DNA of 64,000 nucleotides from Owenia fusiformis. Lineage: Eukaryota. This document shows, piece by piece, positions 1 through 64,000 of this stretch. The notes under the pieces were generated by a model, which was not told the DNA's origin, searched no databases, and saw only the letters and a list, made by a program, of their open reading frames with translations. The stretch lies in the NCBI GenBank assembly GCA_903813345.2, contig CAIIXF020000001.1, positions 30,008,001-30,072,000 of the forward strand. The letters run 5' to 3'. Positions within the stretch are counted from its first letter, which is position 1. Each line of letters starts with the position of its first letter. The position numbers were made by a program, and so were the translations under genes.

Positions 1-444
1 AGACTTTGGGATGAAGAAAATGATCTTGTTGAATTCTAGATACAGCACATCATGATGCAGTTTATCGGGAATGTAGGGATACCAGCCCGGGGACATCAGA
101 GAATACACTTCCAAATCTATTGCCTATTAGATTCCCATGCCGATTTTTAGGATTTTCAAATGACAAGAGGCACAAAATATTTTTTTAATTTTTTGCAAAA
201 ACTTCCCCTTCAAAAGTCCTTCATTTGTATCAACGTTTTTTTAAGCTAGCCTCCAATTGGGCATCACTAAATGTGACCTCAACACCATTCTCCCAAGGGC
301 CTATTCTAAACATCAAAATCTTTACTGATTAGTAAAATTGAACAAGTATATGACTGCTCCAAGTTGCCGCACCACGAAGGTTACTGAACCTTTAAAAAGC
401 CAAATTTAGACTGAGGATTGAAAAGGTTCTAAGAACTTTTTTTT

Positions 445-1115
445 GGTAGACCGGAAGTAAATTTACGAGTCGAGTAAAAAGTGATAATGTTCTTTTTATG
501 AAGTGGGGAAGTCAAAACAGTTCTTATAGGAAGTCAAAGTAAGCATTCAAGGATCATTTAGAAGCATTTAAAATCAAATCCACTGCAAAAGTGAAATGAA
601 TAAAATCGTTGTATGTTTCCTTCTTCGTTTTCTTCGCGGACCTCAGAGAAGACACTTCCGGTTTAATAATCGGTGAGTTTATCGATCAAAAAATATATTT
701 TTATGAATATCTCCGGTATCTGCTTAAATATAGTATGTTAATTTGTGTTGATTGTTAAATTACAAAACAGGTTGAGTAAAAATATGTCAAAATCGTTTGA
801 TCTCGTCCCAGAAGCAATATTTTGTCATTTCCGTCACTTAGAATTCCTTTAAGGCTGGCTCTCTAGCAAAATTGGCAATCAAAATGCTAAAGACCCTATT
901 TAAGGCTTTCTAGCCGAAATGCCAAAGAACCTTAAAATTTAAGGCTCTTTAGCCAAATGGGTTACCAAAATGCTAAAGAGCCTAAAATTTTAGGCTCTCC
1001 AGTCACTGCCTTATTTTTTACATCGGGCTGCGCATGCGTATTGGAGAGAGTGGATGGATCGGTAAATATCGTGACAAACAGCTTTTGAACTTCTCTCTTC
1101 TATTACTAAAGGTAA
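445..1115 (+). promoter_or_regulatory. Candidate promoter / non-coding first exon(s) of the wHTH-PNP gene
   Basis: ETS motifs CCGGAAGT (451) and CACTTCCGG (about 653), donor CG|gtgagt at 672/673, NRF1-like TGCGCATGCG (1029-1038) and donor AAG|gtaaag near 1111; locally richer in CpG. The assignment to this gene is inferred. Confidence 0.4.
848..1003. repeat. Degenerate ~40-50 bp tandem repeat (aaggctctctagc...aaaatgctaaagaccctaaaattt)
   Basis: Three to four imperfect copies visible directly. Confidence 0.6.
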
Positions 1116-1147
1116 AGTATACCATTGATAGTGCTGACTGTGCTTCG

Positions 1148-1960
1148 ATGTTCTTATTTGGATATTTATTTTTTTATCATTTTCTTAGCATACAAAGATA
1201 CATGGTTGTAGATATATTAGCTAACAAATTGTGGGATGCTTTCCTGGCCTGCCCACATGCTATCTATTGCAAGACTTATGCCTGGCTCAACCGTCACCAT
1301 GTTATTAAGATTTTTGACATCTAAAAAGTTACTTGACTTTTTTGCAAAAAAACTTCCAAAAAGTGACAGTCGCATTTAATTCACATTGTCGTACTTAAAA
1401 AATGATCCACTGCCTAACTTATGCACCATCGAACTTGGTAATATTGTACACGTAACTATTAATAACGGTATATTCCCATAGAAAACTGGGCTTGCTTTTC
1501 TACATTTCAAACAAAAATTCTCTATGGAGCTTTTGTTTTTCTGACGTAAGTCGTAATTTCTTTTAAGAAATCGGTCACGTGACACAGTTCATTTCATCTT
1601 ATTTCGAAAGGGGTGTCATCTATTTAGAATATTTATTTTCATCTATATATATTGCAAGGTCTGTCATTAACGTGGTAATGTTAAAGCCTGATATGACCGT
1701 GACAATGCTATATTATATTGCAAGGCCTACCATGACCGTGGTAATGTTAAAGCCTGATATGACCGTGCCATATCACAATCATATCAGGCTTTAACATTAC
1801 CAAGGTCACGACAGGCCTTGAAATATAATTAATTTATCATTTGTGTGAATTTGGTTGGGTAGACAGGCCAGGAAAGCATTTCCCGCAATATAGAAGTGAC
1901 TAGTGTGTACGACCCTCGTATGCAAGAAAATAAGAAAAAATAAATATCCTAATAAGAAAA
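1148..1960. mobile_element. Inverted-repeat element containing a long hairpin (1711-1829) with a partial duplication of one arm (about 1648-1705)
   Basis: 1151-1260 is inversely similar to 1857-1960. The arm gtaatgttaaagcctgatatga pairs with tcatatcaggctttaacattac. Confidence 0.55.
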
Positions 1961-1999
1961 AATAACAACAAATAACAGCATACGACGGTCAGATTTATA

Positions 2000-2996
2000 C
2001 AGTGCGTATCGTAAAAAACGCAACAGATTGTTATCTCGGAAAAGCACAAAACCAGTGATAACAGCATTGATTTCATTCAATGCACCATAAAGCCATGTGT
2101 CTCCTCTTTACAATGATATATCATTCATTGATATTTGGTCATGGTTGGGCGAGTAATCATTCCATTTGCCAAGTAGGCCAAAATTAGCTTTTGACCAAGT
2201 TATAAACATCGAAAAAGTCAGTGTTCGGAGCCCGATGCAAAATTGGAAGAAAACATAAAACCAATGCTGACTGCATCCTTTTCATTCAATGTACCAAAAA
2301 GCCAAATTACTCCTCTTTGCAATGGAATATCATTCATTCACAGAGAGTCATGGCTGGCAGAATAATCATTAATTTTGCAAAGTGGGGCAAAATTCAGCTC
2401 TGACCCAAGTTTTAAACATTGCAAAAGTCAGTACAAGGGGCATAGGGGCTATTGGAAGAAGGTGTGACAGGTGTGGCATAGACAGTTAAGTGTTCATACT
2501 CATACTCTTGCAAGAATACATCCCATACTCCTCCAAATTGCCACCACTTTCTTGCACATAAAGATGCGCTCATCTGTCCACGTCATGCATGGTTCAGCCC
2601 TGAGTCATCTGTGGGTTAAAGCAGAGAAAAGCAGCCCATGGGCAATTCTTTCTCGAGGTTTTGCAATATCTGGTGGAGCAATTGTGAGCACAGATGCTCC
2701 TGAGATAGCTTCAAAAGAAAAAGTCACAACAATTGAAGTCAGGGGAACTTCCATCGGCACTTAGCCCTTGCACTGATTTTTGCGATATCTAAAACTTGGC
2801 CCAGAGTCGATTTTGACCCACTGTGCAAATGGAAGGATTTCTCACCCAACCATAACCACATGTGAATGAATGACATATCATTGCAAAGAGGAGAGACGTG
2901 GCTTTATGGTACATCAAATGAAATTCATGTATTCATCACTAGTTTTTTTGGAATTGTACGGGATAACTACTTGTTGCGTTTTTTTGATACGCCCTG
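2000..2996. mobile_element. Tc1/mariner-type MITE with long imperfect TIRs and TA flanks
   Basis: ta|cagtgcgtatc...gatacgccctg|ta; more than 130 bp of inverted similarity at the ends; internal direct repeat of about 200 bp. Confidence 0.8.
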
Positions 2997-3360
2997 TATG
3001 ACTAATCTACAGTAACAGTTTATCCCGTGCCAGGACTATAGTCCTGAGAACGTCTCAATCTTTTGCCTGTAGGATTACAACATGGGCGAATTTTCTATGC
3101 CTCTTACACTTAAGATAGTTAGTTAATATTTTTAGATATTCTGTTTCAATATTGTCCTTAAATTGCTTATTTTTTAGATTCAAAGTAGTTCCATACATTT
3201 AAAATTTTACTGTAATGTTCCAAACTCTCCTAAACTGCAGAAAAGTATACACTGTAAATCATGTTTACCAAAATGAGTGTCTCCGAGGCTTCATACCAGC
3301 GTATGCATTTGTCACAAGTTTGAGCTGAAATTTCGCTAAAACGAAGTCAAGATGATCTCT

Positions 3361-5100
3361 GCCAATGAATGCGACTGTTGCTTAACTTATATAGGAGTTA
3401 GTAAACTCATGAATGAACCCATATCAGCTAATTTAAAAAGTAGTCCATATATATCAACTATCAAAGACTTGTTATATAAGAACAATCCTTTATATTTTAA
3501 AAATAAATGATGTATGTAATGTAAACAATGAACTATTAAGCTATGATCAAATTGGGCAAAAAGTAGGTTTTAGTGGTCAGACTTTTCATCAATACAATTT
3601 ACTCAAAGGAGTTTTTAACAAGGTAGACATGTCTGACAATTAAAAAATGAATGAAATATTGACGAAAATTGATGCTTGTTTGCGGAACAGTTCCTGGGAT
3701 TACCATCAGTGTTCGCGCTAGCCATTAAAATTTCTGAGTCCCAGGGACGCAACCCATTTGAAAAATTTTAGTCCCCATCTAATTTTTTTGCGTCCCTCTT
3801 ATTTCTTCACAAAGATCAAGAAAATATTGTGAAAGTGAAAATAAAGTGGGCGATAATAGAGTGCTTACACTAAAATGGGATAAAAATGACATATATTGTA
3901 ATTTGATGCATCCTCCCGATAAATATCTATCACTGGGTCCTTTGCACACAATTCTTAAGTAATGTTATACCAAAATAGTCCGAAATGAATAAAGGAAATG
4001 CTCAAATTAAGAGTTTTGTTTTCACATTTTACAAACTTGCGATCTTGAAGGTCATGTCAAGGTCGTGAACTTTTGCTTCTTTTTATTAACATTTCTCCTT
4101 ATTCTGAAGACTTTTAGATGAAAAACCTCGATCTATCATTAAACAATTATCTTGATGTATAACATTAGATTGATATATAATGGTTTCTAGTGGAAATAAT
4201 AAAAATAATCGTGAAAAACAATCGTTTCAATTTGTGGGGAACCACAGGGGATTTCTGCAATATTGTATGTTTTGATCTTCCATTTCGATTGCAGCATTTC
4301 CGGAATATATCGGAACCAATCAAAATCCATGTCTCATACTGGAAACTCTGTTAATCTTCGGTAGTCATGATAGCCAATCAGATTTATCGATATAAATATA
4401 CCTGGATCATTGCTCGCCGTATATTAAGGTAGTGAGTTTGAAAATCTTGATGAAAATCATGTTTCACCGCTACTGTGCTGCAGTAAAAGTTATCTTGAAG
4501 CAGTTTATAATTTTTGCGTCCTAGGGACGTAAGTTGATTTTGATTTTTACGTCCAACCTTCTGAAATTTCCGTAAAAATGGCAAAAAACGGCGTCAACGC
4601 GAACACTATACATTCTTCTAAAATAGAGATTACGGCAGCAGCAGCCACCATGCAGGCTTTTATCTGGCTATTACAGAGATGTAAGGAGAAGGCATGGATG
4701 CTGAGCTTTGACATGAATGAGTTGTCTGCTGTATTAGTCTATTTATTTATTTGGATTTACACTATTTATAACAGTGGCACTTAAACACTTTATAAGATTA
4801 ATACAGTTGATACTATTAATACCGCTAGAATAAAACTGTTTTTTTTATGCTTTATATTGAGACCAAAATATTGAAGAATCATAGGATACATAAGAATTTC
4901 ACATGTGTGTCGGTACCGTAGTGATTGTATGTATCGAAACTTCCAGAACTTACAAGGAAATAAATCATTTTGATGGTTAATTTAATTTCTCATAGATATT
5001 GTGCTTATGCTTCATGGAAGACAAAACTAAGCTGATATAGGTTCATTCATGAGTGTTTGCTAAACTCCTAGAAGGTAGGTGACAGTCGCATTCGTTAGCT
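3361..5100. mobile_element. Older inverted-repeat element interrupted by the hAT-like MITE
   Basis: gaatgcgactgt...aaactcatgaatgaacccatatcagct (3367-3430) pairs inversely with agctgatataggttcattcatgag...acagtcgcattc (5030-5092). Confidence 0.55.
3707..4608. mobile_element. hAT-like non-autonomous element
   Basis: Termini CAGTGTTCGCG...CGCGAACACTA; subterminal GGGACG/CGTCCC motifs; an 8-bp TSD is only partly recognisable. Confidence 0.65.
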
Positions 5101-5718
5101 AACTATTTTTTATTTACATATGTGAGGCAAATTGTTACTGAATTGATGAATTACATGTATTTAGGATGCAGTGGCGACTTATTGCAATGATTCTGTTTGG
5201 ATAAAAAAATTCTTTCATCCCTTTTACATATACTGCTATACATGGTGTATATACGTGTACTGTAGTCACCTTGAATACGCTGTGACTGGAGCTGATTAGA
5301 CTATGGTGCTGCTCCAGTGGACTGTGCTTCTGCTCTAATAGATTGTTGAACTGATGCACAGTCTAGTTGTCTAGTATTCAAGCAAGAGCCATTTATTTTT
5401 TCAGATGATATTTGGATTTTCAGAGTGTTTCTGTCCTCCAAATATTTCAAGTTGGACTTGCTGTTTCAAAATTCCCGTCAGATGGATTAAGGCCAGATGC
5501 CAAATTATGACATCTCAATATTCATGGTTTTGATTAATATGTCAAAAAGCTTAACCATCAAACGATTTTACAAAAGAAAGATAGAAAATCACCATGAATG
5601 AATAACTACAGAATAACTGCAAAATAAAATGTTTAAACTCTGTCTAATATTTATAGTTGATTCCTTTTGATTCTTAATTATATTGATTTGTTTCAGAAAA
5701 GGCAGCTGAACAGTCAAG

Positions 5719-8700
5719 ATGCAAGACGGTATGTACTTATTCAATTTATTTATAACATATATGTATCTACAGGGGACATTTTATCTTTAAATATCCAGAT
5801 CCTGGGTCTCATCTGATAATTTGTTTTCAATCTCATCATGTGCTAAAAGATTTTATGGTATGTTTCATTTTTTCCATATTCAAAACAGGAACTAAGACTG
5901 TATTAAAGGGAGGCCACTTAACCACTTTATTTACAAGAACTAATTCACATAGATATCATAAATGATTATTGTAACAGGAATAAAAGGAATGTATGAGTCT
6001 TCATGACCAACAGTAACTTGAGACTGTGTACCCTGCCCTGTGTGGTTACAGATAGCTAAAATAAAACCAACAGAGTTAATCTTATTGTGTTGTGAATAAT
6101 TTATAGAACTAGAAACCAATGGTAGAAACTTGTAATATGATCCAAGGTGTTGTAGAAACTTTGAGTTTGTTTTTGAGGGATTCACTTGTTTTTCTCTTTA
6201 AGGTCAACATCTTTGAACCGCAATGAATTCAAGTATTTCATAAAAGATGTTTGAATACTAAGTTCAAATGACCTGACTATTTCCTCATTGTAAATTATAA
6301 TTCCCTAGACCCTGTACCAGACAAAAAAACGCTGTACCCAAATACATGATTTTTTACATGTATTTGTAAATTTTCTATCAAATTCCAGCAGTGGGGCGAA
6401 CATTTCCTAATATTGATTCCTCCTGTCCCTACTGGGATTTATGTTAGTGTGAAATTCAGAAAAAGTTCTAGTGATTTAGTACCACTTTTGAGAAATGGAG
6501 CATTTATGGCTGAATTATTGCAATATGGCACTTTGCCTTGTCTGCTGTTAGCTCTCAGCTACATAATTGCCATAATTAGAAGTTTCATTGTGTGTGAAAA
6601 ATTACTATGGTATAATTATTTCCTCAATATATATTTAAAGGGGCTCAGTCTCTAGCCCTGCCCCATCCCATCTACCCCAAATTAACAAAATCAGCTTAAA
6701 ACGTAAAAGCATAAAAAATCAGCTATCCTCAATCATAACATAAATTCCTTATAGTAAATCTAACGATGTGAAATGTATTAGTGATAACCAAAGCTTTAGT
6801 TCACTATGGCTAGACTTATGGTGATATTACCACTCAATGAAACTTGAAAATGTAGGAACAGGTTGGAGGTCTATGTTATGTACCCGAATGTCTATAGTTC
6901 ATGAGATCTAGATCTTGTTCTTGAGTGGGTTGTCTAAACATTCAGTGCTAACACTTATCCCAGAGTTTGAACATATGCTATATGGTTATAAAATTAGATC
7001 CACTTACGTAACAATCAAGTATAACAAGTTTGAAGAAAAGAAATCAAAGGAACTTTTATTTCTTGTACATGATAGTGTGTTTGTCTGATCTAAATAGGCA
7101 GAATCAATATATGTACCAAAAATGAGGCAACGTCTATTGGTAGTTGACATTTTACATTGTTCCATTTTCTTGATGACTGGAATACTGTTTTCTGGGATAG
7201 CCATGGAGTAGGTAGCAAAAGTATCTTTGAAGATTTTCCATGGTCACCATGATATATATGTACTCTGTTTTTCATAAACAATTCTGTTAGGGAGCGAACA
7301 GACACTGCATGGATGTACTGTGTAGTACATGTATAGAGGCAAACAGTTGAGCTTTTACCCTTCTTTAGACATATATAAGCCTATCACTCTTTAGAACAGG
7401 GAGATTTCTTTAGCCTACCTACATGTATTGTACAACGCTCATTTGTATTGGATTTTTACAGACCACGTTAAATGAATATATTGTTCTGTTTCATGATCAG
7501 AGTGAGCATAATAAACTAATCTGTATTATGTAGAATCTCTAGGAAGCTTTAGCCCATGCTAATACAAAATATAATGAAAGTTATAGTTATCAATTTATCA
7601 AAAATCTCCATGGGGAAAGTCTTCCAAGGGCAATACAAATAGTTATGTCTGAGCGAGAAGATAATGAAGATTGAAAATGGATTGTTTTAATTAAAGAATG
7701 TTAAATATATAGTTCTCATCGGCTAGGGCTAGACATGTCAAATTATATTTAAGGAATAAAGAATCCTGTATCATTCTTCATTGGAAATTTAAAAGCATGA
7801 GTGCATGTACTAACCCATACACATAATGGATGAGGGCAGAGCCAGAGTACATTGTCAGAATGGGTTAGTAAATGCATGAATGCAATTAAATCCAATAAAG
7901 AATGATACTGGGCTCTTCATAGTTGCAATTCAAATATATATCACTAACTATCACTCCTTTATAAAAATGACATTGTTCAGTTCTTTATGAAACCATAATG
8001 CACTTTGATGATGCCACTCTTTTACTAAAAATGGCACTGTTCAGTTCATTATAAAACCATAATCCACTGTAAAATAATCTTTCTTCTCAGTTGACCATAT
8101 ACCATCAATTAATGCACTGAAATGCTCTAAGCTGATTGGCTCTGACACACTAGGCATTTGAATTTCTATTAGTATGGTCATCACTTTTTATCTCTAAAAA
8201 TTGTTTGAATCTTCATTTTTTATGACTGGATGCTGGCATTCAGCAGTTGATATCTGTTAGAGTTGTTTCACTTTTATAACCATTTGGAATATGTGCAACC
8301 AGGTGGTCACATTTTGTAATGTTAATGCCTGTTGCACTTGTAGCATATTCTCAGAAACAATGAACAACATTGTGTATTTGGCATAGAAAACAATTTATGT
8401 TGAAATTGTATTGGTTGTGTTATATTCCCCTTGAGTTTCTATTTAACTAGCGTGCTGAATTTATAAATAGGGCAGTATAATATTAATCCAGTGAATATCT
8501 TCACCCTGATAAAGTATCAAGAATAGCATCTGTCTATGAGTAGAGCATTTAGCCTTGGTCTATTTACCAAGCACAAGCTCTAATTGCCTCTCCTTACATA
8601 TAGCATAACCAGCTGATATGAACAGATACCACTTAATTAGATTATCTCTGTAGTTTCAGTTTTTTGGAGGGAATGTCACGGTGGCTCTGATGTTATTATA

Positions 8701-11700
8701 ACCTGACTCTTTTAGTTGGTCCCAGCAAGATACACTTTAGACATGTATTTTACATTTATTTTAAATTTGTTTTTTATCAATTTGTTAACCATATACATGC
8801 CATCACAAATGCAGTCACAGTATGTCTTATCTAGAGATTAGTTGCAACTTGATATCAATAACTGGAGGTCAGATATATCTTAGATAATCTCAGTATTAGA
8901 AATAATCCAAAAATCAATATTTGTGATGCATATCTATATTCATAAATGCATTCCCTCTGTGCTATATCTGAATGTACCATGGATTTTCCTGCTGACATAT
9001 ATTACAATAAATCTTGAAAATTGCATTGCAGTATCTTTATGTCATGTCACTATTTTTTATGTCATGTCACTATTTTTTATGTCATGTCAATATTATTGAT
9101 GTCATGTCTGTCATGTTCAATATACAGTTACATGTATTTGTCTGCTCACTGGGACGTGAAGCTACATTCTTAAAACATCTTACAAAACTGCTTCATATAT
9201 ACATGTACCTTAAACATATCTAAGTATGGCATAAATTATTTTGTTTTTCAGAAAAAATTGTTATGACCCCTACCAAAAAGGGAAACACATCATGTATAAA
9301 AATAGAAAAAGTTCCCAAATTCTCCCTGGATGAGACAAAAGTTGCACATCAAGCTGGTGGCGAACACAGTGGGCTTGTCATCAATAAAAAACAAGATGGT
9401 GAGTACATAAAATAGAATCCCAGTTAATAAGCTTCACCAAACCTTGTCTTTCCTCCTACAGTATCATAGGGTGGGATTGCAAAATTTGTCTGCTATGGGG
9501 ATCATGTTATTTTTGGGGGTGTGTCATTATATTAAAGAAAATAGTCTATGTCAGTTTGAAGTCCAATAACACAAGGAGCAAAAGCTATTGAAAATGGCTG
9601 TAACATACAATACTCTAAAATGTATGTGTTCCTCTGAGTTAAGAAAATAATGTTAAAGTTTCTTGTCTGCTATGGAGGATTGTCCACAAGTTCAAACTTC
9701 AAATTCAGATCCCTTATAGCTTACAAGAAACTTTTTTTATAACATAATTATTTCGATCCCACCTTATGAATATGAATTTATTAAAATGTATAATAGCTTT
9801 ATGCGAGTTTTCTCAAAATATATTGACGTTTTTTATTTTATTATTTTTACCCAAAAATGAGAAAGAGTGTGGGAATTGGGAAAGTCCACAATCAAAGGAA
9901 CATCTAGATCTGCTCTGGTATAATGTTGCACAATTAATCAGTCCATGTTTATAATTAAGCGTATGTTATTTCAGAGAGTGGTGAGGCACGAAAGCAAGAT
10001 CTACAACTAGAGTTCAAATGTTTCCTGGTTGATGCTAAAACTGGCAGTCATGTCCCTGTAAGTTGCCATTCATGAATTGCCCATGCTCTAACCAGGATTT
10101 ATGTTAGTTTACCAAAATCACCTAAAATATTCAATAGATTATAGTGTAATGTTAGGAACCTTTTTCAGAAGGATGAAGTAGGATAAAGTATTTAGTTATT
10201 CAGGCTGAAATCCTATTCATAAAACTAAAAAAGTGTTTGTTTTATGGCTATTATATTGCTATATCAAGCATTTTAATTGTTTTTTCTTTATTCTTTATTT
10301 GTAGGAAAACCGAGCATTAAAATTCTGGTTTCAAGAGGGCACTGACTATTTAGATAAAGTAACCGGGGCTTATGAATTCTTCAAAGAACTGGTAAAGCCT
10401 GATAAGTTTCCCAGAGGTGAGTGGGGTGATAGCGCAATGTACATTCGTTCATCCACCCATTCATTTTTCCAGATCATATTATTGGACAGATTTGGTTCAA
10501 ATTTTGGAGGCTGATGTCATATGGGCATAGGACCTCTACTCTAGCGTTGAGAAGCAATTTTTAATGTGGCCACTCAATTCAAAATGCCCACCATATTTCT
10601 TATTTAAGTTCAAATTTTAAATTTTCAAGATGGCCACTGAATTTCAAAATGGCCACCATTTTCACGAAAAATGTGAATTTTGATAATTTCAATACAAGTT
10701 TTAGAATTTGGTTCAAATTTTATAGGTTAATGTTTTGTGGGCAATTCTGCTCAGCAGGAAAGCCTTTTAAAAGAGGCCCCTCATTTTAAAATGACCTCCA
10801 TTATTTTATGCAATCTTTGATAACTCAAATATTAGTTAACAGGTTTGATTTAAATTTTATATGCTGATGCCTAAGGGGCATAGTCTAATAGTCTTTATGA
10901 GGGAATCAATACATATGTAACTAAAACCATTATGAACCTTCATACCAAATGTTTTATTATCAGACAGGATATAAACAATAAAATATTTTACCACGTTTTA
11001 GATTACGTCGGATTCATCAAGAAGGTAATGAAACAGCTGCAGGATGCCAAATACACTCAGATAAAGAAGGTTGATTGTGAGCTGACCCCTCTAGCCAGTA
11101 GTGATGAACCTCCACCCAGTCCAGGTAAGCTCATGACTTATTTCTCTTAGGCCCCTATATATAATAAACACATGGGGGAAAGATGGTGTACTACTATCTT
11201 TACTTTGCAACACCCATTTTAGATGTTAAGGATGCTATAGCAAGAAGCAGACATTTTCACTATTCCCTTATGTTCACTATTAAGTCATTGGCCTATTCCA
11301 TTCAATGTAAAAAAACTGCTTATATATCACACCCGGTGATCGCGAATATGGGACGGAGGGGGAGCAGGCAATTTCTGCTAGGAAATTCAACAAATCTGGA
11401 AGATTTATTTTTTCAAGAAAAAGTTTACTATTGAATTGCTTAATGGATAGGCGCATGGTATAGTAGAATATGTTAGGTTTTCTGGGATTTTTTCTGAAAC
11501 GATACGTATCTAAGGTGTGAGATCTATTAAAAAAGGCGCGAGGCCATCAACAGGCACAAATCAACGTTTTTGCTATAAATCAAGCAACAATGGCCTGGAC
11601 GACCTGTAATAAATACTTGTAAGTGATGTTATCATAACTAAATTAATGTCATTGCTGAATTTATAAAATAAGTTTCCATATGTGAAATTAAAAATAATTA

Positions 11701-14700
11701 TTATTTTTTATTTTACGTATGGAAACTTATTTTATAAATTCAGCAATGACATTAATTTAGTTATGATAACATCACTTACAAGTATTTATTACAGGTCGTG
11801 TAGTCCATTGTTGCTTGATTTATAGCAAAAACTTTGACTTTTGCACGTTGGTTGCGTTGCGCCTTTTTTAATAGATCTTATATCTTAAAAGAGTATCGGT
11901 TGAAAAATAATCCTAGAATACCTAACATATTTTATCATACCGTGCGCTTATCCAATTTGCAATTCAATCGTAAACTCTGTCTTGAAAAAATAATTTTACC
12001 AGATTTGTTGAATTTTCTAGCGGAAATTGCCTGCTCCCCCCTCCGTCCAATTTTCACGATCACCGGGTGTGTATATGTACTGTATGAATGTACCTAAAAC
12101 TATCTATATACAGGAGATATTGCTTTATCTGGGTCATTCATAGTTTGCTTCATCATACCCAAAACTATCTGTAAAGACCCATTTCATACCTAAAACTATC
12201 TATCAAGATCCATTTCTTGAGACACGGTCATTCTTCAATGCATTGTTTGCTGTTTTCTCATCATCACATTTCTATGGCTCAACATTTTAGAGGTAGGTTT
12301 GGGGTTTGTTCAGGCAACATCAAAATTAGGTCATGGATCAAATTATATCGAGTAATGACAGCCTAGATGGGACCTGATATAACCATTGACCTATTGTGGA
12401 CTCACTGACAAGAGAAATATGTCGGGTTACAGGTTCAGCTTTAGGCCACTTATCTCAACTTTAATGATAACTCCACTGAGAAAGTTCTGCAACATCATTA
12501 TGTACAAATTATATGTGTTCTATTTTTTTCAAACTATATTATTAACGTGGTAAGTAAACCCAACACAAAGGTAGCATGTTGCTGCTGAATGCATGAATAT
12601 GTCAGAAATTGCCTTCTTTTTTGCACTGATCTGTGAATTATGAAGGAGAAACTCCCTAAATTAAACTGTTTTGGTTACCCATGCAATATTTCTTCAGTAA
12701 TCTGTTTTCTATAATTTGTAATATTTTGAAAACATTAATTTGTGTGATTTGTGTTAGTGTTATAATCTTCAGTCTACAGTTTTTTTCATGATTAAAACAT
12801 ATCAAAAAATTCATGATCAATTTTGTGATTAACTTTCATGCATGACTTGCAATGTCTGTACAAAGAGGGGAGAAAACCCCAATCATAACTCTGCCCTATC
12901 TCAACATAAAAATGAAACTCCTCCATCCATTTGATTGGTTTAAATTTGTGATGCCCATCATCGTTGCTGATTTGATTGGTTGAAAATCATTTTGACCATA
13001 TCACAAAGAAACAAAACACTGTTTTGTAAAAGCTTTTCAAATAATAAAGTTTTAGTCTCTGGCATAGTTGAACAATACAATGACTTGTTATGACACACCA
13101 AGATGGAGAAAGGTGTATTAAATATGATGATTTGTTCAATGAAGGATCACTTCAATGTGTGATAATCAATAATTGAAAAAAAAATTTAAAATATGAAGGA
13201 GTTGTTTTGAAGAGGATATTTTGAGCTCAGTTATGAACTGTGGTTTATTTCCTCCTTTTGTCATTATATTTATATTTTATCATATGAATATAGAATATTT
13301 AAAGTTCATATCTATTTGATTCTTACTTTTATATAATTTCAGAATTCAATAACCTCCCCGAATTCCAGATTCTTTGCCTCCGACCATCTAGTAATCATAT
13401 GTATACATATAGACAAAAGTGACTAATATTCTAGTTTTTTTTATTAAATTTTGTATTAATTTATAATTTATTAACAGTTGCTTTTGTTGTCAGTAATTGA
13501 TTGTTGATACAATGATAAGTGTTTTGCTATTTTTTGATGTTTTGATTTAATTAAGATTATGAATTTTCAATCGCAATATCACTTGTAAGATGTCTACTTA
13601 TATATTGTTAAATGGGCAATGTTGTATGGATGATAAAGATTGAGCTTTAGAACTAAGAAGTACTACTCAATTAAATTACAGAATTACTCAACAAAAAAAA
13701 GAAACTTTTATAGAGTATTGTATATCCATCTATTTTGAGAATTTTTGTTTTCAAATATTTCGAATAATATAACTATACTGACCCTAAAATGTGTTTTAAA
13801 ATAAAACTGAGCATTTCTTCGTTTTGGATGTATTATTAAATGAAAAATCTTGATATGACATATTGTATAACTGAAAATCTCTTACTGCAGGAAAAAAAGT
13901 GGATACAAGACCCAAAGAGGTGATCATGCAAGAGAACCTTCTACAAATCTTAGAGTCTGCATATCCAAATATATTACATATGGAGGACCTTGTTAAGTGA
14001 GTACATTTACAGTGAAATTCAACAAATTACAATTTTGAGTGCCTTAGTAGTCTTGTCTCGTGTCCAAAGGTGCATATTGAAGCTGGTCATTTCAAGTAAA
14101 GGGGTATATTTCTCAAACATATATTTCTCAAACATACAGTCTTTGCAGTCTTTTGTTTAATACATCATGGGTGCCATGCTTACTCCAATGAATTTTTAGT
14201 GAAGAATAAATCGAGACCTCAGGCTACTTTTAAAATTTTTGATCAGAAAAATGCAACTGCTCCAAAATAGTCATTTGAACAAGCTGGATTCAAAACCACT
14301 CTTATAATCCCCTTCTTGACATTTATTTCCACAAAAGAAAGATGTTTTTGAGAGGGAGGCACTGGCAGGCCCATAGCCAGCTTTTACCGAAGGGGGTTCA
14401 CTTTTCAAAGAAATCCAGGGAGTTCACATTTCACCATTTTGGCCAAAGATCACTTGAAAAAATGCTCAGAATGGTGAAAACTGCATGATTTTGAAATTTT
14501 GAAAAAAAAATTGGCCAAGTTCGCTCAAATTACCTAAACCTCATTGGCTACAGATATGGGAGTGAGTCATGTTACACAGGAAGAAGTGGGAGTTTTTTCA
14601 GTGTTCATATTAAATGCATGGTTGTCAATACACATGACAGAAGTCTTAAACCAATTTGAATTTCAGAAGACAATTCTTAAATATTCAACTTGTTCCATGG

Positions 14701-17700
14701 TTTAGATAACTTAACATTATATGAACATACAGTATGCAGAAATATTTATTTAATGTTGCTGTTTTTCCAGTCACAATCTAGTCAGGTATGTTATAGGTGT
14801 ATGTTACTGCACTGAAGTAATTTTTTGACAATCAAATACATGTTCATTTCATGTATATAGATTGCAGTTTGCTCTACATATTGGTGTTAGCCTACTAAAT
14901 ATATTTTAAGGCATGTTTGATTTCATTTCCTAACACTCAAAAAATGTTTATTTTTTGTATTGATTTAATCTGTTTTCTTCAGATTAAATACTCTTTTTGT
15001 TATTTTTTTAATGATTTTATCTGTTTTTCTCGGATGGTGTCTTTTCTTCCATTAGAGCTCCAAGAAATAGATCCTTAGATAGTGGGTTATTTTTTAATTC
15101 TTTTTTCCCTGATCATATTAACAAAAGTTCTCTGTTATCAAACAATAGACTTCAGATAAACATAACCATTAGATGAAGCTAGGTGAAAGTATGATATTAG
15201 CTTTAAATGTTTATACAAATATTTGTAAATTAAGATTTACATGTTTTTCTTTTTTCCAAGTTATGTCCTTTACTTTGAAGTGACTAAAGCACAATCTGTT
15301 CAACTTAAATTTCCAAATTAACCTTCAAACTGAAATACTCCGTCCACTATCCCACGTCACCCTGTATTGATGTCATAATATTGTAGTCTGTTTATCCCAG
15401 TTTTAACATTTTAGTCCAGTCCACCGTGTATGTTTTAACATTTTAAGTGTGACATGATTTTAATGTCCTGCACATGAATATTGTGTCGTTTAGTTGTATT
15501 TTGTAATTGTTTATTGCACAATTGCTTCATTCATTACAGATGTTCAGTAATTATACCGTGTAGTCTTCTATAGACTATTATAAGTAATGTTAACTAGCGA
15601 TATAGAATACAGATTGCATTGGGATCACACTTTCTGAATGAAACTTGTTGGTTTTGGCCTATTTCTTGTTCATAAGGAGGGTACCTGAACAGACTGAGAT
15701 ACATACCAGGAACTTGTACCTTGAAAAGGTGATCACTACTACACACCATATAAACCTAAGATGCATCCAAGCTATGTGTCTGACTGAATCATGGATTACT
15801 TAGTACACCATTGTGTTTATTATCCCATCGAATGAAGTTTGGAGGGATATAGGGAATGCCTTCGTCTGTCCGTCCATCCATCCGGGCAATAACTCAAATA
15901 CTGTTGGCCTAATTTTGTTCATATTTTGTAAACATATACCCTATGGGAGTAGAAGTTCTGCTCGAAAGCCGATTTTCAAAATGGCAGCTCATTCAAAAAT
16001 GGCGGCCATTTTAGTGCTGATTTTACGGTAATTTAGGTACAATATGTAAGACTGTAATACCAATATGTTTTAAATGTAAAAAAAATATACAGGACATTAA
16101 TAAAGCTAGAAATGTAGATCTTAAAGAAGCACATGGCAGCCATCTTGAAAAATGGCGGCCTTTACTCGCTATTTTACAATTTTTGCTGTAACTCGAAAAG
16201 TAATGGAGCGATTTTGTTCAGATTTTGTATGTGAATACTATAAGCATGGCACACTGTCTGATTACACTTTTGGTAGAAGGCGGCCATTTTTCAAACTGGC
16301 CGCCATTTTAATGTATTTTACTATAACTCGAAAAGTAGTAGAGTGATTTTGTTCATATTTGGTATGTGAATGACACTTTTGGTAGAAGGCGGCCATTTTG
16401 AAAAATGACCGCCATTTTAACGTCTTACTATAACTCAAAAAGTAGCAGAGCGATTTTGTTCATATTTGGTATGTGAATACTATAAGCATGGAGAAGGCGC
16501 ACTGTCTAATGACACTTTTGATAGAAGGTGGACATTTTGAAAAATGGCTGCCATTTTTGCTACATACTTTGTTTGTAAAAATGCCAGCCATGGCTGTTCA
16601 ATGGGATTTGCTACGCTTTGGCGTTGCTGTTGTCTAGTTTACACATGGAGTTAAACTGTTGATTGTTTGTCTTGTGTGAACTAGCCATCATCCAACTATT
16701 CTACAAGTTCCTGCTAATAATTTAGTCTTTACAGGTGTCCTGATAATATTTCTTACCATTGTAGATATGCAAGTATGTCTTCTTTTGTCCCTTAGTTTGT
16801 CATTCAAACTTTATTCTTCCTCTGTCTTTTAATGAAACAACAAAAACTATGTTCATGTAGTCATTTTAGTCTCTGGGTGTGTATCTATTAGCAGCACGTC
16901 GATGACTGAAAATTGTTATGATTCTACACAAAGATGAAATGTGAATGCATATATTAGATAATTTTAGAATATAACTGAGCAATGAATCATCTTTTCTTTT
17001 ACTTGTTATATTCTGTTTTGGTGTGTCAAGTTTTTAATGTTTTCATTGGTCCATGGTGTGTTTATTCTTAACCACAAACCACTGTTATCAATGTTGACAC
17101 TCACATGTTACTTGTATTAGTGATCATTTTGGATAGTTTGACTTAAAATGAGACCATCCTCTCATTACTTATATGTCACACTGTATAGTATACATAGCTG
17201 ATGCTATTGCATATCTTGTAGGATCACTGGTTCAGTTGAGGAGACATTTATTCACCAACAGCTGCTTGTACTCCAAGAGAAGGGACTTATAACAGAGAGA
17301 GAGAATGGAGCTTGGGTCAGGAAAGTCAAGGATGAAGCTGCAAGTGAGTAAATCTTTGGCTTGTATGATACAAGAGAGGTGAAATTCCTAATATTCAAGC
17401 AGCACCCAATATTCAATCATTGTTTGTTTTTTATAATAAGAAAGCACAAGGGTCAACATTTGAACTTTACAAATGCACAAAATCTTCATGAAGTAGATCA
17501 TAAACCTGATACAACCAAACGTACCTAGTCGTGGTTTAGCAATTGTTATTGAACCATTGTTTCAAAATTTTAAAACACTTAACTTGAATTGAATTCTGTC
17601 TCACATTTTCCTTATTTTATTTGATCACATATTTCTTGTCTTTAACTTGGGTAAATCAGTTATACTACTCATTATTTGTTTAATAAATTAGTGTTTGCTA

Positions 17701-20700
17701 TTATTGAAAAAAACTTTTCATGAAAATGACGATAATGATCTTAGTCTTTAATGATATTACTTGTTGTATTTTGCAGAGGTGCAAGTTGTGAACAACATGC
17801 CTGTTTATCACAAGAAGGAAGACAAGCCCACCATTGCCATCATAACCTCAGACTACTATGAGAAACTGGCTGTCGATTCCATGATTGAGGACAAAACCAC
17901 ATTCGTCAAATACAAAACTGAAGGTAAGATTTCATTACATTCATATACAGTAAAACCTGTAAAGTGGAACATCTCTGTTAGTGGAACACTTGCTGACCCC
18001 AAAATTTGCAGTCTTAACAACAAGAGTTGCCTGTTTGTAGAGGAAATGAATTCATTCATGGCTTAAAGTTGATTGTTTCTTCATTTTCAGGTGAATCCAA
18101 TGTGTATACTATTGGTTTCATTGGGCCCCACAAGGTTGTCTCCACAAAACTTCCCCAGATTGGTCGCCAGAGGGCAGCACAGATCTCCTCTGGCAACACT
18201 ACCACACGATTGTTAGGTAGGTTAAATTCACATTGTTTATTTTTTGTCCTGTGAATGTTCATCTTCCTGGTTATGATTGATAACAAAATCATATATGTTT
18301 TTTCAACTAAGTAAGAAGTTTTGTCTAATGTTGATTTTGATGAAATCTAGATACAAGAAACATCAATATTTTTTCCATATTTTGTGTTTGTCTGGGAAAT
18401 TCTAAAGGGACAGATGGTGTTTCAAGGCAAAGTGTGAGAGTTCAGACATGTTTAAATTGATGCTAGCCAAGTCTGGATTTTTAGGGCCTGATTTTTTTAA
18501 AATATAATCAAATTCAATTCTGTATTTCACATCTCTTTCAATGTAACATATGACAATGTATTAAAAAGACAATTAGATTTCTATAATAATTTTTCGTAAT
18601 ATTTTTGAGACACTGTTCTTAATTTTATGAATCTACATTTCTGAGTATTTCATTCAGTTCATTTATTCAAGACATAACATAACCATGTTTTAATAGCTCT
18701 AAACTTCATATTTTATTTTCATTCCAATTTCTTTGACATATTTATTTAATAATGTCCGTAAACTGGAGCATGGTGTACATGGGCATGTGGAGCAGGGTGG
18801 TATGGTGCTGGTACATAGTGGGGATTATAGGCTGCCTTGCTGCAGACCTTAGTAGAATCATCAAAGGCAGTACCTAGAACAAGCATATTAATGATAATAA
18901 ATGTTAGGATTGGTTGAACAGAGGGATATAATTTCAAATAACAGACTAAAGGCTAGCTCTTGTAATTTTAACATGTACAACACACGGAGTTATGTCTCAG
19001 GCGGGCTTTTCATACATAAGTAACCTGAAAGAGGTGAATGTCTTACCGTATGGGCATCTCATGTAGAAAGGCTTGCAGCAGCTACATGTCTCTCCATTCT
19101 TGTTGTCACATCCACACTGGATGAAGCCATTGTAGTTGTAACGGTCAGCAAAGAGACCACTGGGGTTGTAGGCGCACTTGCCGTCACAGGGGTCTGAAAT
19201 TATTGTCCGTTATTTATCCATTATTTGATTGCAATCACAGTATAATGAAATTGAGTTTTGATTCTACTGTTTAACAATAACATTCTAATCAAGTTATTCC
19301 ATACAGTACACGTGTGTCTTTGCTCATCATCATCATCATCATCAATGAAATATATGTTAGCTCTTGTTCTTGTATAGTTAGGTTTTTTAAAATGAGTTCA
19401 ATTCTATTCTGAACACTTTATATATATAAGATATTTCCCAAAATATTCAACCCTGTGATCCTTGTTTATTCTTTACTTCTTGCTTTTGCTAATAAGATTC
19501 GGTATTATTTTCTAAACTCACTGTAGTGTCCATAGTATGCAGGTTTGTAGCCGCAGACTCCCTCTTCTCCCAGCTGTCCAGCATTGCACAAATCTCCCTT
19601 GCAGAAGAAGTAGAAGGACTCTCCCTGGTAGGCACACTGTCTGTAGGCAGATACACCAAGGGGGAGGTTCTCTGGGTTGGCACACCCACGGTATACAACT
19701 GGAATGAATAGGGGATTGAGTGAAAAATCTCTGATTTTGAATTTCATAAAACCTTCATAATAATATCAGTGATTTACCTTTCAAAAGCTATTTCCACACT
19801 TTGTAAAATCAAGTCATTCTCCTTGTTCAAAAATATGAAACCTAAACATTTCATAGAGATGTGGGTCGGGGATACTTACGTCCATTTTTGTCCCTACGGA
19901 TGAAGCATGTTCCAGAAGAGCAGTGCCATTTGTCAAGGCTTTCAGCATCATCTTTGTCAGTCAGAGCGCATCCCTCATAACCAGCGTTGGAGGAGACACG
20001 CTTCCAGTAGTTCACGTGGTAGCTGTAGCCTGATGGGGCATAGTTGCAGTCGAAGCATCGGGCTGGAGTAGTTACAAAAACAATCATTATCATTCAAGAA
20101 TTCATGATACTTGTTCTAAGTGCCATTCATAGATTTTGTGATATCTTATACATTCACTGTAGTTCCATTAATGTCAAGACAAAAATTATATATTTTTTAT
20201 ACATGTGTTTGTAAATGCTGCAGCATTTTAAAGCAGAATTCAGAACCGCCCCATGGCCATATAAAGACAACAGAGAATGCATTTTATCGATATATGAAAT
20301 AGTTCTAACTGTACTTACATCCATATCCCTCTGCCAGAGCTGCGGCAATTCCTGCAATAAAGATGGCTGTTCCAAACATGTTGATTGCTTTTTGAGTCGA
20401 CTTGAACTCTGATAAAAATTTAAGACCAAGGATCTTCTTTTATAGCACTTGATACAAATGAGGATCGGCATTAATTGGCCCAAAGTTGCATATATTAGTT
20501 AATTTGTTCAAAAATACACCATAATAGCTTGTGGATAAATAGTTGAGTAATCATTTCCAACACAGGATTTCAGTATAGGCCTTAAGGTTGCAATTTTATG
20601 TTTTTCACAATGACTGCAATGAATGTTTGAAATTAATCTAAATATCAGGGATTCAAAAAGACCATAATATTATTGCAGTTTTAATCATGAAGATTAATCT

Positions 20701-21917
20701 TTATAAATAAGTATATTTGTAATGATGATGTCATGGAATCCAATGTGAACTCTTATTTCAATTGGCTTGGCCTGATTTATTTAATTACTAATTAGTGAGG
20801 CCATTGTTTAGTGGACCAGACAGAGCAGTGTTTGGAATTTAACACTTTATTGTTGGTGAGATAAACACAGTAACATAATTGAGGCCGATATCTTTTCAAT
20901 AGGAGGCAGGACTTGAATAGGTAGCAGTTCACTAATTTTCTCCAGTTGGTTGTTCTTCTCACCTGTCCCATTAGTTTATGTGTGAATATTGTGAGTCTTA
21001 AAACCCTGCATACTACATACTACATAAATCAAATTAATATCACATTAATATCACATTCTCTCATCATAATTATTTATTAACATGTTTCAAGTTTCGATAT
21101 CTCAACTTTTTGAGATTTTTCATCTAAAGATGAATTGTTGTGCATTTTAACCTTTGATAAAATGAGATGTTTCTGTGTATTTACAGGTAGTTTCTCTGAG
21201 GTGGAACATGTCTTCCTGGTTGGTGTAGGAGGTGGGGTTCCCCATTACACCGATTTCTACAAGCATGTGAGGCTTGGTGATGTCGTTTGTTCTGCTCCAA
21301 ATCACAAGGGCAGCTGTTACATCTATTGCGACAAGCTGAACATGAATGAGGAAACTCAGGAGATCACATACACCTTGAAGAGCTGGTCCCCTCCCTCGGA
21401 TATCGCATTGAAATTGATGCAAACCATGCTGGAAGAAAATGCCGCCAACCTCAGTAATTCTCCCTGGGAAAAATTTGTACAGGAGGGTCAGGAATACTTA
21501 CAAGTCCAGGAAGCTGATTTCTCGCGCCCCCTTCCAGAGTCAGACAGACTCTACATGAATATCGGAGGTAGTGATGTCATTGAGGTTGGACATCCTCCAA
21601 TCCCTGATGATGCCGAATATCGCCCTAATGCACCAACAGTTCGTCTGGGAACATTTGGAGCTGGAAAACCAATAGTGAAAGATGATGCCATAAGACTGGA
21701 CTTTGCTGCAAGGCAGAATCTCATGGCATACGATGATGAATTCGATCAAGTGATGGAATCTATTGTCGGAAATAGGAAGGATAGTTTTATGTTCATCAGA
21801 GGCATAGCGGACTATTCTGATGGCACTAAGGGCAAAGAATGGGCCCCATACGCCTCACTTGTAGCTTCTGCAGCTATGAAGGCTATTATCCTTAGATTGC
21901 CCACTTTGGACTCGTAG
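5719..21917 (+). CDS. 568-aa protein: uncharacterised N-terminal domain + winged helix-turn-helix + C-terminal nucleoside phosphorylase (Pfs/PNP_UDP_1-like) domain; 10 coding exons
   Basis: Exons join(5719-5728,9252-9398,9975-10057,10305-10416,11002-11124,13891-13996,17222-17343,17777-17923,18091-18216,21187-21917) all have AG/GT boundaries and compatible phases, totalling 1707 nt with an open frame (MQDEKIVMTPTKK...LRLPTLDS*). The C-terminal part has Pfs-type motifs (IAIIT..YEKLAV, YTIG.IG.H.VV, FLVGVGGGVP, VRLGDVV, FIRGIADYSDG, EWAPYASLVASAA). The middle ENLLQILESAYP...LQEKGLITERENGAWVRK has a winged-helix pattern. The first micro-exon/start is the least certain part. Confidence 0.88.
7759..7918. 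repeat. ~160-bp imperfect palindrome (hairpin-type non-autonomous element end)
   Basis: gtatcattcttcattgga...tactaacccat pairs with atgggttagta...tccaataaagaatgatac. Confidence 0.6.
10425..10900 (+). mobile_element. Degenerate Helentron-type HINE fragment
   Basis: Residual ccatcc microsatellite and repeated aaaatggcc motifs like the intact copies at 15816, 53681 and 57855. Confidence 0.45.
11328..12071. mobile_element. Fold-back MITE: near-complete ~745-bp palindrome (arms ~370 bp, centre ~11700)
   Basis: cacacccggtgatc...gatcaccgggtgtg termini in a TA-rich context; the inner arms 11590-11700 and 11700-11830 are almost perfectly complementary. Confidence 0.88.
15816..16638 (+). mobile_element. 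Helentron-associated HINE/pearl-like element, family A, copy 1
   Basis: 5' tcccatcgaa subTIR with a partial inverted copy, (GTCC)n microsatellite, ~115-bp tandem units with aaaatggcggcc, 3' subTIR, cgctacgctttggcgttgc stem-loop and T-rich ends. Confidence 0.8.
17946..18062. mobile_element. Truncated small Tc1/mariner MITE (tacagtaaaacctgtaaagtggaac family)
   Basis: Same terminus as the copies at 37375 and 38096. Confidence 0.6.
18746..20379 (-). CDS. Secreted 231-aa cysteine-rich protein: signal peptide + Ly6/three-finger (quiver/sleepless-like) domain + chitin-binding type-2 (peritrophin-A-like) domain + His/Tyr/Pro-rich tail; nested in intron 9 of the + strand gene
   Basis: complement(join(20379-20319,20062-19880,19698-19522,19193-19047,18873-18746)): all introns are GT-AG and phase 1, total 696 nt. 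Translation: MFGTAIFIAGIAAALA-EGYGSRCFDCNY...C...WHCSSGTCFIR...VYRGCA...C...FCKGDLCNAG...NPCDGKC...GLFAD...GFIQC...MRCPYGTAFDDSTKVCSKAAYNPHYVPAPYHPAPHAHVHHAPVYGHY*. Confidence 0.88.
20405..20446 (-). promoter_or_regulatory. TATA box and initiator-like element of the nested gene
   Basis: Minus-strand TATAAAAG at 20444-20437, then a TCAGAGTT Inr-like motif about 30 nt downstream (20412-20405), then ATG at 20379. Confidence 0.6.
21187..21917 (+). CDS. Terminal coding exon of the wHTH-PNP gene (core of the nucleoside phosphorylase domain)
   Basis: Acceptor ttacag|GT at 21186/21187; ORF track 21135-21917; motifs LVGVGGGVP, RLGDVV, RGIADYSD. Confidence 0.93.
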
Positions 21918-21963
21918 CTTCTGCAGCGATGAAGGCTATTATCCTTAGATTGCCCACATTGGA
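21858..21963 (+). repeat. 53-bp tandem duplication of the last codons of the wHTH-PNP gene
   Basis: 21858-21910 versus 21911-21963, three mismatches. Confidence 0.93.
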
Positions 21964-22582
21964 TAGTCAGCCTTAATAATACAGTTCTATACCTGAATGT
22001 AGCATAGCTTTTTGTACTACTAACCTACATCTAGGCCATGGGAGTGTTGTGCAAAAGTAAAATAAATTATGCTCCGTTTATAATAAAATCTCCCAAAAGT
22101 GAACACTCTTGGAACAATGTAAAAATTGTTTAAGACTGTTCACCTTATATGGGGGTACAAGCTAGAAGTTTTACTGTATTATCGTTTGAATAAGATAACA
22201 ATAATGCTCTGCTGCAAAAAATCAATGTAGGATAGCTATTTATTTCAATACTTGGGTCTCATATAGTTAAGGTCTGCTAACATTGATATTATAAATGAGA
22301 TGGTAGAAAATATTAACTAGAATGCTTAATTTTGCCAAATGCACAATGCTGACAGCCTGTAATGTCCTTTTTGAATAACATTTCTCAAGTATGCAGCATC
22401 TATCAACATAAGCTAATGGGTGAGGTTGAGTGTCTGAGATTTAACAAGTATGATTATCCTACATTGGTCTATTGCAGTGGTTTATGTAATTAGATTATAT
22501 GTACTCTTGCTTTCTAAATTTATCTACTTTTGAATATCATTCCCAGCAGCACTAAACTCCTGCTAGTCTACTATTGTGTTCA

Positions 22583-23060
22583 GCACGCTAACATTAGTTT
22601 AGTGCGCAGGCCCCTGATGTGTCGCTTTAAGCACTAGGTCCCTGATGTGGCGCTTTAAGCACTGTATAGAGAACCAACAATAATGGCTAGCATTAGTTAA
22701 GAATACAGGCCCTTGATGTGTCACTTTAAGCACTAGGCCCCTGATGTGTCGCTTTAAGCACTAGGTCCCTGATGTGGCGCTTTAAGCACTGTATAGAGAA
22801 CCAACAATAAACGCTAACATTAGTTTAGTGCGCAGGCCCCTGATGTGTCACTTTAAGCACTAGGTCCCTGATGTGTCGCTTTAAGCACTGTATAGAGAAC
22901 CAACAATAAACGCTAACATTAGTTTAGTGCTCAGGCCCCTGATGTGTCACTTTAAGCACTAGGTCCCTGATGTGGCGCTTTAAGCACTGTATAGAGAACC
23001 AACAATAATGGCTAGCATTAGTTAAGAATACAGGCTCCTGATGTGTCACTTAAAGCACTG
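22583..23060. repeat. Composite minisatellite in the probable 3' UTR: ~28-bp subunits within ~99-bp higher-order units
   Basis: Repeated ggcccctgatgtgtcactttaagcacta and gtatagagaaccaacaataa...gctaacattagtt blocks. Confidence 0.9.
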
Positions 23061-24074
23061 TCTTAATGGGAACCTAAAGAAGGCCTCATTGAATATCTTA
23101 ATAAACTAAATCAAAGTTCTGTAAATGATAAACGAGCATATTCAGGTTTTACTATGAATTCCATGAAATATAGCTTTTTATACAACTAAATATTATAATT
23201 GTGATATTATATGGATTTATAGATGATAGATGGCATCACTGTCAGTACACATAGTAGTTTACACATATATGTCCACTAGACTGAGTGCAAAAATATCACC
23301 TCTTAAGTGCATGGAACTCCCATAAATGTTGACCAAAATCGATAAGGTTTATAAATCTGTTTTTTATGTGTCATTCTACAATTTTCTAACACTGAACATG
23401 CTTGTTTGATTATGGTTCACCATTGGAAGCAAAATATGCATTACCTTTGGATTCATACATTCAATTTTGATTCTTTCTTCCTGAATGAAATTTCAATTTC
23501 ACCCTCACTGTGCACTTAAAACAGTTTCAATTAAAAAGCACTAAAGTAGGGATGTTTATTACTTTAACCTATCAATGCCATGTTTTGAATTTGAGAGTAT
23601 AAATAAACATCTTTAGAACTAAATTTTCAAATAGACTTCTATTTTCTAAAAATGAAAACAGAATCCAAACCATAAAAACAAAAAAAACAGGGCTAAGTCT
23701 ACTTTGCCAAGCTCATTGGGAATTGCTGTTTTAATAATGATTTAAAGCCAGTGAGTGTTCATTAAGAGGGATGGTGGTCTTTTATAGCTTCATCACAAAT
23801 GTTGACTTATTGTTACAGTCTTCAACTTTTTTGTGACTGTCCAACTGATGGCGTTCAGAGTTCAGCATCTGTAACAAATGGCAAGTGGTAACATTTTGCA
23901 TGTTGATGCCTCGTTGAAACTTTGCCACAAGTTGATTTAGTTCTCAGGAAATTTTAGATTTCTCTAGAATTTACTCAATTTTGAAAGCCATTGGTTTAAA
24001 CAGCTCCCATCTTATTTCATCATCAGAAGTAATTTCATTTAGAATTTACTTAATTTTGAAAACCATTGTGTATG

Positions 24075-24516
24075 TAGTAGAACTACTACTGACCTGATTA
24101 TATGTCAAGGGTGTGGCATTTGCGATTTTGCAACAGACGTCTGATTGAATATTGTGTGGCACATTAGAGATTTCACAACCGCATTTATGCAATATACATT
24201 TGTATTACATACCTAGCGAAGCATTTGTATGGAAGTCAATGGGAAAGTTAGCGAGCTATATCCACCGATATTGCCCGATTACCCCGATATAGCCCGCTTA
24301 CCTCGTTTTGATATTAGATTTCTTTAATAACCATGATAATATCATGACGTCACGTCATTGATACAAAGTAACCATGGGAAAAAAGGCATGTAATACATCA
24401 GTTATGTCACTATGACGTGAAATATGCCTTCGTTCTTGCCCAAATATAGAGCCTCCCAAGGTCGGCCTATATTGGGAGAACTCAGGCATATTTCACGTCA
24501 TAGTGACATAACCTCT
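24075..24516. mobile_element. CpG-rich non-autonomous element ending in a ~110-bp hairpin (24401-24513)
   Basis: gttatgtcactatgacgtgaaatatgcc pairs with ggcatatttcacgtcatagtgacataac. The 5' boundary is approximate. Confidence 0.6.
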
Positions 24517-26876
24517 AAATATCTATATAAGTACGTATTTTTGCGATACTTATTCATGTACTTATAACGTATAGCTATACGCATAAACATAAGTTATTCC
24601 TTCACGTATGAGCAAAATCTCTAATATCATCTTGACATATTTCAATTATTCATGATTTTCGGAGATGAAACAAGAAGGTAATGTTGCACAATGCTTCGTG
24701 TCAATCACTCGGTTTTGCCATGTAGATGTGAACTCCCCATGACTCGCCCTATTTGTAACATGCACCAAAGTAATGTCAATTAAAATTCCAAGTGCCATGA
24801 TCATGAATTAATTTCATGATATTTTACATGTGACAAACAGCACAAGTTCAGATGTTCATTTAAGGTGTGACTTGTATAATGTAGTTTGCGTAGGAACCAG
24901 TAGAATTGCACTTATTGACAGAGTGATCGGTCAAACTAGGACACTGAAATGTTGGTTTTAGATGTTTAGCACCTACATAATTGATGTAAAATAATAATGA
25001 AGTGAAAAGCGCAGATTATGAATATTTTGATACCAGGATATATATATTATTATGTATTAATCGAGCATATCCTGTGTTTGTTTTGCTTATGCTGTGTTCT
25101 TATTTCTTAACACCTCGCATCATTCCCATTATTGTCAAATGTCTTGTTTTCATTGATGTCATTATTTGGCTTGGTGCTTTTCTGAAAGGACACGTATATT
25201 GCAAGGGTACATTTTATAAATGAAATTGCAAACCTGATCATCATTTAAAAAGAAATATTTTAGTTGCATATATGAATTAATTCTTTGGTATGATATGCCA
25301 AGGAAATTTAAAATGCATCTGCGCGACCTTGGTGCTTTGAATTCCAATACCCATGGTGTTGAACTCCCCAGGGGCAGAATTCAGATCTTTTTGGAACTAA
25401 GCATATGTTTGTGTTTCAAAAAATATGCTGTGTTTTTACCTCTGTGTTCAACGGTTATCTTAGATATGTTTTGTTTGAAAATATGTGGTCTTACTTGGTA
25501 GGATTAGGGCATAAAAATGTGAGTGTCACTGTCCCCTGCCAAGATCTAATATCTGCCTCTTACCATTACCTTATGACTATCACAATGTGTTTGTTTGCAA
25601 TGAAATAGTCACATATAACTTTTCAGTTGTTTTGAATGTTACATACTTCAGTATTATATTATTTTCTCATATGTTCACAGTTTGTAAGCAATTTCGAGAA
25701 GTTGATTGATTTGTTGAATTTTCAGAATTTTATGAGTTAATTTGTGTATTGTTAAAAATGCCAAAATTGATGTTTTGTTATTATTTGCTTGATTGTTTAC
25801 TGTGAAAAGTGTATAATACACTGAAAATATGTATAGTACCTTGTTATATTAGCTTGTAGCTGTATAGTTTTAGTATGCATATAAAGTGAAGATTGTGAGA
25901 CATATTATATCACTAATCGTGAGACAACTCATTTTTACTCCATTCTCCATTGCAATGATCGAGCTGAGCTTTCCCACTGCTCATAGGAATTCTTGAGAAT
26001 GTGTTTATTACCCGTGTGCTAAAACCACTGCCAATAGTGATTTAAATGTTCGATGAAAATGATTACATATATTATAATGATGAGGAATTATATAAAGTGT
26101 ATATAAATATTTTCATATTGCAGAAAGAAATGTTTTGACTGCTTGAATTTAAACCATGACTGGAGAATTAAGCATATCGTTTTGTGAACTATTATTGGTA
26201 CAATCTTATCATAGGGGCCTGAAAAAATCCATTACATTTTCACTTAACAAACCAATACATGTATGTGAAATATTTGACAAAATATGGTGTTTTTTATCAG
26301 CTGAAATATATGTAATATAATTATGAAAATGGGCTCTCTATGTTAAATTGTCCCTTTAATAGACAATATTAAGTGAGATATTGTATTATTGTCAAGCTTT
26401 CTCATGTGTTGGTATTTTTTACCTGCTTTCAAATTGTACCTGTATGGTCTCAATATTGTGAAGAAAAATAAATATCTTCAATTGTAAAATGAATTTGCCT
26501 GTCTGTATGAAAATACCAAATATACAGTGCTTCTACTTTTGGTGCCATTGATTTTAGCAATTTTCAAAATGTTGGTCAAAATTTAATATGTCGTGTGATC
26601 ATTCAATTTCATATTTGCCTGTATCTGTGCAATATTAAACAAAAGTTATCCAGTTTTTCTGAATCCAATTCAAAATTGAAATGTTCTTGCAGAAGAGACA
26701 TACAGACTCTGCAAGAAATATCTGAAATTTGAAGAGAGACTTTTAGGAAATACCTCATGGTGTCTTTTTTATCAAAAAGACCAAACAAGTGGGCACCAAG
26801 GTAGAAATGCAGTATATAAAAAGTGAACACTTTAAAATGTAAAAAACTTCATAAGTACATTACGGATCTCTCTTCA

Positions 26877-26936
26877 ACACCCATGTTAATATGTGAACAC
26901 CCATGTTAATATGTGAACACCCATGTTAATATGTGT
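26877..26936. repeat. 20-bp tandem repeat x3 (aacacccatgttaatatgtg)
   Basis: Three direct copies. Confidence 0.9.
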
Positions 26937-28196
26937 ACCTCATTGTGAACACCTTCCACAGCACATATAGATTATTTCCTAACATTTAGACATTTGACAT
27001 TTTTCTAGACAATTAAAATCAATTAAATATTTTGACAATAATTGTCATTTTCGAATTTTGATGCATATCTTTTTTCCAATCTTGCATTCAGTGATTTTTA
27101 TCTCAACTTTTTCTGAAGAAAAAAGAATCACTATTTCACAGATAGATAGATGTCATTGCTTTATTTTGGGATAACAATTTGTGTTTTGCCATTAAATCTT
27201 TATAGTCCAAAGCATGATTTTGGATGGTCATTCTTAATTATCAAGGTCCCCCTTCATCTAATTGATAGTTCTTCAAGAAAAAATGATGTGGGATGGTGAC
27301 ACATTGAATTGTCAACAGTTTGAATTAGTCAGCCCTTCAGACACCTGAATTACCTCCTACCTGGTTATGCGTCATATGACTGAGGGGGCATCTAAAAATG
27401 ACTTCCTTGTTCAATAGTTCACCCTTTGAGTTATTTTGGTTTCTATTGATTTTTGTTACAGATAAACAATAACTTTTAAGATGATGTGTTGTGTTATGTA
27501 GTTTTGAAGTACAGTATGTTGCTTGAAGTTTGGCTTGGGAAAATCATCCTTTTAGAAAACATTTTTAAACTCTCTCAATATTGCCAATGTTCAAAGTTTT
27601 TTCATGTGATAATAGGGAGTTTAAGCTTGCATATAAAATCAAAACGCCAACCTATACGTATGACTAATTGCCCATACAAATGCATCGCTTAAATATTTTT
27701 TGTTCACATTTAGGTTGTGAAAAACATTGCAAGCTTAACTCCCTATTAAAGGTAGAATCTGACATTAACTTGATCCAAGTGTAACCCTTATTGTGCCTAT
27801 TTTCTATTTTCAAAATACTCATAAGTTCATAAGAGGATACCAAAATACAGAGATTTTTTGTCATCAGAAAAATAGATGTTACATTGAATTTACCTTCTCT
27901 GGTAAACATACAGATACAGTAACCAATCACCATTAGCTGTCAGCATGACTACATCAGGATTCAGGAACTTACTTCACTTATTCACACTTGGTCACTCTGA
28001 CTTAGTGATGAAAACATGTGAGAATGATAAAATCTGAAATAACTTCATTTGATAAGACATAAGTCATTTTCTGAGATTTCGTGTTCGTGGTTGTGAACAA
28101 TATGGATGTTATGTTACTCCCTAAAAATTAAAGACCAAAAGACAAAAGCAGGAACAATTTTTTTTCTATTTTTGATCTATAATCCTGCTACTACAG

Positions 28197-28615
28197 ACTC
28201 CCGTGCAGTGATATATCACTGCGGCGGGCAGGTATCTCATCGTAAGCATGGTAACGTCGTAATAAACAACTGACGTGATTGGTTCTAGTCCCATGCTCAG
28301 GTCGTGTGATTGTAAAATTTAGACAATTTCATTGGTTGAATTGCGCGTATTAACTAATAAACAACACGTGCAGTAAACTATTATCAACACAACTTTTACT
28401 CAGAATTCCTTCCGTGGTGATTTCTTCTCATATTTCAATAATTTTGAGATATTTTGACAGAATAATGATTGGGGAACATTCATGAATACAGTACATATTT
28501 TATAAGTTGTGTGAAAATTGACCACATACGATGAAAAGGGGAACTATTTTCACCAAATTTTTTTTTTCTTCATCTGCCCCCCACAGTGTCTATACCGAGA
28601 CACTGCGTGGGAGTT
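28197..28615. mobile_element. MITE-like element with terminal inverted repeats
   Basis: actcccgtgcagtg...cggcgggcag versus ctgcccccacagtg...cactgcgtgggagt. Confidence 0.5.
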
Positions 28616-30187
28616 GCCTGCTACTATAGACTGGAGAGCACTGCAGCAAATAGCTATACTAGGTCAGCAGTAAGGATCAGGATCTACTTGCATGGCATCA
28701 ACATGGTTAAATATGTTGCTAGACTTTAAAAACAACCAACCAATCATTGATTTCTGTTGAATAGCATGTTAGGGGTGTGTTAACCTTGGAAATATCTTGA
28801 TTTGTGTGCTATAATAGATCTATTATTCATTAGAGTACATAAGAATCAATTCAAGACTAGAGTATATCATAAGGATTAATAAATACTTTGCATTGTTTAA
28901 TTCATGCAATAGGTCCATCTTTAGTCATGAAGAAATGAGAAATGATTTGCAGACAGCCAATGATGTGGTTAGCTATCTAAAAATATCTTAGCTTCATCCC
29001 TAGATCCTGGATGTATTGTGATGAACATGCTCCATAGGCATGTTCCATATTAAAGATGCTTATGGAATGTTAGATACATGCAGTAAATCATGTATTAGCC
29101 AGCCAATGCTCATACCCAAGGCAACCTAGCTCCTTGATAATTTATCTCAATTTAATTGATTAAAATAAACAGTATTTCTCCAGGTTTTTGTCTATGTCAG
29201 GCCAACAGTTCAATTAAAGATATCAGTCACATTTTCAAGTATTTTGAGGTACCGGTACTTTTAAGGTCACAGTCACTTGGAAAATAGAATAATATATAAC
29301 TCATGTGAGATTCACCTTAACTTGGTAATGAAGTAGTTAACCTTTGATTTTTCATATAAGTCCACTCATTAAACTATTCAGAGGATCACTCATCTATCTG
29401 AGGGAGTATGAAATTAAATTGGTTAATGCTTAAATATAGAGTCTATTGGCTTTGGGGGTGTGTTTATCAAACTTGAAAACTTTCCAATTTTATCAAAAGG
29501 TACCTGGCTATTTCTGATGATTCTCGTGTCAAGTTCGTTTACAATAAATAAACAAGATACATGTGTCTCGGATTTAATTTAAATATATTTGATATATTTT
29601 TAATAAATTAAAAAACTATAATACATATAAATAAAATGATAAAGACGAATGTGAATAAACACACTTGAAACAATACATTATATATAATCTCTTCAAAAAC
29701 AATTCACAAATTTATGGGGCAACTTAAAAATGTACATTCCATCCATGAACCCATTCCTATTTCACAAGGATTCTATTTGAACATGTAAATACTTAAAAAA
29801 TTAATTAATAACGAAACAAAGGCACTCTAACCACTAAAATATTACATGGTTCTGCCTGTGTAATTTTGCACTAGAAAGGAATGGCGACATGGTGTGTAAG
29901 GCAAGGATGAATTGTATAGCTGACTACGTTATGTATTAATATGAATTGAAAAGTTGAAGATTTTTTGTCCATGGATATATGCATGAATGATGTATTTTGA
30001 TTTGGATTTCGATGCCCCATCATGTGGAATGAATGGCAAAATTGCACAGAGTATTCTTAAATAGTTTCTCTTTAACTTCTAGCATAGTAGCTGCATTGTG
30101 TTTATTCAATGATTATCATGGCTACATAAGCTTTTTTCAGTTCTTTGGGAACTCCCTGACATCAAATAATTATAGCACTTTTACTGT

Positions 30188-32235
30188 CTATACTGTTTTT
30201 GTGACTAATTTGATATCATTGTCCAGTTTGTTATTTGTATGGCGTTTGCTATGTTTTGCTAAGTGATCACTCCTCATAAACCGCCGATCACATGTTGTGC
30301 AGACAAATTTTTTCTCGCCTGTATGGGTACGTTTATGTCTCGAGAGTTCATCGGATCTAGCAAACTTCCTTTCACAGTTCTCCCACTGGCAGACAAATGG
30401 TTTCTCCCCTGAAGATACAATAGACATTTCATAAGTATTTATTTACACAAAGTACCTGATATTTATCATAAGTGCATATCATGTTATAATATTGTGTTAA
30501 CATATCACTGATTGAATGTGCATTCAGTGATCACTCGCTGTATGAATGGAACAAATATGATAAATGGCTTATATGAACTTTAATCAGGTAGGTGATTGGA
30601 TAACTGAATTATCATGTGACTACTAGATGTACAATCAATCACTACACTGTTTATATCACTGCCACAAAAAGGACACGTGAATGTACACACGTAATGGGCA
30701 GATGTGTTGTTAAATCCCATGTACATGATATTGACCAGGCTGAGGCCATGAACAGTACACCCACCTTTTACATAGTTTGCACCTAATTCACTTATCATTT
30801 ACATTAGTTCATAGTTTTGAATAATTCCTTACCTGTATGAGTTCTGATATGGGCCTTCAGATGAGAACTTTTGAAGTATGTTTTGTTGCAGTTTGGGAAA
30901 CTGCAGACATGACTTCGCTGACGCATTGTGAGATTATCGGTGGAGATCTTTTCAGGAATGGGGGTTGTTACTAGGGGTGCTGGGGCAATACGGCAAAGTT
31001 TATTGTCCCCTCCATTAGTATTATTGTTCACAACAATGACCTGCACAATAGGCGCATTGCTTATGGGTATCAGTGTACCCTGAACATCTGCATACATTAC
31101 TGGTAGTCCATTTATTGGCATTCTCTGCTCACTATTGATGGATACCTTGTTAATATTGAATGCATTGTTCTCTAATTGTTGGGGTACATCAGACTTTATG
31201 GCAATGTTTTGATAAGTTGAAGTTGGAGTCAATGGCGGGGTCGATGAAACAGGAGATGATGTCATCATTCTTGGTGCAAACTGGTTTGAATGAGGTTGAC
31301 TGTATGGTACATGGCTCGTGCAAATAGGAGACGATGTTCTTGAGATCGGCATGGTCAGAAAAGATTCGTTGGAATTACTGTTATTGAAGTTCATCGATTC
31401 TTTGGTCATGTAGTCTGGAGTGGGTGGGGGTGTGGAGTAAGAGATACTGAAGTTTTCAACTGGTGTTTCTGGCATTGCTCTTGCCTCAGTAGCACCAATC
31501 AAATGAGGCAGTGACATGTCATCATATGGCGGCATTCTTTTACCCATTAGCAACTGAAAATAAATAATTACATTTATGAATTTACCTATCATAAAGGACT
31601 ATCAAGGCAATTCATACTTTAACAATGCCAAAATATTTTACAAAAAACTATAATATAATTTTAACAGGATAAGTTCATTTTCATTTATTTATTGTAACCT
31701 CTATTGTATCAAAAAACAGGATGTAAACTAGTTAAAGTGACGTAAACTAAAGGCTTTATCCATAACTGGTTCTGTATCAGAGTGACATGACCGAGACATC
31801 AACCTATTTAACAACAATAAACAACAGTGAGTGAACTAAAATTACATTTTAATGGCTAAAGAAGGAAAATAAAAAACAAACCTGGGCAAGCTTAGAACGT
31901 TTCTTGAACGGTAGACTGGAGCAGGCCATATCCCGCATCATTGGTCTTTTGCGTGGGGGTAGCGACATATTCCCTTCTGGTCGAAGCTCTGTTCGTTCTG
32001 AAGGTGCGGTTAACCAAGTGTCGTTTGATTCACTGTCAGATTCGCTTCTACTCGGTGATGAACTTCCTTGCGACTGAGGTGTCATGGGTGCAACATCTAA
32101 GTTTGGTGATGATGGACCACGTATTGAAAGCAATGTATTGATTGCGTCGCACTCAACTAAAGTCCTTGAAGTAGCCGAATCTGCACTACATGCCTCTCCA
32201 TCATGATAATCATCCTCTCTACCAGTTGTCAACAT
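30188..32235 (-). CDS. KLF10/11: Krueppel-like factor 10/11 (TIEG/cabut orthologue), 431 aa, three C2H2 zinc fingers
   Basis: complement(join(32235-31882,31553-30833,30408-30188)), 1296 nt. The fingers [12 protein letters not shown] / [10 protein letters not shown] / GEKKF..FMRSDHL are characteristic of KLF10/11. There is also an N-terminal Sin3-interaction-like helix ([11 protein letters not shown]), an MTP motif and an IAPAP repression-domain motif. Confidence 0.92.
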
Positions 32236-32616
32236 TATGTCTGAAATACATAACAACGATTCATAATCAATGATCATGCATTCATTGGCTGTTTCAATGG
32301 TATTCAAGACCCACCCATGGCCACACATCCCATCATCAAGGCTACCATGCTTCCCTAGCATGATCAGGTGTAGTAATCTACCAGTACTAAGTCAGCCACA
32401 GTTCACATGCCATGAGCATGATGAAAACAAACAATATATTCTATGTTCTGGCCTACATAAATGGTTTTATTGATCCATTATAGTATTCCGAAGACTTTTG
32501 ATAATCTATTAAGGATAAATTAATGTAAATCTGCAATTACAGCGCATTCAAAATTGATTTTTGATTTTGATTTTGCAATTTTCCCATTGAACAGCTGATA
32601 TGTAAGCATGACTTAC

Positions 32617-32800
32617 CAGATACTTTCGCTTTCTTTCGAGTCGATTTCTCCACTACAAATACGAATAAATAGATTTTCTCGACTCGGCTTAGTTGTACGT
32701 TCCCTTTGTCTCTTTCTGTATCATCTATATCTTCAATAGTCCGATTGAATCGTTACAAAACTGTTTTGCTGAGATGAAAATTGAATATTACTCTGTCACA
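32617..32800 (-). other. KLF10/11: Probable non-coding first exon of KLF10/11
   Basis: Strong donor CTG|gtaagt at 32617/32616 and acceptor tttcag at 32241 just before the ATG. It lies directly downstream of a promoter motif cluster. The 5' end is approximate. Confidence 0.6.
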
Positions 32801-32829
32801 TAATTCTAATGTGTACAAAATATGATTCA

Positions 32830-33045
32830 AGGAGAGGGCGGGGTTGAATTATCCAATCAAATTGTAGTGTGTGCCTGGATTGAGCCAATCAAATCCATTT
32901 GTGCATGTGATCAGGTCCTGTTCAAGGCCAAATGTTCACGTGCTCGAGCTGTGTTACTACCATGGTCTGGAAACTGAAGCTGACGCAAGGGGCATGCCAT
33001 GGATCAATCCTTGTCCTTATATCGGGATAAACACACACCCCCTCT
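32830..33045 (-). promoter_or_regulatory. KLF10/11 proximal promoter: GC box, two CCAAT boxes, E-box, CRE-like half-site, CACCC box
   Basis: GGGCGGGG at 32836-32843, CCAAT at about 32853 and 32885, CACGTG at 32937-32942, TGACG at about 32981 and CACACCC at about 33034, all clustered just upstream of the putative first exon. Confidence 0.55.
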
Positions 33046-33374
33046 CAAATTTGCATATCTGAAACCTTATCTTTGAACAATTTTACTACGGTGTCTAACA
33101 GTAAATCTCTTTGCAATCATCCCAAAAAAATAAAAAAGTTTCAAATTAATGAAAATGTGATAACTGGTTGTCGGACTTTCAGGTCATGCCGGCCGGTATT
33201 GAGTGACTATTATTATGCGTTTTTCGCTATATCGGTTTAGAATCTCACAACAAAAAGAGTTTACTTCAGAAACATCTGATGGTAAATTTTTAAAAACTTT
33301 AAAAGTTAGAAAAGTAACGGGAATGAGGCATTGAAAATCATGCTGGATATAGACTTTATATCAGGATGATTCAC

Positions 33375-33525
33375 AGGTGCTCATACCCCCATGAATGTGG
33401 GGGTGTTTTGTCTTTTTCTTATTTTTGACATTTAGTGATAGTATGCCTTATCAAAATCAAAAATTAAAAAAAGCAAACCCCCGCAAACCGAGCCCACATT
33501 CATGGGGGTAAGGTACTCCATGGGT
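33375..33525. repeat. Short palindromic MITE
   Basis: tacccccatgaatgtggg pairs with cccacattcatgggggta. Confidence 0.65.
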
Positions 33526-36139
33526 GATGAGAGTTCCCGGCAATACAGAACAGAGAAATCACCCGGGAGAAAGCACCTATTGGATAATCCTTTGATTTGT
33601 TGGTCAATTTTAGTTGAATTTAGACATTTCTGCATTCTCCTTTTCACCTCTAACAATTAATATAGACATTTCTAACTTCCGTATTTCTTTATTTCCATAT
33701 AAAACAAATTACAAATAACATAACCATTTTTCTTATCAGTTCATAATCAAACAGAAATTCTAAATTTGGATGGTTCCCTTTCTTAATTTACTAATTACAT
33801 TGATATATTACAATTTTCACAATTGTTTGATTCTTTCTCTTTCATTTTATAAAGTTATCTTTTATAAACATCTTCCTCAATCCAATTCTTTAAGTCGAGT
33901 CTAGCTATAAGTCATTATGCCCCCTCCCCCCTCCCCCTACACACCTCCCAACACACCTCCTTTATGTAAAAAGTATTTATATCTGTGTAGTCAAAGAGTG
34001 GGAAGGGGTCAGAGGGGCTTGCAATGAGACTATTCCATAATTTTATTTATTTTACCACTTTACCACTGCATTGAACTTAATTATACAGTATCTTAGCTTC
34101 AATCGGTTAACATTCTGATTTATCAGAGTCCCTCTTTACCTAACGCTTTTGAGAGAAACTATTCCAAAAGGATAGTAAAGGCTGTGGATCCCACAATGTG
34201 AAGTTAATGAACTGGCTAGAGCAAATAATTCAGTTCCCCAGTTATTGACTAATAAAAACATCCAATCCAAATCATTCCTGACATCTTTTGACAAACTTGA
34301 TAAATATATAAAACGAGATTGACAACATGAAGTATGTAGAGTAAAACTAGCTATGTGGAACATCTCTGTGGAACACCTTGCAAGTGGAACACTTTTATCC
34401 ATTTTAAAACCCATTAACTTAATGTCAATTGAACCTGTGTTAAGTTGAACACCATCAAACTCCTAAATAAACATGAGATATTTTCCATTTCTTATTAGTT
34501 CTGGCAATTGTCATGCAATATCCTAGATGCGAGTAGAAATAATCTTGATTTAAGTCATTAAAAATTCAAAATTCAGTCAAACTGATGTCATATTTGGAAT
34601 GTACATGTAAAATTACATCTAGAAATATGGTTTTGAAAAGAGTTTATCAACTTTGAAAATTTAATTTTCTTTGAAAATGTGACTTCTAGGTCGGGGAGAT
34701 TCCCCATAGCCCCCATGTTGTAAAATCACAAAAAATGGAAATATCTTTTCTTGTGTTGGGCAGATAATATTTTCTTTTACTGGACATATTTTAATTTGTA
34801 TAACTATGAGATACATAAGGGTAATATGAAAAGTGAACCACTAAAACTGATAACTATTCAAGTTTAAGGGAATTTTGTAATACCCTGCCATGTTATTTCC
34901 CTTGAATCAGCCACCTGGTGGCGAAACTGGTAACTACCTACTCGCATCTGAGTAATTGGACAAATCCAATATATGCTTTTTAGCTCACATGGTGATCTAT
35001 TATTACCATCCAATTATTCTTTATGTCACAATATTTATTTATTAACTCAAAGTCAATATTAGTTTTCGGGTGGTGATATAAATATCAACTGGTTGATAAA
35101 AATGATATCTCTCAAAATCATATAATATCATGGACAGACCATGTACAGTATGGAATACAAAGTGGTCACTCATCAACCATATGGGCCTTATAGAAATCCC
35201 ATGATAAAATGCACTACTGAATGAAATGATCAAATGTGATACGAATGGGGAATCCCCAATTGGGCTACTTCAAGTAATCTATTTTTACATTTGTCTAGTA
35301 CACTTTGCCCTTGGTTTTAAACTTCTGACATCATTTTATAATTTGGAATAACAAAGTCCACAAGATAAAGACGGTGTAAACACCTTTGGAACTAGGTCAA
35401 TATTACTGACAAACATAATAGTAATCTGGGATAGGGTTAAATTCGACTACATTACAGTCTGTCAGCCAGAGGTTTCTGCCAGCCTACGATTTTAAAAGAA
35501 AGCACCACTTATGGTGAATGATGAATGTTTAATATTACATTTTGAGCTCTCAACAATACTATTTCTCTACATCCATCCCCTTGAAGAGAATTAAAGGAGG
35601 ATTGGCTCCCAGAATGCAATCTCGATATTTTCCGACAGTGAATCTAATCTTTAAGGATGTCATGATTTTCACATCAAATTTTGAATCGCAAATTTCGGTC
35701 TTATTACATAACAAAAAGTTCTAACATTTTCATTGTTGGAAAATATAAAGTTGTGTCCCTGGGCGCCAATATGCTCCTTGAAGAGGATTGGGTTAATCTG
35801 GAACATTATTATCTAATTTTCAGATTTTTATTCTCAAATACTCATTCCAACATTATTTGGCACTGACTTGTCTTTGCATATAACATGAGAAATTGTTAAT
35901 ATCATTGAATATTTTATTGCACTGTATAGATTAAACATATATTTATTCAAAACGGTTTAACCTTGCAAATTGACATACTGCCATAATTTTATACAGTTCT
36001 ACAAAATCAAATTGGACGGCCTGAAAATGTATAAACGAGACATTACAAATTCATAAAATTTAAAATATATGATTTTCCCACAGATATGATATTTATTTAC
36101 AATATGTCTCTGATTTACAGAACTAAAATGAAATATATG

Positions 36140-37115
36140 TTATGGGAGGTTTTGGATATAGGATATATCCTGAGGGTAATATAGATATCTTACCAAGGGC
36201 TTGTGGGGTCCAAGGTAAGATATCATATTTCCAGAGAGATATACCCCATATTCAAAACTGAGCATCACATAAATAATTTATCCTATGACAAGTGAGGTTT
36301 TCAGGACACTCATATCCAGGTTTGTTTTCTTTAAAGCGTTCTCATTTTTGAGAAATCAATCAACATTTTGGTAAAAAATTCTACTGTCTTCAACATCCAT
36401 TTCGACAGTTTTGCTATATAGCAAGATATTCTAACAAATTGACTGTTTCTAGACACTGAACAAAAATGTATTCCCAGGAACATTGGAGTGGGAGATATAT
36501 GTGTCCCATTCCCTCGAGATATCAATTCTATATCCTGTGTTATGTACCTGAAACCTCACTTGTCATAGGATAAATATGTTTATCCCATACTTGGACGTGT
36601 TACGGGTACATAAAGCCGGTTTGTAAAAACTTATATTTTCATCAGCGGGCAGATATAGCTTTACGTCCCGCTCCGAGCGGGCAGATATAGAATATCTGCC
36701 CGCTACGTCATAATCGCTGTTCCCGTATTGGTTCTTTTTTTGTAACGTTCGCATACTGTAAACGACAATGGAGAAAAACGCAAACAATCGATCGCGATCT
36801 GTTTGATGCTTTAGAGAAGGGAAGGAGCAGTATGCCCCGTTAATAATCAAATATTTGAACAGGAAAATCCGGCTACAGACAAGAATAAAAAACTGGACAT
36901 GAATATTTTAAAATAATTCCACGATTGGTTGCAACAATTGAACAATGTGATTGGTATGGGATAAACAGATCATCCTATAGTCGGTTCAGGATATTGGGAT
37001 TATCCCTTGGCCAATATAATATATCTTCCCTCGGGACCTACGGCCCTCGGGCAGATATATTATATTGGCCTCAGGATAATCCCAATATCCTGAACCTCAT
37101 ATAGGATAATCTCTA
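36140..37115. mobile_element. Hairpin-ended non-autonomous elements (Crypton-like by inference): 36140-36580 with internal inverted repeat and 36580-37115 ending in a ~140-bp palindrome
   Basis: tttatcctatgacaagtgaggttt (about 36277) is the inverse of aaacctcacttgtcataggataaa (about 36551). The palindrome 36971-37110 is centred on ccctcgggacctacggccctcggg. Confidence 0.6.
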
Positions 37116-37374
37116 TGTACATCCCATCAATAAATGTCAATTAAATTTGTAATTAATGTTATACATATTTTGAACATTGATTGCATCTTGTTAAATTAGA
37201 ATCTAAATATATACATGTACATATAATGGTTTGCACAAGTACTTATATTTCATTATACACTTGCCCTTTCTTGTATCCTAATGCATATCTCACCCTGTAA
37301 ATATTGGAGCATTGTCTGGTCTAAGGGCTACATAAAGTCATATCCCATATTTAGCATGAGGCACTATACAAGTT

Positions 37375-37530
37375 CAGTGAAACCTGCCAAGTGGAATACC
37401 AATGTAAGTGGTACACTTTTCCATCCCCATTGAGTTAATTGTAATTGAGCCTCTATGAATGAAACACCTCCAAAGTGGTAGAACACTGTTTAGATGAACC
37501 AAGGGTGTTCCACTGATACAGGTTTTACTG
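37375..37530. mobile_element. Small Tc1/mariner MITE
   Basis: cagtgaaacctg...caggttttactg|ta TIRs; a related fragment lies at about 34370-34460. Confidence 0.75.
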
Positions 37531-38095
37531 TACATACTAATTTCAACTGGACGGAAAATAAAACATTTAAATTGGACGTATCTGTGTGTCAGACAATCAG
37601 TGTTAATAACATACCCTTATACATTCAGTATACATTTATATAGAATTCAAAAATCAATTTGGACGGATATATGTGTATATTTAAGCGATACAGGTACATA
37701 CATATAAAAACAGAAATAATACACAGGACTAAACAAAATTGCAATTATTATGAATACTGAATATATAATTTACTGAACCCATGTTTAATTTGGCAAGTAT
37801 TTTAATTTGTCTAATTTGGCAATTTTATAAAATTCTGTCAAGGTGACCAAAAATGCCAAATTAAATAACAGCAAAATTCCAAAACCCAAGAAGAAACCAA
37901 ATAAATGATGCCAAATCAAAGATGAAAACATTATTTATAGATTGGATTCTAAGATTAACATACATATTTTAGTTTCAATACTTCAAGACTAAACTGTGCT
38001 TCATATGATTTCTTCATCCATAAAATGAAGAATAAAGATTGATAAAGTTAAAAGTATATAATATCCTTGAGAGATTCATAAATACAGTAATTATA

Positions 38096-38164
38096 CAGTA
38101 AAACCTGTAAAGTGGAACACTTTTTAGAGGTAACAAAGGTGTTCCAATTACACAGATTTTACTG
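38096..38164. mobile_element. Minimal Tc1/mariner MITE (TIRs only)
   Basis: ta|cagtaaaacctgtaaagtggaacac...gtgttccaattacacagattttactg|ta. Confidence 0.75.
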
Positions 38165-38286
38165 TATATTACATGTATGTAGTATTTATAAGTGATACAG
38201 TGCATCAAAATATTAGCATTTTTGATATTCATTTTTGGAATCAGTCTGTATCCTAATTATGATTTACAATAATTATTTCATATAAC

Positions 38287-41200
38287 TTATTTCATTCCAT
38301 TTTCTTTTGATTTATCATTGAAGTCTTTCATTGTTTCATCAAAATTCTCCCCATCCTCTTTCAGTTGTGAATCTTCTGGGTCAATGAAGCCATTCATGAC
38401 AAGATATTTTGTGACAACATTCTCCCAATTAATAACCTCATCTATACGCAATGGACTCCGATTGCCACCATTTTCTTGAATTCTTAAAAATCCACCTGAA
38501 AGAAACAAGTCACATTTCCAGGTCAAAGTTGGGAAAAATAGTCATATCATACATAGGCAAAATGTAAAACCAAGAAAATTTTGAATTCAAAAATGTCAAA
38601 AATCAACAAAATTGCATAAAATTTTGAGAAATGTTCTGTGGTTAACAGCAAGCTAAACATACTGAAACTAGTGCAGGCGATCACATTACAAGTCATTGAA
38701 AAACTCTCTGTAAAGATTGACACTATATGTGCCAGTCAAACTTTGGAAGAATTGAAGAATCGATGCATAGCACTTGAGTAGAATAAATCAGTCACAATGC
38801 ATTGAGTCTACTTGGGCTTCAATTCTTTTCACACATTGCAAAATATTTTATACAATATCACTTAAAAGATGCAAAATGACTTAATAATATATTTTCAAAG
38901 AAACTTTTTGCAAGGGTCAACTTGTCACCTTGACAACCATTCAACACTTACCAGTTGACCTGCATAAGCACATGGCTTGTTATTCCCTTTGGGACTATTT
39001 ATAGATTTTTACTCAACTATAAAATTGATCAGCTCATCGGTTTCATTAGCTTCATTAAAATCTAAAATGACCTTGGGCGGGTTATTGGTTATACAATGCA
39101 ATGCAATTTTATGAAATGGCGGAATATGAAATGTTCTGATTGACTGGAATTGGACAACCTTGCCTTGCTATGTGTGAATAGTATATAAATACTGTATTAG
39201 ATTAGTACCTTCAGGGGCAACCTGGGTGGCCCTTCGTACAACATTCCTCAACCAATTAGCCCCAGAGTGTGCAGCATGTATGTCAACCGATTTGTTGTCT
39301 GAGAATGTGTCCATGTCTTCTTCCTCAGCCATGTACTCACTTGCATGTCCACTAAACAATTTACCTGCAATACAAAAAAACATAAGATGTAAAATGTCAC
39401 CACCTAGTTGCTCACAATATAATGAGTTCAATCTTAAGTCAGATTTGAATTTCTGAGAACTTGTAGATGATAAAGAAAAAATCAATTGGTCAATTTGAAG
39501 CTAGTTGAAAAAAGACCTTTTTGAACATAAGAATGTCATTGAATGTGAAATCTCAAATCTAGATTTGAATTTCTGAGATCGTTTTGAAAAAAATTGGTCA
39601 ATTTGAAGCAAGATGGAAAGAACTTTTTGACCTTGAGAAGGTCATCGAAGGTCAAATCTTTTTTGACCTTGAGTACGACATTGAATGTCAAATCTATAGT
39701 CAGATTTGAACTTCTGATAACTTGTAGATGATTTTGAAAAAAATAGGACCCACGGTCCTGTGCTCACACAGTTTGGAACCTTCAGAGGAATGTATATCCT
39801 GACTTTCAAACAAAAATATTGATTTGGATTTGTAGTCTCGAACTTTGAGAAACTTAGACAGCACACAGTTGTGTGACCTAGTTTGATGACCTTTGACCTT
39901 GAAAATTATACTTATTTAGAGCTCAGTAAGGTCTTTTGTGATTAAGCTGACCAAAATTTAAATCCAAAAATCAATTTAAAAAATCAACTTTTTTGACCTT
40001 TCAAAGGTCACTGAAGGTCAAGGAAAGGTCAAATCCTAAAACTAATGTCAGATTTGAACTCCTGGTAACTTGTAGATGATTTTCAAAAAGAATTTGGTCA
40101 AATTGAAGCAATTTGAAAAATAACTTATTTTTACTGTTTTTTGATGTCAAATATCTCAAAAATGGTAAAAATTTGATGCTGACATATATTAAGCAATATG
40201 TAGGGAATGCTTAAATATAGATATGATGTAATTCATTGCAAGAAATGATCAAGTATAAGGAAAACTCTGAGAAACATGTCAATCACAAAACCTGCCATTG
40301 ACTTTATACAGAAGAAAGTTTCCTGAAAATGATGAAGTCCTACTTTTTGTCAAATTTTATAGAGTAAACACCAAAAACTGTAATTCCAAGAGCTTTGAAA
40401 TCTTCAGAGGACATAAGTTGCATATACAGCAACTACTGCAAGTTATTTGAAAGTTCTACTTCAACAAAGTGTCTAGTATTTACAGAAAAGTTGACCTTTT
40501 GACGTCAAAATCAGCAATTTCTTGGAAACCGGGCGAACTTGGGAAATGGCGATGATAGGTCAAATAGGCATTATGGATATGCATAAAATGACTGTGGGTA
40601 GGACTCAATCCGAATAGCAGTTTTAATTTGTGCGGCCAATGTTGACGGACGGATGGACGGACCAACGGACGGACGGACCGACGGACGGACGCCTGGTCGA
40701 TCCCAAAGGCTCACTGTGTGAGCCAAAAAGATTGGTCAATTTGAAGCAAGTTGAAAATAGACCTTTCTTGACCTTGAAAAGGTCATTGAAGGTCAAATCC
40801 TTTTTGACCTTGAGAATGTCATTGAATGTCAAAACTATAGTCAGATTTGAACTTTTGAGAACTTGTAGATGATTTTGAAAAAAAATGGTCACTTTGAAGC
40901 AAGTTGAAAAACAACCTTTTTGACCTTTTTTGACCTTGAGAAGGTCATCGAAGGTCAAATCTCAAATCAAAAGTCAGATTTGAACTTCTGCTAAATTGTA
41001 GATGATTTTGAAAAAAAGATTAGTCAATTTGAAGCAAGTTGAAAAAGACCTTTTTGTTACTTTGAAAGGGTCAAATCTTTTTGACCATGAAAATGTCATT
41101 GAATGTCAAAACTAAAGTCAGATTTGAACTTCTGAGAACTTGTAGATGATTTTGAAAAAAATTGAAGTCAGTCTAAACAGTATTTGTTAAGTAATGTAAT

Positions 41201-44200
41201 CTATCTAGACATGAATAAGTGAACACAAAGGGATTGAATGAATAAGTGAACACAAAGGGATTGAATGAATAAGTGAACACAAAGATAGAAACAGTAGAAA
41301 CAGGCAAAACTTGTAACTGTATCTTTTCGAGTGAGTTCATATCTCTCTTCGGTCATGTTCTCATTGGCATCATACATGTCATATAACCTAGGCTATTTAA
41401 TAATCAACTAACTTTGTCCACAAAATGATAGATGGGTTACATTAACTGAACTCACCTCTGTGTTTGTAGAAGATCCTGATATACTGGAACAGCTTGGTGA
41501 AGAGATTCAATGGTGATGGGGTTGCAGATGTCTTATTCATATTTCTAATCAACTTAGCCCTCCCAAACTTCCACTCAGTGTCTGACTGTGCCTGAATTCG
41601 TTGATACGTGTCTGACATCATAGCTATGAGCAGATTGATCAACACAATCAGTGTAACGATAAGGTAAATTCCAAATACAGCTTTGACTAATGTAATTGAC
41701 CATACTGGGCTCCTGTTTATTGGTGGTAGGTTTTCTGGCTCTACGAGGCCAAATAGAGCGAAGAAAAGTAGCTCTAAAGTGTCGAGAGGGCTGTCAACTT
41801 GGGCACCTCCTCCTCCTGTACCATCTCCCAGTGTCACATTATAAGTGGGCTCAGCAAAAACTGGTTGGTATATTGCTGCTAGATGGAGGGTAAATCCAAG
41901 AATAAATATTGAAAGGATCACCATGAATCTGGTTAAGTCTTTCATGAGGTCTCTGATGATAATTGCCCATGGTCCAAACAGATGATGGAATGATAAGAAG
42001 TCTAGTACAGTCACAAAGCAGAGTAATAAAGCGAATCCAAAGAATTGATTCCTGACATATAAACACACAAGTCTGTCTTCGCCTGAGAAGGCAAATCCGA
42101 TGATGTGGATTGTAACAGCCATAGCACTTATGGCGACGATGATAACCTTGATCCAACCAAGTCCAGCTCGGTCTCCAGGGTTTGTCAACTCAGATACCAG
42201 CATCCCAGAGAGCCATGCTAATAACAGCCATTCATACCAGGTTGGTATGAGACTCTCAGATTCCCAGATTGGTCGTAGAGGGTAGACAATTGTCAGGAAG
42301 TAAAGTAATATTAAATATATATGAGAGACTAGATACGCCATGAACTTTATAATAGGGATTTTGTTAAACCGATGGCGCAATGGTAGAGAAAACGCAATCC
42401 ATACTGGAGGGAGGAAGAGAAATGCCATGAACAGCATAATTCGTTTCCAAGATGCCCAGCGCAGGTTCCCCACCCATACATCAGATAAATATTTTTGTAC
42501 TGATGGTTGAGACATCACATGTTTTTGTTCACATTCTATTAAAACATCCAAAAATGGTGTTCCTTTACTATCGAGAGCTTTCAATAGCATTCCTGCAGAG
42601 TTGCCACTAGCAGCTATTGACATTATATCCACAGCCATTGATTCACAGTATTCACTGGCCAGAGTCAGATCCTTGGAACGTTCCTTCTCCTTGAAGGACA
42701 ATATAATGAAGTTTTTAGCCATCTTTGCTGCTGTATCTGCTGGTGCAGGTGAGAGGAGGATGAACTCTCGGATGCTGCGATTGTCATTCATCTTGCTGAG
42801 GACCATCAGATCAAACACAAACTGAAAACCACAAAAGAGAAATAGTCGCCATCTGAATCCTATTTTTGAGTGAATCATCAAGAATAAACAACACTGAACA
42901 TGTACAGATTTTTGGGGTAAAATCATTTATTTGGACTTTCATATAATGCACAAATTACATTTTAGGAATAGCAAAATTTACGTACATAAAATTGCATTTC
43001 AATGGACATATCATTTTAAAGTACAGGTCTAGGAACAATATGATCAAGCAATCAACCATGCAGTACATGTCTTCTTTAAATGTGAAATATCATACTTCTA
43101 TGGTTTATAAATGGTTTGTCACCAAAGTTGCCCAATGAGCTTATGAAGAATCATCACCTTATTATCTTGCATCAAGCGCTCAGTATTGTGATCTTTCTTC
43201 ATAAGGAAGCTCACTACATCACTATGGTTGGCTGATGCTGCAAAGTTGACAGCAACCTTGCCATCTTTGGATTCATAATTAGGAGATGCACCACTCTCTA
43301 TAAGCAGTTTAACAACACTCAGGAAGCCTGCCTTGGCAGCAAAGTGAAGGGCTGTCCATTGATTCTGAAATATAAGACCATATAGCATAAGTATACAATG
43401 TCATGTATATGTACCTATAATGAATGTTCAAAATTGGATTGAGTTGGGGTTTGCAGGGTATAACTACATTTTCATTTATCATTTAATAGACTACTGATTA
43501 CTCTGGTAAATATGATACATGCACATGTCATTTTTTAATTCAAATTGAATCTTATTTCAATTAGCATCTTAAAAAGCACAGGTAACATCTTAGAAGAGAA
43601 TGTTCCTATAATAAAACTTTCAGAGATATATTCAGGTGTTCATACTTTATCACAGCTGTTAATATCAGCCCCCTGGCCAAGTAAGAGAGACACCAGATCC
43701 AAATGGCCATTAGCTGCAGCCAGGTGGAGTCCTGTCCTGCCTCGTTTGTCCTTGAGGTGCAACTGGTTGGTGGATTTACTGAGTAGTAGACTGACCACAT
43801 TTGTATGTCCACTCTGACAGGCATTGTGGAGAGGTATTGCACCCTGAAATATGGATAGCATAAGAGGCTAATCCTAATGATGCAACTTATACATTATTGA
43901 TATCTACAGACTTGCAATTATATGTACTACATACATACCAATTTTCAATTGTGTTCTCAATTATTTTGGTAAATAATAGCAAATAACTTTCCTGACTTCT
44001 TTGTTCACTACAGGCTTAATCAATTATATGCTGGAGTATACTTTTAATAAAGATTGGACTATAGTATAAGCAGTAGTATTGTCACCAGGGATTGTCACCT
44101 CATGCATTCATGTTTACGGCAAGCTACTGTCACAGCTGCTAAAATATTATATTCAAGCTTTAGAAATAAAAAGCACCCAGCACACATTTTCTATGAAGTG

Positions 44201-47200
44201 AAAAATGTCTGTTTGAGTATTTCAGTCATACCTGTACTGCAGTCTGAGCATCTGCCTGAACCCCTGGAGAGTTGAGAAGCAGACGAACCAAAGCCTCCTG
44301 TCCTGACTGGGCTGCAAGATGGAGTGGGGTCAAGCCAAACTGAAGTGAGAATAAAACAATGAATCTTGGACAATCTTTGTCAATGGCAGAACGATTAAGC
44401 TTCTTGTATTTTGTAGAGGTGTATGTTCATGAATTTAGAAAATGAGTACATATAGCATTTGCACAAACTAAAGTCATGGTCCAAAATAGGACATCATATT
44501 TTCATAAATAACACAATACACATAATAATCATGTGAAATTTATTTTTTAACTTGTTTAGTGTACTTCTACTTAATTTGGTGGCCGTTTCTTTCTTTTTTA
44601 TTTTAGAAATGTTTTCATTTACTGCTACTCACCTCTGTTGATCCGACCATGCCTTCACCAGGGTCTGGAGGTTCACTGCTGATTGTAGCGGGAACCTTTG
44701 TAAGTAGCTCCCTCACAAACTCTATCTGGCCAAAGTGTGCTGCTACATGTAGACATGTCATACCCGTCTGAAACATAAAATACACCAGAGGTGTCAAACA
44801 GAACTTCATTTTCAGCATCAGCAACTGTTACTTGCTAGAGAGCCTTATTTGAGTTTGAGTTATAAGCTATGATGTTATTGGTATGCTGCCTATGCATGCC
44901 TGAGTTTATAATAATGTTGTTAATAGTCAACAAATAAACTGTGATGTGAAATCTAGAAAATCTATTACCTTTGAACTTGTCATGGTCCAGGAGACATGTC
45001 CCTTTAGAGCCTCTAGAATGTTAACATGACCATGCTTTGCTGCTAGGTGAATAGCAGTCATACCATCCTAAAACACAAAAATGGTACCATTCAGAAGAGT
45101 CATGTGGTTATTCTGTATGATAATTCCTTCATACACCAATTATTTGGTATGCATGAAGGTATACTTTATGAAAACTTCTTTTGGGTTTCATCATTTTTCA
45201 TAATATTTTTGTGGTCACTGCAAATATAGGTCAAATTGCAAAAGTAGGTCAAATTACTAAAGGATTTAAGCACTGGACGCAATGCATTGTGGGCTGATTC
45301 ATTCCATTAAGGATTTGTTTCCAGACCTTTTCATAAATGCAATCCCATTATCTGAATATTTTTTTCTACAAATTACAAAAGTAGCTTCCTTTAAAATTGA
45401 TATTTGCTAACAAAGCATAATAGACTTTTACCCCTCTCTTGACACATAATTAATTGTGTTTGTGCCAACTTTGTGGATGCACCATATATTAACCTCGTCC
45501 ATAACAATAACCTTTTATGTTTCATCCATTGTATTCCTACATTTTGATAATAAATCTGGTACTTACAGCATTTTCATCAGTTGCAGATGCCCCAGCCTCT
45601 AGCAGACATTTTACTACTATCTGATGACCTCCTGCAGCGGCCAGATGGAGGGCAGTGGAATTGTTCGTCTGGAAAAAATCATTCATTAAAACTAAGAGCT
45701 GAGAAATGTTTTCATTTATTTTTTAAAAAACTATACATCAAATGAAAATTAATTCAAAATAGACCAGCTCTTGTTTTACATTTCTGAGACAGTTAACAAT
45801 AAACATATATTTTTTATTCCTTTCCAAAGTGTAAACTAAAATAATATCTGAAACATTCAATTGATACATTATGGATTTTGTTTTTAGTTTATGGATTCAA
45901 GTCAGTTACTGTTACATGGTAAGTGGTTACACTTCACAAATACACCTTAGAGGAAAAGATCTTACCCTATTTCTTGCTGTAGTAACAACAATCTTATTGA
46001 ATCGCATTAGTTCCTTCAGTACAGATATACTACCCTTGATGGCTGCAATGTGGGCGCATGTCATACCATTCTGGAATATTAATCATATATGTACGGTAAA
46101 CCCTGGGCATCTGAACACCCCTATTCTGAACACCTCTCAATGTTATCCCTTTTTGGTCCTATTTTTCAATCTGCCATAGACTTTCATGTTGAATTGTGAA
46201 CATCTGCCAATCTGACCACTTTTGAATAGTCCAGGAGGGATTCAAATTAGACTGATTTTGCTTCACCTATACTGCAATTGGTTGCTGTAATGCAAGTGTA
46301 TTTCACACCATTCTGGGGGAAATATTTCTTTTTATTCAAAATGAAGAATAAGGTTCAATAAAACCTGCTTGGACTTGTTATACTTTCCACAAAAAAAAGT
46401 TCATCTACAATTTGTTTTATCAGGACATCATGTTAATTAACTCACTCATTAAGCATTAATGCTAATTCTAATACAATATGTGATGTAACAATAAACAGAA
46501 AAGTTGCATAGAAGGTTACAGCATGAGATGTGACATTTGAATTCAAAGAGCTTTCTTATATTATATTTTCATATATATTCTTTCATATCTGAGATTAAGA
46601 AACTATTCAGTATTTTTCTAATCTCAGATTTTAACAGTCAGAAAAATCAGAGGTCCTATATTGCCACATAAATCATAATTGAGGTCTTAATTATATCAGT
46701 TAGTTCATTATAATATTATTTTTCAGAACTGGTGAAACAAGGACTGGGTTCTGTGAATAAAGAGAAAGAGATAGAGGGTTAGTTGTGATTGGCTCTTCAA
46801 ATTTTTACTGTGACCTAGTTGTGATTAATGTTGTGATTAATATTGTGATTAATGTTGTGATTAATGTCTATTTTAGGACTACAGAGGTTCATCCCAAACA
46901 GGGCATCATACTCTACTTACTTCATCCTGTATTTAAATGAAAATAAATCAGTCATAAATACAAAATATATTTTTAATGGGAATAATGAATAAAGAACATG
47001 CATACATAATTAAAATAAAAAATGAAGACAATTAGTTTTCCCTCTGTAACCCTATCATCAATTCAAGAAATATCATTCTATGCGGAAAAGAGAAAAATTA
47101 AATTACATGTCAAAATAAATTTCTCACAAAAATTGGAAACAAAATAAAGAGCATAAAGTCATATCTAATCAAAAATGAGATAAAACCATTCATGGATTCC

Positions 47201-50200
47201 AAATAACTTTATCATCAAAACAAAATGATGTAAGTTGATTAAGTGATGTTTTACTTACAGTGTTTGCCATGGTTACCAGCTCTGGTTTGTGTTTCAGGAA
47301 GAGTTTCACAACATCAGAGTGATCATTCTCCCCAGCAAGATGGAGTGGTGTCTGTCCATGCTGTAAATATGATCACTATTTTATGAATTAATTACATCAC
47401 TGACTTCTCTCGCTAGACGAGAAATAATGTTATTTCGACATGTTCATTGTTGGAAAATATTGAGTTTCGATCTTGAGAGCCAATCCTCCTTGAATTCTAC
47501 CAGAATTATCATTATTTGTCCCACAATGTTAACTCACCACATCCGTAGCATTAGCATCAGCCTTCATCTTAATGAGAGAACTGCAGACTTCTATTTGACC
47601 ATTCTGTGCACCCATGTGTAATGGTGTCTTCTTTGCCTGAAACCAAACACTAGTTGTCAAAATTTAGAAAGCAAATGACAACTACCTTGTTCTTCCACTA
47701 GGGCTCTTACTTTGTTAACATAATATTTAAGAAACTTTATTTTGAGTGAAAAACATGTCAATGTTCAATTATTTTTATTCTATGCAGGGTGTTTCCTAAT
47801 ATCTCCCTCCACTGCCAAATTTCCAATAGATAGTAGATAACACACCAATAGTAGATAACACACCCCTATATATCATATACCATATGAAAGCTTATTCAAT
47901 TGTCTCTATAGAGGATTTTTAAATTTGTTACACATTGCTACAAAAGGTGCCCAATTGACCTATTACCATTACCTATTAACTGGTGTTGAAAGGGGAGTCA
48001 TTATATTGAAAACTCCCTGTAAAGAATGTTAACCAAAACTTAACCAGCACAGTGGAGTCAGTGCAGACTATGTAAACTTGAGAGCTGCTTGGGAGAATAC
48101 ACAAACATAGGACAAGAGCTGAGAACTTACCAGCGACAAAGCATCTATAACAGCTCCGTGTTTCTCAATGAAAAGCTTTATGAGTTTGTTAAAGCCATTC
48201 TGTGCTGCAAGGTGGAGTGGAGATATACCCAGCTTTGATTTAGCATTGACAAATGCCTTGGCCAGTAGGAGTACATCAGCCACCTCATCATGTCCATTTT
48301 CTGCAGCTAGATGCAGAGCTGCTTTACCATGCTGAAGAAGTACAAATGTGCTATATTCTTATTTCTTTGGAATGTACGAGACTATGAGTGTATGAAAGGA
48401 ATATTCCTTGCCAGACCCTTTCTCTCTTGATATGGTAGCTATAATCATATGTATAGTTTCCATATTTAGCAAAACATGGGAAAATGTTTTAATATGGTCA
48501 ATATTGATCTTTTAAAAATCTAGGGCTTATTTCCAGTGAGCTGCCATCTTTTAAGATTTCTTGCAGGAAGTGATGTCATCAACTCTCAACATCTATAACC
48601 TTGCCCATAACAGTATAGGAAAGTAGCACAAAATCACTTCTAGACAAGTGATCATTACTTTCTGTGCAAAAATATTTTCAGGGCTTGTCAACTTAGAATA
48701 AAAGAAGAGATTTTCAGAAGGATTAAATAAGATACAAAGTTGAAAAAGAATATTTAGCTGGTTTTGTAATTCTTAATAGCTCCTCACCTAATGCTATATG
48801 CAAAGTTGAGAGTTGATGACATCACTTCCTTTGTGAAATTTTAAAAGATGGCAGCTTTCAGGAATTGAGCATCACATTTCTAAGTGATCAAATTTGACCA
48901 TATCAAAACATTTTTGCGTGTCTTGCTAAACATGGCAAGCATATATATGGTTATAGCTACCATATGTGGAAAGAGATGGTTTGGCAAGGAATATTCCTAT
49001 GAGCACAATTTGTAATATGCTCAACTTAAATGTACTGTACTAAAATTTTCACCTTGCCCTCTTGTTAAGGGAATATAATTTCGAACCATAGTACAAACTA
49101 AATGATTTTGACCAGTACACTTATTTCAGATGAAAAAAATATACTGTTAGCTTTTACTCTACATCTTCTACATGAGTCAACTGATTGTTATAAATTACTA
49201 ACCTCGTCAAAAACATCAACCCTGGCATGATTTTGCAGTAAGATCTTCACTATTTCTAAATGTCCCTCTTCACTGGCTACAAGCAGAGGTGACCAGCCAT
49301 TCTGCAATGAAGTGTTTTGTTGTTAGACATGTAAGAAGAACTAGACATCTAGATCAGCAGTGTACTTCGACTTCAAATCAACTGGTATTTGAGCGCACAG
49401 AAGAATGAATGTATGGCTTCTCTATATCCCTACTCGAACTTCATTTCGTGGGATAGAAATAGGATTGGATGAAATATCTTTTGTCTATAAATGAACAGGT
49501 AGGGATACAAAGTTGTTATATATTAGGGTTATATTATAGGAGGAGATATGAGGTATTTCCTGAGGGATATAAAGATAGCTTGCTGATAGCCTGGAAAGTC
49601 TGAAGTATAAGATCATTTAAGAGGAAAATACCCAATATCAAAGACCGAACACCACATAACATTTTGATCCTATGACTAGACGAGTGACTTTTAAAGGCCC
49701 CATGTAAAGTTTAAACCACTTTGGCTTATATTGTAGTCTTACCCAATGTTATCAAAGTGTGATATGTGAAACTTTTTTTTTTAATTTCAAAAAGTGGTTT
49801 TTGATAGACTTTTTGTTCCAAAATTTGTGAATTTATTTAAAACCAACTTTACGAGGTCACTCATATCTTCTAATTAGCCACAATTCATACCAATTCATAG
49901 CATTCATCCTCCCATGTTTTTTGCCGAAAAAATTAAGAAAATCGGTTGATAAACAAGCGAGAAATGAACTTATCAGTGCATGAAAATGGTTCTGAGAAAA
50001 ATGTATTTCAAAATTTTAGTTCTCATAGAAACCAATTGTACAATGATATCTAAAACATGATTTATTCTTCCTTTTAACCTGGTTAGACAATCAACATTGG
50101 TTTTTTATGAAAGTCTAGCATATTTAGAAAAGATTGACATTGAAAAAAAAAATTCAATTTTTTCAAAAAGTTTTTGTTACCTTAGTGACATCACTAATGT

Positions 50201-53200
50201 TTCAAAATATTTTTGATAAGCTAAAACATTGAAGTGGCCCATTAAATATGACATTTTATTATTGAAATAGTGTGTCTTTTGTTCAATCTTTGCATTGGTG
50301 TTAAAAAAATAATCTTTTTTGAAATGCATTAAGAAATGTTTGATGATTAAGAAATTTCAACTTTTTTTGAAAAATGGCGGGAAATTTGAATATTTGAGAA
50401 ATTAAATGCTCACAACTTTTTTTTCAAAAATTTTTTTTTGTTCAAAAATCTCTAAAATCACTTTTTAAGTTCTGACAAATAGTAAATGAATGATAAAAAA
50501 ATATTTTCAAACTTTAGACGGGGACTTTAACTAAATAAAAAACAAACACTCATTATGTGGGAACATTTGAGTGGGAAATACACATCAGGAGATACATTGG
50601 GATATATATCACCAGCTTCGCCAAGGTATAGTTTCTATATCCAGTCATAGGACAGAAACTCATATAGGAGGCCAGTTAAATGTTTGAATGTAGATATGTT
50701 TGTTACCTTTGCTTGTTTATTAACAGCTGCCACAAGCTTCTGAGGTTGGATGTTCTTCACTATTTCCATTAGAATATCCTCATTCCCTGCCCTGGCACAG
50801 TAATGAATGGGGGTCTCCTGGGTCTATAATAAAAATGATCACATTTAAGTAACTTACAAAACACATGCAGATGTTTTCTTTCAATTTATCACATCCTAAA
50901 AATGTGAAAATCTAGTTGTAATAATAATTCAGCAAAAAAAAGTTTACAGTTAATTAATCAATACATAAACTTGTATTGCAATGCTAGAAAATGAGATTCA
51001 TTCAAACTGGAGACCTTATTACAAAATTAGATATATGCAATCAAACAATTTTACAAATTACCGGTAAATTCAAAATTAATGAGCTGTATGGGAGGCTTAA
51101 CAGCAGAGAAACTTTCAGGTACAGTTGTACTTACAAGTTTAGTGGACATATTGACATCCCCCTCATACTCCAGCATGAGTTTGATAAGGTCTGTATCTTC
51201 ATACTCTTTGTGTACCATCGTCTTAATGAGCTCTGCAGCAAAGTGAACTGCTGTCTCTCCTTCCTACAATAAAAGTTATGAGTTATAAAAGGTTATGAGT
51301 TTCTAATAAATATGATTTGTCATATGTGATGATGCGTATTTTTCTATCATATAGCTTAAAGGAACAGCATGACACAATAACATTACGTAAATATTTAGTA
51401 ACTATGTGTACAGGTATGTTACAGCTTGTTACATATATTTGTCACTCTATGGCGTCTGCCTTCCTTAATGAATTTCATTTTGATTTTTAACTTGTTAAGT
51501 TGTTAAGGACAGTATAATGTAGAGTTTTCATCAATATTATTATTTTCAGTTTGAGGCAACAAATCTGTTATCATTAGGACTTACAGAATTTTGTTGGTTG
51601 ACTAGCATGATGGCATCAATCTTTGATTTAAACTGGATCATATGACTGAGTAGTTCCTTAGCTACCTCCAGGTGGCAGTAGCGTACAGCGACATGCAGTG
51701 GCGTCTCACCAGACTAAACATATAAACAAAATGAATATGAGATTTATCTTTGCAAGTGTCAAGGATATTGTTTTTCTTTTTCGAGAAATCAACACCAAAT
51801 AACCTTTTACAGGACAGATACAAAACTTGGAATTTTTTGAAGTTGTGTGAAGTAAAAATGGCTAAATACATAAAAGCATGGGCTCATGGGGTTTCCTTTG
51901 AAACCCCCTGATAAAAGCATATGTAAACTTCCTGTAAAACAGATTCTATGTAAACATGACAATGATCTCAAATACTATTATCAGATCAATCATGACACTG
52001 TTACTTCAAGTAAAAATTGATCTTCTGTCTTTGTAATTCTCCTACATCAAATAGAGGGTTATGATGTTTGAAAATGATTTGTTACAGGTATAATTAAAAT
52101 TCAGTGTTGATTAAGATGTTAAAAATCATAAAAACTACTGATTAGTGATTATGTTTTGAACATAACTGCAAAACTTCTACAATAAGCCCTTATAGAAAGT
52201 AGGGGTTTATTCACATTGAAAGCATTGATTATTCTGTCTGTAATTTTACATATACAGTATCATTAGAAGAATGGGAAATATATCCTTGTTGTAAAAAAAC
52301 TGGAGGGAATATTTAACAGTAAGTAGTCTAATGATTTTTAAGAACAAAGATGGGTCCTTAAATGTGTTTATTTCTTGAGATACCTCTAGCTAAATACCCA
52401 AGGTGAATGTTCCATACAAACAAAAACTTATGTCCTTAACACAAAAGTGAGTGGGCTTATTCCCCTTTGGGCAATTATTGACAATTGACCTTTTCCAAAG
52501 AGCAGACAATTCCACAGGCAACATTATCTTTGAATGATTTTTGATTATTAGTATTGTTCCCTCTCTTTCCAAGTCTCCATGGATATATGGGATTCTCTCT
52601 GATGATTCCTGATGATTCCTGATGATTCATGTGACATAAGCCTCTCAAGAGACATTGCATGTGAATAAATATTCCTCTAAAAGATACTATATCTAAAATT
52701 TTCCAAGATAATTATCAAAACTCTCAAGAAGATTATTTTGACCAATCAAAATATGGATCATTAAACTCAGTCATCTGATATAAATCTCTTCTGATATATA
52801 TTTTGAAAAATATTTATACAGAAAATCTCTTTAGTAAAAACATTTTGTAGAAACATAAAAGTGGTCCCCGGGAAGTGGTCATACCTTTGACTGCCATGTT
52901 AAGTCTGCCGCCTCTTCAAGCAAGGTTTGTACCATTCTTAGATTGCCCTCTCTACAACCTATATGGAGGGCAGTCTCCCCATCCTAAAAATAAACAGCAC
53001 TTTATTATCAGTATTAATCACAAAGTAAAGATAAAAGTCAAAATAACTCATCAATGAAATGTCAATAGAAATAGGAAGAAAATAAAATCCCAAAAATTAC
53101 ACATAGAGCTGTATATATTTTAGTTATTTAAATAATACATCTCCTAATGTAGAGTTTTCTCTTATCGTTTCCTGACTAGAAGGCCGGGTCCTCAGTACAT

Positions 53201-56200
53201 TGTATGAGATTCACTTTAGTTCCTTATCAATGGACATAAATAATAACCTCTTTGACTGCATTCACATCTGCTCCACTCTTTATCAGCATGTCTGCACACT
53301 TGTCTCCATCCTTCACTCGGGCTGCTATGTGTAAAGGAGTCTCCCTCTCCTACAACCATATCCAATTCAATTACAAATAAAAATCAAACATTTGTATGTT
53401 GAAGAGCAGACACGGACCTAAACCTCAATTTTGCTTCTTTCATTCCATGGATTCAAAGTGAACGACTGAGTAGGTTGTTTTGTAACAAAATATTTGAATA
53501 ATGCATTTTTAATTTTGACCAATTATTTTGAATAACTCACCTTCCCTCCTTTTATTTCTACCTCCGCCCCAAACCCAAGCAGTGTTTGCACAACCAGGGG
53601 CTTGCAGTATTGGACTGCAATGTGGATGGCAGTGTAGTTGTCCTGAAGCATAAAATACATGTACTGTATGTTTATAATAAACCAGAACAACGGCAACGCC
53701 AAAGCGTAGCGAATCCCATCGAACAGCCATGGATGGCATTTTTACAAACAAAGTATATAGCAAAAATGGCAGCCATTTTTCAAAATGGCCACCTTCTACC
53801 AAAAGTGTCATTAGACCATGTGCCATGCTTATAGAATTCACATACCAAATATGAACAAAATCGCTCTACTACTTTTCAAGTAATAGTAAAATACGTTAAA
53901 ATGGCGGCCATTTTTCAAATTGGCCACCTTCTACCAAAAGTGCCATTAGACAGTGTGCCAAGCTTATAGTATTCACATACCAAATATGAACAAAATCGCT
54001 TCACTACTTTTCGAGTTATAGTAAAATACGTTAAAATGGCGGCCATTTTTCAAAATTTTTTTCAAAATGGCCGCCTTCTACCAAAAGTGTCATAGGACAG
54101 TGTGTCATGCTTATAGTATTCCAGACCAAATATGAACAAAATCGCTCCACTACTTTTCGAGTTATAGTAAAATATGTTAAAATGGTGGCTATTTTTCAAA
54201 ATGGCGGCCATTTTTCAAAATGGCGGCCATCTTTTGGCCGCCTTCTACCAAAAGTGTCTTTAAGCAGTGTGCAATGTTTATAGTATTCACATACCAAATA
54301 TGAACAAAATCGCTCCACTACTTTTCAAGTTACAGCAAAAATCGTAAAATAACGAGTAAAGGCCGCCATTTTTCAAGATGGCTGCCATGTGCTTCTTTAA
54401 TATCTACATTTCTAGCTTTATTAATGTCCTATATAATTTTTTTACATCTCAAACATATTGCTATTACAGTTTTACAAATTACTGTAAATTCGGCACTAAA
54501 ATGGCCGCCATTTTGAAATGAGTGGCCATTTTGAAAATCGGCTTTCGAGCAGAACTTCTACCCCCATAGGGTATATGTGTACAAAATATGAACAAAATCG
54601 GGCCAACGGTATTTGAGTTATTGCCCGGACGGACGGACGGACGGACGTACGTACGGACGGACGGATGTACGTACGGACAGACGGACGTACGTACGGACGG
54701 ACGGACGTACGTACGGACGGACGGACGGACGGACGGACGGACGGACGGAGGCGTTCCCTATATCCCTCCGAACTTCGTTCGATGGGATAATAAAATATAA
54801 TATTACTAAAAATATGTAAAAAATATACGATATTATCAATTTTACATTACTGTATATTGGCCAAAATGAATAATAATGCAGTATAAAATACATAAGTCAT
54901 TAGCCAACATACCCCAACAGACCAGGGATAAGGTCACACCGTGCTAAGGTCACACTGGGCTTAGGTCACACCATACTTAGGTAACATTGTGCTTAGGTCA
55001 CATTGCGCTTAGGTCACACCATGCCTAGGTTACACTGTGCTTAGGTCACATTGTGCTGTGCTTAGGTCAAATTGTGCTGTGCTTAGGTCACACTGTGCTT
55101 AGGTCACACCGTGCTTAGGTTACACTGTCCTTAGGTCACATTGTGCTTAGGTCACACTGTGCTTAGGTCACATTGTGCTTAGGTCACACTGTGCTTAGGT
55201 CACAATGTGCTTAGGTCACACTGTGCTTAGGTCACAATGTGCTTAGGTCACATTGTGCTGTGCTTAGGTCACACCGTGCTTAGGTTACACTGTGCTTAGG
55301 TCACATTGTGGCTTAGATCACACTGTGCTTAGGTCACAATGTGCTTAGGTCACACCATACTTAGGTAACATTGTGCTTAGGTTACACTGTGCTTAGGTCA
55401 CACTGTGCTTAGATCACACGTGCTTAGATTACACTGTGCTTAGGTCACACTGTGCTTAGGTCACAATGTGCTTAGGTCACATTGTGCTTAGCTCACATTG
55501 TGCTTAGCTCACATTTTGCTTAGGTCACATTGTGCTAAGGTCACACTGTGCTTAGGTCACACTGTGCTTAGGTCAAATAATGCCTGCTCTAATATATCTC
55601 CCATAGTCCACAACACTATTCACTTGTACAAATGTAAGCTATATACCTTTGTCTTTGAATCTACACATGCCCCCTTCTGCAGCAGAGATTTCACTACTGA
55701 GTTGTGCCCTCTTTTGGCAGCTGCATGCAAACAAACAGCTCCTGACTGGAAAAACAAAATTAAATTCTAACAATGAAGTTCTAGAGAACATACAGAAAAA
55801 TAAACTTTCATGGATTCTTTGAATATTGGCCAAGGTGAAAAAGAGGGTGCCATGGTATAGCTCAAAGAAATTGTTTGTAGAATACTGAAACTTTGCGTGG
55901 GTTATATAATAATACTCCATTAGCTTTGAAGTAATTTGATTATTCTAAGATGAATTATTTATTTTTATCTGTCGAGCAGACTTCAAGAGTATGATATATT
56001 ATTACCTACAGCTGAAAAAACTGCATTAAGTTACTGTGTTTCACTTACATCAATGTATTCATAAGTAGGGATAACATATCCGAGACTTGACGCCACCTTA
56101 AGTAAAATTACCTTATTTGGCATGTGTAAAGGCACTCCTTTCTTCTGGAACAGCATAGCTGTGTCTGGGTGACCATACTCTGATGCTATATGCATGAGAG

Positions 56201-59200
56201 TGCTGCCATCTTTTGTCCTTGCAGCGACATTGGCCTTGAACTTATCAACCAACAGTTCAACTATGCTGGTGTTTCCTCTCTCAGCTGCAATGTGCAGTGG
56301 ACTGCGGTCAAGCTGGAATTTAAATTTTATAAAATATTGGAACATTCTCATTGGCACAGTCAATTGAATTTGACAAAATCTAGGAACAAACATAAAACAT
56401 ATTTATTGGTTCAAGAAAAGTAAAATGTTTTAATAATATTTCAATGAGAGACACTTTACATGCATCAGTTAACCCCCCCCTCCCCCCATGCATATAAAAT
56501 AATGTTTTACAGAATTAAAATATGATGGAATAAATACTGATACATACTCTGTCATAGACATTTGGATTAGCTTTGACACTGTAGAGGTATTTCATCATTG
56601 GTTCATCTCCCTCCCATGCACTGATGTGTAGTGGTGTATGACCTTCATCCTAAACAAGAAATTTGAGAAATGCCCATAAGAGACCATATCAGAGCAAACA
56701 TCAAAATATTACAATTTACAAACAGATATTATGTATACACAACAGGCCCGTAGCCAGCTTTTTAAATTTGAGAAATGCCCATAAGAGACTATATCAGAGC
56801 AAACATCAAAATATTACAATCTACAAGCAGATATTATGTATACACAACAGGCTCGTAGCCTGCTTTTGAAATTTGAGAAATGCCCCTATGAGAACATCAT
56901 TGCAAACATCAAAATATTACAATCAACAAGCAGATATTATGTTTACACAATCTGCCCAGAGCATGAATTTCAGCGCAATCATAACTATGAAAAAAAGTCA
57001 TGTAATGCTATTACAGATCTATACAGCGGAATAATATATACAGTCTTATTACAATGTAATGTATAAAAATTATATAAACTTATGAATATATTTATAGTTT
57101 TTGTCTGTATTCCGGATATTTATAAATAAACAACAATATTAGCATTTATTTGAACAAAATGATTAACCAACATAAAGTAACATTAGTGAGCTTGTGAAAC
57201 AATATTTTTCACATTTTCTAACTTAATTTTACATTTCTATCTAATTTTTAAATTCTTCCAACTTTATTCACAATATACACACAATATGTACACCCCTAAG
57301 AGTTAGATACAATAAAACAAAATATTGAAAATGTTATGATTGATAAAGGACCATACAGCTTTATTTTTGTATGTGTCATGTCCTGATATTCTGAATTGGT
57401 TTCTGACATTAAGGAATTCATTATTCTTGACTGGATCAATAAAAAAAACAATATCCCTAAAAGTACCTGAAGTATTGAAGTACCAGATTTTTAAATACCT
57501 ACATATAGTACTTGAGAGGATGTATTATGTCAGAATCTTACGAATCAAATCAATACTTACATTTTTACATGAAACAGAGGCTCCGCTATCAATGAACAAC
57601 TTAGCAAGTTCAATATCTTTTTTCCTACATGCAATATGTAACACATGATCACCATTATCCTGAAAACCAAATTGCAAATTTAAAAGCTGAAATACAACCA
57701 TAAATATCAATGCTGCTCTAACTAGATGTGTTCACATAGATAGGTGTTCACATTGAAAAATTGAAACCAGAAAATGTGGTGTTCACTTAAAAGGGGTCTT
57801 CACATCAATTGGTTTAAATGTACAGCTATTTTGTAGCACTTGTTAATGAAATATAACCAGAACAACGGCAACGCCAAAGCGTAGCGAATCCCATCGAACA
57901 GAAATGGCTGGCATTTTACAAACGAAATATATAGCAAATATCATAAAACAACACACCAGAAAGGCCACCATTTTCAAAATGGTTACCAAGTTGTCATCAG
58001 AAGAAATAATATGCTTTTAGTAGCCACCTATAAAATTTTTGAAAAATCGCACACATGTACTTGTGAAATAAGTAAAAAATGTAAAAATTACAGCCATTTT
58101 TTAAAATGGCGGCCTACTATCCAAGTGTCATGAGACAGTGTGCAAGGCTCGTGAGTATTCACATATCAAATATGAACAAAATCGCTTCACTACTTTTCAA
58201 GTTATAGTAAAAACGTAAAAATGGTGGTCATTTTTCAAAATGGCCGCCTACTACCCAAAGTGTCATTAGACAATGTGCCATGCTTATAGTATTCACATAT
58301 AAAATATGAAACATACCAAATATGAACAAAATCGCTGAACTACTTTTCGAGTTATAGTAAAATACGTTAAAATGGCAGCCATTTTTCAAAATGGCCACCT
58401 TCTACCAAAAGTGTCATTAGACAATGTGACATGCTTATAGTATTCACATTCCAAATATGAACAAAATTGCTTCACTACTTTTCGAGTTATTGTAAAATAC
58501 GTTAAAATGGGGGCCATTTTTCAAAATGGCTGCCTTCTACCAAAAGTGTCATAGGACAGTGTGCCATGCTTATAGTATTCACATACCAAATATGAACAAA
58601 ATTGCTTCCCTACTTTTCAAGTTATAGTAAAATACGTTAAAATGGCCGCCTTCTACCAAAAGTGTCATAGGACAGTGTGCCATGCTTGTAGTATTCACAT
58701 ACCAAATATGAACAAAATCGCTCCACTACTTTTCGAGTTATAGTAAAATATGTTAAAATGGCGGCCATTTTTCAATTTTTTTTTCAAAATGGCCGCCTTC
58801 TACCAAAAGTGTCATAGGACAGTGTGCCATGCTTATAGTATTCACATACCAAATATGAACAAAATCGCTCCACTACTTTTCGAGTTACAGCAAAAATCGT
58901 AAAATAACGAGTAAAGGCCGCCATTTTTCAAGATGGCTGCCAAGTGCTTTTTTGAATATCTACATTTGTAGCTTTATTAATGTCCTTTATAATTTCTTTA
59001 CACTTAAAACATATTGCTATTACAGTTTTACATATTGTACCTAAATTACTGTAAAATCGGCACTAAAATGGCCGCCATTTTGAAATGAGCGGCCATTTTG
59101 AAAATCGGCTTTCGAGCAGAACTTCTACCCCCATAGGGTATATGTGTACAAAATATGAACAAAATCGGGCCAACGGTATTTGAGTTATTGCCCGGACGGA

Positions 59201-62200
59201 CAGACGGACGGACGGACGTACGTACGGACGGACGGACGTACGTACGGACGGACGTACGTACAGACGGACGGACGGAGGCGTTCCCTATATCCCTCCGAAC
59301 TTCGTTCGATGGGATAATTACAAGGCAGTAGTAAATAAGCAATAAGCTGTCTGATAGCATGCAACTGTAACTGGAAAGTGAAACAGTGGAACAATTACCA
59401 TATAATTGATTGCAATTTCATTTTTTAACCTCATTATACAACTATTTAATTATAGCTAGCCTGGGTGATCTAACAGCATAATGAGAGAGTAAACAGGCTT
59501 TGAACACTTAGAACAAGGTCAACACGACTCATTAGATTTCAACAACCATTCTTGGAAATAGAAGCATTCTGGCGTTTTGTATAGGGTATTATAAAAGACT
59601 GTTGGAAAATGGAAGCATATAGTGTGTAATTTTGTATAGGGTATTTTAAAGGACTTTTGGAAAATAGAAGCATATAGTGTGTAATTTTGTTTAGGGTATT
59701 TTAAAGGACTCTTGGAAATTAGAAGCATACAGTGTGTTATTTTATTTAGGGTATTTTAAAGGACTTTTGGAAAATAGAAGCATATAGTGTGTAATTTTAA
59801 ATAGGGTATTTTAAAGGACTCTTGGAAAATACAAGCACATAGTGTGTAATTTTGTATAGGGTATTTTAAAGGACTCTTGGAAATTAGAAGCATACAGTGT
59901 GTTATTTTGTATAGGGTATTTTAAAGGACTTTTGAAAATAGAAGCATACGAGGGGTGATCCAAAAGTCTTGGACGCCCCGCTCTAAATTTGCTATTTTTT
60001 GATATAATTACATGAAACTTTCAGACAATAAATATCATCATCTTAACAACTTTATGTATAAGTTTCAACAGAAAATAATATATTTTTGCTACTTTTCTAC
60101 ATATCTTTTAATACCGGGTCCCTGCCACCCGGAACGGTATTTGAATATAGCAAATCACGTCACAACTCTTATAATATGGCAAATACTTTAGGTGCAGGTG
60201 CACAACCTAACACTAGCCATGATATGAGAGAATTTTCGATTTTCAATCTGAGTGTCATCTGCCATTTTCATCTTCACATATTAAGACCTACTTTTCAACA
60301 TATTTTCCGCGAATTTGAACACATTTTTCATACCACTTTACCAATGAATGGAAGACATTTATGAAACCGTCAGTGCTTATGTGATACAAATGCTGCTGGA
60401 GTTCTACTCTAAACCTCATTCAATGAGTAAAAAACATTTTCTTTCAACCATCTTTTCAACTTGGAGAAAAGGAAGAAAATCACATGGAGCTATAGATAGA
60501 CTGTATCGTGCATATGGTAGCTGCTCAAGGTCAATAATTATGAAAATATCTTGAAGTATTCTTTGTTCCACTTTGATTTTTTCGTGTTCTGCATTTCAGC
60601 AGCCATCTTGCAGCAAAAATGATACCAGAATGAGGGTTTCTTGTCTGATGGCATTTTCTTAGAATTTGACATGTGCGGCCTTTGTCATATGTGACATTAT
60701 AATTACAACACAATTAAATGGTTTCCTAGTAACAAAGGAAGTAAACTAACATGGTTTAACATTCAAAATTCAAAGAAATATAGTGGTCAAGACTTGTGAA
60801 ACAAGTGAAATGGCGGTAACATTCAAGGCTGAAAGTTGCCATGTGCGAATACCGTTCCGGGTGGCAGGGTCCCTGTATTAAAAACTATCTAGAAAACTGT
60901 ACAAAATATATCATTTCTCCATGAAATTAATACACAAAGTAGTTTGGTTGTTGGTCTTTATTATTGGAAAGTTTAAAGTAATTTTATCAAAAACCAACAA
61001 AATTAGAGCAGGGCGTCCAAGACTTTTGGATCACCCCTCGTATAGTGTGTAATTTTGAATAGGGTATTTTAAAGGACTCTTGGAAAATACAAGCACATAG
61101 TGTGTAATTTTGTATAGGGTATTTTAAAAGACTCTTGGAAAATGGAAGCATATAGTGTGTAATTTTGTACAGGATATTTTAAAGGACTCTTGGAAAATAG
61201 AGGTATATAGTGTGTAAATTTGTATAGGGTATTTTAAAGGACTTTTGGAAAATAGAAGCATATAGTGTGTCATTTTGTATAGGGTATTTTAAGACTCTTG
61301 CAAAATGGAAGCATATAGTGTGTCATTTAATATATTTTGTATGTATTTAGTGAGCTCATCAATAAATTAAATCTTATGTGCAAAATAAAAATGAAACAAG
61401 GCATTAACATGACAAAATGTCACCACATTGTTGCTCACAATATTATGAGTTCAATCTTAGTCAGATTTGAATTTCTTAGAACTTGTAGATGATTTTGAAA
61501 AAATAAATTTCTGACCCTGAGAAGGTCATTGAAGGTGGAATCTCAAATCTAAAGTCAGATTTGAGCTTCTGAGATGATTTCGAAAAAAAATTGGTCAATT
61601 CATCTTTGACCTTGAGAATGTCATTGAAGGTCAAATCTATAGTCAGCTTTGAACTGTTGAGAACTTGTAAATGATTTTGAAAAAAAGATTGGTCAATTTG
61701 AAGCAAGTTGAAAAAAGACCTTTTTTTACCTTGAAAAGGTCATTGAAGGTCAAATCTCAAATCTAAAGTCAGATGTGAACTTCAGATAACTTGCAGATGA
61801 TTTTGAAAAAAGAAATTGGTCAATTTGAAGCAAGTTGAAAAAGACCCTATTTGACCTTGAGAAGGTCATTGAAGGTCAAATCCCAAAGCTTAAGTCAGAT
61901 TTGAACTTCTGATAACTTATATATGATTTTGTAAAAAATGTGGTCAATTTGAAGCAAGTTGAAAAAGACCTTTTTGACCTTTTTTGACCTTGAGAAGATC
62001 ATTGAAGGTCAAATCTCAAATCTAAAGTCAGATTTGAACTTCTGATAATTTGTAGATGATTTTGAAAAAAATTGGTCAATTTGAAACTAGATGAAAAAGA
62101 CCCTTTTGACCTTTTTTGACCTTGAGAAGGTCATTGAAGGTCAAATCTCAAATCGAAAGTCAGATTTGAACTTCCCATAACTTGATTAATTTATAAATGA

Positions 62201-63064
62201 CAAGGAATTTGTTAACTATCAGCAGGAAAATTACTATATTAATATAATATATGTGATAAAGTGGTGGAAGGAAACCTACACTCAATTTGATCTATCCACC
62301 AATAGACTTAGAGTAAGCAGTAAACATAATATGGTACCAAATACCAGATACACCTGCATTGGTATTGTCCCATATGAATTCCTGCATTCTAAACTAATTA
62401 AAAAAACTCCTTAGGCCTGAGCTGAAGTCGGGACATACTTTGATAAACTTATTAAATTAATATGTTTTTAATATATTTATTTCTGAGACCTATTTCTTTC
62501 TCTTTGATGAATATTTAATTAGAAATGCTTAAGTGTATGGCTGACCATTTAAACCATTATTAATATGACATTTAGCGGATAACAACATATTTTTATTACC
62601 TGTCGCTGTACTTTGATCTGCTGTTCAGCTTGACTGGTCAGCAATTCTCTACACACAGCAGTATTTCCACACTCTGCTGCAAGGAACAGAGCGGTTAAGC
62701 CATCCTGGAATGCAGGAAATATGCATAGAAACAAACATTTTCATGCTTAAATGAACAGAATTTTATCAAATTAATAGCAAATAGCAGCAGCCATACACAC
62801 TTTAAAATCTTTTAGCCACACTTTACCTTGTAGGACGATTTTTGAGAGTACTTGGCATTTTGCCTTAAAGTTTAGCCAAAAAACTTCACTGTTTTTACAA
62901 CTGATTCTTTTACATTTAATAATTATTCATCAGACATGCATCGTGTTTACCTTATCTTGTGCAAGACGGCTCTCTTTCCCAGAGGCTTTTACAAGCATTT
63001 GCACCATTCCTACAGAACCATTGGACCGAGAACATGCCATATGAAGTGGTAGTTGGTCCTTTGG
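38287..63064 (-). CDS. TRPN1: TRPN/NompC mechanosensitive TRP channel (5'-partial; 26 exons, 1527 aa in window, 27 ankyrin repeats + 6TM channel + TRP box)
   Basis: complement(join(63064-62951,62704-62600,57659-57561,56649-56548,56312-56112,55745-55647,53642-53541,53349-53248,52983-52885,51713-51585,51263-51135,50823-50707,49301-49203,48331-48131,47636-47538,47360-47259,46070-45966,45668-45567,45067-44969,44767-44633,44339-44232,43843-43646,43364-43158,42821-41456,39364-39209,38495-38287)), all GT-AG and in frame (4584 nt). NompC-type motifs: RTKDGSTLMHIAS..GHP, LSPAP...AAK, LSFHHLFGPWAIII, LINLLIAMMSDTYQRIQAQSDTEWKFG. Confidence 0.95.
39385..41165 (-). mobile_element. HINE-like family B element with ~120-bp internal satellite (gtcagatttgaac...ttggtcaatttgaagcaag...gaaggtcaaatc), interrupted by a nested element
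   Basis: Shares the terminus aaaatgtcaccacctagttgctcacaata with the copies at about 61395 and 63355; tandem units are clearly visible. Confidence 0.75.
39744..40725 (-). mobile_element. Nested HINE (family C) inside the family B satellite
   Basis: ggacccacggtcc stem-loop, gctcacacag/ctgtgtgagc subTIRs and (GGAC)n microsatellite; inserted in the A-run of a host unit that resumes after 40725. Confidence 0.75.
41211..41285. repeat. 27-bp tandem repeat (~2.7 copies)
   Basis: gaataagtgaacacaaagggattgaat repeated. Confidence 0.85.
41456..42821 (-). CDS. TRPN1: TRPN large exon encoding the linker, S1-S6 pore region and TRP helix
   Basis: ORF 41442-42926 with multiple hydrophobic segments, pore helix LFFALFGL and TRP box EWKFGRAK; acceptor at 42822, donor at 41455. 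Confidence 0.96.
46092..46260. mobile_element. Degenerate small Tc1/mariner-like MITE
   Basis: ta|cggtaaaccc terminus with repeated tctgaacacc motifs. Confidence 0.4.
47784..48018. mobile_element. Tc1/mariner-like MITE
   Basis: cagggtgtttcctaatat...atattgaaaactccctg termini. Confidence 0.55.
48397..48998. mobile_element. Fold-back MITE (~600 bp, arms >200 bp)
   Basis: ggaatattccttgcca...gtagctataa...atatggtcaa...gctgccatctttt...gtgatgtcatcaactctcaac is mirrored by gttgagagttgatgacatcac...aaaagatggcagc...ttgaccatat...ttatagctac...tggcaaggaatattcc. Confidence 0.85.
49695..50526. mobile_element. TTAA-flanked MITE (Kolobok-like), apparently inserted into a relative of the 36140 element (about 49535-49690 and 50550-50670)
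   Basis: ttaa|aggccccatgtaaagttt...aaactttagacggggact|ttaa; the flanks contain tcctatgact and agtcatagga like the 36277/36551 pair. Confidence 0.65.
53681..54793 (-). mobile_element. HINE family A, copy 2
   Basis: Reverse complement of the 15816 element; long (GGAC/GTAC)n tract at 54627-54750; several ~115-bp units. Confidence 0.85.
54930..55576. repeat. 16-bp minisatellite (aggtcacactgtgctt), roughly 40 copies
   Basis: Direct tandem copies with variants (cacattgtg, cacaatgtg, ttacactgtg). Confidence 0.95.
56660..56950. repeat. 105-bp tandem repeat (~2.8 copies) next to a TRPN splice acceptor
   Basis: aatttgagaaatgccc at about 56660, 56765 and 56870. Confidence 0.9.
57855..59318 (-). mobile_element. 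HINE family A, copy 3 (longest internal array)
   Basis: Same termini, microsatellite and tandem units as copies 1 and 2. Confidence 0.85.
59545..61330. repeat. ~60-bp satellite (gaagcatatagtgtgtaattttgtatagggtattttaaaggactcttggaaaat), split by a mariner insertion
   Basis: Units are present on both sides of 59949-61040 and resume in register. Confidence 0.92.
59949..61040 (-). mobile_element. Degraded mariner element with TA target-site duplication and transposase remnant
   Basis: TA|cgaggggtgatccaaaagtcttggacgcc...ggcgtccaagacttttggatcacccctcg|TA. The minus strand encodes EQLPYARYSLSIAPCDF (YSPDLAP-like, about 60526-60476) and SLVKWYEKCVQIRGKYVEK* (stop at 60290-60288), typical of a mariner transposase C-terminus; frameshifted and internally deleted. 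Confidence 0.88.
61395..62185 (-). mobile_element. HINE-like family B element with ~120-bp satellite
   Basis: aaacaaggcattaacatgacaaaatgtcaccac terminus with hairpin, followed by tandem units. Confidence 0.8.
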
Positions 63065-63354
63065 CTAAAAGGAAAGATATTCTCTGATAAATGTTTAGTA
63101 TCAGTTAGAGCAATGTTATAATGTTATGTATATTTTTCTCCAAGGCAATATCAATAATGTATTTATCCTTGGAGGAAAAATCATGACCCAAGCTTTTTGT
63201 ACTGAAACAATTTTTTATTGATTTCTAAGATCATGTTTGTGAAATATTGTGAGAAACATCTCAGGTGTAGCCATGATTTGTCAGGGGGTCCTAATATTTC
63301 TGCCAATCTTTTTTCTAAATTTGCTTTAAATCTAAGTTTTGGTGAAATGTATAA

Positions 63355-64000
63355 GCAAGGCATTAACATGACAAAATGTCACCACCTAGTTGCTCACAAT
63401 ATTATGAGTTCAATCTAAGTCAGATTTGAATTTCTGAGAACTTGTAGATGATTTTGAAAAATAAATTAGTCAATTTGTTGTTAAGCAAGTTGAAAAAAGA
63501 CCTATTTGAACCTGAGAAAGTAATTGAAGCTGAAATCTCAAATCTAAAGTCAGATTTGAACTTCTGAGAACTTGTAAATGATTTTGAAAAATTGGTCAAT
63601 TTGAAGCAAGATGGAAAAATACCTTTTTGACCTTGAGAATGTCATTGAAGGTCAAATCTTTGTTGACCTTGAACACTGTTTTTTTAGCTCAAAAAATGAT
63701 GGGCCAAAAAAGGCCTTAGGGCCCCAAAAAGTGGTTCTTTTTGGTAATTACTGGTCCTTTTAAGGCCTTATTTTTTCATTTCAGGCAAAATTTTGAAGAA
63801 AATGGGCCTCAACATTTGAGTTTTAGGGGCCCAATTGTTTTTGCGCAAGCTTTTCCTCTGACCTGAAATTCCCCCCCCCCCCTTGTCGGTTCCCAGATCC
63901 GCCCCTGTTGAGAATGTCATTGAAGGTCAAATCTATAGTCAGATTTGAACTGTTGAGAACTTGTAGATGATTTTGAAAAAAAAAGAAATTTGGTCAATTT
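63355..64000 (-). mobile_element. HINE-like family B element (runs off the window), containing a GC-richer insert at about 63674-63906 that ends in a hAT-like terminus
   Basis: Same terminus and units as 61395; the insert ends cccagatccgcccctg (reverse complement caggggcggatctggg). Confidence 0.75.

Follow-up and report, generated by a model that had tools for sequence, protein, structure and literature searches.

ATP nucleosidases that act in immunity include Cap17 of CBASS, DtcC of Detocs, NLRN of the fungus Hyaloscypha variabilis and DDAN of a sponge (Rousset et al. 2023, bioRxiv 10.1101/2023.01.24.525353). In bacteria, PNP domains of this effector class serve anti-phage systems by destroying ATP, and the same activity has been demonstrated for two eukaryotic examples. 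The catalytic aspartate was placed at D472 in Cap17 and at D353 in DtcC (Rousset et al. 2023). The same preprint described Drosophila CG12065 (Q8MRM6), Apis A0A7M7MVF0 and Caenorhabditis H14E04.2 (H2L0A5) as 'Cap17-like PNP + Zα-like', grouped the arthropod and nematode proteins with Cap17 and DtcC in a single clade, and speculated that the family degrades (d)ATP upon nucleic-acid sensing; the part of it on which we draw discusses only arthropods and nematodes. Because the proposal was stated there for the arthropod and nematode orthologues, the idea of sensing coupled to (d)ATP depletion is already in print. A literature search for an enzyme assay of any CG12065/H14E04.2-type member found none, and the sole mention of the family was that preprint. 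What is new here is an annelid member of this uncharacterised family, which was already proposed as a possible ATP destroyer in flies and worms.

The gene occupies positions 5719-21917 on the + strand of a 64-kb stretch of Owenia fusiformis DNA (the window). A script joining canonical splice sites assembled ten GT/AG-bounded exons into a 568-aa product, the length given in the initial annotation. This output, for which tblastn was also used, reproduced the annotated Owenia protein P0001 to at least residue 560, with 100% identity except in the final residues. Exon 1 (5719-5728), found in the GT/AG search that reproduced P0001, carries the start codon and aa 1-3 (MQD). Exons 2-5 (9252-9398, 9975-10057, 10305-10416 and 11002-11124; exon search and tblastn) encode the family-specific N-terminal domain (aa 4-158), and exon 6 (13891-13996) encodes a linker and the first half of a winged helix, including the motif LESAYPN (aa 159-193). 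The second half, with helix 3 and the wing (aa 194-234), is encoded by exon 7 (17222-17343; exon search and an RNA joint). Exons 8-9 (17777-17923 and 18091-18216) supply the first third of the PNP domain (aa 235-325), in which E263 lies, and exon 10 (21187-21917) the remainder (aa 326-568), with GVGGGVP, RLGD, an insert, E510 and D534 (in IRGIADYSD). All of the motifs quoted in the initial annotation (ENLLQILESAYPN...NGAWVR, LVGVGGGVP, VRLGDVV, IRGIADYSD and W.PYAS..A.AA) are present in P0001, and the three-part architecture that it described is real, consisting of an N-terminal domain (aa 1-150), a winged helix and a PNP/Pfs-type domain of ~330 aa.

The gene is transcribed and spliced. The joints 17343>17777, 17921/3>18089/91 and 18214/6>21185/7 were backed by raw RNA reads and one spliced 2110-nt contig (three reads and one contig at 17343>17777), and RNA depth over exon 10 reached ~10; read support covers these last three introns, and the support for exons 1-6 comes from their identity to the annotated protein and from conservation across phyla. 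The stop codon lies at 21915-21917, so that the genomic product terminates in ...PTLDS*, whereas the annotated protein ends in ...PTLDSQP. This difference is accounted for by a 53-nt tandem duplication detected by TRF (21857-21963, + strand, two copies, 94% alike), which spans the stop codon and was traversed gap-free by contigs of three runs, one of these spliced RNA.

Judged by sequence, the Owenia gene is an orthologue within a protostome family that includes the Drosophila CG12065 and Caenorhabditis H14E04.2 types. Fly and worm were represented in our comparisons by the congeners D. willistoni (43% identity over aa 4-560, E 9e-149) and C. brenneri (33% over aa 6-564, E 1e-82) rather than by the named accessions Q8MRM6 and H2L0A5, and both proteins were collinear with the Owenia protein, including its N-terminal domain. 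Apis mellifera LOC551214 was in the same match list, as were five Drosophila species. Between annelids, molluscs and arthropods, full-length identity is 43-60%, and the family is represented in annelids, molluscs, nemerteans, brachiopods, flatworms, Seison, tardigrades, nematodes, nematomorphs and arthropods, with no deuterostome among the matches listed. The family shares the collinear three-part architecture and the Pfam pair HTH_69 and PNP_UDP_1, and the Owenia protein differs from the CG12065/H14E04.2 proteins in being its annelid member. The suggestion that homologues might already be catalogued as uncharacterised proteins was borne out by the database matches. Some lophotrochozoans carry a second version of the family with an inserted Methyltransf_FA domain.

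The PNP domain was assigned by structure, profile searches and phylogeny. Pfam PNP_UDP_1 did not match P0001 at E<=0.1 and matched 15 of 20 orthologues; likewise, the NCBIfam MTAN models (PRK05584) gave no match to P0001 and weak matches to 14 of the 20 (best E 1.9e-10). The AlphaFold model (pLDDT 83.5) has a PNP fold, for which Foldseek returned MTAN structures, the best being 3bl6 (E 4e-11, TM ~0.75). Fungal tandem-PNP/NB-ARC proteins, as well as STAND-TPR and EAD1 proteins from metagenomes, reached 150-215 bits with a profile of the family, and the MTANs of the PDB ~15 bits. The PADLOC model of CBASS PN effectors matched 15 of the 20 orthologues (best 2.4e-08), but it is non-discriminating because E. 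coli mtn was matched too (1.8e-09). In the tree, 24 animal rows formed one clade (SH-aLRT 100), sister to 14 fungal or unnamed rows (94) and then to 12 bacterial rows (90), neither of the latter two groupings being starred, and the four E. coli housekeeping enzymes Mtn, DeoD, Udp and Amn fell outside this effector-type grouping. A clade uniting the animal rows with the four enzymes was rejected by the AU test (delta lnL 33.8, p 0.0068). Tree placement and this test uphold the earlier view that this is an NLR/effector ('Pfs') domain rather than a housekeeping one, a class assignment made through fungal NLR-type and bacterial STAND/EAD1 rows, true Cap17, DtcC, NLRN and DDAN sequences not being part of the tree and the tie to these assayed enzymes thus being indirect. 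The stem of the animal clade is long (1.54 changes per column), and its substrate or activity may therefore have changed.

Comparison with E. coli Mtn/Pfs placed E12, E174 and D197 of the enzyme opposite E263, E510 and D534 of the Owenia protein. The alignment shows that the three acids used by MTAN for N-glycosidic bond hydrolysis are kept; none of the 20 orthologues deviates at E263, D534, the G-x-G-G loop or RLGD, and conservation of E510 is at least 90%, its position being occupied by Gly in C. brenneri. The EME motif of the relatives reads D-x-E-F-D here. Although MTAN provides the best match among solved structures, it is only 12-16% identical to the Owenia protein and lacks a clade-specific insert of roughly 100 aa (~aa 361-476) that is common to the effector-type relatives. 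Mtn D197, and with it Owenia D534, is presumably equivalent to D472 of Cap17. The Owenia protein thus resembles Cap17, DtcC, NLRN and DDAN in having a PNP-fold hydrolase domain with a catalytic Asp near the C-terminus, and in our searches fungal NB-ARC/tandem-PNP proteins and STAND/EAD1 proteins of bacteria came closest to it. It differs from them in its partners, a family-specific N-terminal domain and a winged helix instead of SLOG, receiver, NACHT/NB-ARC or Death domains, and in belonging to a slowly evolving, apparently vertically inherited family.

The winged helix was recognised by Pfam HTH_69 at aa 169-228 (E 2.6e-07, 30.9 bits against a cut-off of 27), a match found in all 20 orthologues and detectable with exon 6 alone (E 6e-4). 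As the initial annotation had noted, it appears to resemble Zα in outline; Foldseek superimposed it on the Zα structures 1j75, 1qbj and 2gxb over 58-63 residues with TM 0.84-0.89 and rmsd 1.2-1.4 Å (E 0.03-0.1), and other minimal winged helices followed closely (Rpa2 0.83, E2F/DP 0.77, cullin WHB 0.73-0.75). What it appears to have in common with the Zα domains of ADAR1, ZBP1/DLM-1, PKZ and ORF112 is a minimal shape of three helices and a β-hairpin. In hADAR1, N173 and Y177 of helix 3 and W195 of the wing contact Z-form nucleic acid. In a residue register inferred from the hydrophobic pattern, none of the 20 orthologues has Tyr and three have Asn at the corresponding positions, and the wing position is Trp in four and aromatic in 17, followed two residues on by an invariant Arg. 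The Pfam z-alpha model matched no orthologue at E<=0.01, and no Zα chain was present among the 19 PDB sequence matches to the winged helix at E<=10. Net charge is negative in every orthologue (mean -3.6), the recognition helix (helix 3) is the least conserved of all structural elements (0.47), and helix 1 ends with the conserved patch of the domain, LESAYPN. Unlike Zα domains, then, the winged helix of this family lacks a z-alpha model match and the Z-contact Tyr, is acidic and has a variable helix 3. These properties argue against sensing of Z-form nucleic acid; the nucleic-acid-sensing part of the initial annotation is not supported, and a nucleic-acid trigger of the protein is doubtful.

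The N-terminal domain (aa 1-150) is conserved across the 20 orthologues and was modelled by AF2 with a pLDDT of ~80-90, and its fold found no confident match in the PDB or BFVD; it has been seen only in the CG12065/H14E04.2-type family. The pTM was 0.83 for the whole chain and 0.56 for aa 1-232 alone. From these pTM values, the two N-terminal parts are predicted to pack on the catalytic domain and may gate it.

We favour, with some confidence, the interpretation that the Owenia protein is an orthologue in a three-part protostome family whose effector-type PNP domain acts as an adenine-nucleotide N-glycosidase gated by the N-terminal parts. Another reading is the published one (Rousset et al. 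2023, as far as the part drawn on here goes), in which a Zα-like winged helix would bind foreign nucleic acid, Z-form or other, and thereby elicit (d)ATP cleavage in an antiviral response resembling abortive infection. It gains from the effector class of the PNP domain, from the wing aromatic and the Arg that follows it, and from Zα domains being the best compact structural matches (1j75, TM 0.89 and 1.3 Å; 1qbj, 0.86 and 1.2 Å; also PKZ and ORF112). However, the Foldseek E values of these matches are modest and Rpa2, E2F/DP and cullin WHB score nearly as well, the sequence searches retrieved no Zα, Tyr is absent and Asn and the wing Trp are rare, and the domain is uniformly acidic with a helix 3 far less conserved than the PNP core (0.80). 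We therefore regard nucleic-acid sensing through the winged helix as unlikely.

Slightly less probable still, in our estimation, is a housekeeping or stress-metabolic nucleosidase that acts on a nucleoside or nucleotide metabolite, with the N-terminal domains serving allostery or localisation and immunity not being its main role. The family tree roughly tracks species groups, members are spread broadly over protostomes from annelids to arthropods, and the neighbouring genes in the window are ordinary, including an ankyrin/ion-channel gene, with no immune context. Together with the 43-60% cross-phylum identity, the species-like tree and ordinary neighbours are unusual for an immune gene engaged in an arms race, and the MTAN model matches in 14 orthologues point the same way. 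No immune-type partner domain (NACHT, NB-ARC, Death, TIR or SLOG) was detected in the Owenia protein or the 20 orthologues. Against a metabolic role stand the rejection of a clade shared with Mtn, DeoD, Udp and Amn of E. coli (p 0.0068), and nearest relatives that are NLR-like, STAND and EAD1 effector domains sharing the insert that MTAN lacks. We give very little credence to a catalytically dead scaffold or DNA-binding regulator that keeps merely the PNP fold. Such a protein might explain the absence of a significant PNP_UDP_1 match in Owenia, the long stem branch and the loss of the E510 equivalent in C. brenneri; yet the catalytic positions and loops are invariant or nearly so, the PNP core ranks among the most conserved regions of the chain, and the winged helix is acidic.

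The protein is probably a regulated adenine-nucleotide N-glycosidase. It would act hydrolytically, with ATP/dATP as the likeliest substrate if the tested fungal and sponge domains are a guide, and the N-terminal domain and winged helix, packed on the PNP domain, would gate it. A protein or small-molecule signal received through the conserved N-terminal domain would be a more plausible trigger than Z-form nucleic acid bound by the winged helix.

By itself, the window adds one annelid member and no new principle. Among the effector-class PNP domains compared, however, this is the sole one kept nearly unchanged, and seemingly in single copy, across most protostome phyla, including those of fly and worm. 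The design of experiments on CG12065 and H14E04.2 would be altered by a winged helix without Zα determinants, by the finding that, outside the catalytic part, conservation is highest in an N-terminal domain without a recognisable fold, and by the reach of the family into annelids, molluscs, flatworms and others. We tentatively suggest, as a possibility that we rate above nucleic-acid sensing but below even chances, that the N-terminal domain is a new sensor fold and that an ATP-destroying nucleosidase is under its control rather than under that of the Zα-shaped winged helix. If this is true, protostomes would have retained for more than half a billion years a single-chain 'sense and deplete' switch with its ancestry in effectors of bacteria and fungi.

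The gene at 5719-21917 lies on the plus strand in AT-rich animal DNA (GC of the window 0.31-0.40). An open frame at 21189-21914 was 100% identical to P0001, the annotated Owenia fusiformis protein of 570 aa that UniRef names 'Winged helix-turn-helix domain-containing protein', and tblastn with P0001 returned ten plus-strand blocks in the window. P0001 was reproduced by a script that tested GT/AG boundaries near these blocks and joined plus-strand exons 1 (5719-5728), 2 (9252-9398), 3 (9975-10057), 4 (10305-10416), 5 (11002-11124), 6 (13891-13996), 7 (17222-17343), 8 (17777-17923), 9 (18091-18216) and 10 (21187-21917). The ten-exon model matches P0001 and yields a product of 568 aa, as the initial annotation had described. 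The genomic product ends in ...PTLDS*, whereas the annotated protein ends in ...PTLDSQP, because a 53-nt tandem duplication (21857-21963; two copies, 94% alike) spans the stop codon; the annotated end is the second copy in another frame, and no GT/AG intron able to join both copies was found. Mapping of one RNA-seq run and of three sets of contigs to 17000-22100 showed that the gene is transcribed. The joints 17343>17777, 17921/3>18089/91 and 18214/6>21185/7, all GT..AG, were crossed by 3, 2 and 2 RNA reads, respectively, and were also present in one spliced 2110-nt contig; this read support applies to the joints of exons 7-10. Contigs from three runs, including one of spliced RNA, carried both copies of the duplication without a gap, and we therefore conclude that the duplication is real in the organism and that the genomic C-terminus stands for those runs. 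Position 21928 was A, not G, in all four runs.

Several other features were observed within and beside the gene. Intron 9 contains a nested antisense transcript (about 18700-20320, minus strand), spliced and weakly expressed, with RNA reads running opposite to the host gene and a CT..AC joint (GT..AG on the minus strand) at 20062>20319. Its Cys-rich minus-strand ORFs (18997-19209, 19505-19765 and 19851-20093) have a CKGDLCN-like end motif that we take to recall the Ly6/uPAR three-finger proteins; Pfam gave no match to its single exons. A short high-copy repeat in intron 8 (about 17943-17991) reached a summed contig depth of about 29,000 in a DNA run, compared with about 60-130 in most flanking bins (maximum about 490), and carried RNA reads in both orientations, with numerous loose ends. 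Recurring ORF pieces (…KMAAILV…, PSVRPSVRT… runs) at 16021-16637 in intron 6, 53509-54896 and 59046-59417 are probably copies of one interspersed repeat. Minus-strand exons at 41442-56402 belong to an ankyrin-repeat ion-channel gene that by eye resembles the TRP type, with matches to Ion_trans (41442-42926) and Ank (43119-43400, 48068-48358 and 56031-56402). Two long minus-strand ORFs lie at 30804-32391, the first with a C2H2 zinc-finger-like stretch at its end, suggestive of a KLF/Sp-type factor; Pfam found no match in these exons. No immune gene cluster was seen in the window stretches examined.

Pfam searches of single exons of the gene gave almost no matches, and the full protein was needed. 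HTH_69 was then matched at aa 169-228 of the Owenia protein (E 2.6e-07) and in 20/20 orthologues drawn from annelids, molluscs, a nemertean, chelicerates, crustaceans, beetles, Daphnia, a barnacle and a mite; PNP_UDP_1 was matched in 15 of the 20, and not on the Owenia protein itself at E 0.1. The whole chain is conserved in the alignment of these orthologues, aa 1-150 included. An AlphaFold2 model of the whole chain built on them (pLDDT 83.5, pTM 0.83) had MTA/SAH nucleosidases (MTANs) as its top PDB matches (3bl6, E 4e-11, TM 0.75 on target, 12-16% identity). The N-terminal domain is modeled as β-hairpins together with two helices and a strand. Pfam gave no match to it in the Owenia protein or the 20 orthologues; Foldseek found no PDB or BFVD match to the aa 1-232 model at E<=0.001, and ESM Atlas searches with the N-terminal domains of P0001 and the representative P0325 gave no usable match. 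Resemblances to a ribosomal protein, HflK/SPFH and vault were rejected as weak (TM 0.2-0.3). Among the best 150 representatives the domain is confined to proteins of the CG12065/H14E04.2 type. Three representatives (P0214, P0224 and P0230) carry the N-domain in unusual settings; they look like retained-intron gene models and were rejected as new architectures. A weak PIN_3 match on P0260 (22 bits, under the cut-off) was set aside.

A profile search over 1.84 billion representatives gave 9113 matches at E<=0.001, of which 439 reached E<=1e-30. The best representatives from outside the family (1e-40 to 1e-58) included fungal proteins in which PNP domains stand in tandem or PNP is joined to NB-ARC (Aspergillus, Paraphoma, Elsinoe, Arthrobotrys), a metagenomic PNP-STAND-TPR protein and a PNP-EAD1 protein with kin in cyanobacterial and Dehalococcoidales genomes. 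The family's PNP profile aligned over its full length with these fungal, STAND and EAD1 relatives, including an insert of about 100 aa that MTANs lack, and scored about 15 bits on the MTANs of the PDB. Model scores did not separate a Cap17-like from an MTAN-like class: PADLOC PN-effector (15/20 orthologues, best E 2.4e-08), PDC-M60C (19/20, 4.6e-10) and NCBIfam MTAN (14/20, 1.9e-10) gave similar E-values, and the PN-effector model, which is of the Cap17 type, also matches E. coli mtn (1.8e-09), so this criterion was rejected.

A quick IQ-TREE analysis covered 63 domains over 323 columns. Its rows comprised 24 animal domains (12 from the 20 orthologues and a further 12 representatives), 17 fungal or unnamed, nine bacterial of the EAD type, nine of the 15 cyanobacterial loci found with PADLOC's CBASS PN-effector model, and the housekeeping enzymes Mtn, DeoD, Udp and the catalytic part of Amn; these were taken from E. 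coli K-12 because an MTAN search of the cyanobacterial genomes gave nothing above the cut-off. Loci L013, L014, L016-L018 and L033 were left out as duplicates of the same genes. L004, L009 (a split hit), L031 and the representative P0207 were also left out. The six PN-effector-model loci omitted were L033 together with L022, L024, L026, L028 and L034, in which the family-profile match was weak or absent, some having in-frame stops. In this tree, built without the sequences of the immune ATP nucleosidases Cap17, DtcC, NLRN and DDAN, for which HMM scores are no substitute, the animal rows formed one clade (SH-aLRT 100), with 14 fungal or unnamed rows as sister (94) and 12 bacterial rows next (90), both supports falling short of the 95 given a 'star'. 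The four E. coli enzymes fell outside these groups. A clade of the animal rows with the four housekeeping enzymes, the grouping that the initial annotation had itself named as contrary to its reading, was rejected in an AU test carried out after the tree had been seen (delta lnL 33.8, p 0.0068). An effector-type PNP domain, as proposed, is supported by its placement beside the fungal and bacterial rows.

Alignment with L-INS-i placed E12, E174 and D197 of E. coli Mtn at Owenia residues E263, E510 and D534. The first and last of these three are invariant across the 20 orthologues, and conservation of E510 is at least 90%; the C. brenneri protein has Gly at the E510 position. In the preprint of Rousset et al. 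2023 (bioRxiv 10.1101/2023.01.24.525353), Cap17 D472A and DtcC D353A abolish activity. We infer that these two residues are equivalent to Mtn D197, which would make D534 the Owenia counterpart of the catalytic Asp. Given the retained MTAN catalytic acids and this equivalence, a hydrolytic N-glycosidase is the most economical reading of the domain from its sequence, and ATP or dATP may, by analogy, be the substrate.

The winged helix was compared with Zα in structure and in sequence. In the aa 1-232 model, Zα domains were among its best compact structural matches (1j75, TM 0.89, rmsd 1.3 Å; 1qbj, TM 0.86, rmsd 1.2 Å), along with ZBP1, PKZ and ORF112, at E-values of only 0.03-0.1; the winged helices of Rpa2, E2F/DP and cullin scored nearly as well. 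The Pfam z-alpha model matched none of the 20 orthologues, and no Zα chain was present among 19 PDB sequences at E<=10. The Zα contact residues were taken as Asn, Tyr and the wing Trp, and the register of helix 3 was set by hydrophobic pattern; in that register Tyr is found at the Tyr position in 0/20 orthologues, Asn at the Asn position in 3/20, and the wing position has Trp in 4/20 and an aromatic residue in 17/20. The net charge is negative in all 20 (mean -3.6). Among the structural elements, conservation is lowest in helix 3 (0.47; PNP core, 0.80; N-domain helix 119-131, 0.89). The invariant patch consists of LESAYPN at the end of helix 1, L211 and R227. At the level of sequence, then, nothing points to Zα. 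Taken with these features, the pTM of the whole chain as against that of aa 1-232 modeled separately (0.56; pLDDT 82.1) suggests that the winged helix and N-domain may dock on the catalytic domain. The reading of the initial annotation is half right: an effector-type PNP domain and a Zα-shaped winged helix in a stand-alone chain stand, but nucleic-acid sensing is weakened by the missing z-alpha match, the absent Tyr, the rare Asn and the negative net charge. PNP is not mentioned in the account of Zα evolution by Herbert 2024.

Named members of the family, among the matches listed, come from annelids, molluscs, nemerteans, a brachiopod, flatworms, Seison, a tardigrade, nematodes, a nematomorph and many arthropods, including Apis mellifera (LOC551214) and five Drosophila species. 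No deuterostome or non-bilaterian member was found among 120 + 120 listed matches and 30 looked-up proteins, which does not prove absence. The Owenia protein aligned with a D. willistoni protein over aa 4-560 (43% identity, E 9e-149) and with a C. brenneri protein over aa 6-564 (33% identity, E 1e-82). In all four proteins scanned for it (P0130, P0131, P0143 and P0146, from a chiton, a nemertean, a clam and one unnamed source), Methyltransf_FA lies between the N-domain and winged helix, which marks a second version of the family; the two such proteins placed in the tree are grouped with each other inside the animal clade (SH-aLRT 99). The Octopus sinensis orthologue (P0039-P0041) has isoform numbers up to X48, lengths of 703-758 aa and an extra stretch of about 130 aa separating the N-domain and winged helix.

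Full-text searches of the literature gave no functional study of the family; CG12065 appears as a high-occupancy mRNA target and in a SUMO-proteome list, with nothing on function, and a 2024 review only repeats the occurrence of PNP domains in eukaryotic immune-like proteins. The 2023 preprint (10.1101/2023.01.24.525353) describes Cap17-like PNP proteins in arthropods and nematodes that also have a Zα-homologous domain, naming D. melanogaster Q8MRM6/CG12065, Apis mellifera A0A7M7MVF0 and C. elegans H2L0A5/H14E04.2; our fly and worm comparisons are with congeners of the named species, not with Q8MRM6 or H2L0A5 themselves. The eukaryotic PNP domains assayed there are those of a fungal NLR-like and a sponge Death-domain protein, both ATP nucleosidases, and its authors find it 'tempting to speculate' that (d)ATP is degraded upon recognition of foreign nucleic acid. 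The sensor-effector idea has thus already been published, as speculation on the fly and worm orthologues, and the Owenia gene is a new annelid member of an already described kind.

Follow-up and report, generated by a model that had tools for sequence, protein, structure and literature searches.

An intron-nested gene of Owenia fusiformis encodes a protein that combines a three-finger domain, a variant CBM14 domain and a Tyr/His-rich tail

Results

A complete five-exon gene lies antisense within a host-gene intron

The window analysed here is a 64-kb stretch of the genome of the annelid Owenia fusiformis, and all positions refer to it. On the plus strand, a host gene has an intron of 2970 nt (18217..21186) that is supported by junction reads in two RNA runs (two reads in X15 and five in X17); these reads were called as 18214>21185 and, after a shift of +2, correspond to 18217-21186 with checked GT..AG ends. 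A further host junction, 17921>18089, is present in RNA runs X15, X16 and X17. The host exon downstream of the intron appears to resemble PNP_UDP_1-type proteins (Atlas feature score 0.98), and we treat this resemblance as a lead only.

The intron encloses an entire second gene on the minus strand. Its coding sequence consists of five exons that splice to 696 nt and encode 231 amino acids. The four introns (256, 181, 328 and 173 nt) are all in phase 1, the donors are GTAAGT, GTAAGT, GTGAGT and GTAAGA, and AG is present at every acceptor. The spliced product is letter-for-letter identical to P0008, i.e. CAH1774231.1 ("unnamed protein product [Owenia fusiformis]"). The model of the nested gene is, in other words, already part of the public annotation, where it has no name. 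A TATA-like box, TATAAAAG (20437..20444, minus strand), is a candidate promoter element read from the sequence, with the ATG 65 nt downstream. At the other end, an AATAAA that shares bases with the stop codon (18741..18746, minus strand) is, again as read from the sequence, a candidate poly(A) signal; more copies of AATAAA lie beyond it in AT-rich DNA. The first-pass annotation had described a complete five-exon antisense gene with TATA box and AATAAA inside an intron of ~3 kb, and this description is borne out by the exact splice model, its identity to CAH1774231.1 and the presence of the host intron in RNA reads.

The exons, all on the minus strand, encode the following parts of the protein. 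Coding exon 1 (20319..20379; donor GTAAGT) contains the ATG and a signal-peptide-like segment, comprising residues 1-20 and the first base of codon 21. Exon 2 (19880..20062) encodes the first half of a three-finger (LU-like) domain, with 60 residues that are 100% identical to those of P0006, and exon 3 (19522..19698) encodes the second half with its C-x4-C-N end motif and a linker with the invariant Cys130. Exon 4 (19047..19193) encodes the bulk of a CBM14 (peritrophin-A-like) domain together with extra cysteines. Finally, exon 5 (18746..18873) encodes the last CBM14 strand, a Tyr/His/Pro/Ala-rich tail (residues 201-231, 18749..18841) and the stop codon.

When the paralogues of the encoded protein were compared with the 64-kb window by tblastn, the nested gene was found as a single copy. 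Between positions 17000 and 22000, Rfam gave nothing at E<=0.1. A direct repeat with 15 of 16 matching positions flanks the gene (18485-18500 and 20769-20784) and was considered as a scar of duplication or insertion; it was rejected as such because a rough estimate puts the number of pairs of this kind that arise by chance in an AT-rich intron at ~0.3.

Transcription and codon usage of the nested copy

RNA reads over the nested gene are confined to exon bins and, over exons 2-3, are oriented opposite to the host-gene reads; in the bin 18629-18775, depth is 0. Many of the reads on the nested exons carry 5-6 mismatches, suggesting that these reads originate from paralogues. At position 20052, two of the four minus-orientation reads in X17 have the window's own base. 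Spliced minus-strand reads, which the first-pass annotation had named as a check, were sought in the three RNA runs X15-X17 (~6-12% of each run read), and no minus-strand splice junction was found at the reporting threshold. A further run, X1, was rejected as expression evidence because it is DNA-like, in that its contigs continue collinearly through the introns, junctions are absent and loose ends occur near exon borders. Small shares of matching words in the marine metatranscriptome runs X9-X14 were likewise given no weight as evidence.

The nested coding sequence has a GC content of 0.506, compared to 0.307 in its introns and 0.344 in the window. Across the six two-fold Y-ending codon pairs, the ratio of C to T is 59:31 in the nested coding sequence versus 23:35 in the adjacent host exon. 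The codon bias of the nested gene is real and moderate. Accordingly, the earlier observation of a preference for C-ending codons stands. By contrast, the high expression at which this preference was thought to hint is not seen: in the three RNA runs, the tissue of which is unspecified, depth on the nested exons is ~0.3-2, i.e. around 1, versus 3-10 on the host gene.

The protein has a hydrophobic N-terminus and a Tyr/His-rich tail

Residues 1-17 are hydrophobic (mean Kyte-Doolittle value 1.8), while the last 20 residues have a mean hydropathy of -0.72 and all 15-residue stretches after residue 20 are at or below 0.42. A hydrophobic N-terminus together with a non-hydrophobic C-terminus fits a protein that has a signal peptide and lacks a GPI-type tail, and in the hydropathy profile a C-terminal hydrophobic GPI-attachment signal is absent. 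The mature protein contains 11% Tyr, 10% Gly and 9% Cys, and its 31-residue tail (residues 201-231) has seven His, six Ala, six Pro and five Tyr. The His/Tyr-rich tail lacking a GPI signal thus holds as first described, and the N-terminus agrees with the signal peptide of that description.

Searches with the sequence of P0008 itself returned little. In Pfam, the whole protein had no match to CBM_14, UPAR_LY6 or QVR even at E<=10; phmmer against PDB sequences gave 0 matches at E<=10; and in the ESM Atlas the sequence is present and has neither a usable neighbour nor a model. Pfam searches with single exons gave zf-C2H2_STOP2_C and DUF3303, which were rejected as sub-threshold chance matches.

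We relate the domains to known families by structure and by relatives. In the AlphaFold2 model (mean pLDDT 72), the part encoded by exon 3 is predicted best (87-94), residues 30-50 have values of ~52-57 and residues 210-231 are below 50. A PDB scan with this model gave 57 chains at Z>=2 among 48,161 representatives, and the best 46 matches were all three-finger or CBM14 proteins as judged by their entry titles; all fold Z-scores given here are below 8, a range that the structure-comparison tool terms middling.

The N-terminal domain has a three-finger fold

Residues ~20-130 of the model align to three-finger folds with Z-scores of 5-6.7. In the PDB scan, the matches include irditoxin (Z 6.1), GPIHBP1 (6.0), Lypd6b (5.8) and C4.4A (5.8), and no other fold class came above Z 3 for these residues. 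Further aligned three-finger folds are those of uPAR, Lynx1, CD59, snake three-finger proteins and TGF-beta-family receptor ectodomains. In the Foldseek-guided list, the ectodomains of TGF-beta type II receptors have the highest Z-scores for this domain (6.5-6.7); because the differences in Z are <1, the matches to TGF-beta receptors, uPAR and toxins are tied.

Tyr, Phe and Trp are abundant in the domain. The canonical LU register consists of eight to ten cysteines and ends in Cys-Cys-x4-Cys-Asn. In the domain described here, C-x2-C at positions 23/26 and C-x4-C-N at 114-120 are found and are invariant; the adjacent Cys-Cys is missing and the extra invariant Cys130 follows the domain. Searching PDB sequences with a profile of this domain alone yielded no LU protein; alpha-crystallin ranked first (E 0.12) and cytochrome c-552 was also listed, both by chance. 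Among relatives, P0070 matches the Pfam family QVR with 31.6 bits (cut-off 27.3), P0021 reaches 24.6 bits, and P0042, P0098 and P0114 reach 15-16 bits. The Ly6/quiver-like module recognized earlier is, therefore, supported by its fold and by transitive homology through P0070 and not by a Pfam match of P0008 itself.

The C-terminal domain is a variant of CBM14

Residues ~138-209 align to Avr4 with Z 6.2-6.6 (67-68 aligned residues; rmsd 3.5 for the alignment of 68 residues at Z 6.2; Foldseek probability 0.99), to EHEP with Z 5.9-6.0 and to Der p 23 with Z 5.3-5.7 (48 of 48 residues, rmsd 1.9-2.2). Other structural matches of the CBM14 type are tachycitin (Z 4.2), Blo t 12 and the CBM14 domain of chitotriosidase. 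A family profile had four matches among PDB sequences, every one of them in a CBM14-bearing protein, including EHEP (7.6e-4) and Avr4 (5.5e-3). In Pfam, the relatives P0017 (36.7 bits) and P0020 (27.7 bits) pass the CBM_14 cut-off of 22.1, and 10 of 80 family members match at E<=0.01; the close paralogue P0006 has 7.1 bits (E 8.4).

In the HMMER alignment to Avr4, the family keeps C1, C3, C4 and C5, has other residues in place of C2 and C6, and lacks the canonical C2-C6 disulfide. Extra cysteines are found at 143 or 147, 169, 177, 179 and 180. Because C2 and C6 are absent and extra cysteines are present, we consider the domain a CBM14 variant rather than a canonical member. What had been described as a peritrophin-A-like module with extra cysteines is upheld in its fold, in relatives that pass CBM_14 and in the cysteines themselves, and it has no Pfam counterpart in P0008. 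F155, F164 and F193 are invariant among the paralogues, and it is the conservation of these aromatic residues alone that suggests that the domain may bind chitin.

A family with near-invariant domains and variable tails

The family comprises 21 protein records of O. fusiformis, which are spread over at least seven contigs, and the nested copy has paralogues elsewhere in the genome that are 92-97% identical to it. Nine Owenia paralogues agree in all 19 cysteines and in 121 alignment columns, and their tails vary freely. These tails have differing Tyr/Pro/His/Lys repeats and differ in length; for instance, the tail of P0016 has a nine-residue repeat in approximately eight copies, and those of P0011 and P0113 also contain short tandem repeats. 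Named homologues are present in Capitella, Paralvinella and the brachiopod Lingula, and the Capitella and Paralvinella proteins carry the UniProt name "Chitin-binding type-2 domain-containing protein". Because the named homologues come from four species only, the tie of the family to any one structure is weak.

Discussion

Based on the data reported here, we regard it as confirmed that the intron-nested gene of O. fusiformis is real. The first interpretation of its product is supported in part: the three-finger and CBM14 domains hold by fold and by transitive homology, and the Tyr/His-rich tail follows them. Both domains are well known, and their fusion appears undescribed in the literature searched. 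Specifically, no description of a fusion of three-finger and chitin-binding domains was found in the literature on Ly6/three-finger proteins, chitin-binding proteins, peritrophins, chaetae and annelids. Consistently, a 2026 survey of invertebrate LU proteins gives, in the portion available, the annelid and brachiopod architectures as "LU, RK" only (plain LU and receptor-kinase), with chitin unmentioned (PMC13719153). This agrees with the first proposal of an unusual domain combination. Work on spiralian hard parts (10.64898/2026.03.09.710468, PMC13425148 and a Capitella single-cell preprint) holds nothing specific to this family. In the available part of the Capitella preprint, one passage names an unidentified peritrophin-A protein.

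We suggest, with a probability of about 0.6, that the nested gene is functional and that its product is small, secreted and part of a chitin-based extracellular material; the chaetae are our first guess, followed by cuticle, tube lining and gut matrix. In this model, the protein would be docked onto chitin fibrils by the conserved aromatic residues of CBM14. The three-finger module, being rigid, would add another binding surface that contacts either chitin itself, which is what has been proposed for Retroactive of insects, or a different matrix protein. Hardening of the material may come from cross-links, covalent or via metals, that form at the Tyr/His-rich tail. The first-pass annotation had pointed to a structural or biomineral-matrix protein and had named radula and shell. 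Of this proposal, a chitin-matrix role is the part we favor. A radula or shell protein would be the reading for a mollusc; because O. fusiformis is an annelid, radula and shell are out and the candidates are chaetae, cuticle, tube lining and gut matrix.

Several other explanations are compatible with parts of these observations. The protein could be a secreted immune or antimicrobial chitin-recognition protein, with CBM14 recognizing the chitin of fungi or parasites and the His-rich tail serving as an antimicrobial segment, cationic or metal-binding, similarly to tachycitin-type peptides. In favor of this are the small size, secretion and disulfide richness of the protein and its His-rich end, the presence of antimicrobial chitin-binding tachycitin among its structural matches (Z 4.2), and a large family that is diversifying inside one species. 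However, the domains are near-invariant in the paralogues and the tails alone vary, which is not the pattern expected of diversifying recognition; moreover, the tails consist mainly of Tyr/Pro/Ala repeats of the kind that characterizes structural proteins, and not of cationic amphipathic segments, and we consider an immune function improbable. A peritrophin-like part in a chitin/mucus matrix of the gut, as opposed to chaetae, cuticle or tube, would agree with the equivalence of CBM14 and the peritrophin-A domain and with EHEP, the closest solved multi-CBM14 match, which is a digestive-fluid protein of the sea hare. Tails of a Tyr/His-rich, cross-linking type and ~20 paralogues would, however, suit a hardened material better, and to us a gut function seems very improbable.

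The tied fold matches of the N-terminal domain bear on a further alternative, i.e. that the protein is a soluble Ly6/TGF-beta-receptor-like ligand or decoy that, through its three-finger domain, modulates a receptor or captures a growth factor, and that CBM14 merely tethers it to a chitinous matrix. Type II receptor ectodomains at the top of the Foldseek-guided list would agree with this, as would the secreted, receptor-acting LU proteins described in the available portion of the LU survey (PMC13719153). The differences in Z of <1, the repeat-type tail, the Tyr content of 11%, and the high copy number with variable tails, which is unusual for a signaling ligand, make it the least probable of the explanations considered here. 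Finally, there is a small chance, on a par with that of a gut function, that this copy is a silent or near-silent recent duplicate and that activity lies with paralogues elsewhere, which are 92-97% identical to it. The low exon depth with no junction at threshold in the three RNA runs, the many reads with 5-6 mismatches or variants that fit paralogues, and the origin of the sequence in the protein collection from genome annotation only, and not from transcript assemblies, would all be accounted for in this way. Against this stand the intact reading frame, splice sites, TATA box and 19 cysteines, the few minus-orientation reads that carry the window's letters (2/4 at 20052 in X17), and the small fraction of each RNA run that was read (~6-12%, tissue unspecified).

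A role in a chitin-based material can be compared with known systems. In insects, the three-finger protein Retroactive is required for chitin organization in the cuticle and tracheae of Drosophila and Tribolium; it has ten cysteines, and aromatic residues of its fingers have been proposed to touch chitin, according to the accessible sections of the study (PMC3561106). The Owenia protein shares with Retroactive the three-finger fold and an aromatic-rich N-terminal domain, and Retroactive works in a chitin matrix, as we propose for the Owenia protein. However, Retroactive as described in the same sections is a membrane-associated, single-domain protein that promotes trafficking of Knickkopf (PMC3561106), whereas the Owenia protein lacks a hydrophobic C-terminus and has its own CBM14 domain and a cross-linking-type tail; this comparison is with Retroactive by description. 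With LU/Quiver proteins (CD59, Lynx1, SLURP-1/2, GPIHBP1 and Quiver/Sleepless) and TGF-beta/activin receptor ectodomains, the Owenia protein has in common the three-finger fold, the N-terminal C-x2-C and the C-terminal C-x4-C-N. It differs from LU/Quiver proteins in that it has no GPI signal, no adjacent Cys-Cys before the last loop and an invariant Cys after the domain; in addition, its first finger is long and poorly predicted, and no similarity to solved LU proteins is detectable by HMMER.

For the CBM14/ChtBD2 class, we compared insect peritrophins, the cuticular CPAP proteins, ChtBD2 proteins of tubeworm tubes, Aplysia EHEP, fungal Avr4 and tachycitin. The Owenia domain resembles these proteins in fold (Z 4.2-6.6) and in profile over the stretch with conserved aromatic residues and Cys-Pro-x-Gly. 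It differs from them in the lack of C2 and C6, in three to five extra cysteines in and before the central hairpin, and in its fusion to an N-terminal three-finger domain. Tyr- and His-rich structural proteins of marine invertebrates include mussel foot proteins, the cement proteins of the sandcastle worm and the Nereis jaw protein. The Owenia tail is similar to these proteins in composition only, being rich in His/Tyr/Pro/Ala, with Lys in paralogues and short repeats in P0011, P0016 and P0113; unlike them, its low-complexity part is an appendage of ~30 residues attached to two folded domains. The tube proteome of a siboglinid tubeworm is led by ChtBD2 proteins as a class, in the part of that report available (PMC8476170).

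A more specific version of our proposal assigns the family, as a dedicated matrix protein, to the beta-chitin chaetae common to annelids and brachiopods, with a three-finger domain that itself organizes chitin; we consider this unlikely, yet more probable than any of the alternatives above. O. collaris, a relative of O. fusiformis, has thousands of tiny hooks per band, according to the available portion of the source (PMC4375521).

The locus represents a clean case of a complete gene that lies antisense in an intron, with the host intron verified by RNA. If the protein is part of chaetae, cuticle or tube, it would be a compact natural design of a chitin-anchored, cross-linkable building block, would represent a second independent recruitment of a three-finger domain to chitin organization after insect Retroactive, and would be a candidate marker for comparing hard-part-forming cells of annelids and brachiopods. 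If the chaetal reading were true, one secreted polypeptide would do the job of the membrane-bound Retroactive and separate CBM14 cuticle proteins of insects, the large expansion in Owenia would be explained, and the family would provide a molecular character for the long debate on whether the chaetae of annelids and brachiopods are homologous.

Results

The first-pass annotation had proposed a five-exon gene nested in antisense orientation within an intron of a plus-strand host gene. This gene is confirmed as real: its exact splice model corresponds to a public protein and its nesting is seen in RNA junctions. Read from the sequence, it is a compact minus-strand gene within 20444-18741 with five coding exons, i.e. 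exon 1 at 20379-20319, exon 2 at 20062-19880, exon 3 at 19698-19522, exon 4 at 19193-19047 and exon 5 at 18873-18746. The splice donors are GTAAGT, GTAAGT, GTGAGT and GTAAGA, the acceptor sites have pyrimidine-rich sequence and finish with AG, and each of the four introns (256, 181, 328 and 173 nt) interrupts the frame in phase 1. On the same strand, TATAAAAG lies 65 nt 5' of the ATG, and AATAAA, a candidate poly(A) signal, overlaps the stop codon. The spliced coding sequence of 696 nt gives 231 residues. With exon 2 as the sole query, two Owenia fusiformis proteins were matched, and the 90% cluster of the first includes the 231-residue protein P0008 (CAH1774231.1, "unnamed protein product"). 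Because P0008 is identical at every residue to the spliced translation, the window can be assigned to the annelid Owenia fusiformis, and the nested gene is already present in the public annotation, where it is without name or function. Intron 3 contains a trinucleotide microsatellite (19315-19352; GAT units when read on the minus strand), which read mapping skipped as a repeat. A T-rich 16-nt direct repeat (18485-18500 and 20769-20784, 15/16 identical, spacing 2284 nt) brackets the gene; the similarity may be coincidental, or the repeat may mark the border of a duplicated segment.

For the host gene, we looked at 17755-18216 and 21187-21917 on the plus strand, using three stranded RNA runs with the same species label (X15, X16 and X17; 6-12% of each run read). 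The junction 17921>18089 is present in all three and the junction 18214>21185 in X15 (2 reads) and X17 (5 reads); both become GT..AG after a 2-base shift. By sequence reading, the host introns are 17924-18090 (167 nt) and 18217-21186 (2970 nt), and the nested gene lies entirely within the latter on the opposite strand. Junctions and sequence together define a plus-strand host exon ending at 17923, one at 18091-18216 and a long one from 21187. The long exon has no match in Pfam; its language-model features resemble those of PNP_UDP_1-type proteins (score 0.98), giving a lead only that the host product may be PNP_UDP_1-like, i.e. similar to arthropod and bacterial proteins of the nucleoside phosphorylase-like type.

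Within the host intron 17924-18090, a stretch of ~45 nt (17945-17990) has a summed contig depth of ~5000 in sequencing run X1, and in the RNA runs its depth on the two strands is 13-30. Dozens of reads run into unrelated sequence on either side. The stretch resembles a dispersed repeat of very high copy number that many transcripts also contain, and it has no match in Rfam. Elsewhere in the window, 11358-12040 is a near-perfect foldback with two 341-nt arms (87% complementary, 1 nt apart) and mirror-image ORFs on both strands, probably representing a transposon of the foldback or MITE-like type. At 16264-16478, a tandem repeat (107-nt unit, 2.0 copies, 89% matches) is surrounded by similar short ORFs across 15.9-16.6 kb.

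GC content is 0.506 for the nested coding sequence, compared to 0.307 for the introns of the gene and 0.344 for the window. The suggested preference for C-ending codons has the expected direction but is only moderate in size, the C:T ratio over six two-fold Y-ending codon pairs being 59:31 compared to 23:35 in the host exon. The protein has a hydrophobic N-terminus, in which positions -3 and -1 relative to residue 17 carry small residues, and its C-terminus is not hydrophobic. The mature protein contains 11% Tyr, 10% Gly, 9% Cys and 5% His, and the last 31 residues include 7 His, 6 Ala, 6 Pro and 5 Tyr.

Transcription evidence for this gene copy is thin. In X15-X17, reads are confined to bins with exons 2-5 (depth 0.07-2), and depth is 0 in the intron-only bins 19217-19510 (intron 3) and 20099-20245 (intron 1) and in the 3' flank. 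In exons 2-3, the first mate is mostly on the plus strand, opposite to host-gene reads, which fits minus-strand RNA; in exons 4-5, orientation is mixed. No splice junction of the nested gene reached the reporting threshold in the fraction read of these runs. Many of the reads probably derive from 92-97% identical paralogues, because their variants are found only alongside 5-6 further mismatches. Run X1 behaves like DNA. The intact gene and the public gene model speak for splicing of the nested copy itself.

Scanned exhaustively with HMMER, 1.84 billion representatives yielded 83 matches at E<=0.001 (30 of these at <=1e-10, 7 at <=1e-30); many of the matches are exon-sized pieces. In alignment A5, all nine exon-2-like pieces among the rows shown end within a few residues past a conserved Asn-Gly, and all nine exon-3-like pieces start aligning at the next Tyr-Arg-Gly-Cys (one with Phe for Tyr). 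We infer that these pieces are unspliced ORF calls, which would make the phase-1 intron position common to many genomes. Ten of 16 clusters examined are species-named, i.e. seven Owenia clusters plus single clusters of Capitella teleta, Paralvinella palmiformis and the brachiopod Lingula anatina; searching a word index with alignments of the family yielded no further named species. The family has 21 Owenia protein records (four flagged partial) on contigs of seven distinct sizes, and consecutive accession numbers among some of them suggest tandem copies. A maximum-likelihood tree was made from 25 two-domain members, excluding P0021, P0097, P0120 and the fragmentary or multi-domain P0017, P0024 and P0031. 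In this tree, 17 Owenia proteins and one long-branch sequence form a single clade (support 93/89), while Owenia P0114 and the Lingula, Capitella and Paralvinella members lie outside it in an order that is not settled. Interdomain linkers range from ~10 to several hundred residues (homologues P0020 and P0017), and tails vary in repeat type or are absent. P0021, from another Owenia locus, has two tandem domains resembling the Ly6/uPAR three-finger (LU) domain and a very long His-rich tail; because it lacks a peritrophin-A-type chitin-binding (CBM14) domain, both the three-finger module and His-rich tails can be found outside CBM14-bearing proteins too.

The first-pass interpretation is partly supported. 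Both the LU and the CBM14 fold are recovered in the model scan; Pfam detects neither domain in the protein itself, where nothing is significant. A phmmer search with the protein against PDB sequences found no solved relative, and a profile of the N-terminal domain no LU protein. The family profile matched only four PDB sequences, all CBM14-bearing: EHEP (7.6e-4), Avr4 (5.5e-3), a chitinase and chitotriosidase. Pfam CBM_14 is above cut-off in P0017 and P0020 and at E<=0.01 in 10/80 family members; the Pfam model QVR is above cut-off in the relative P0070, which the family scan matched at E 6.4e-7, and slightly under it in P0021; DUF7622 is sub-threshold in many members. Sequence-level support for the domains is transitive.

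An AlphaFold2 model of P0008 was built from the 80-sequence family alignment (mean pLDDT 72, pTM 0.61; pLDDT 79-94 for residues 51-130, 64-83 for 131-210 and <50 for 210-231). Foldseek returned a mixture of CBM14 and three-finger proteins. Guided by these, VIA alignment gave Z>=5 in 118/997 chains: residues ~14-136 matched TGF-beta receptor II ectodomain, uPAR, C4.4A, bucandin, short neurotoxins, GPIHBP1 and Lypd6b (Z 5.5-6.7) and residues 132-209 matched Avr4, EHEP and Der p 23 (Z 5.7-6.6). For the model, we consider a Foldseek-independent scan of 48,161 representative chains most telling: just 57 reached Z>=2, the top 46 are by title all three-finger-type or CBM14, and unrelated proteins appear from Z 2.9 down. 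All Z values are <8, a range regarded as middling; the domain calls rest on the exclusivity of this list and on full-domain coverage rather than on scores.

Aligned to Avr4, the putative CBM14 domain lacks the canonical cysteines C2 and C6 and has extra cysteines, and is a variant form; its aromatic positions F155, F164 and F193 are invariant among nine aligned Owenia paralogues. In the LU-like domain, C-x2-C and the C-x4-C-N at its end are retained, the adjacent Cys-Cys is missing, and one additional invariant Cys lies past the domain. Cysteine totals are 19 for Owenia and Lingula members and 18 for the Capitella member. An additional Cys, two residues past CBM14 C3, occurs in Owenia, Lingula and one further member (P0008, P0115 and P0116 versus P0019, P0018 and P0025) and makes the total of 19 odd; this Cys may provide a free thiol through which molecules could be linked to each other.

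Discussion

Because the strict Pfam tests fail for both families and both cysteine registers differ, the protein is best called a divergent variant of the LU and the CBM14 families. In its likely working mode, it would resemble CBM14 matrix proteins, with a three-finger module added. We found no description of an LU-CBM14 fusion in the literature by homologue identifiers or domain combinations; supplements of tube and shell proteomes may hold homologues. In the accessible text of a 2026 LU census (PMC13719153), annelids and brachiopods are listed with "LU, RK" only and the word chitin is absent.

Based on the predicted signal peptide, two putatively disulfide-locked extracellular domains, the CBM14 aromatics, the Tyr/His/Pro tail and the lack of an anchor, we suggest that the protein is most likely a secreted chitin binder that is subsequently cross-linked. 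In this model, the signal peptide would direct secretion of the anchorless protein, the CBM14 domain would bind chitin through its invariant aromatics, and the tail would then be cross-linked. Tyr/His-rich sequences have a cross-linking role in mussel, sandcastle-worm and Nereis materials, and chaetae are tanned composites of beta-chitin and protein.

For the individual modules, there are precedents. The insect three-finger protein Retroactive is predicted to contact chitin via aromatic residues of its fingers, and is described as necessary both for delivering Knickkopf and for an intact cuticle (PMC3561106, in part). In a siboglinid tube proteome, ChtBD2 proteins are reported as the most abundant structural class (PMC8476170, in part). 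Because the named family species all carry chitinous chaetae, and O. collaris, a relative of Owenia, is described as having bands with thousands of tiny hooks (PMC4375521, in part), we rank chaetae first, with low confidence, as the site at which the nested-gene protein may act.
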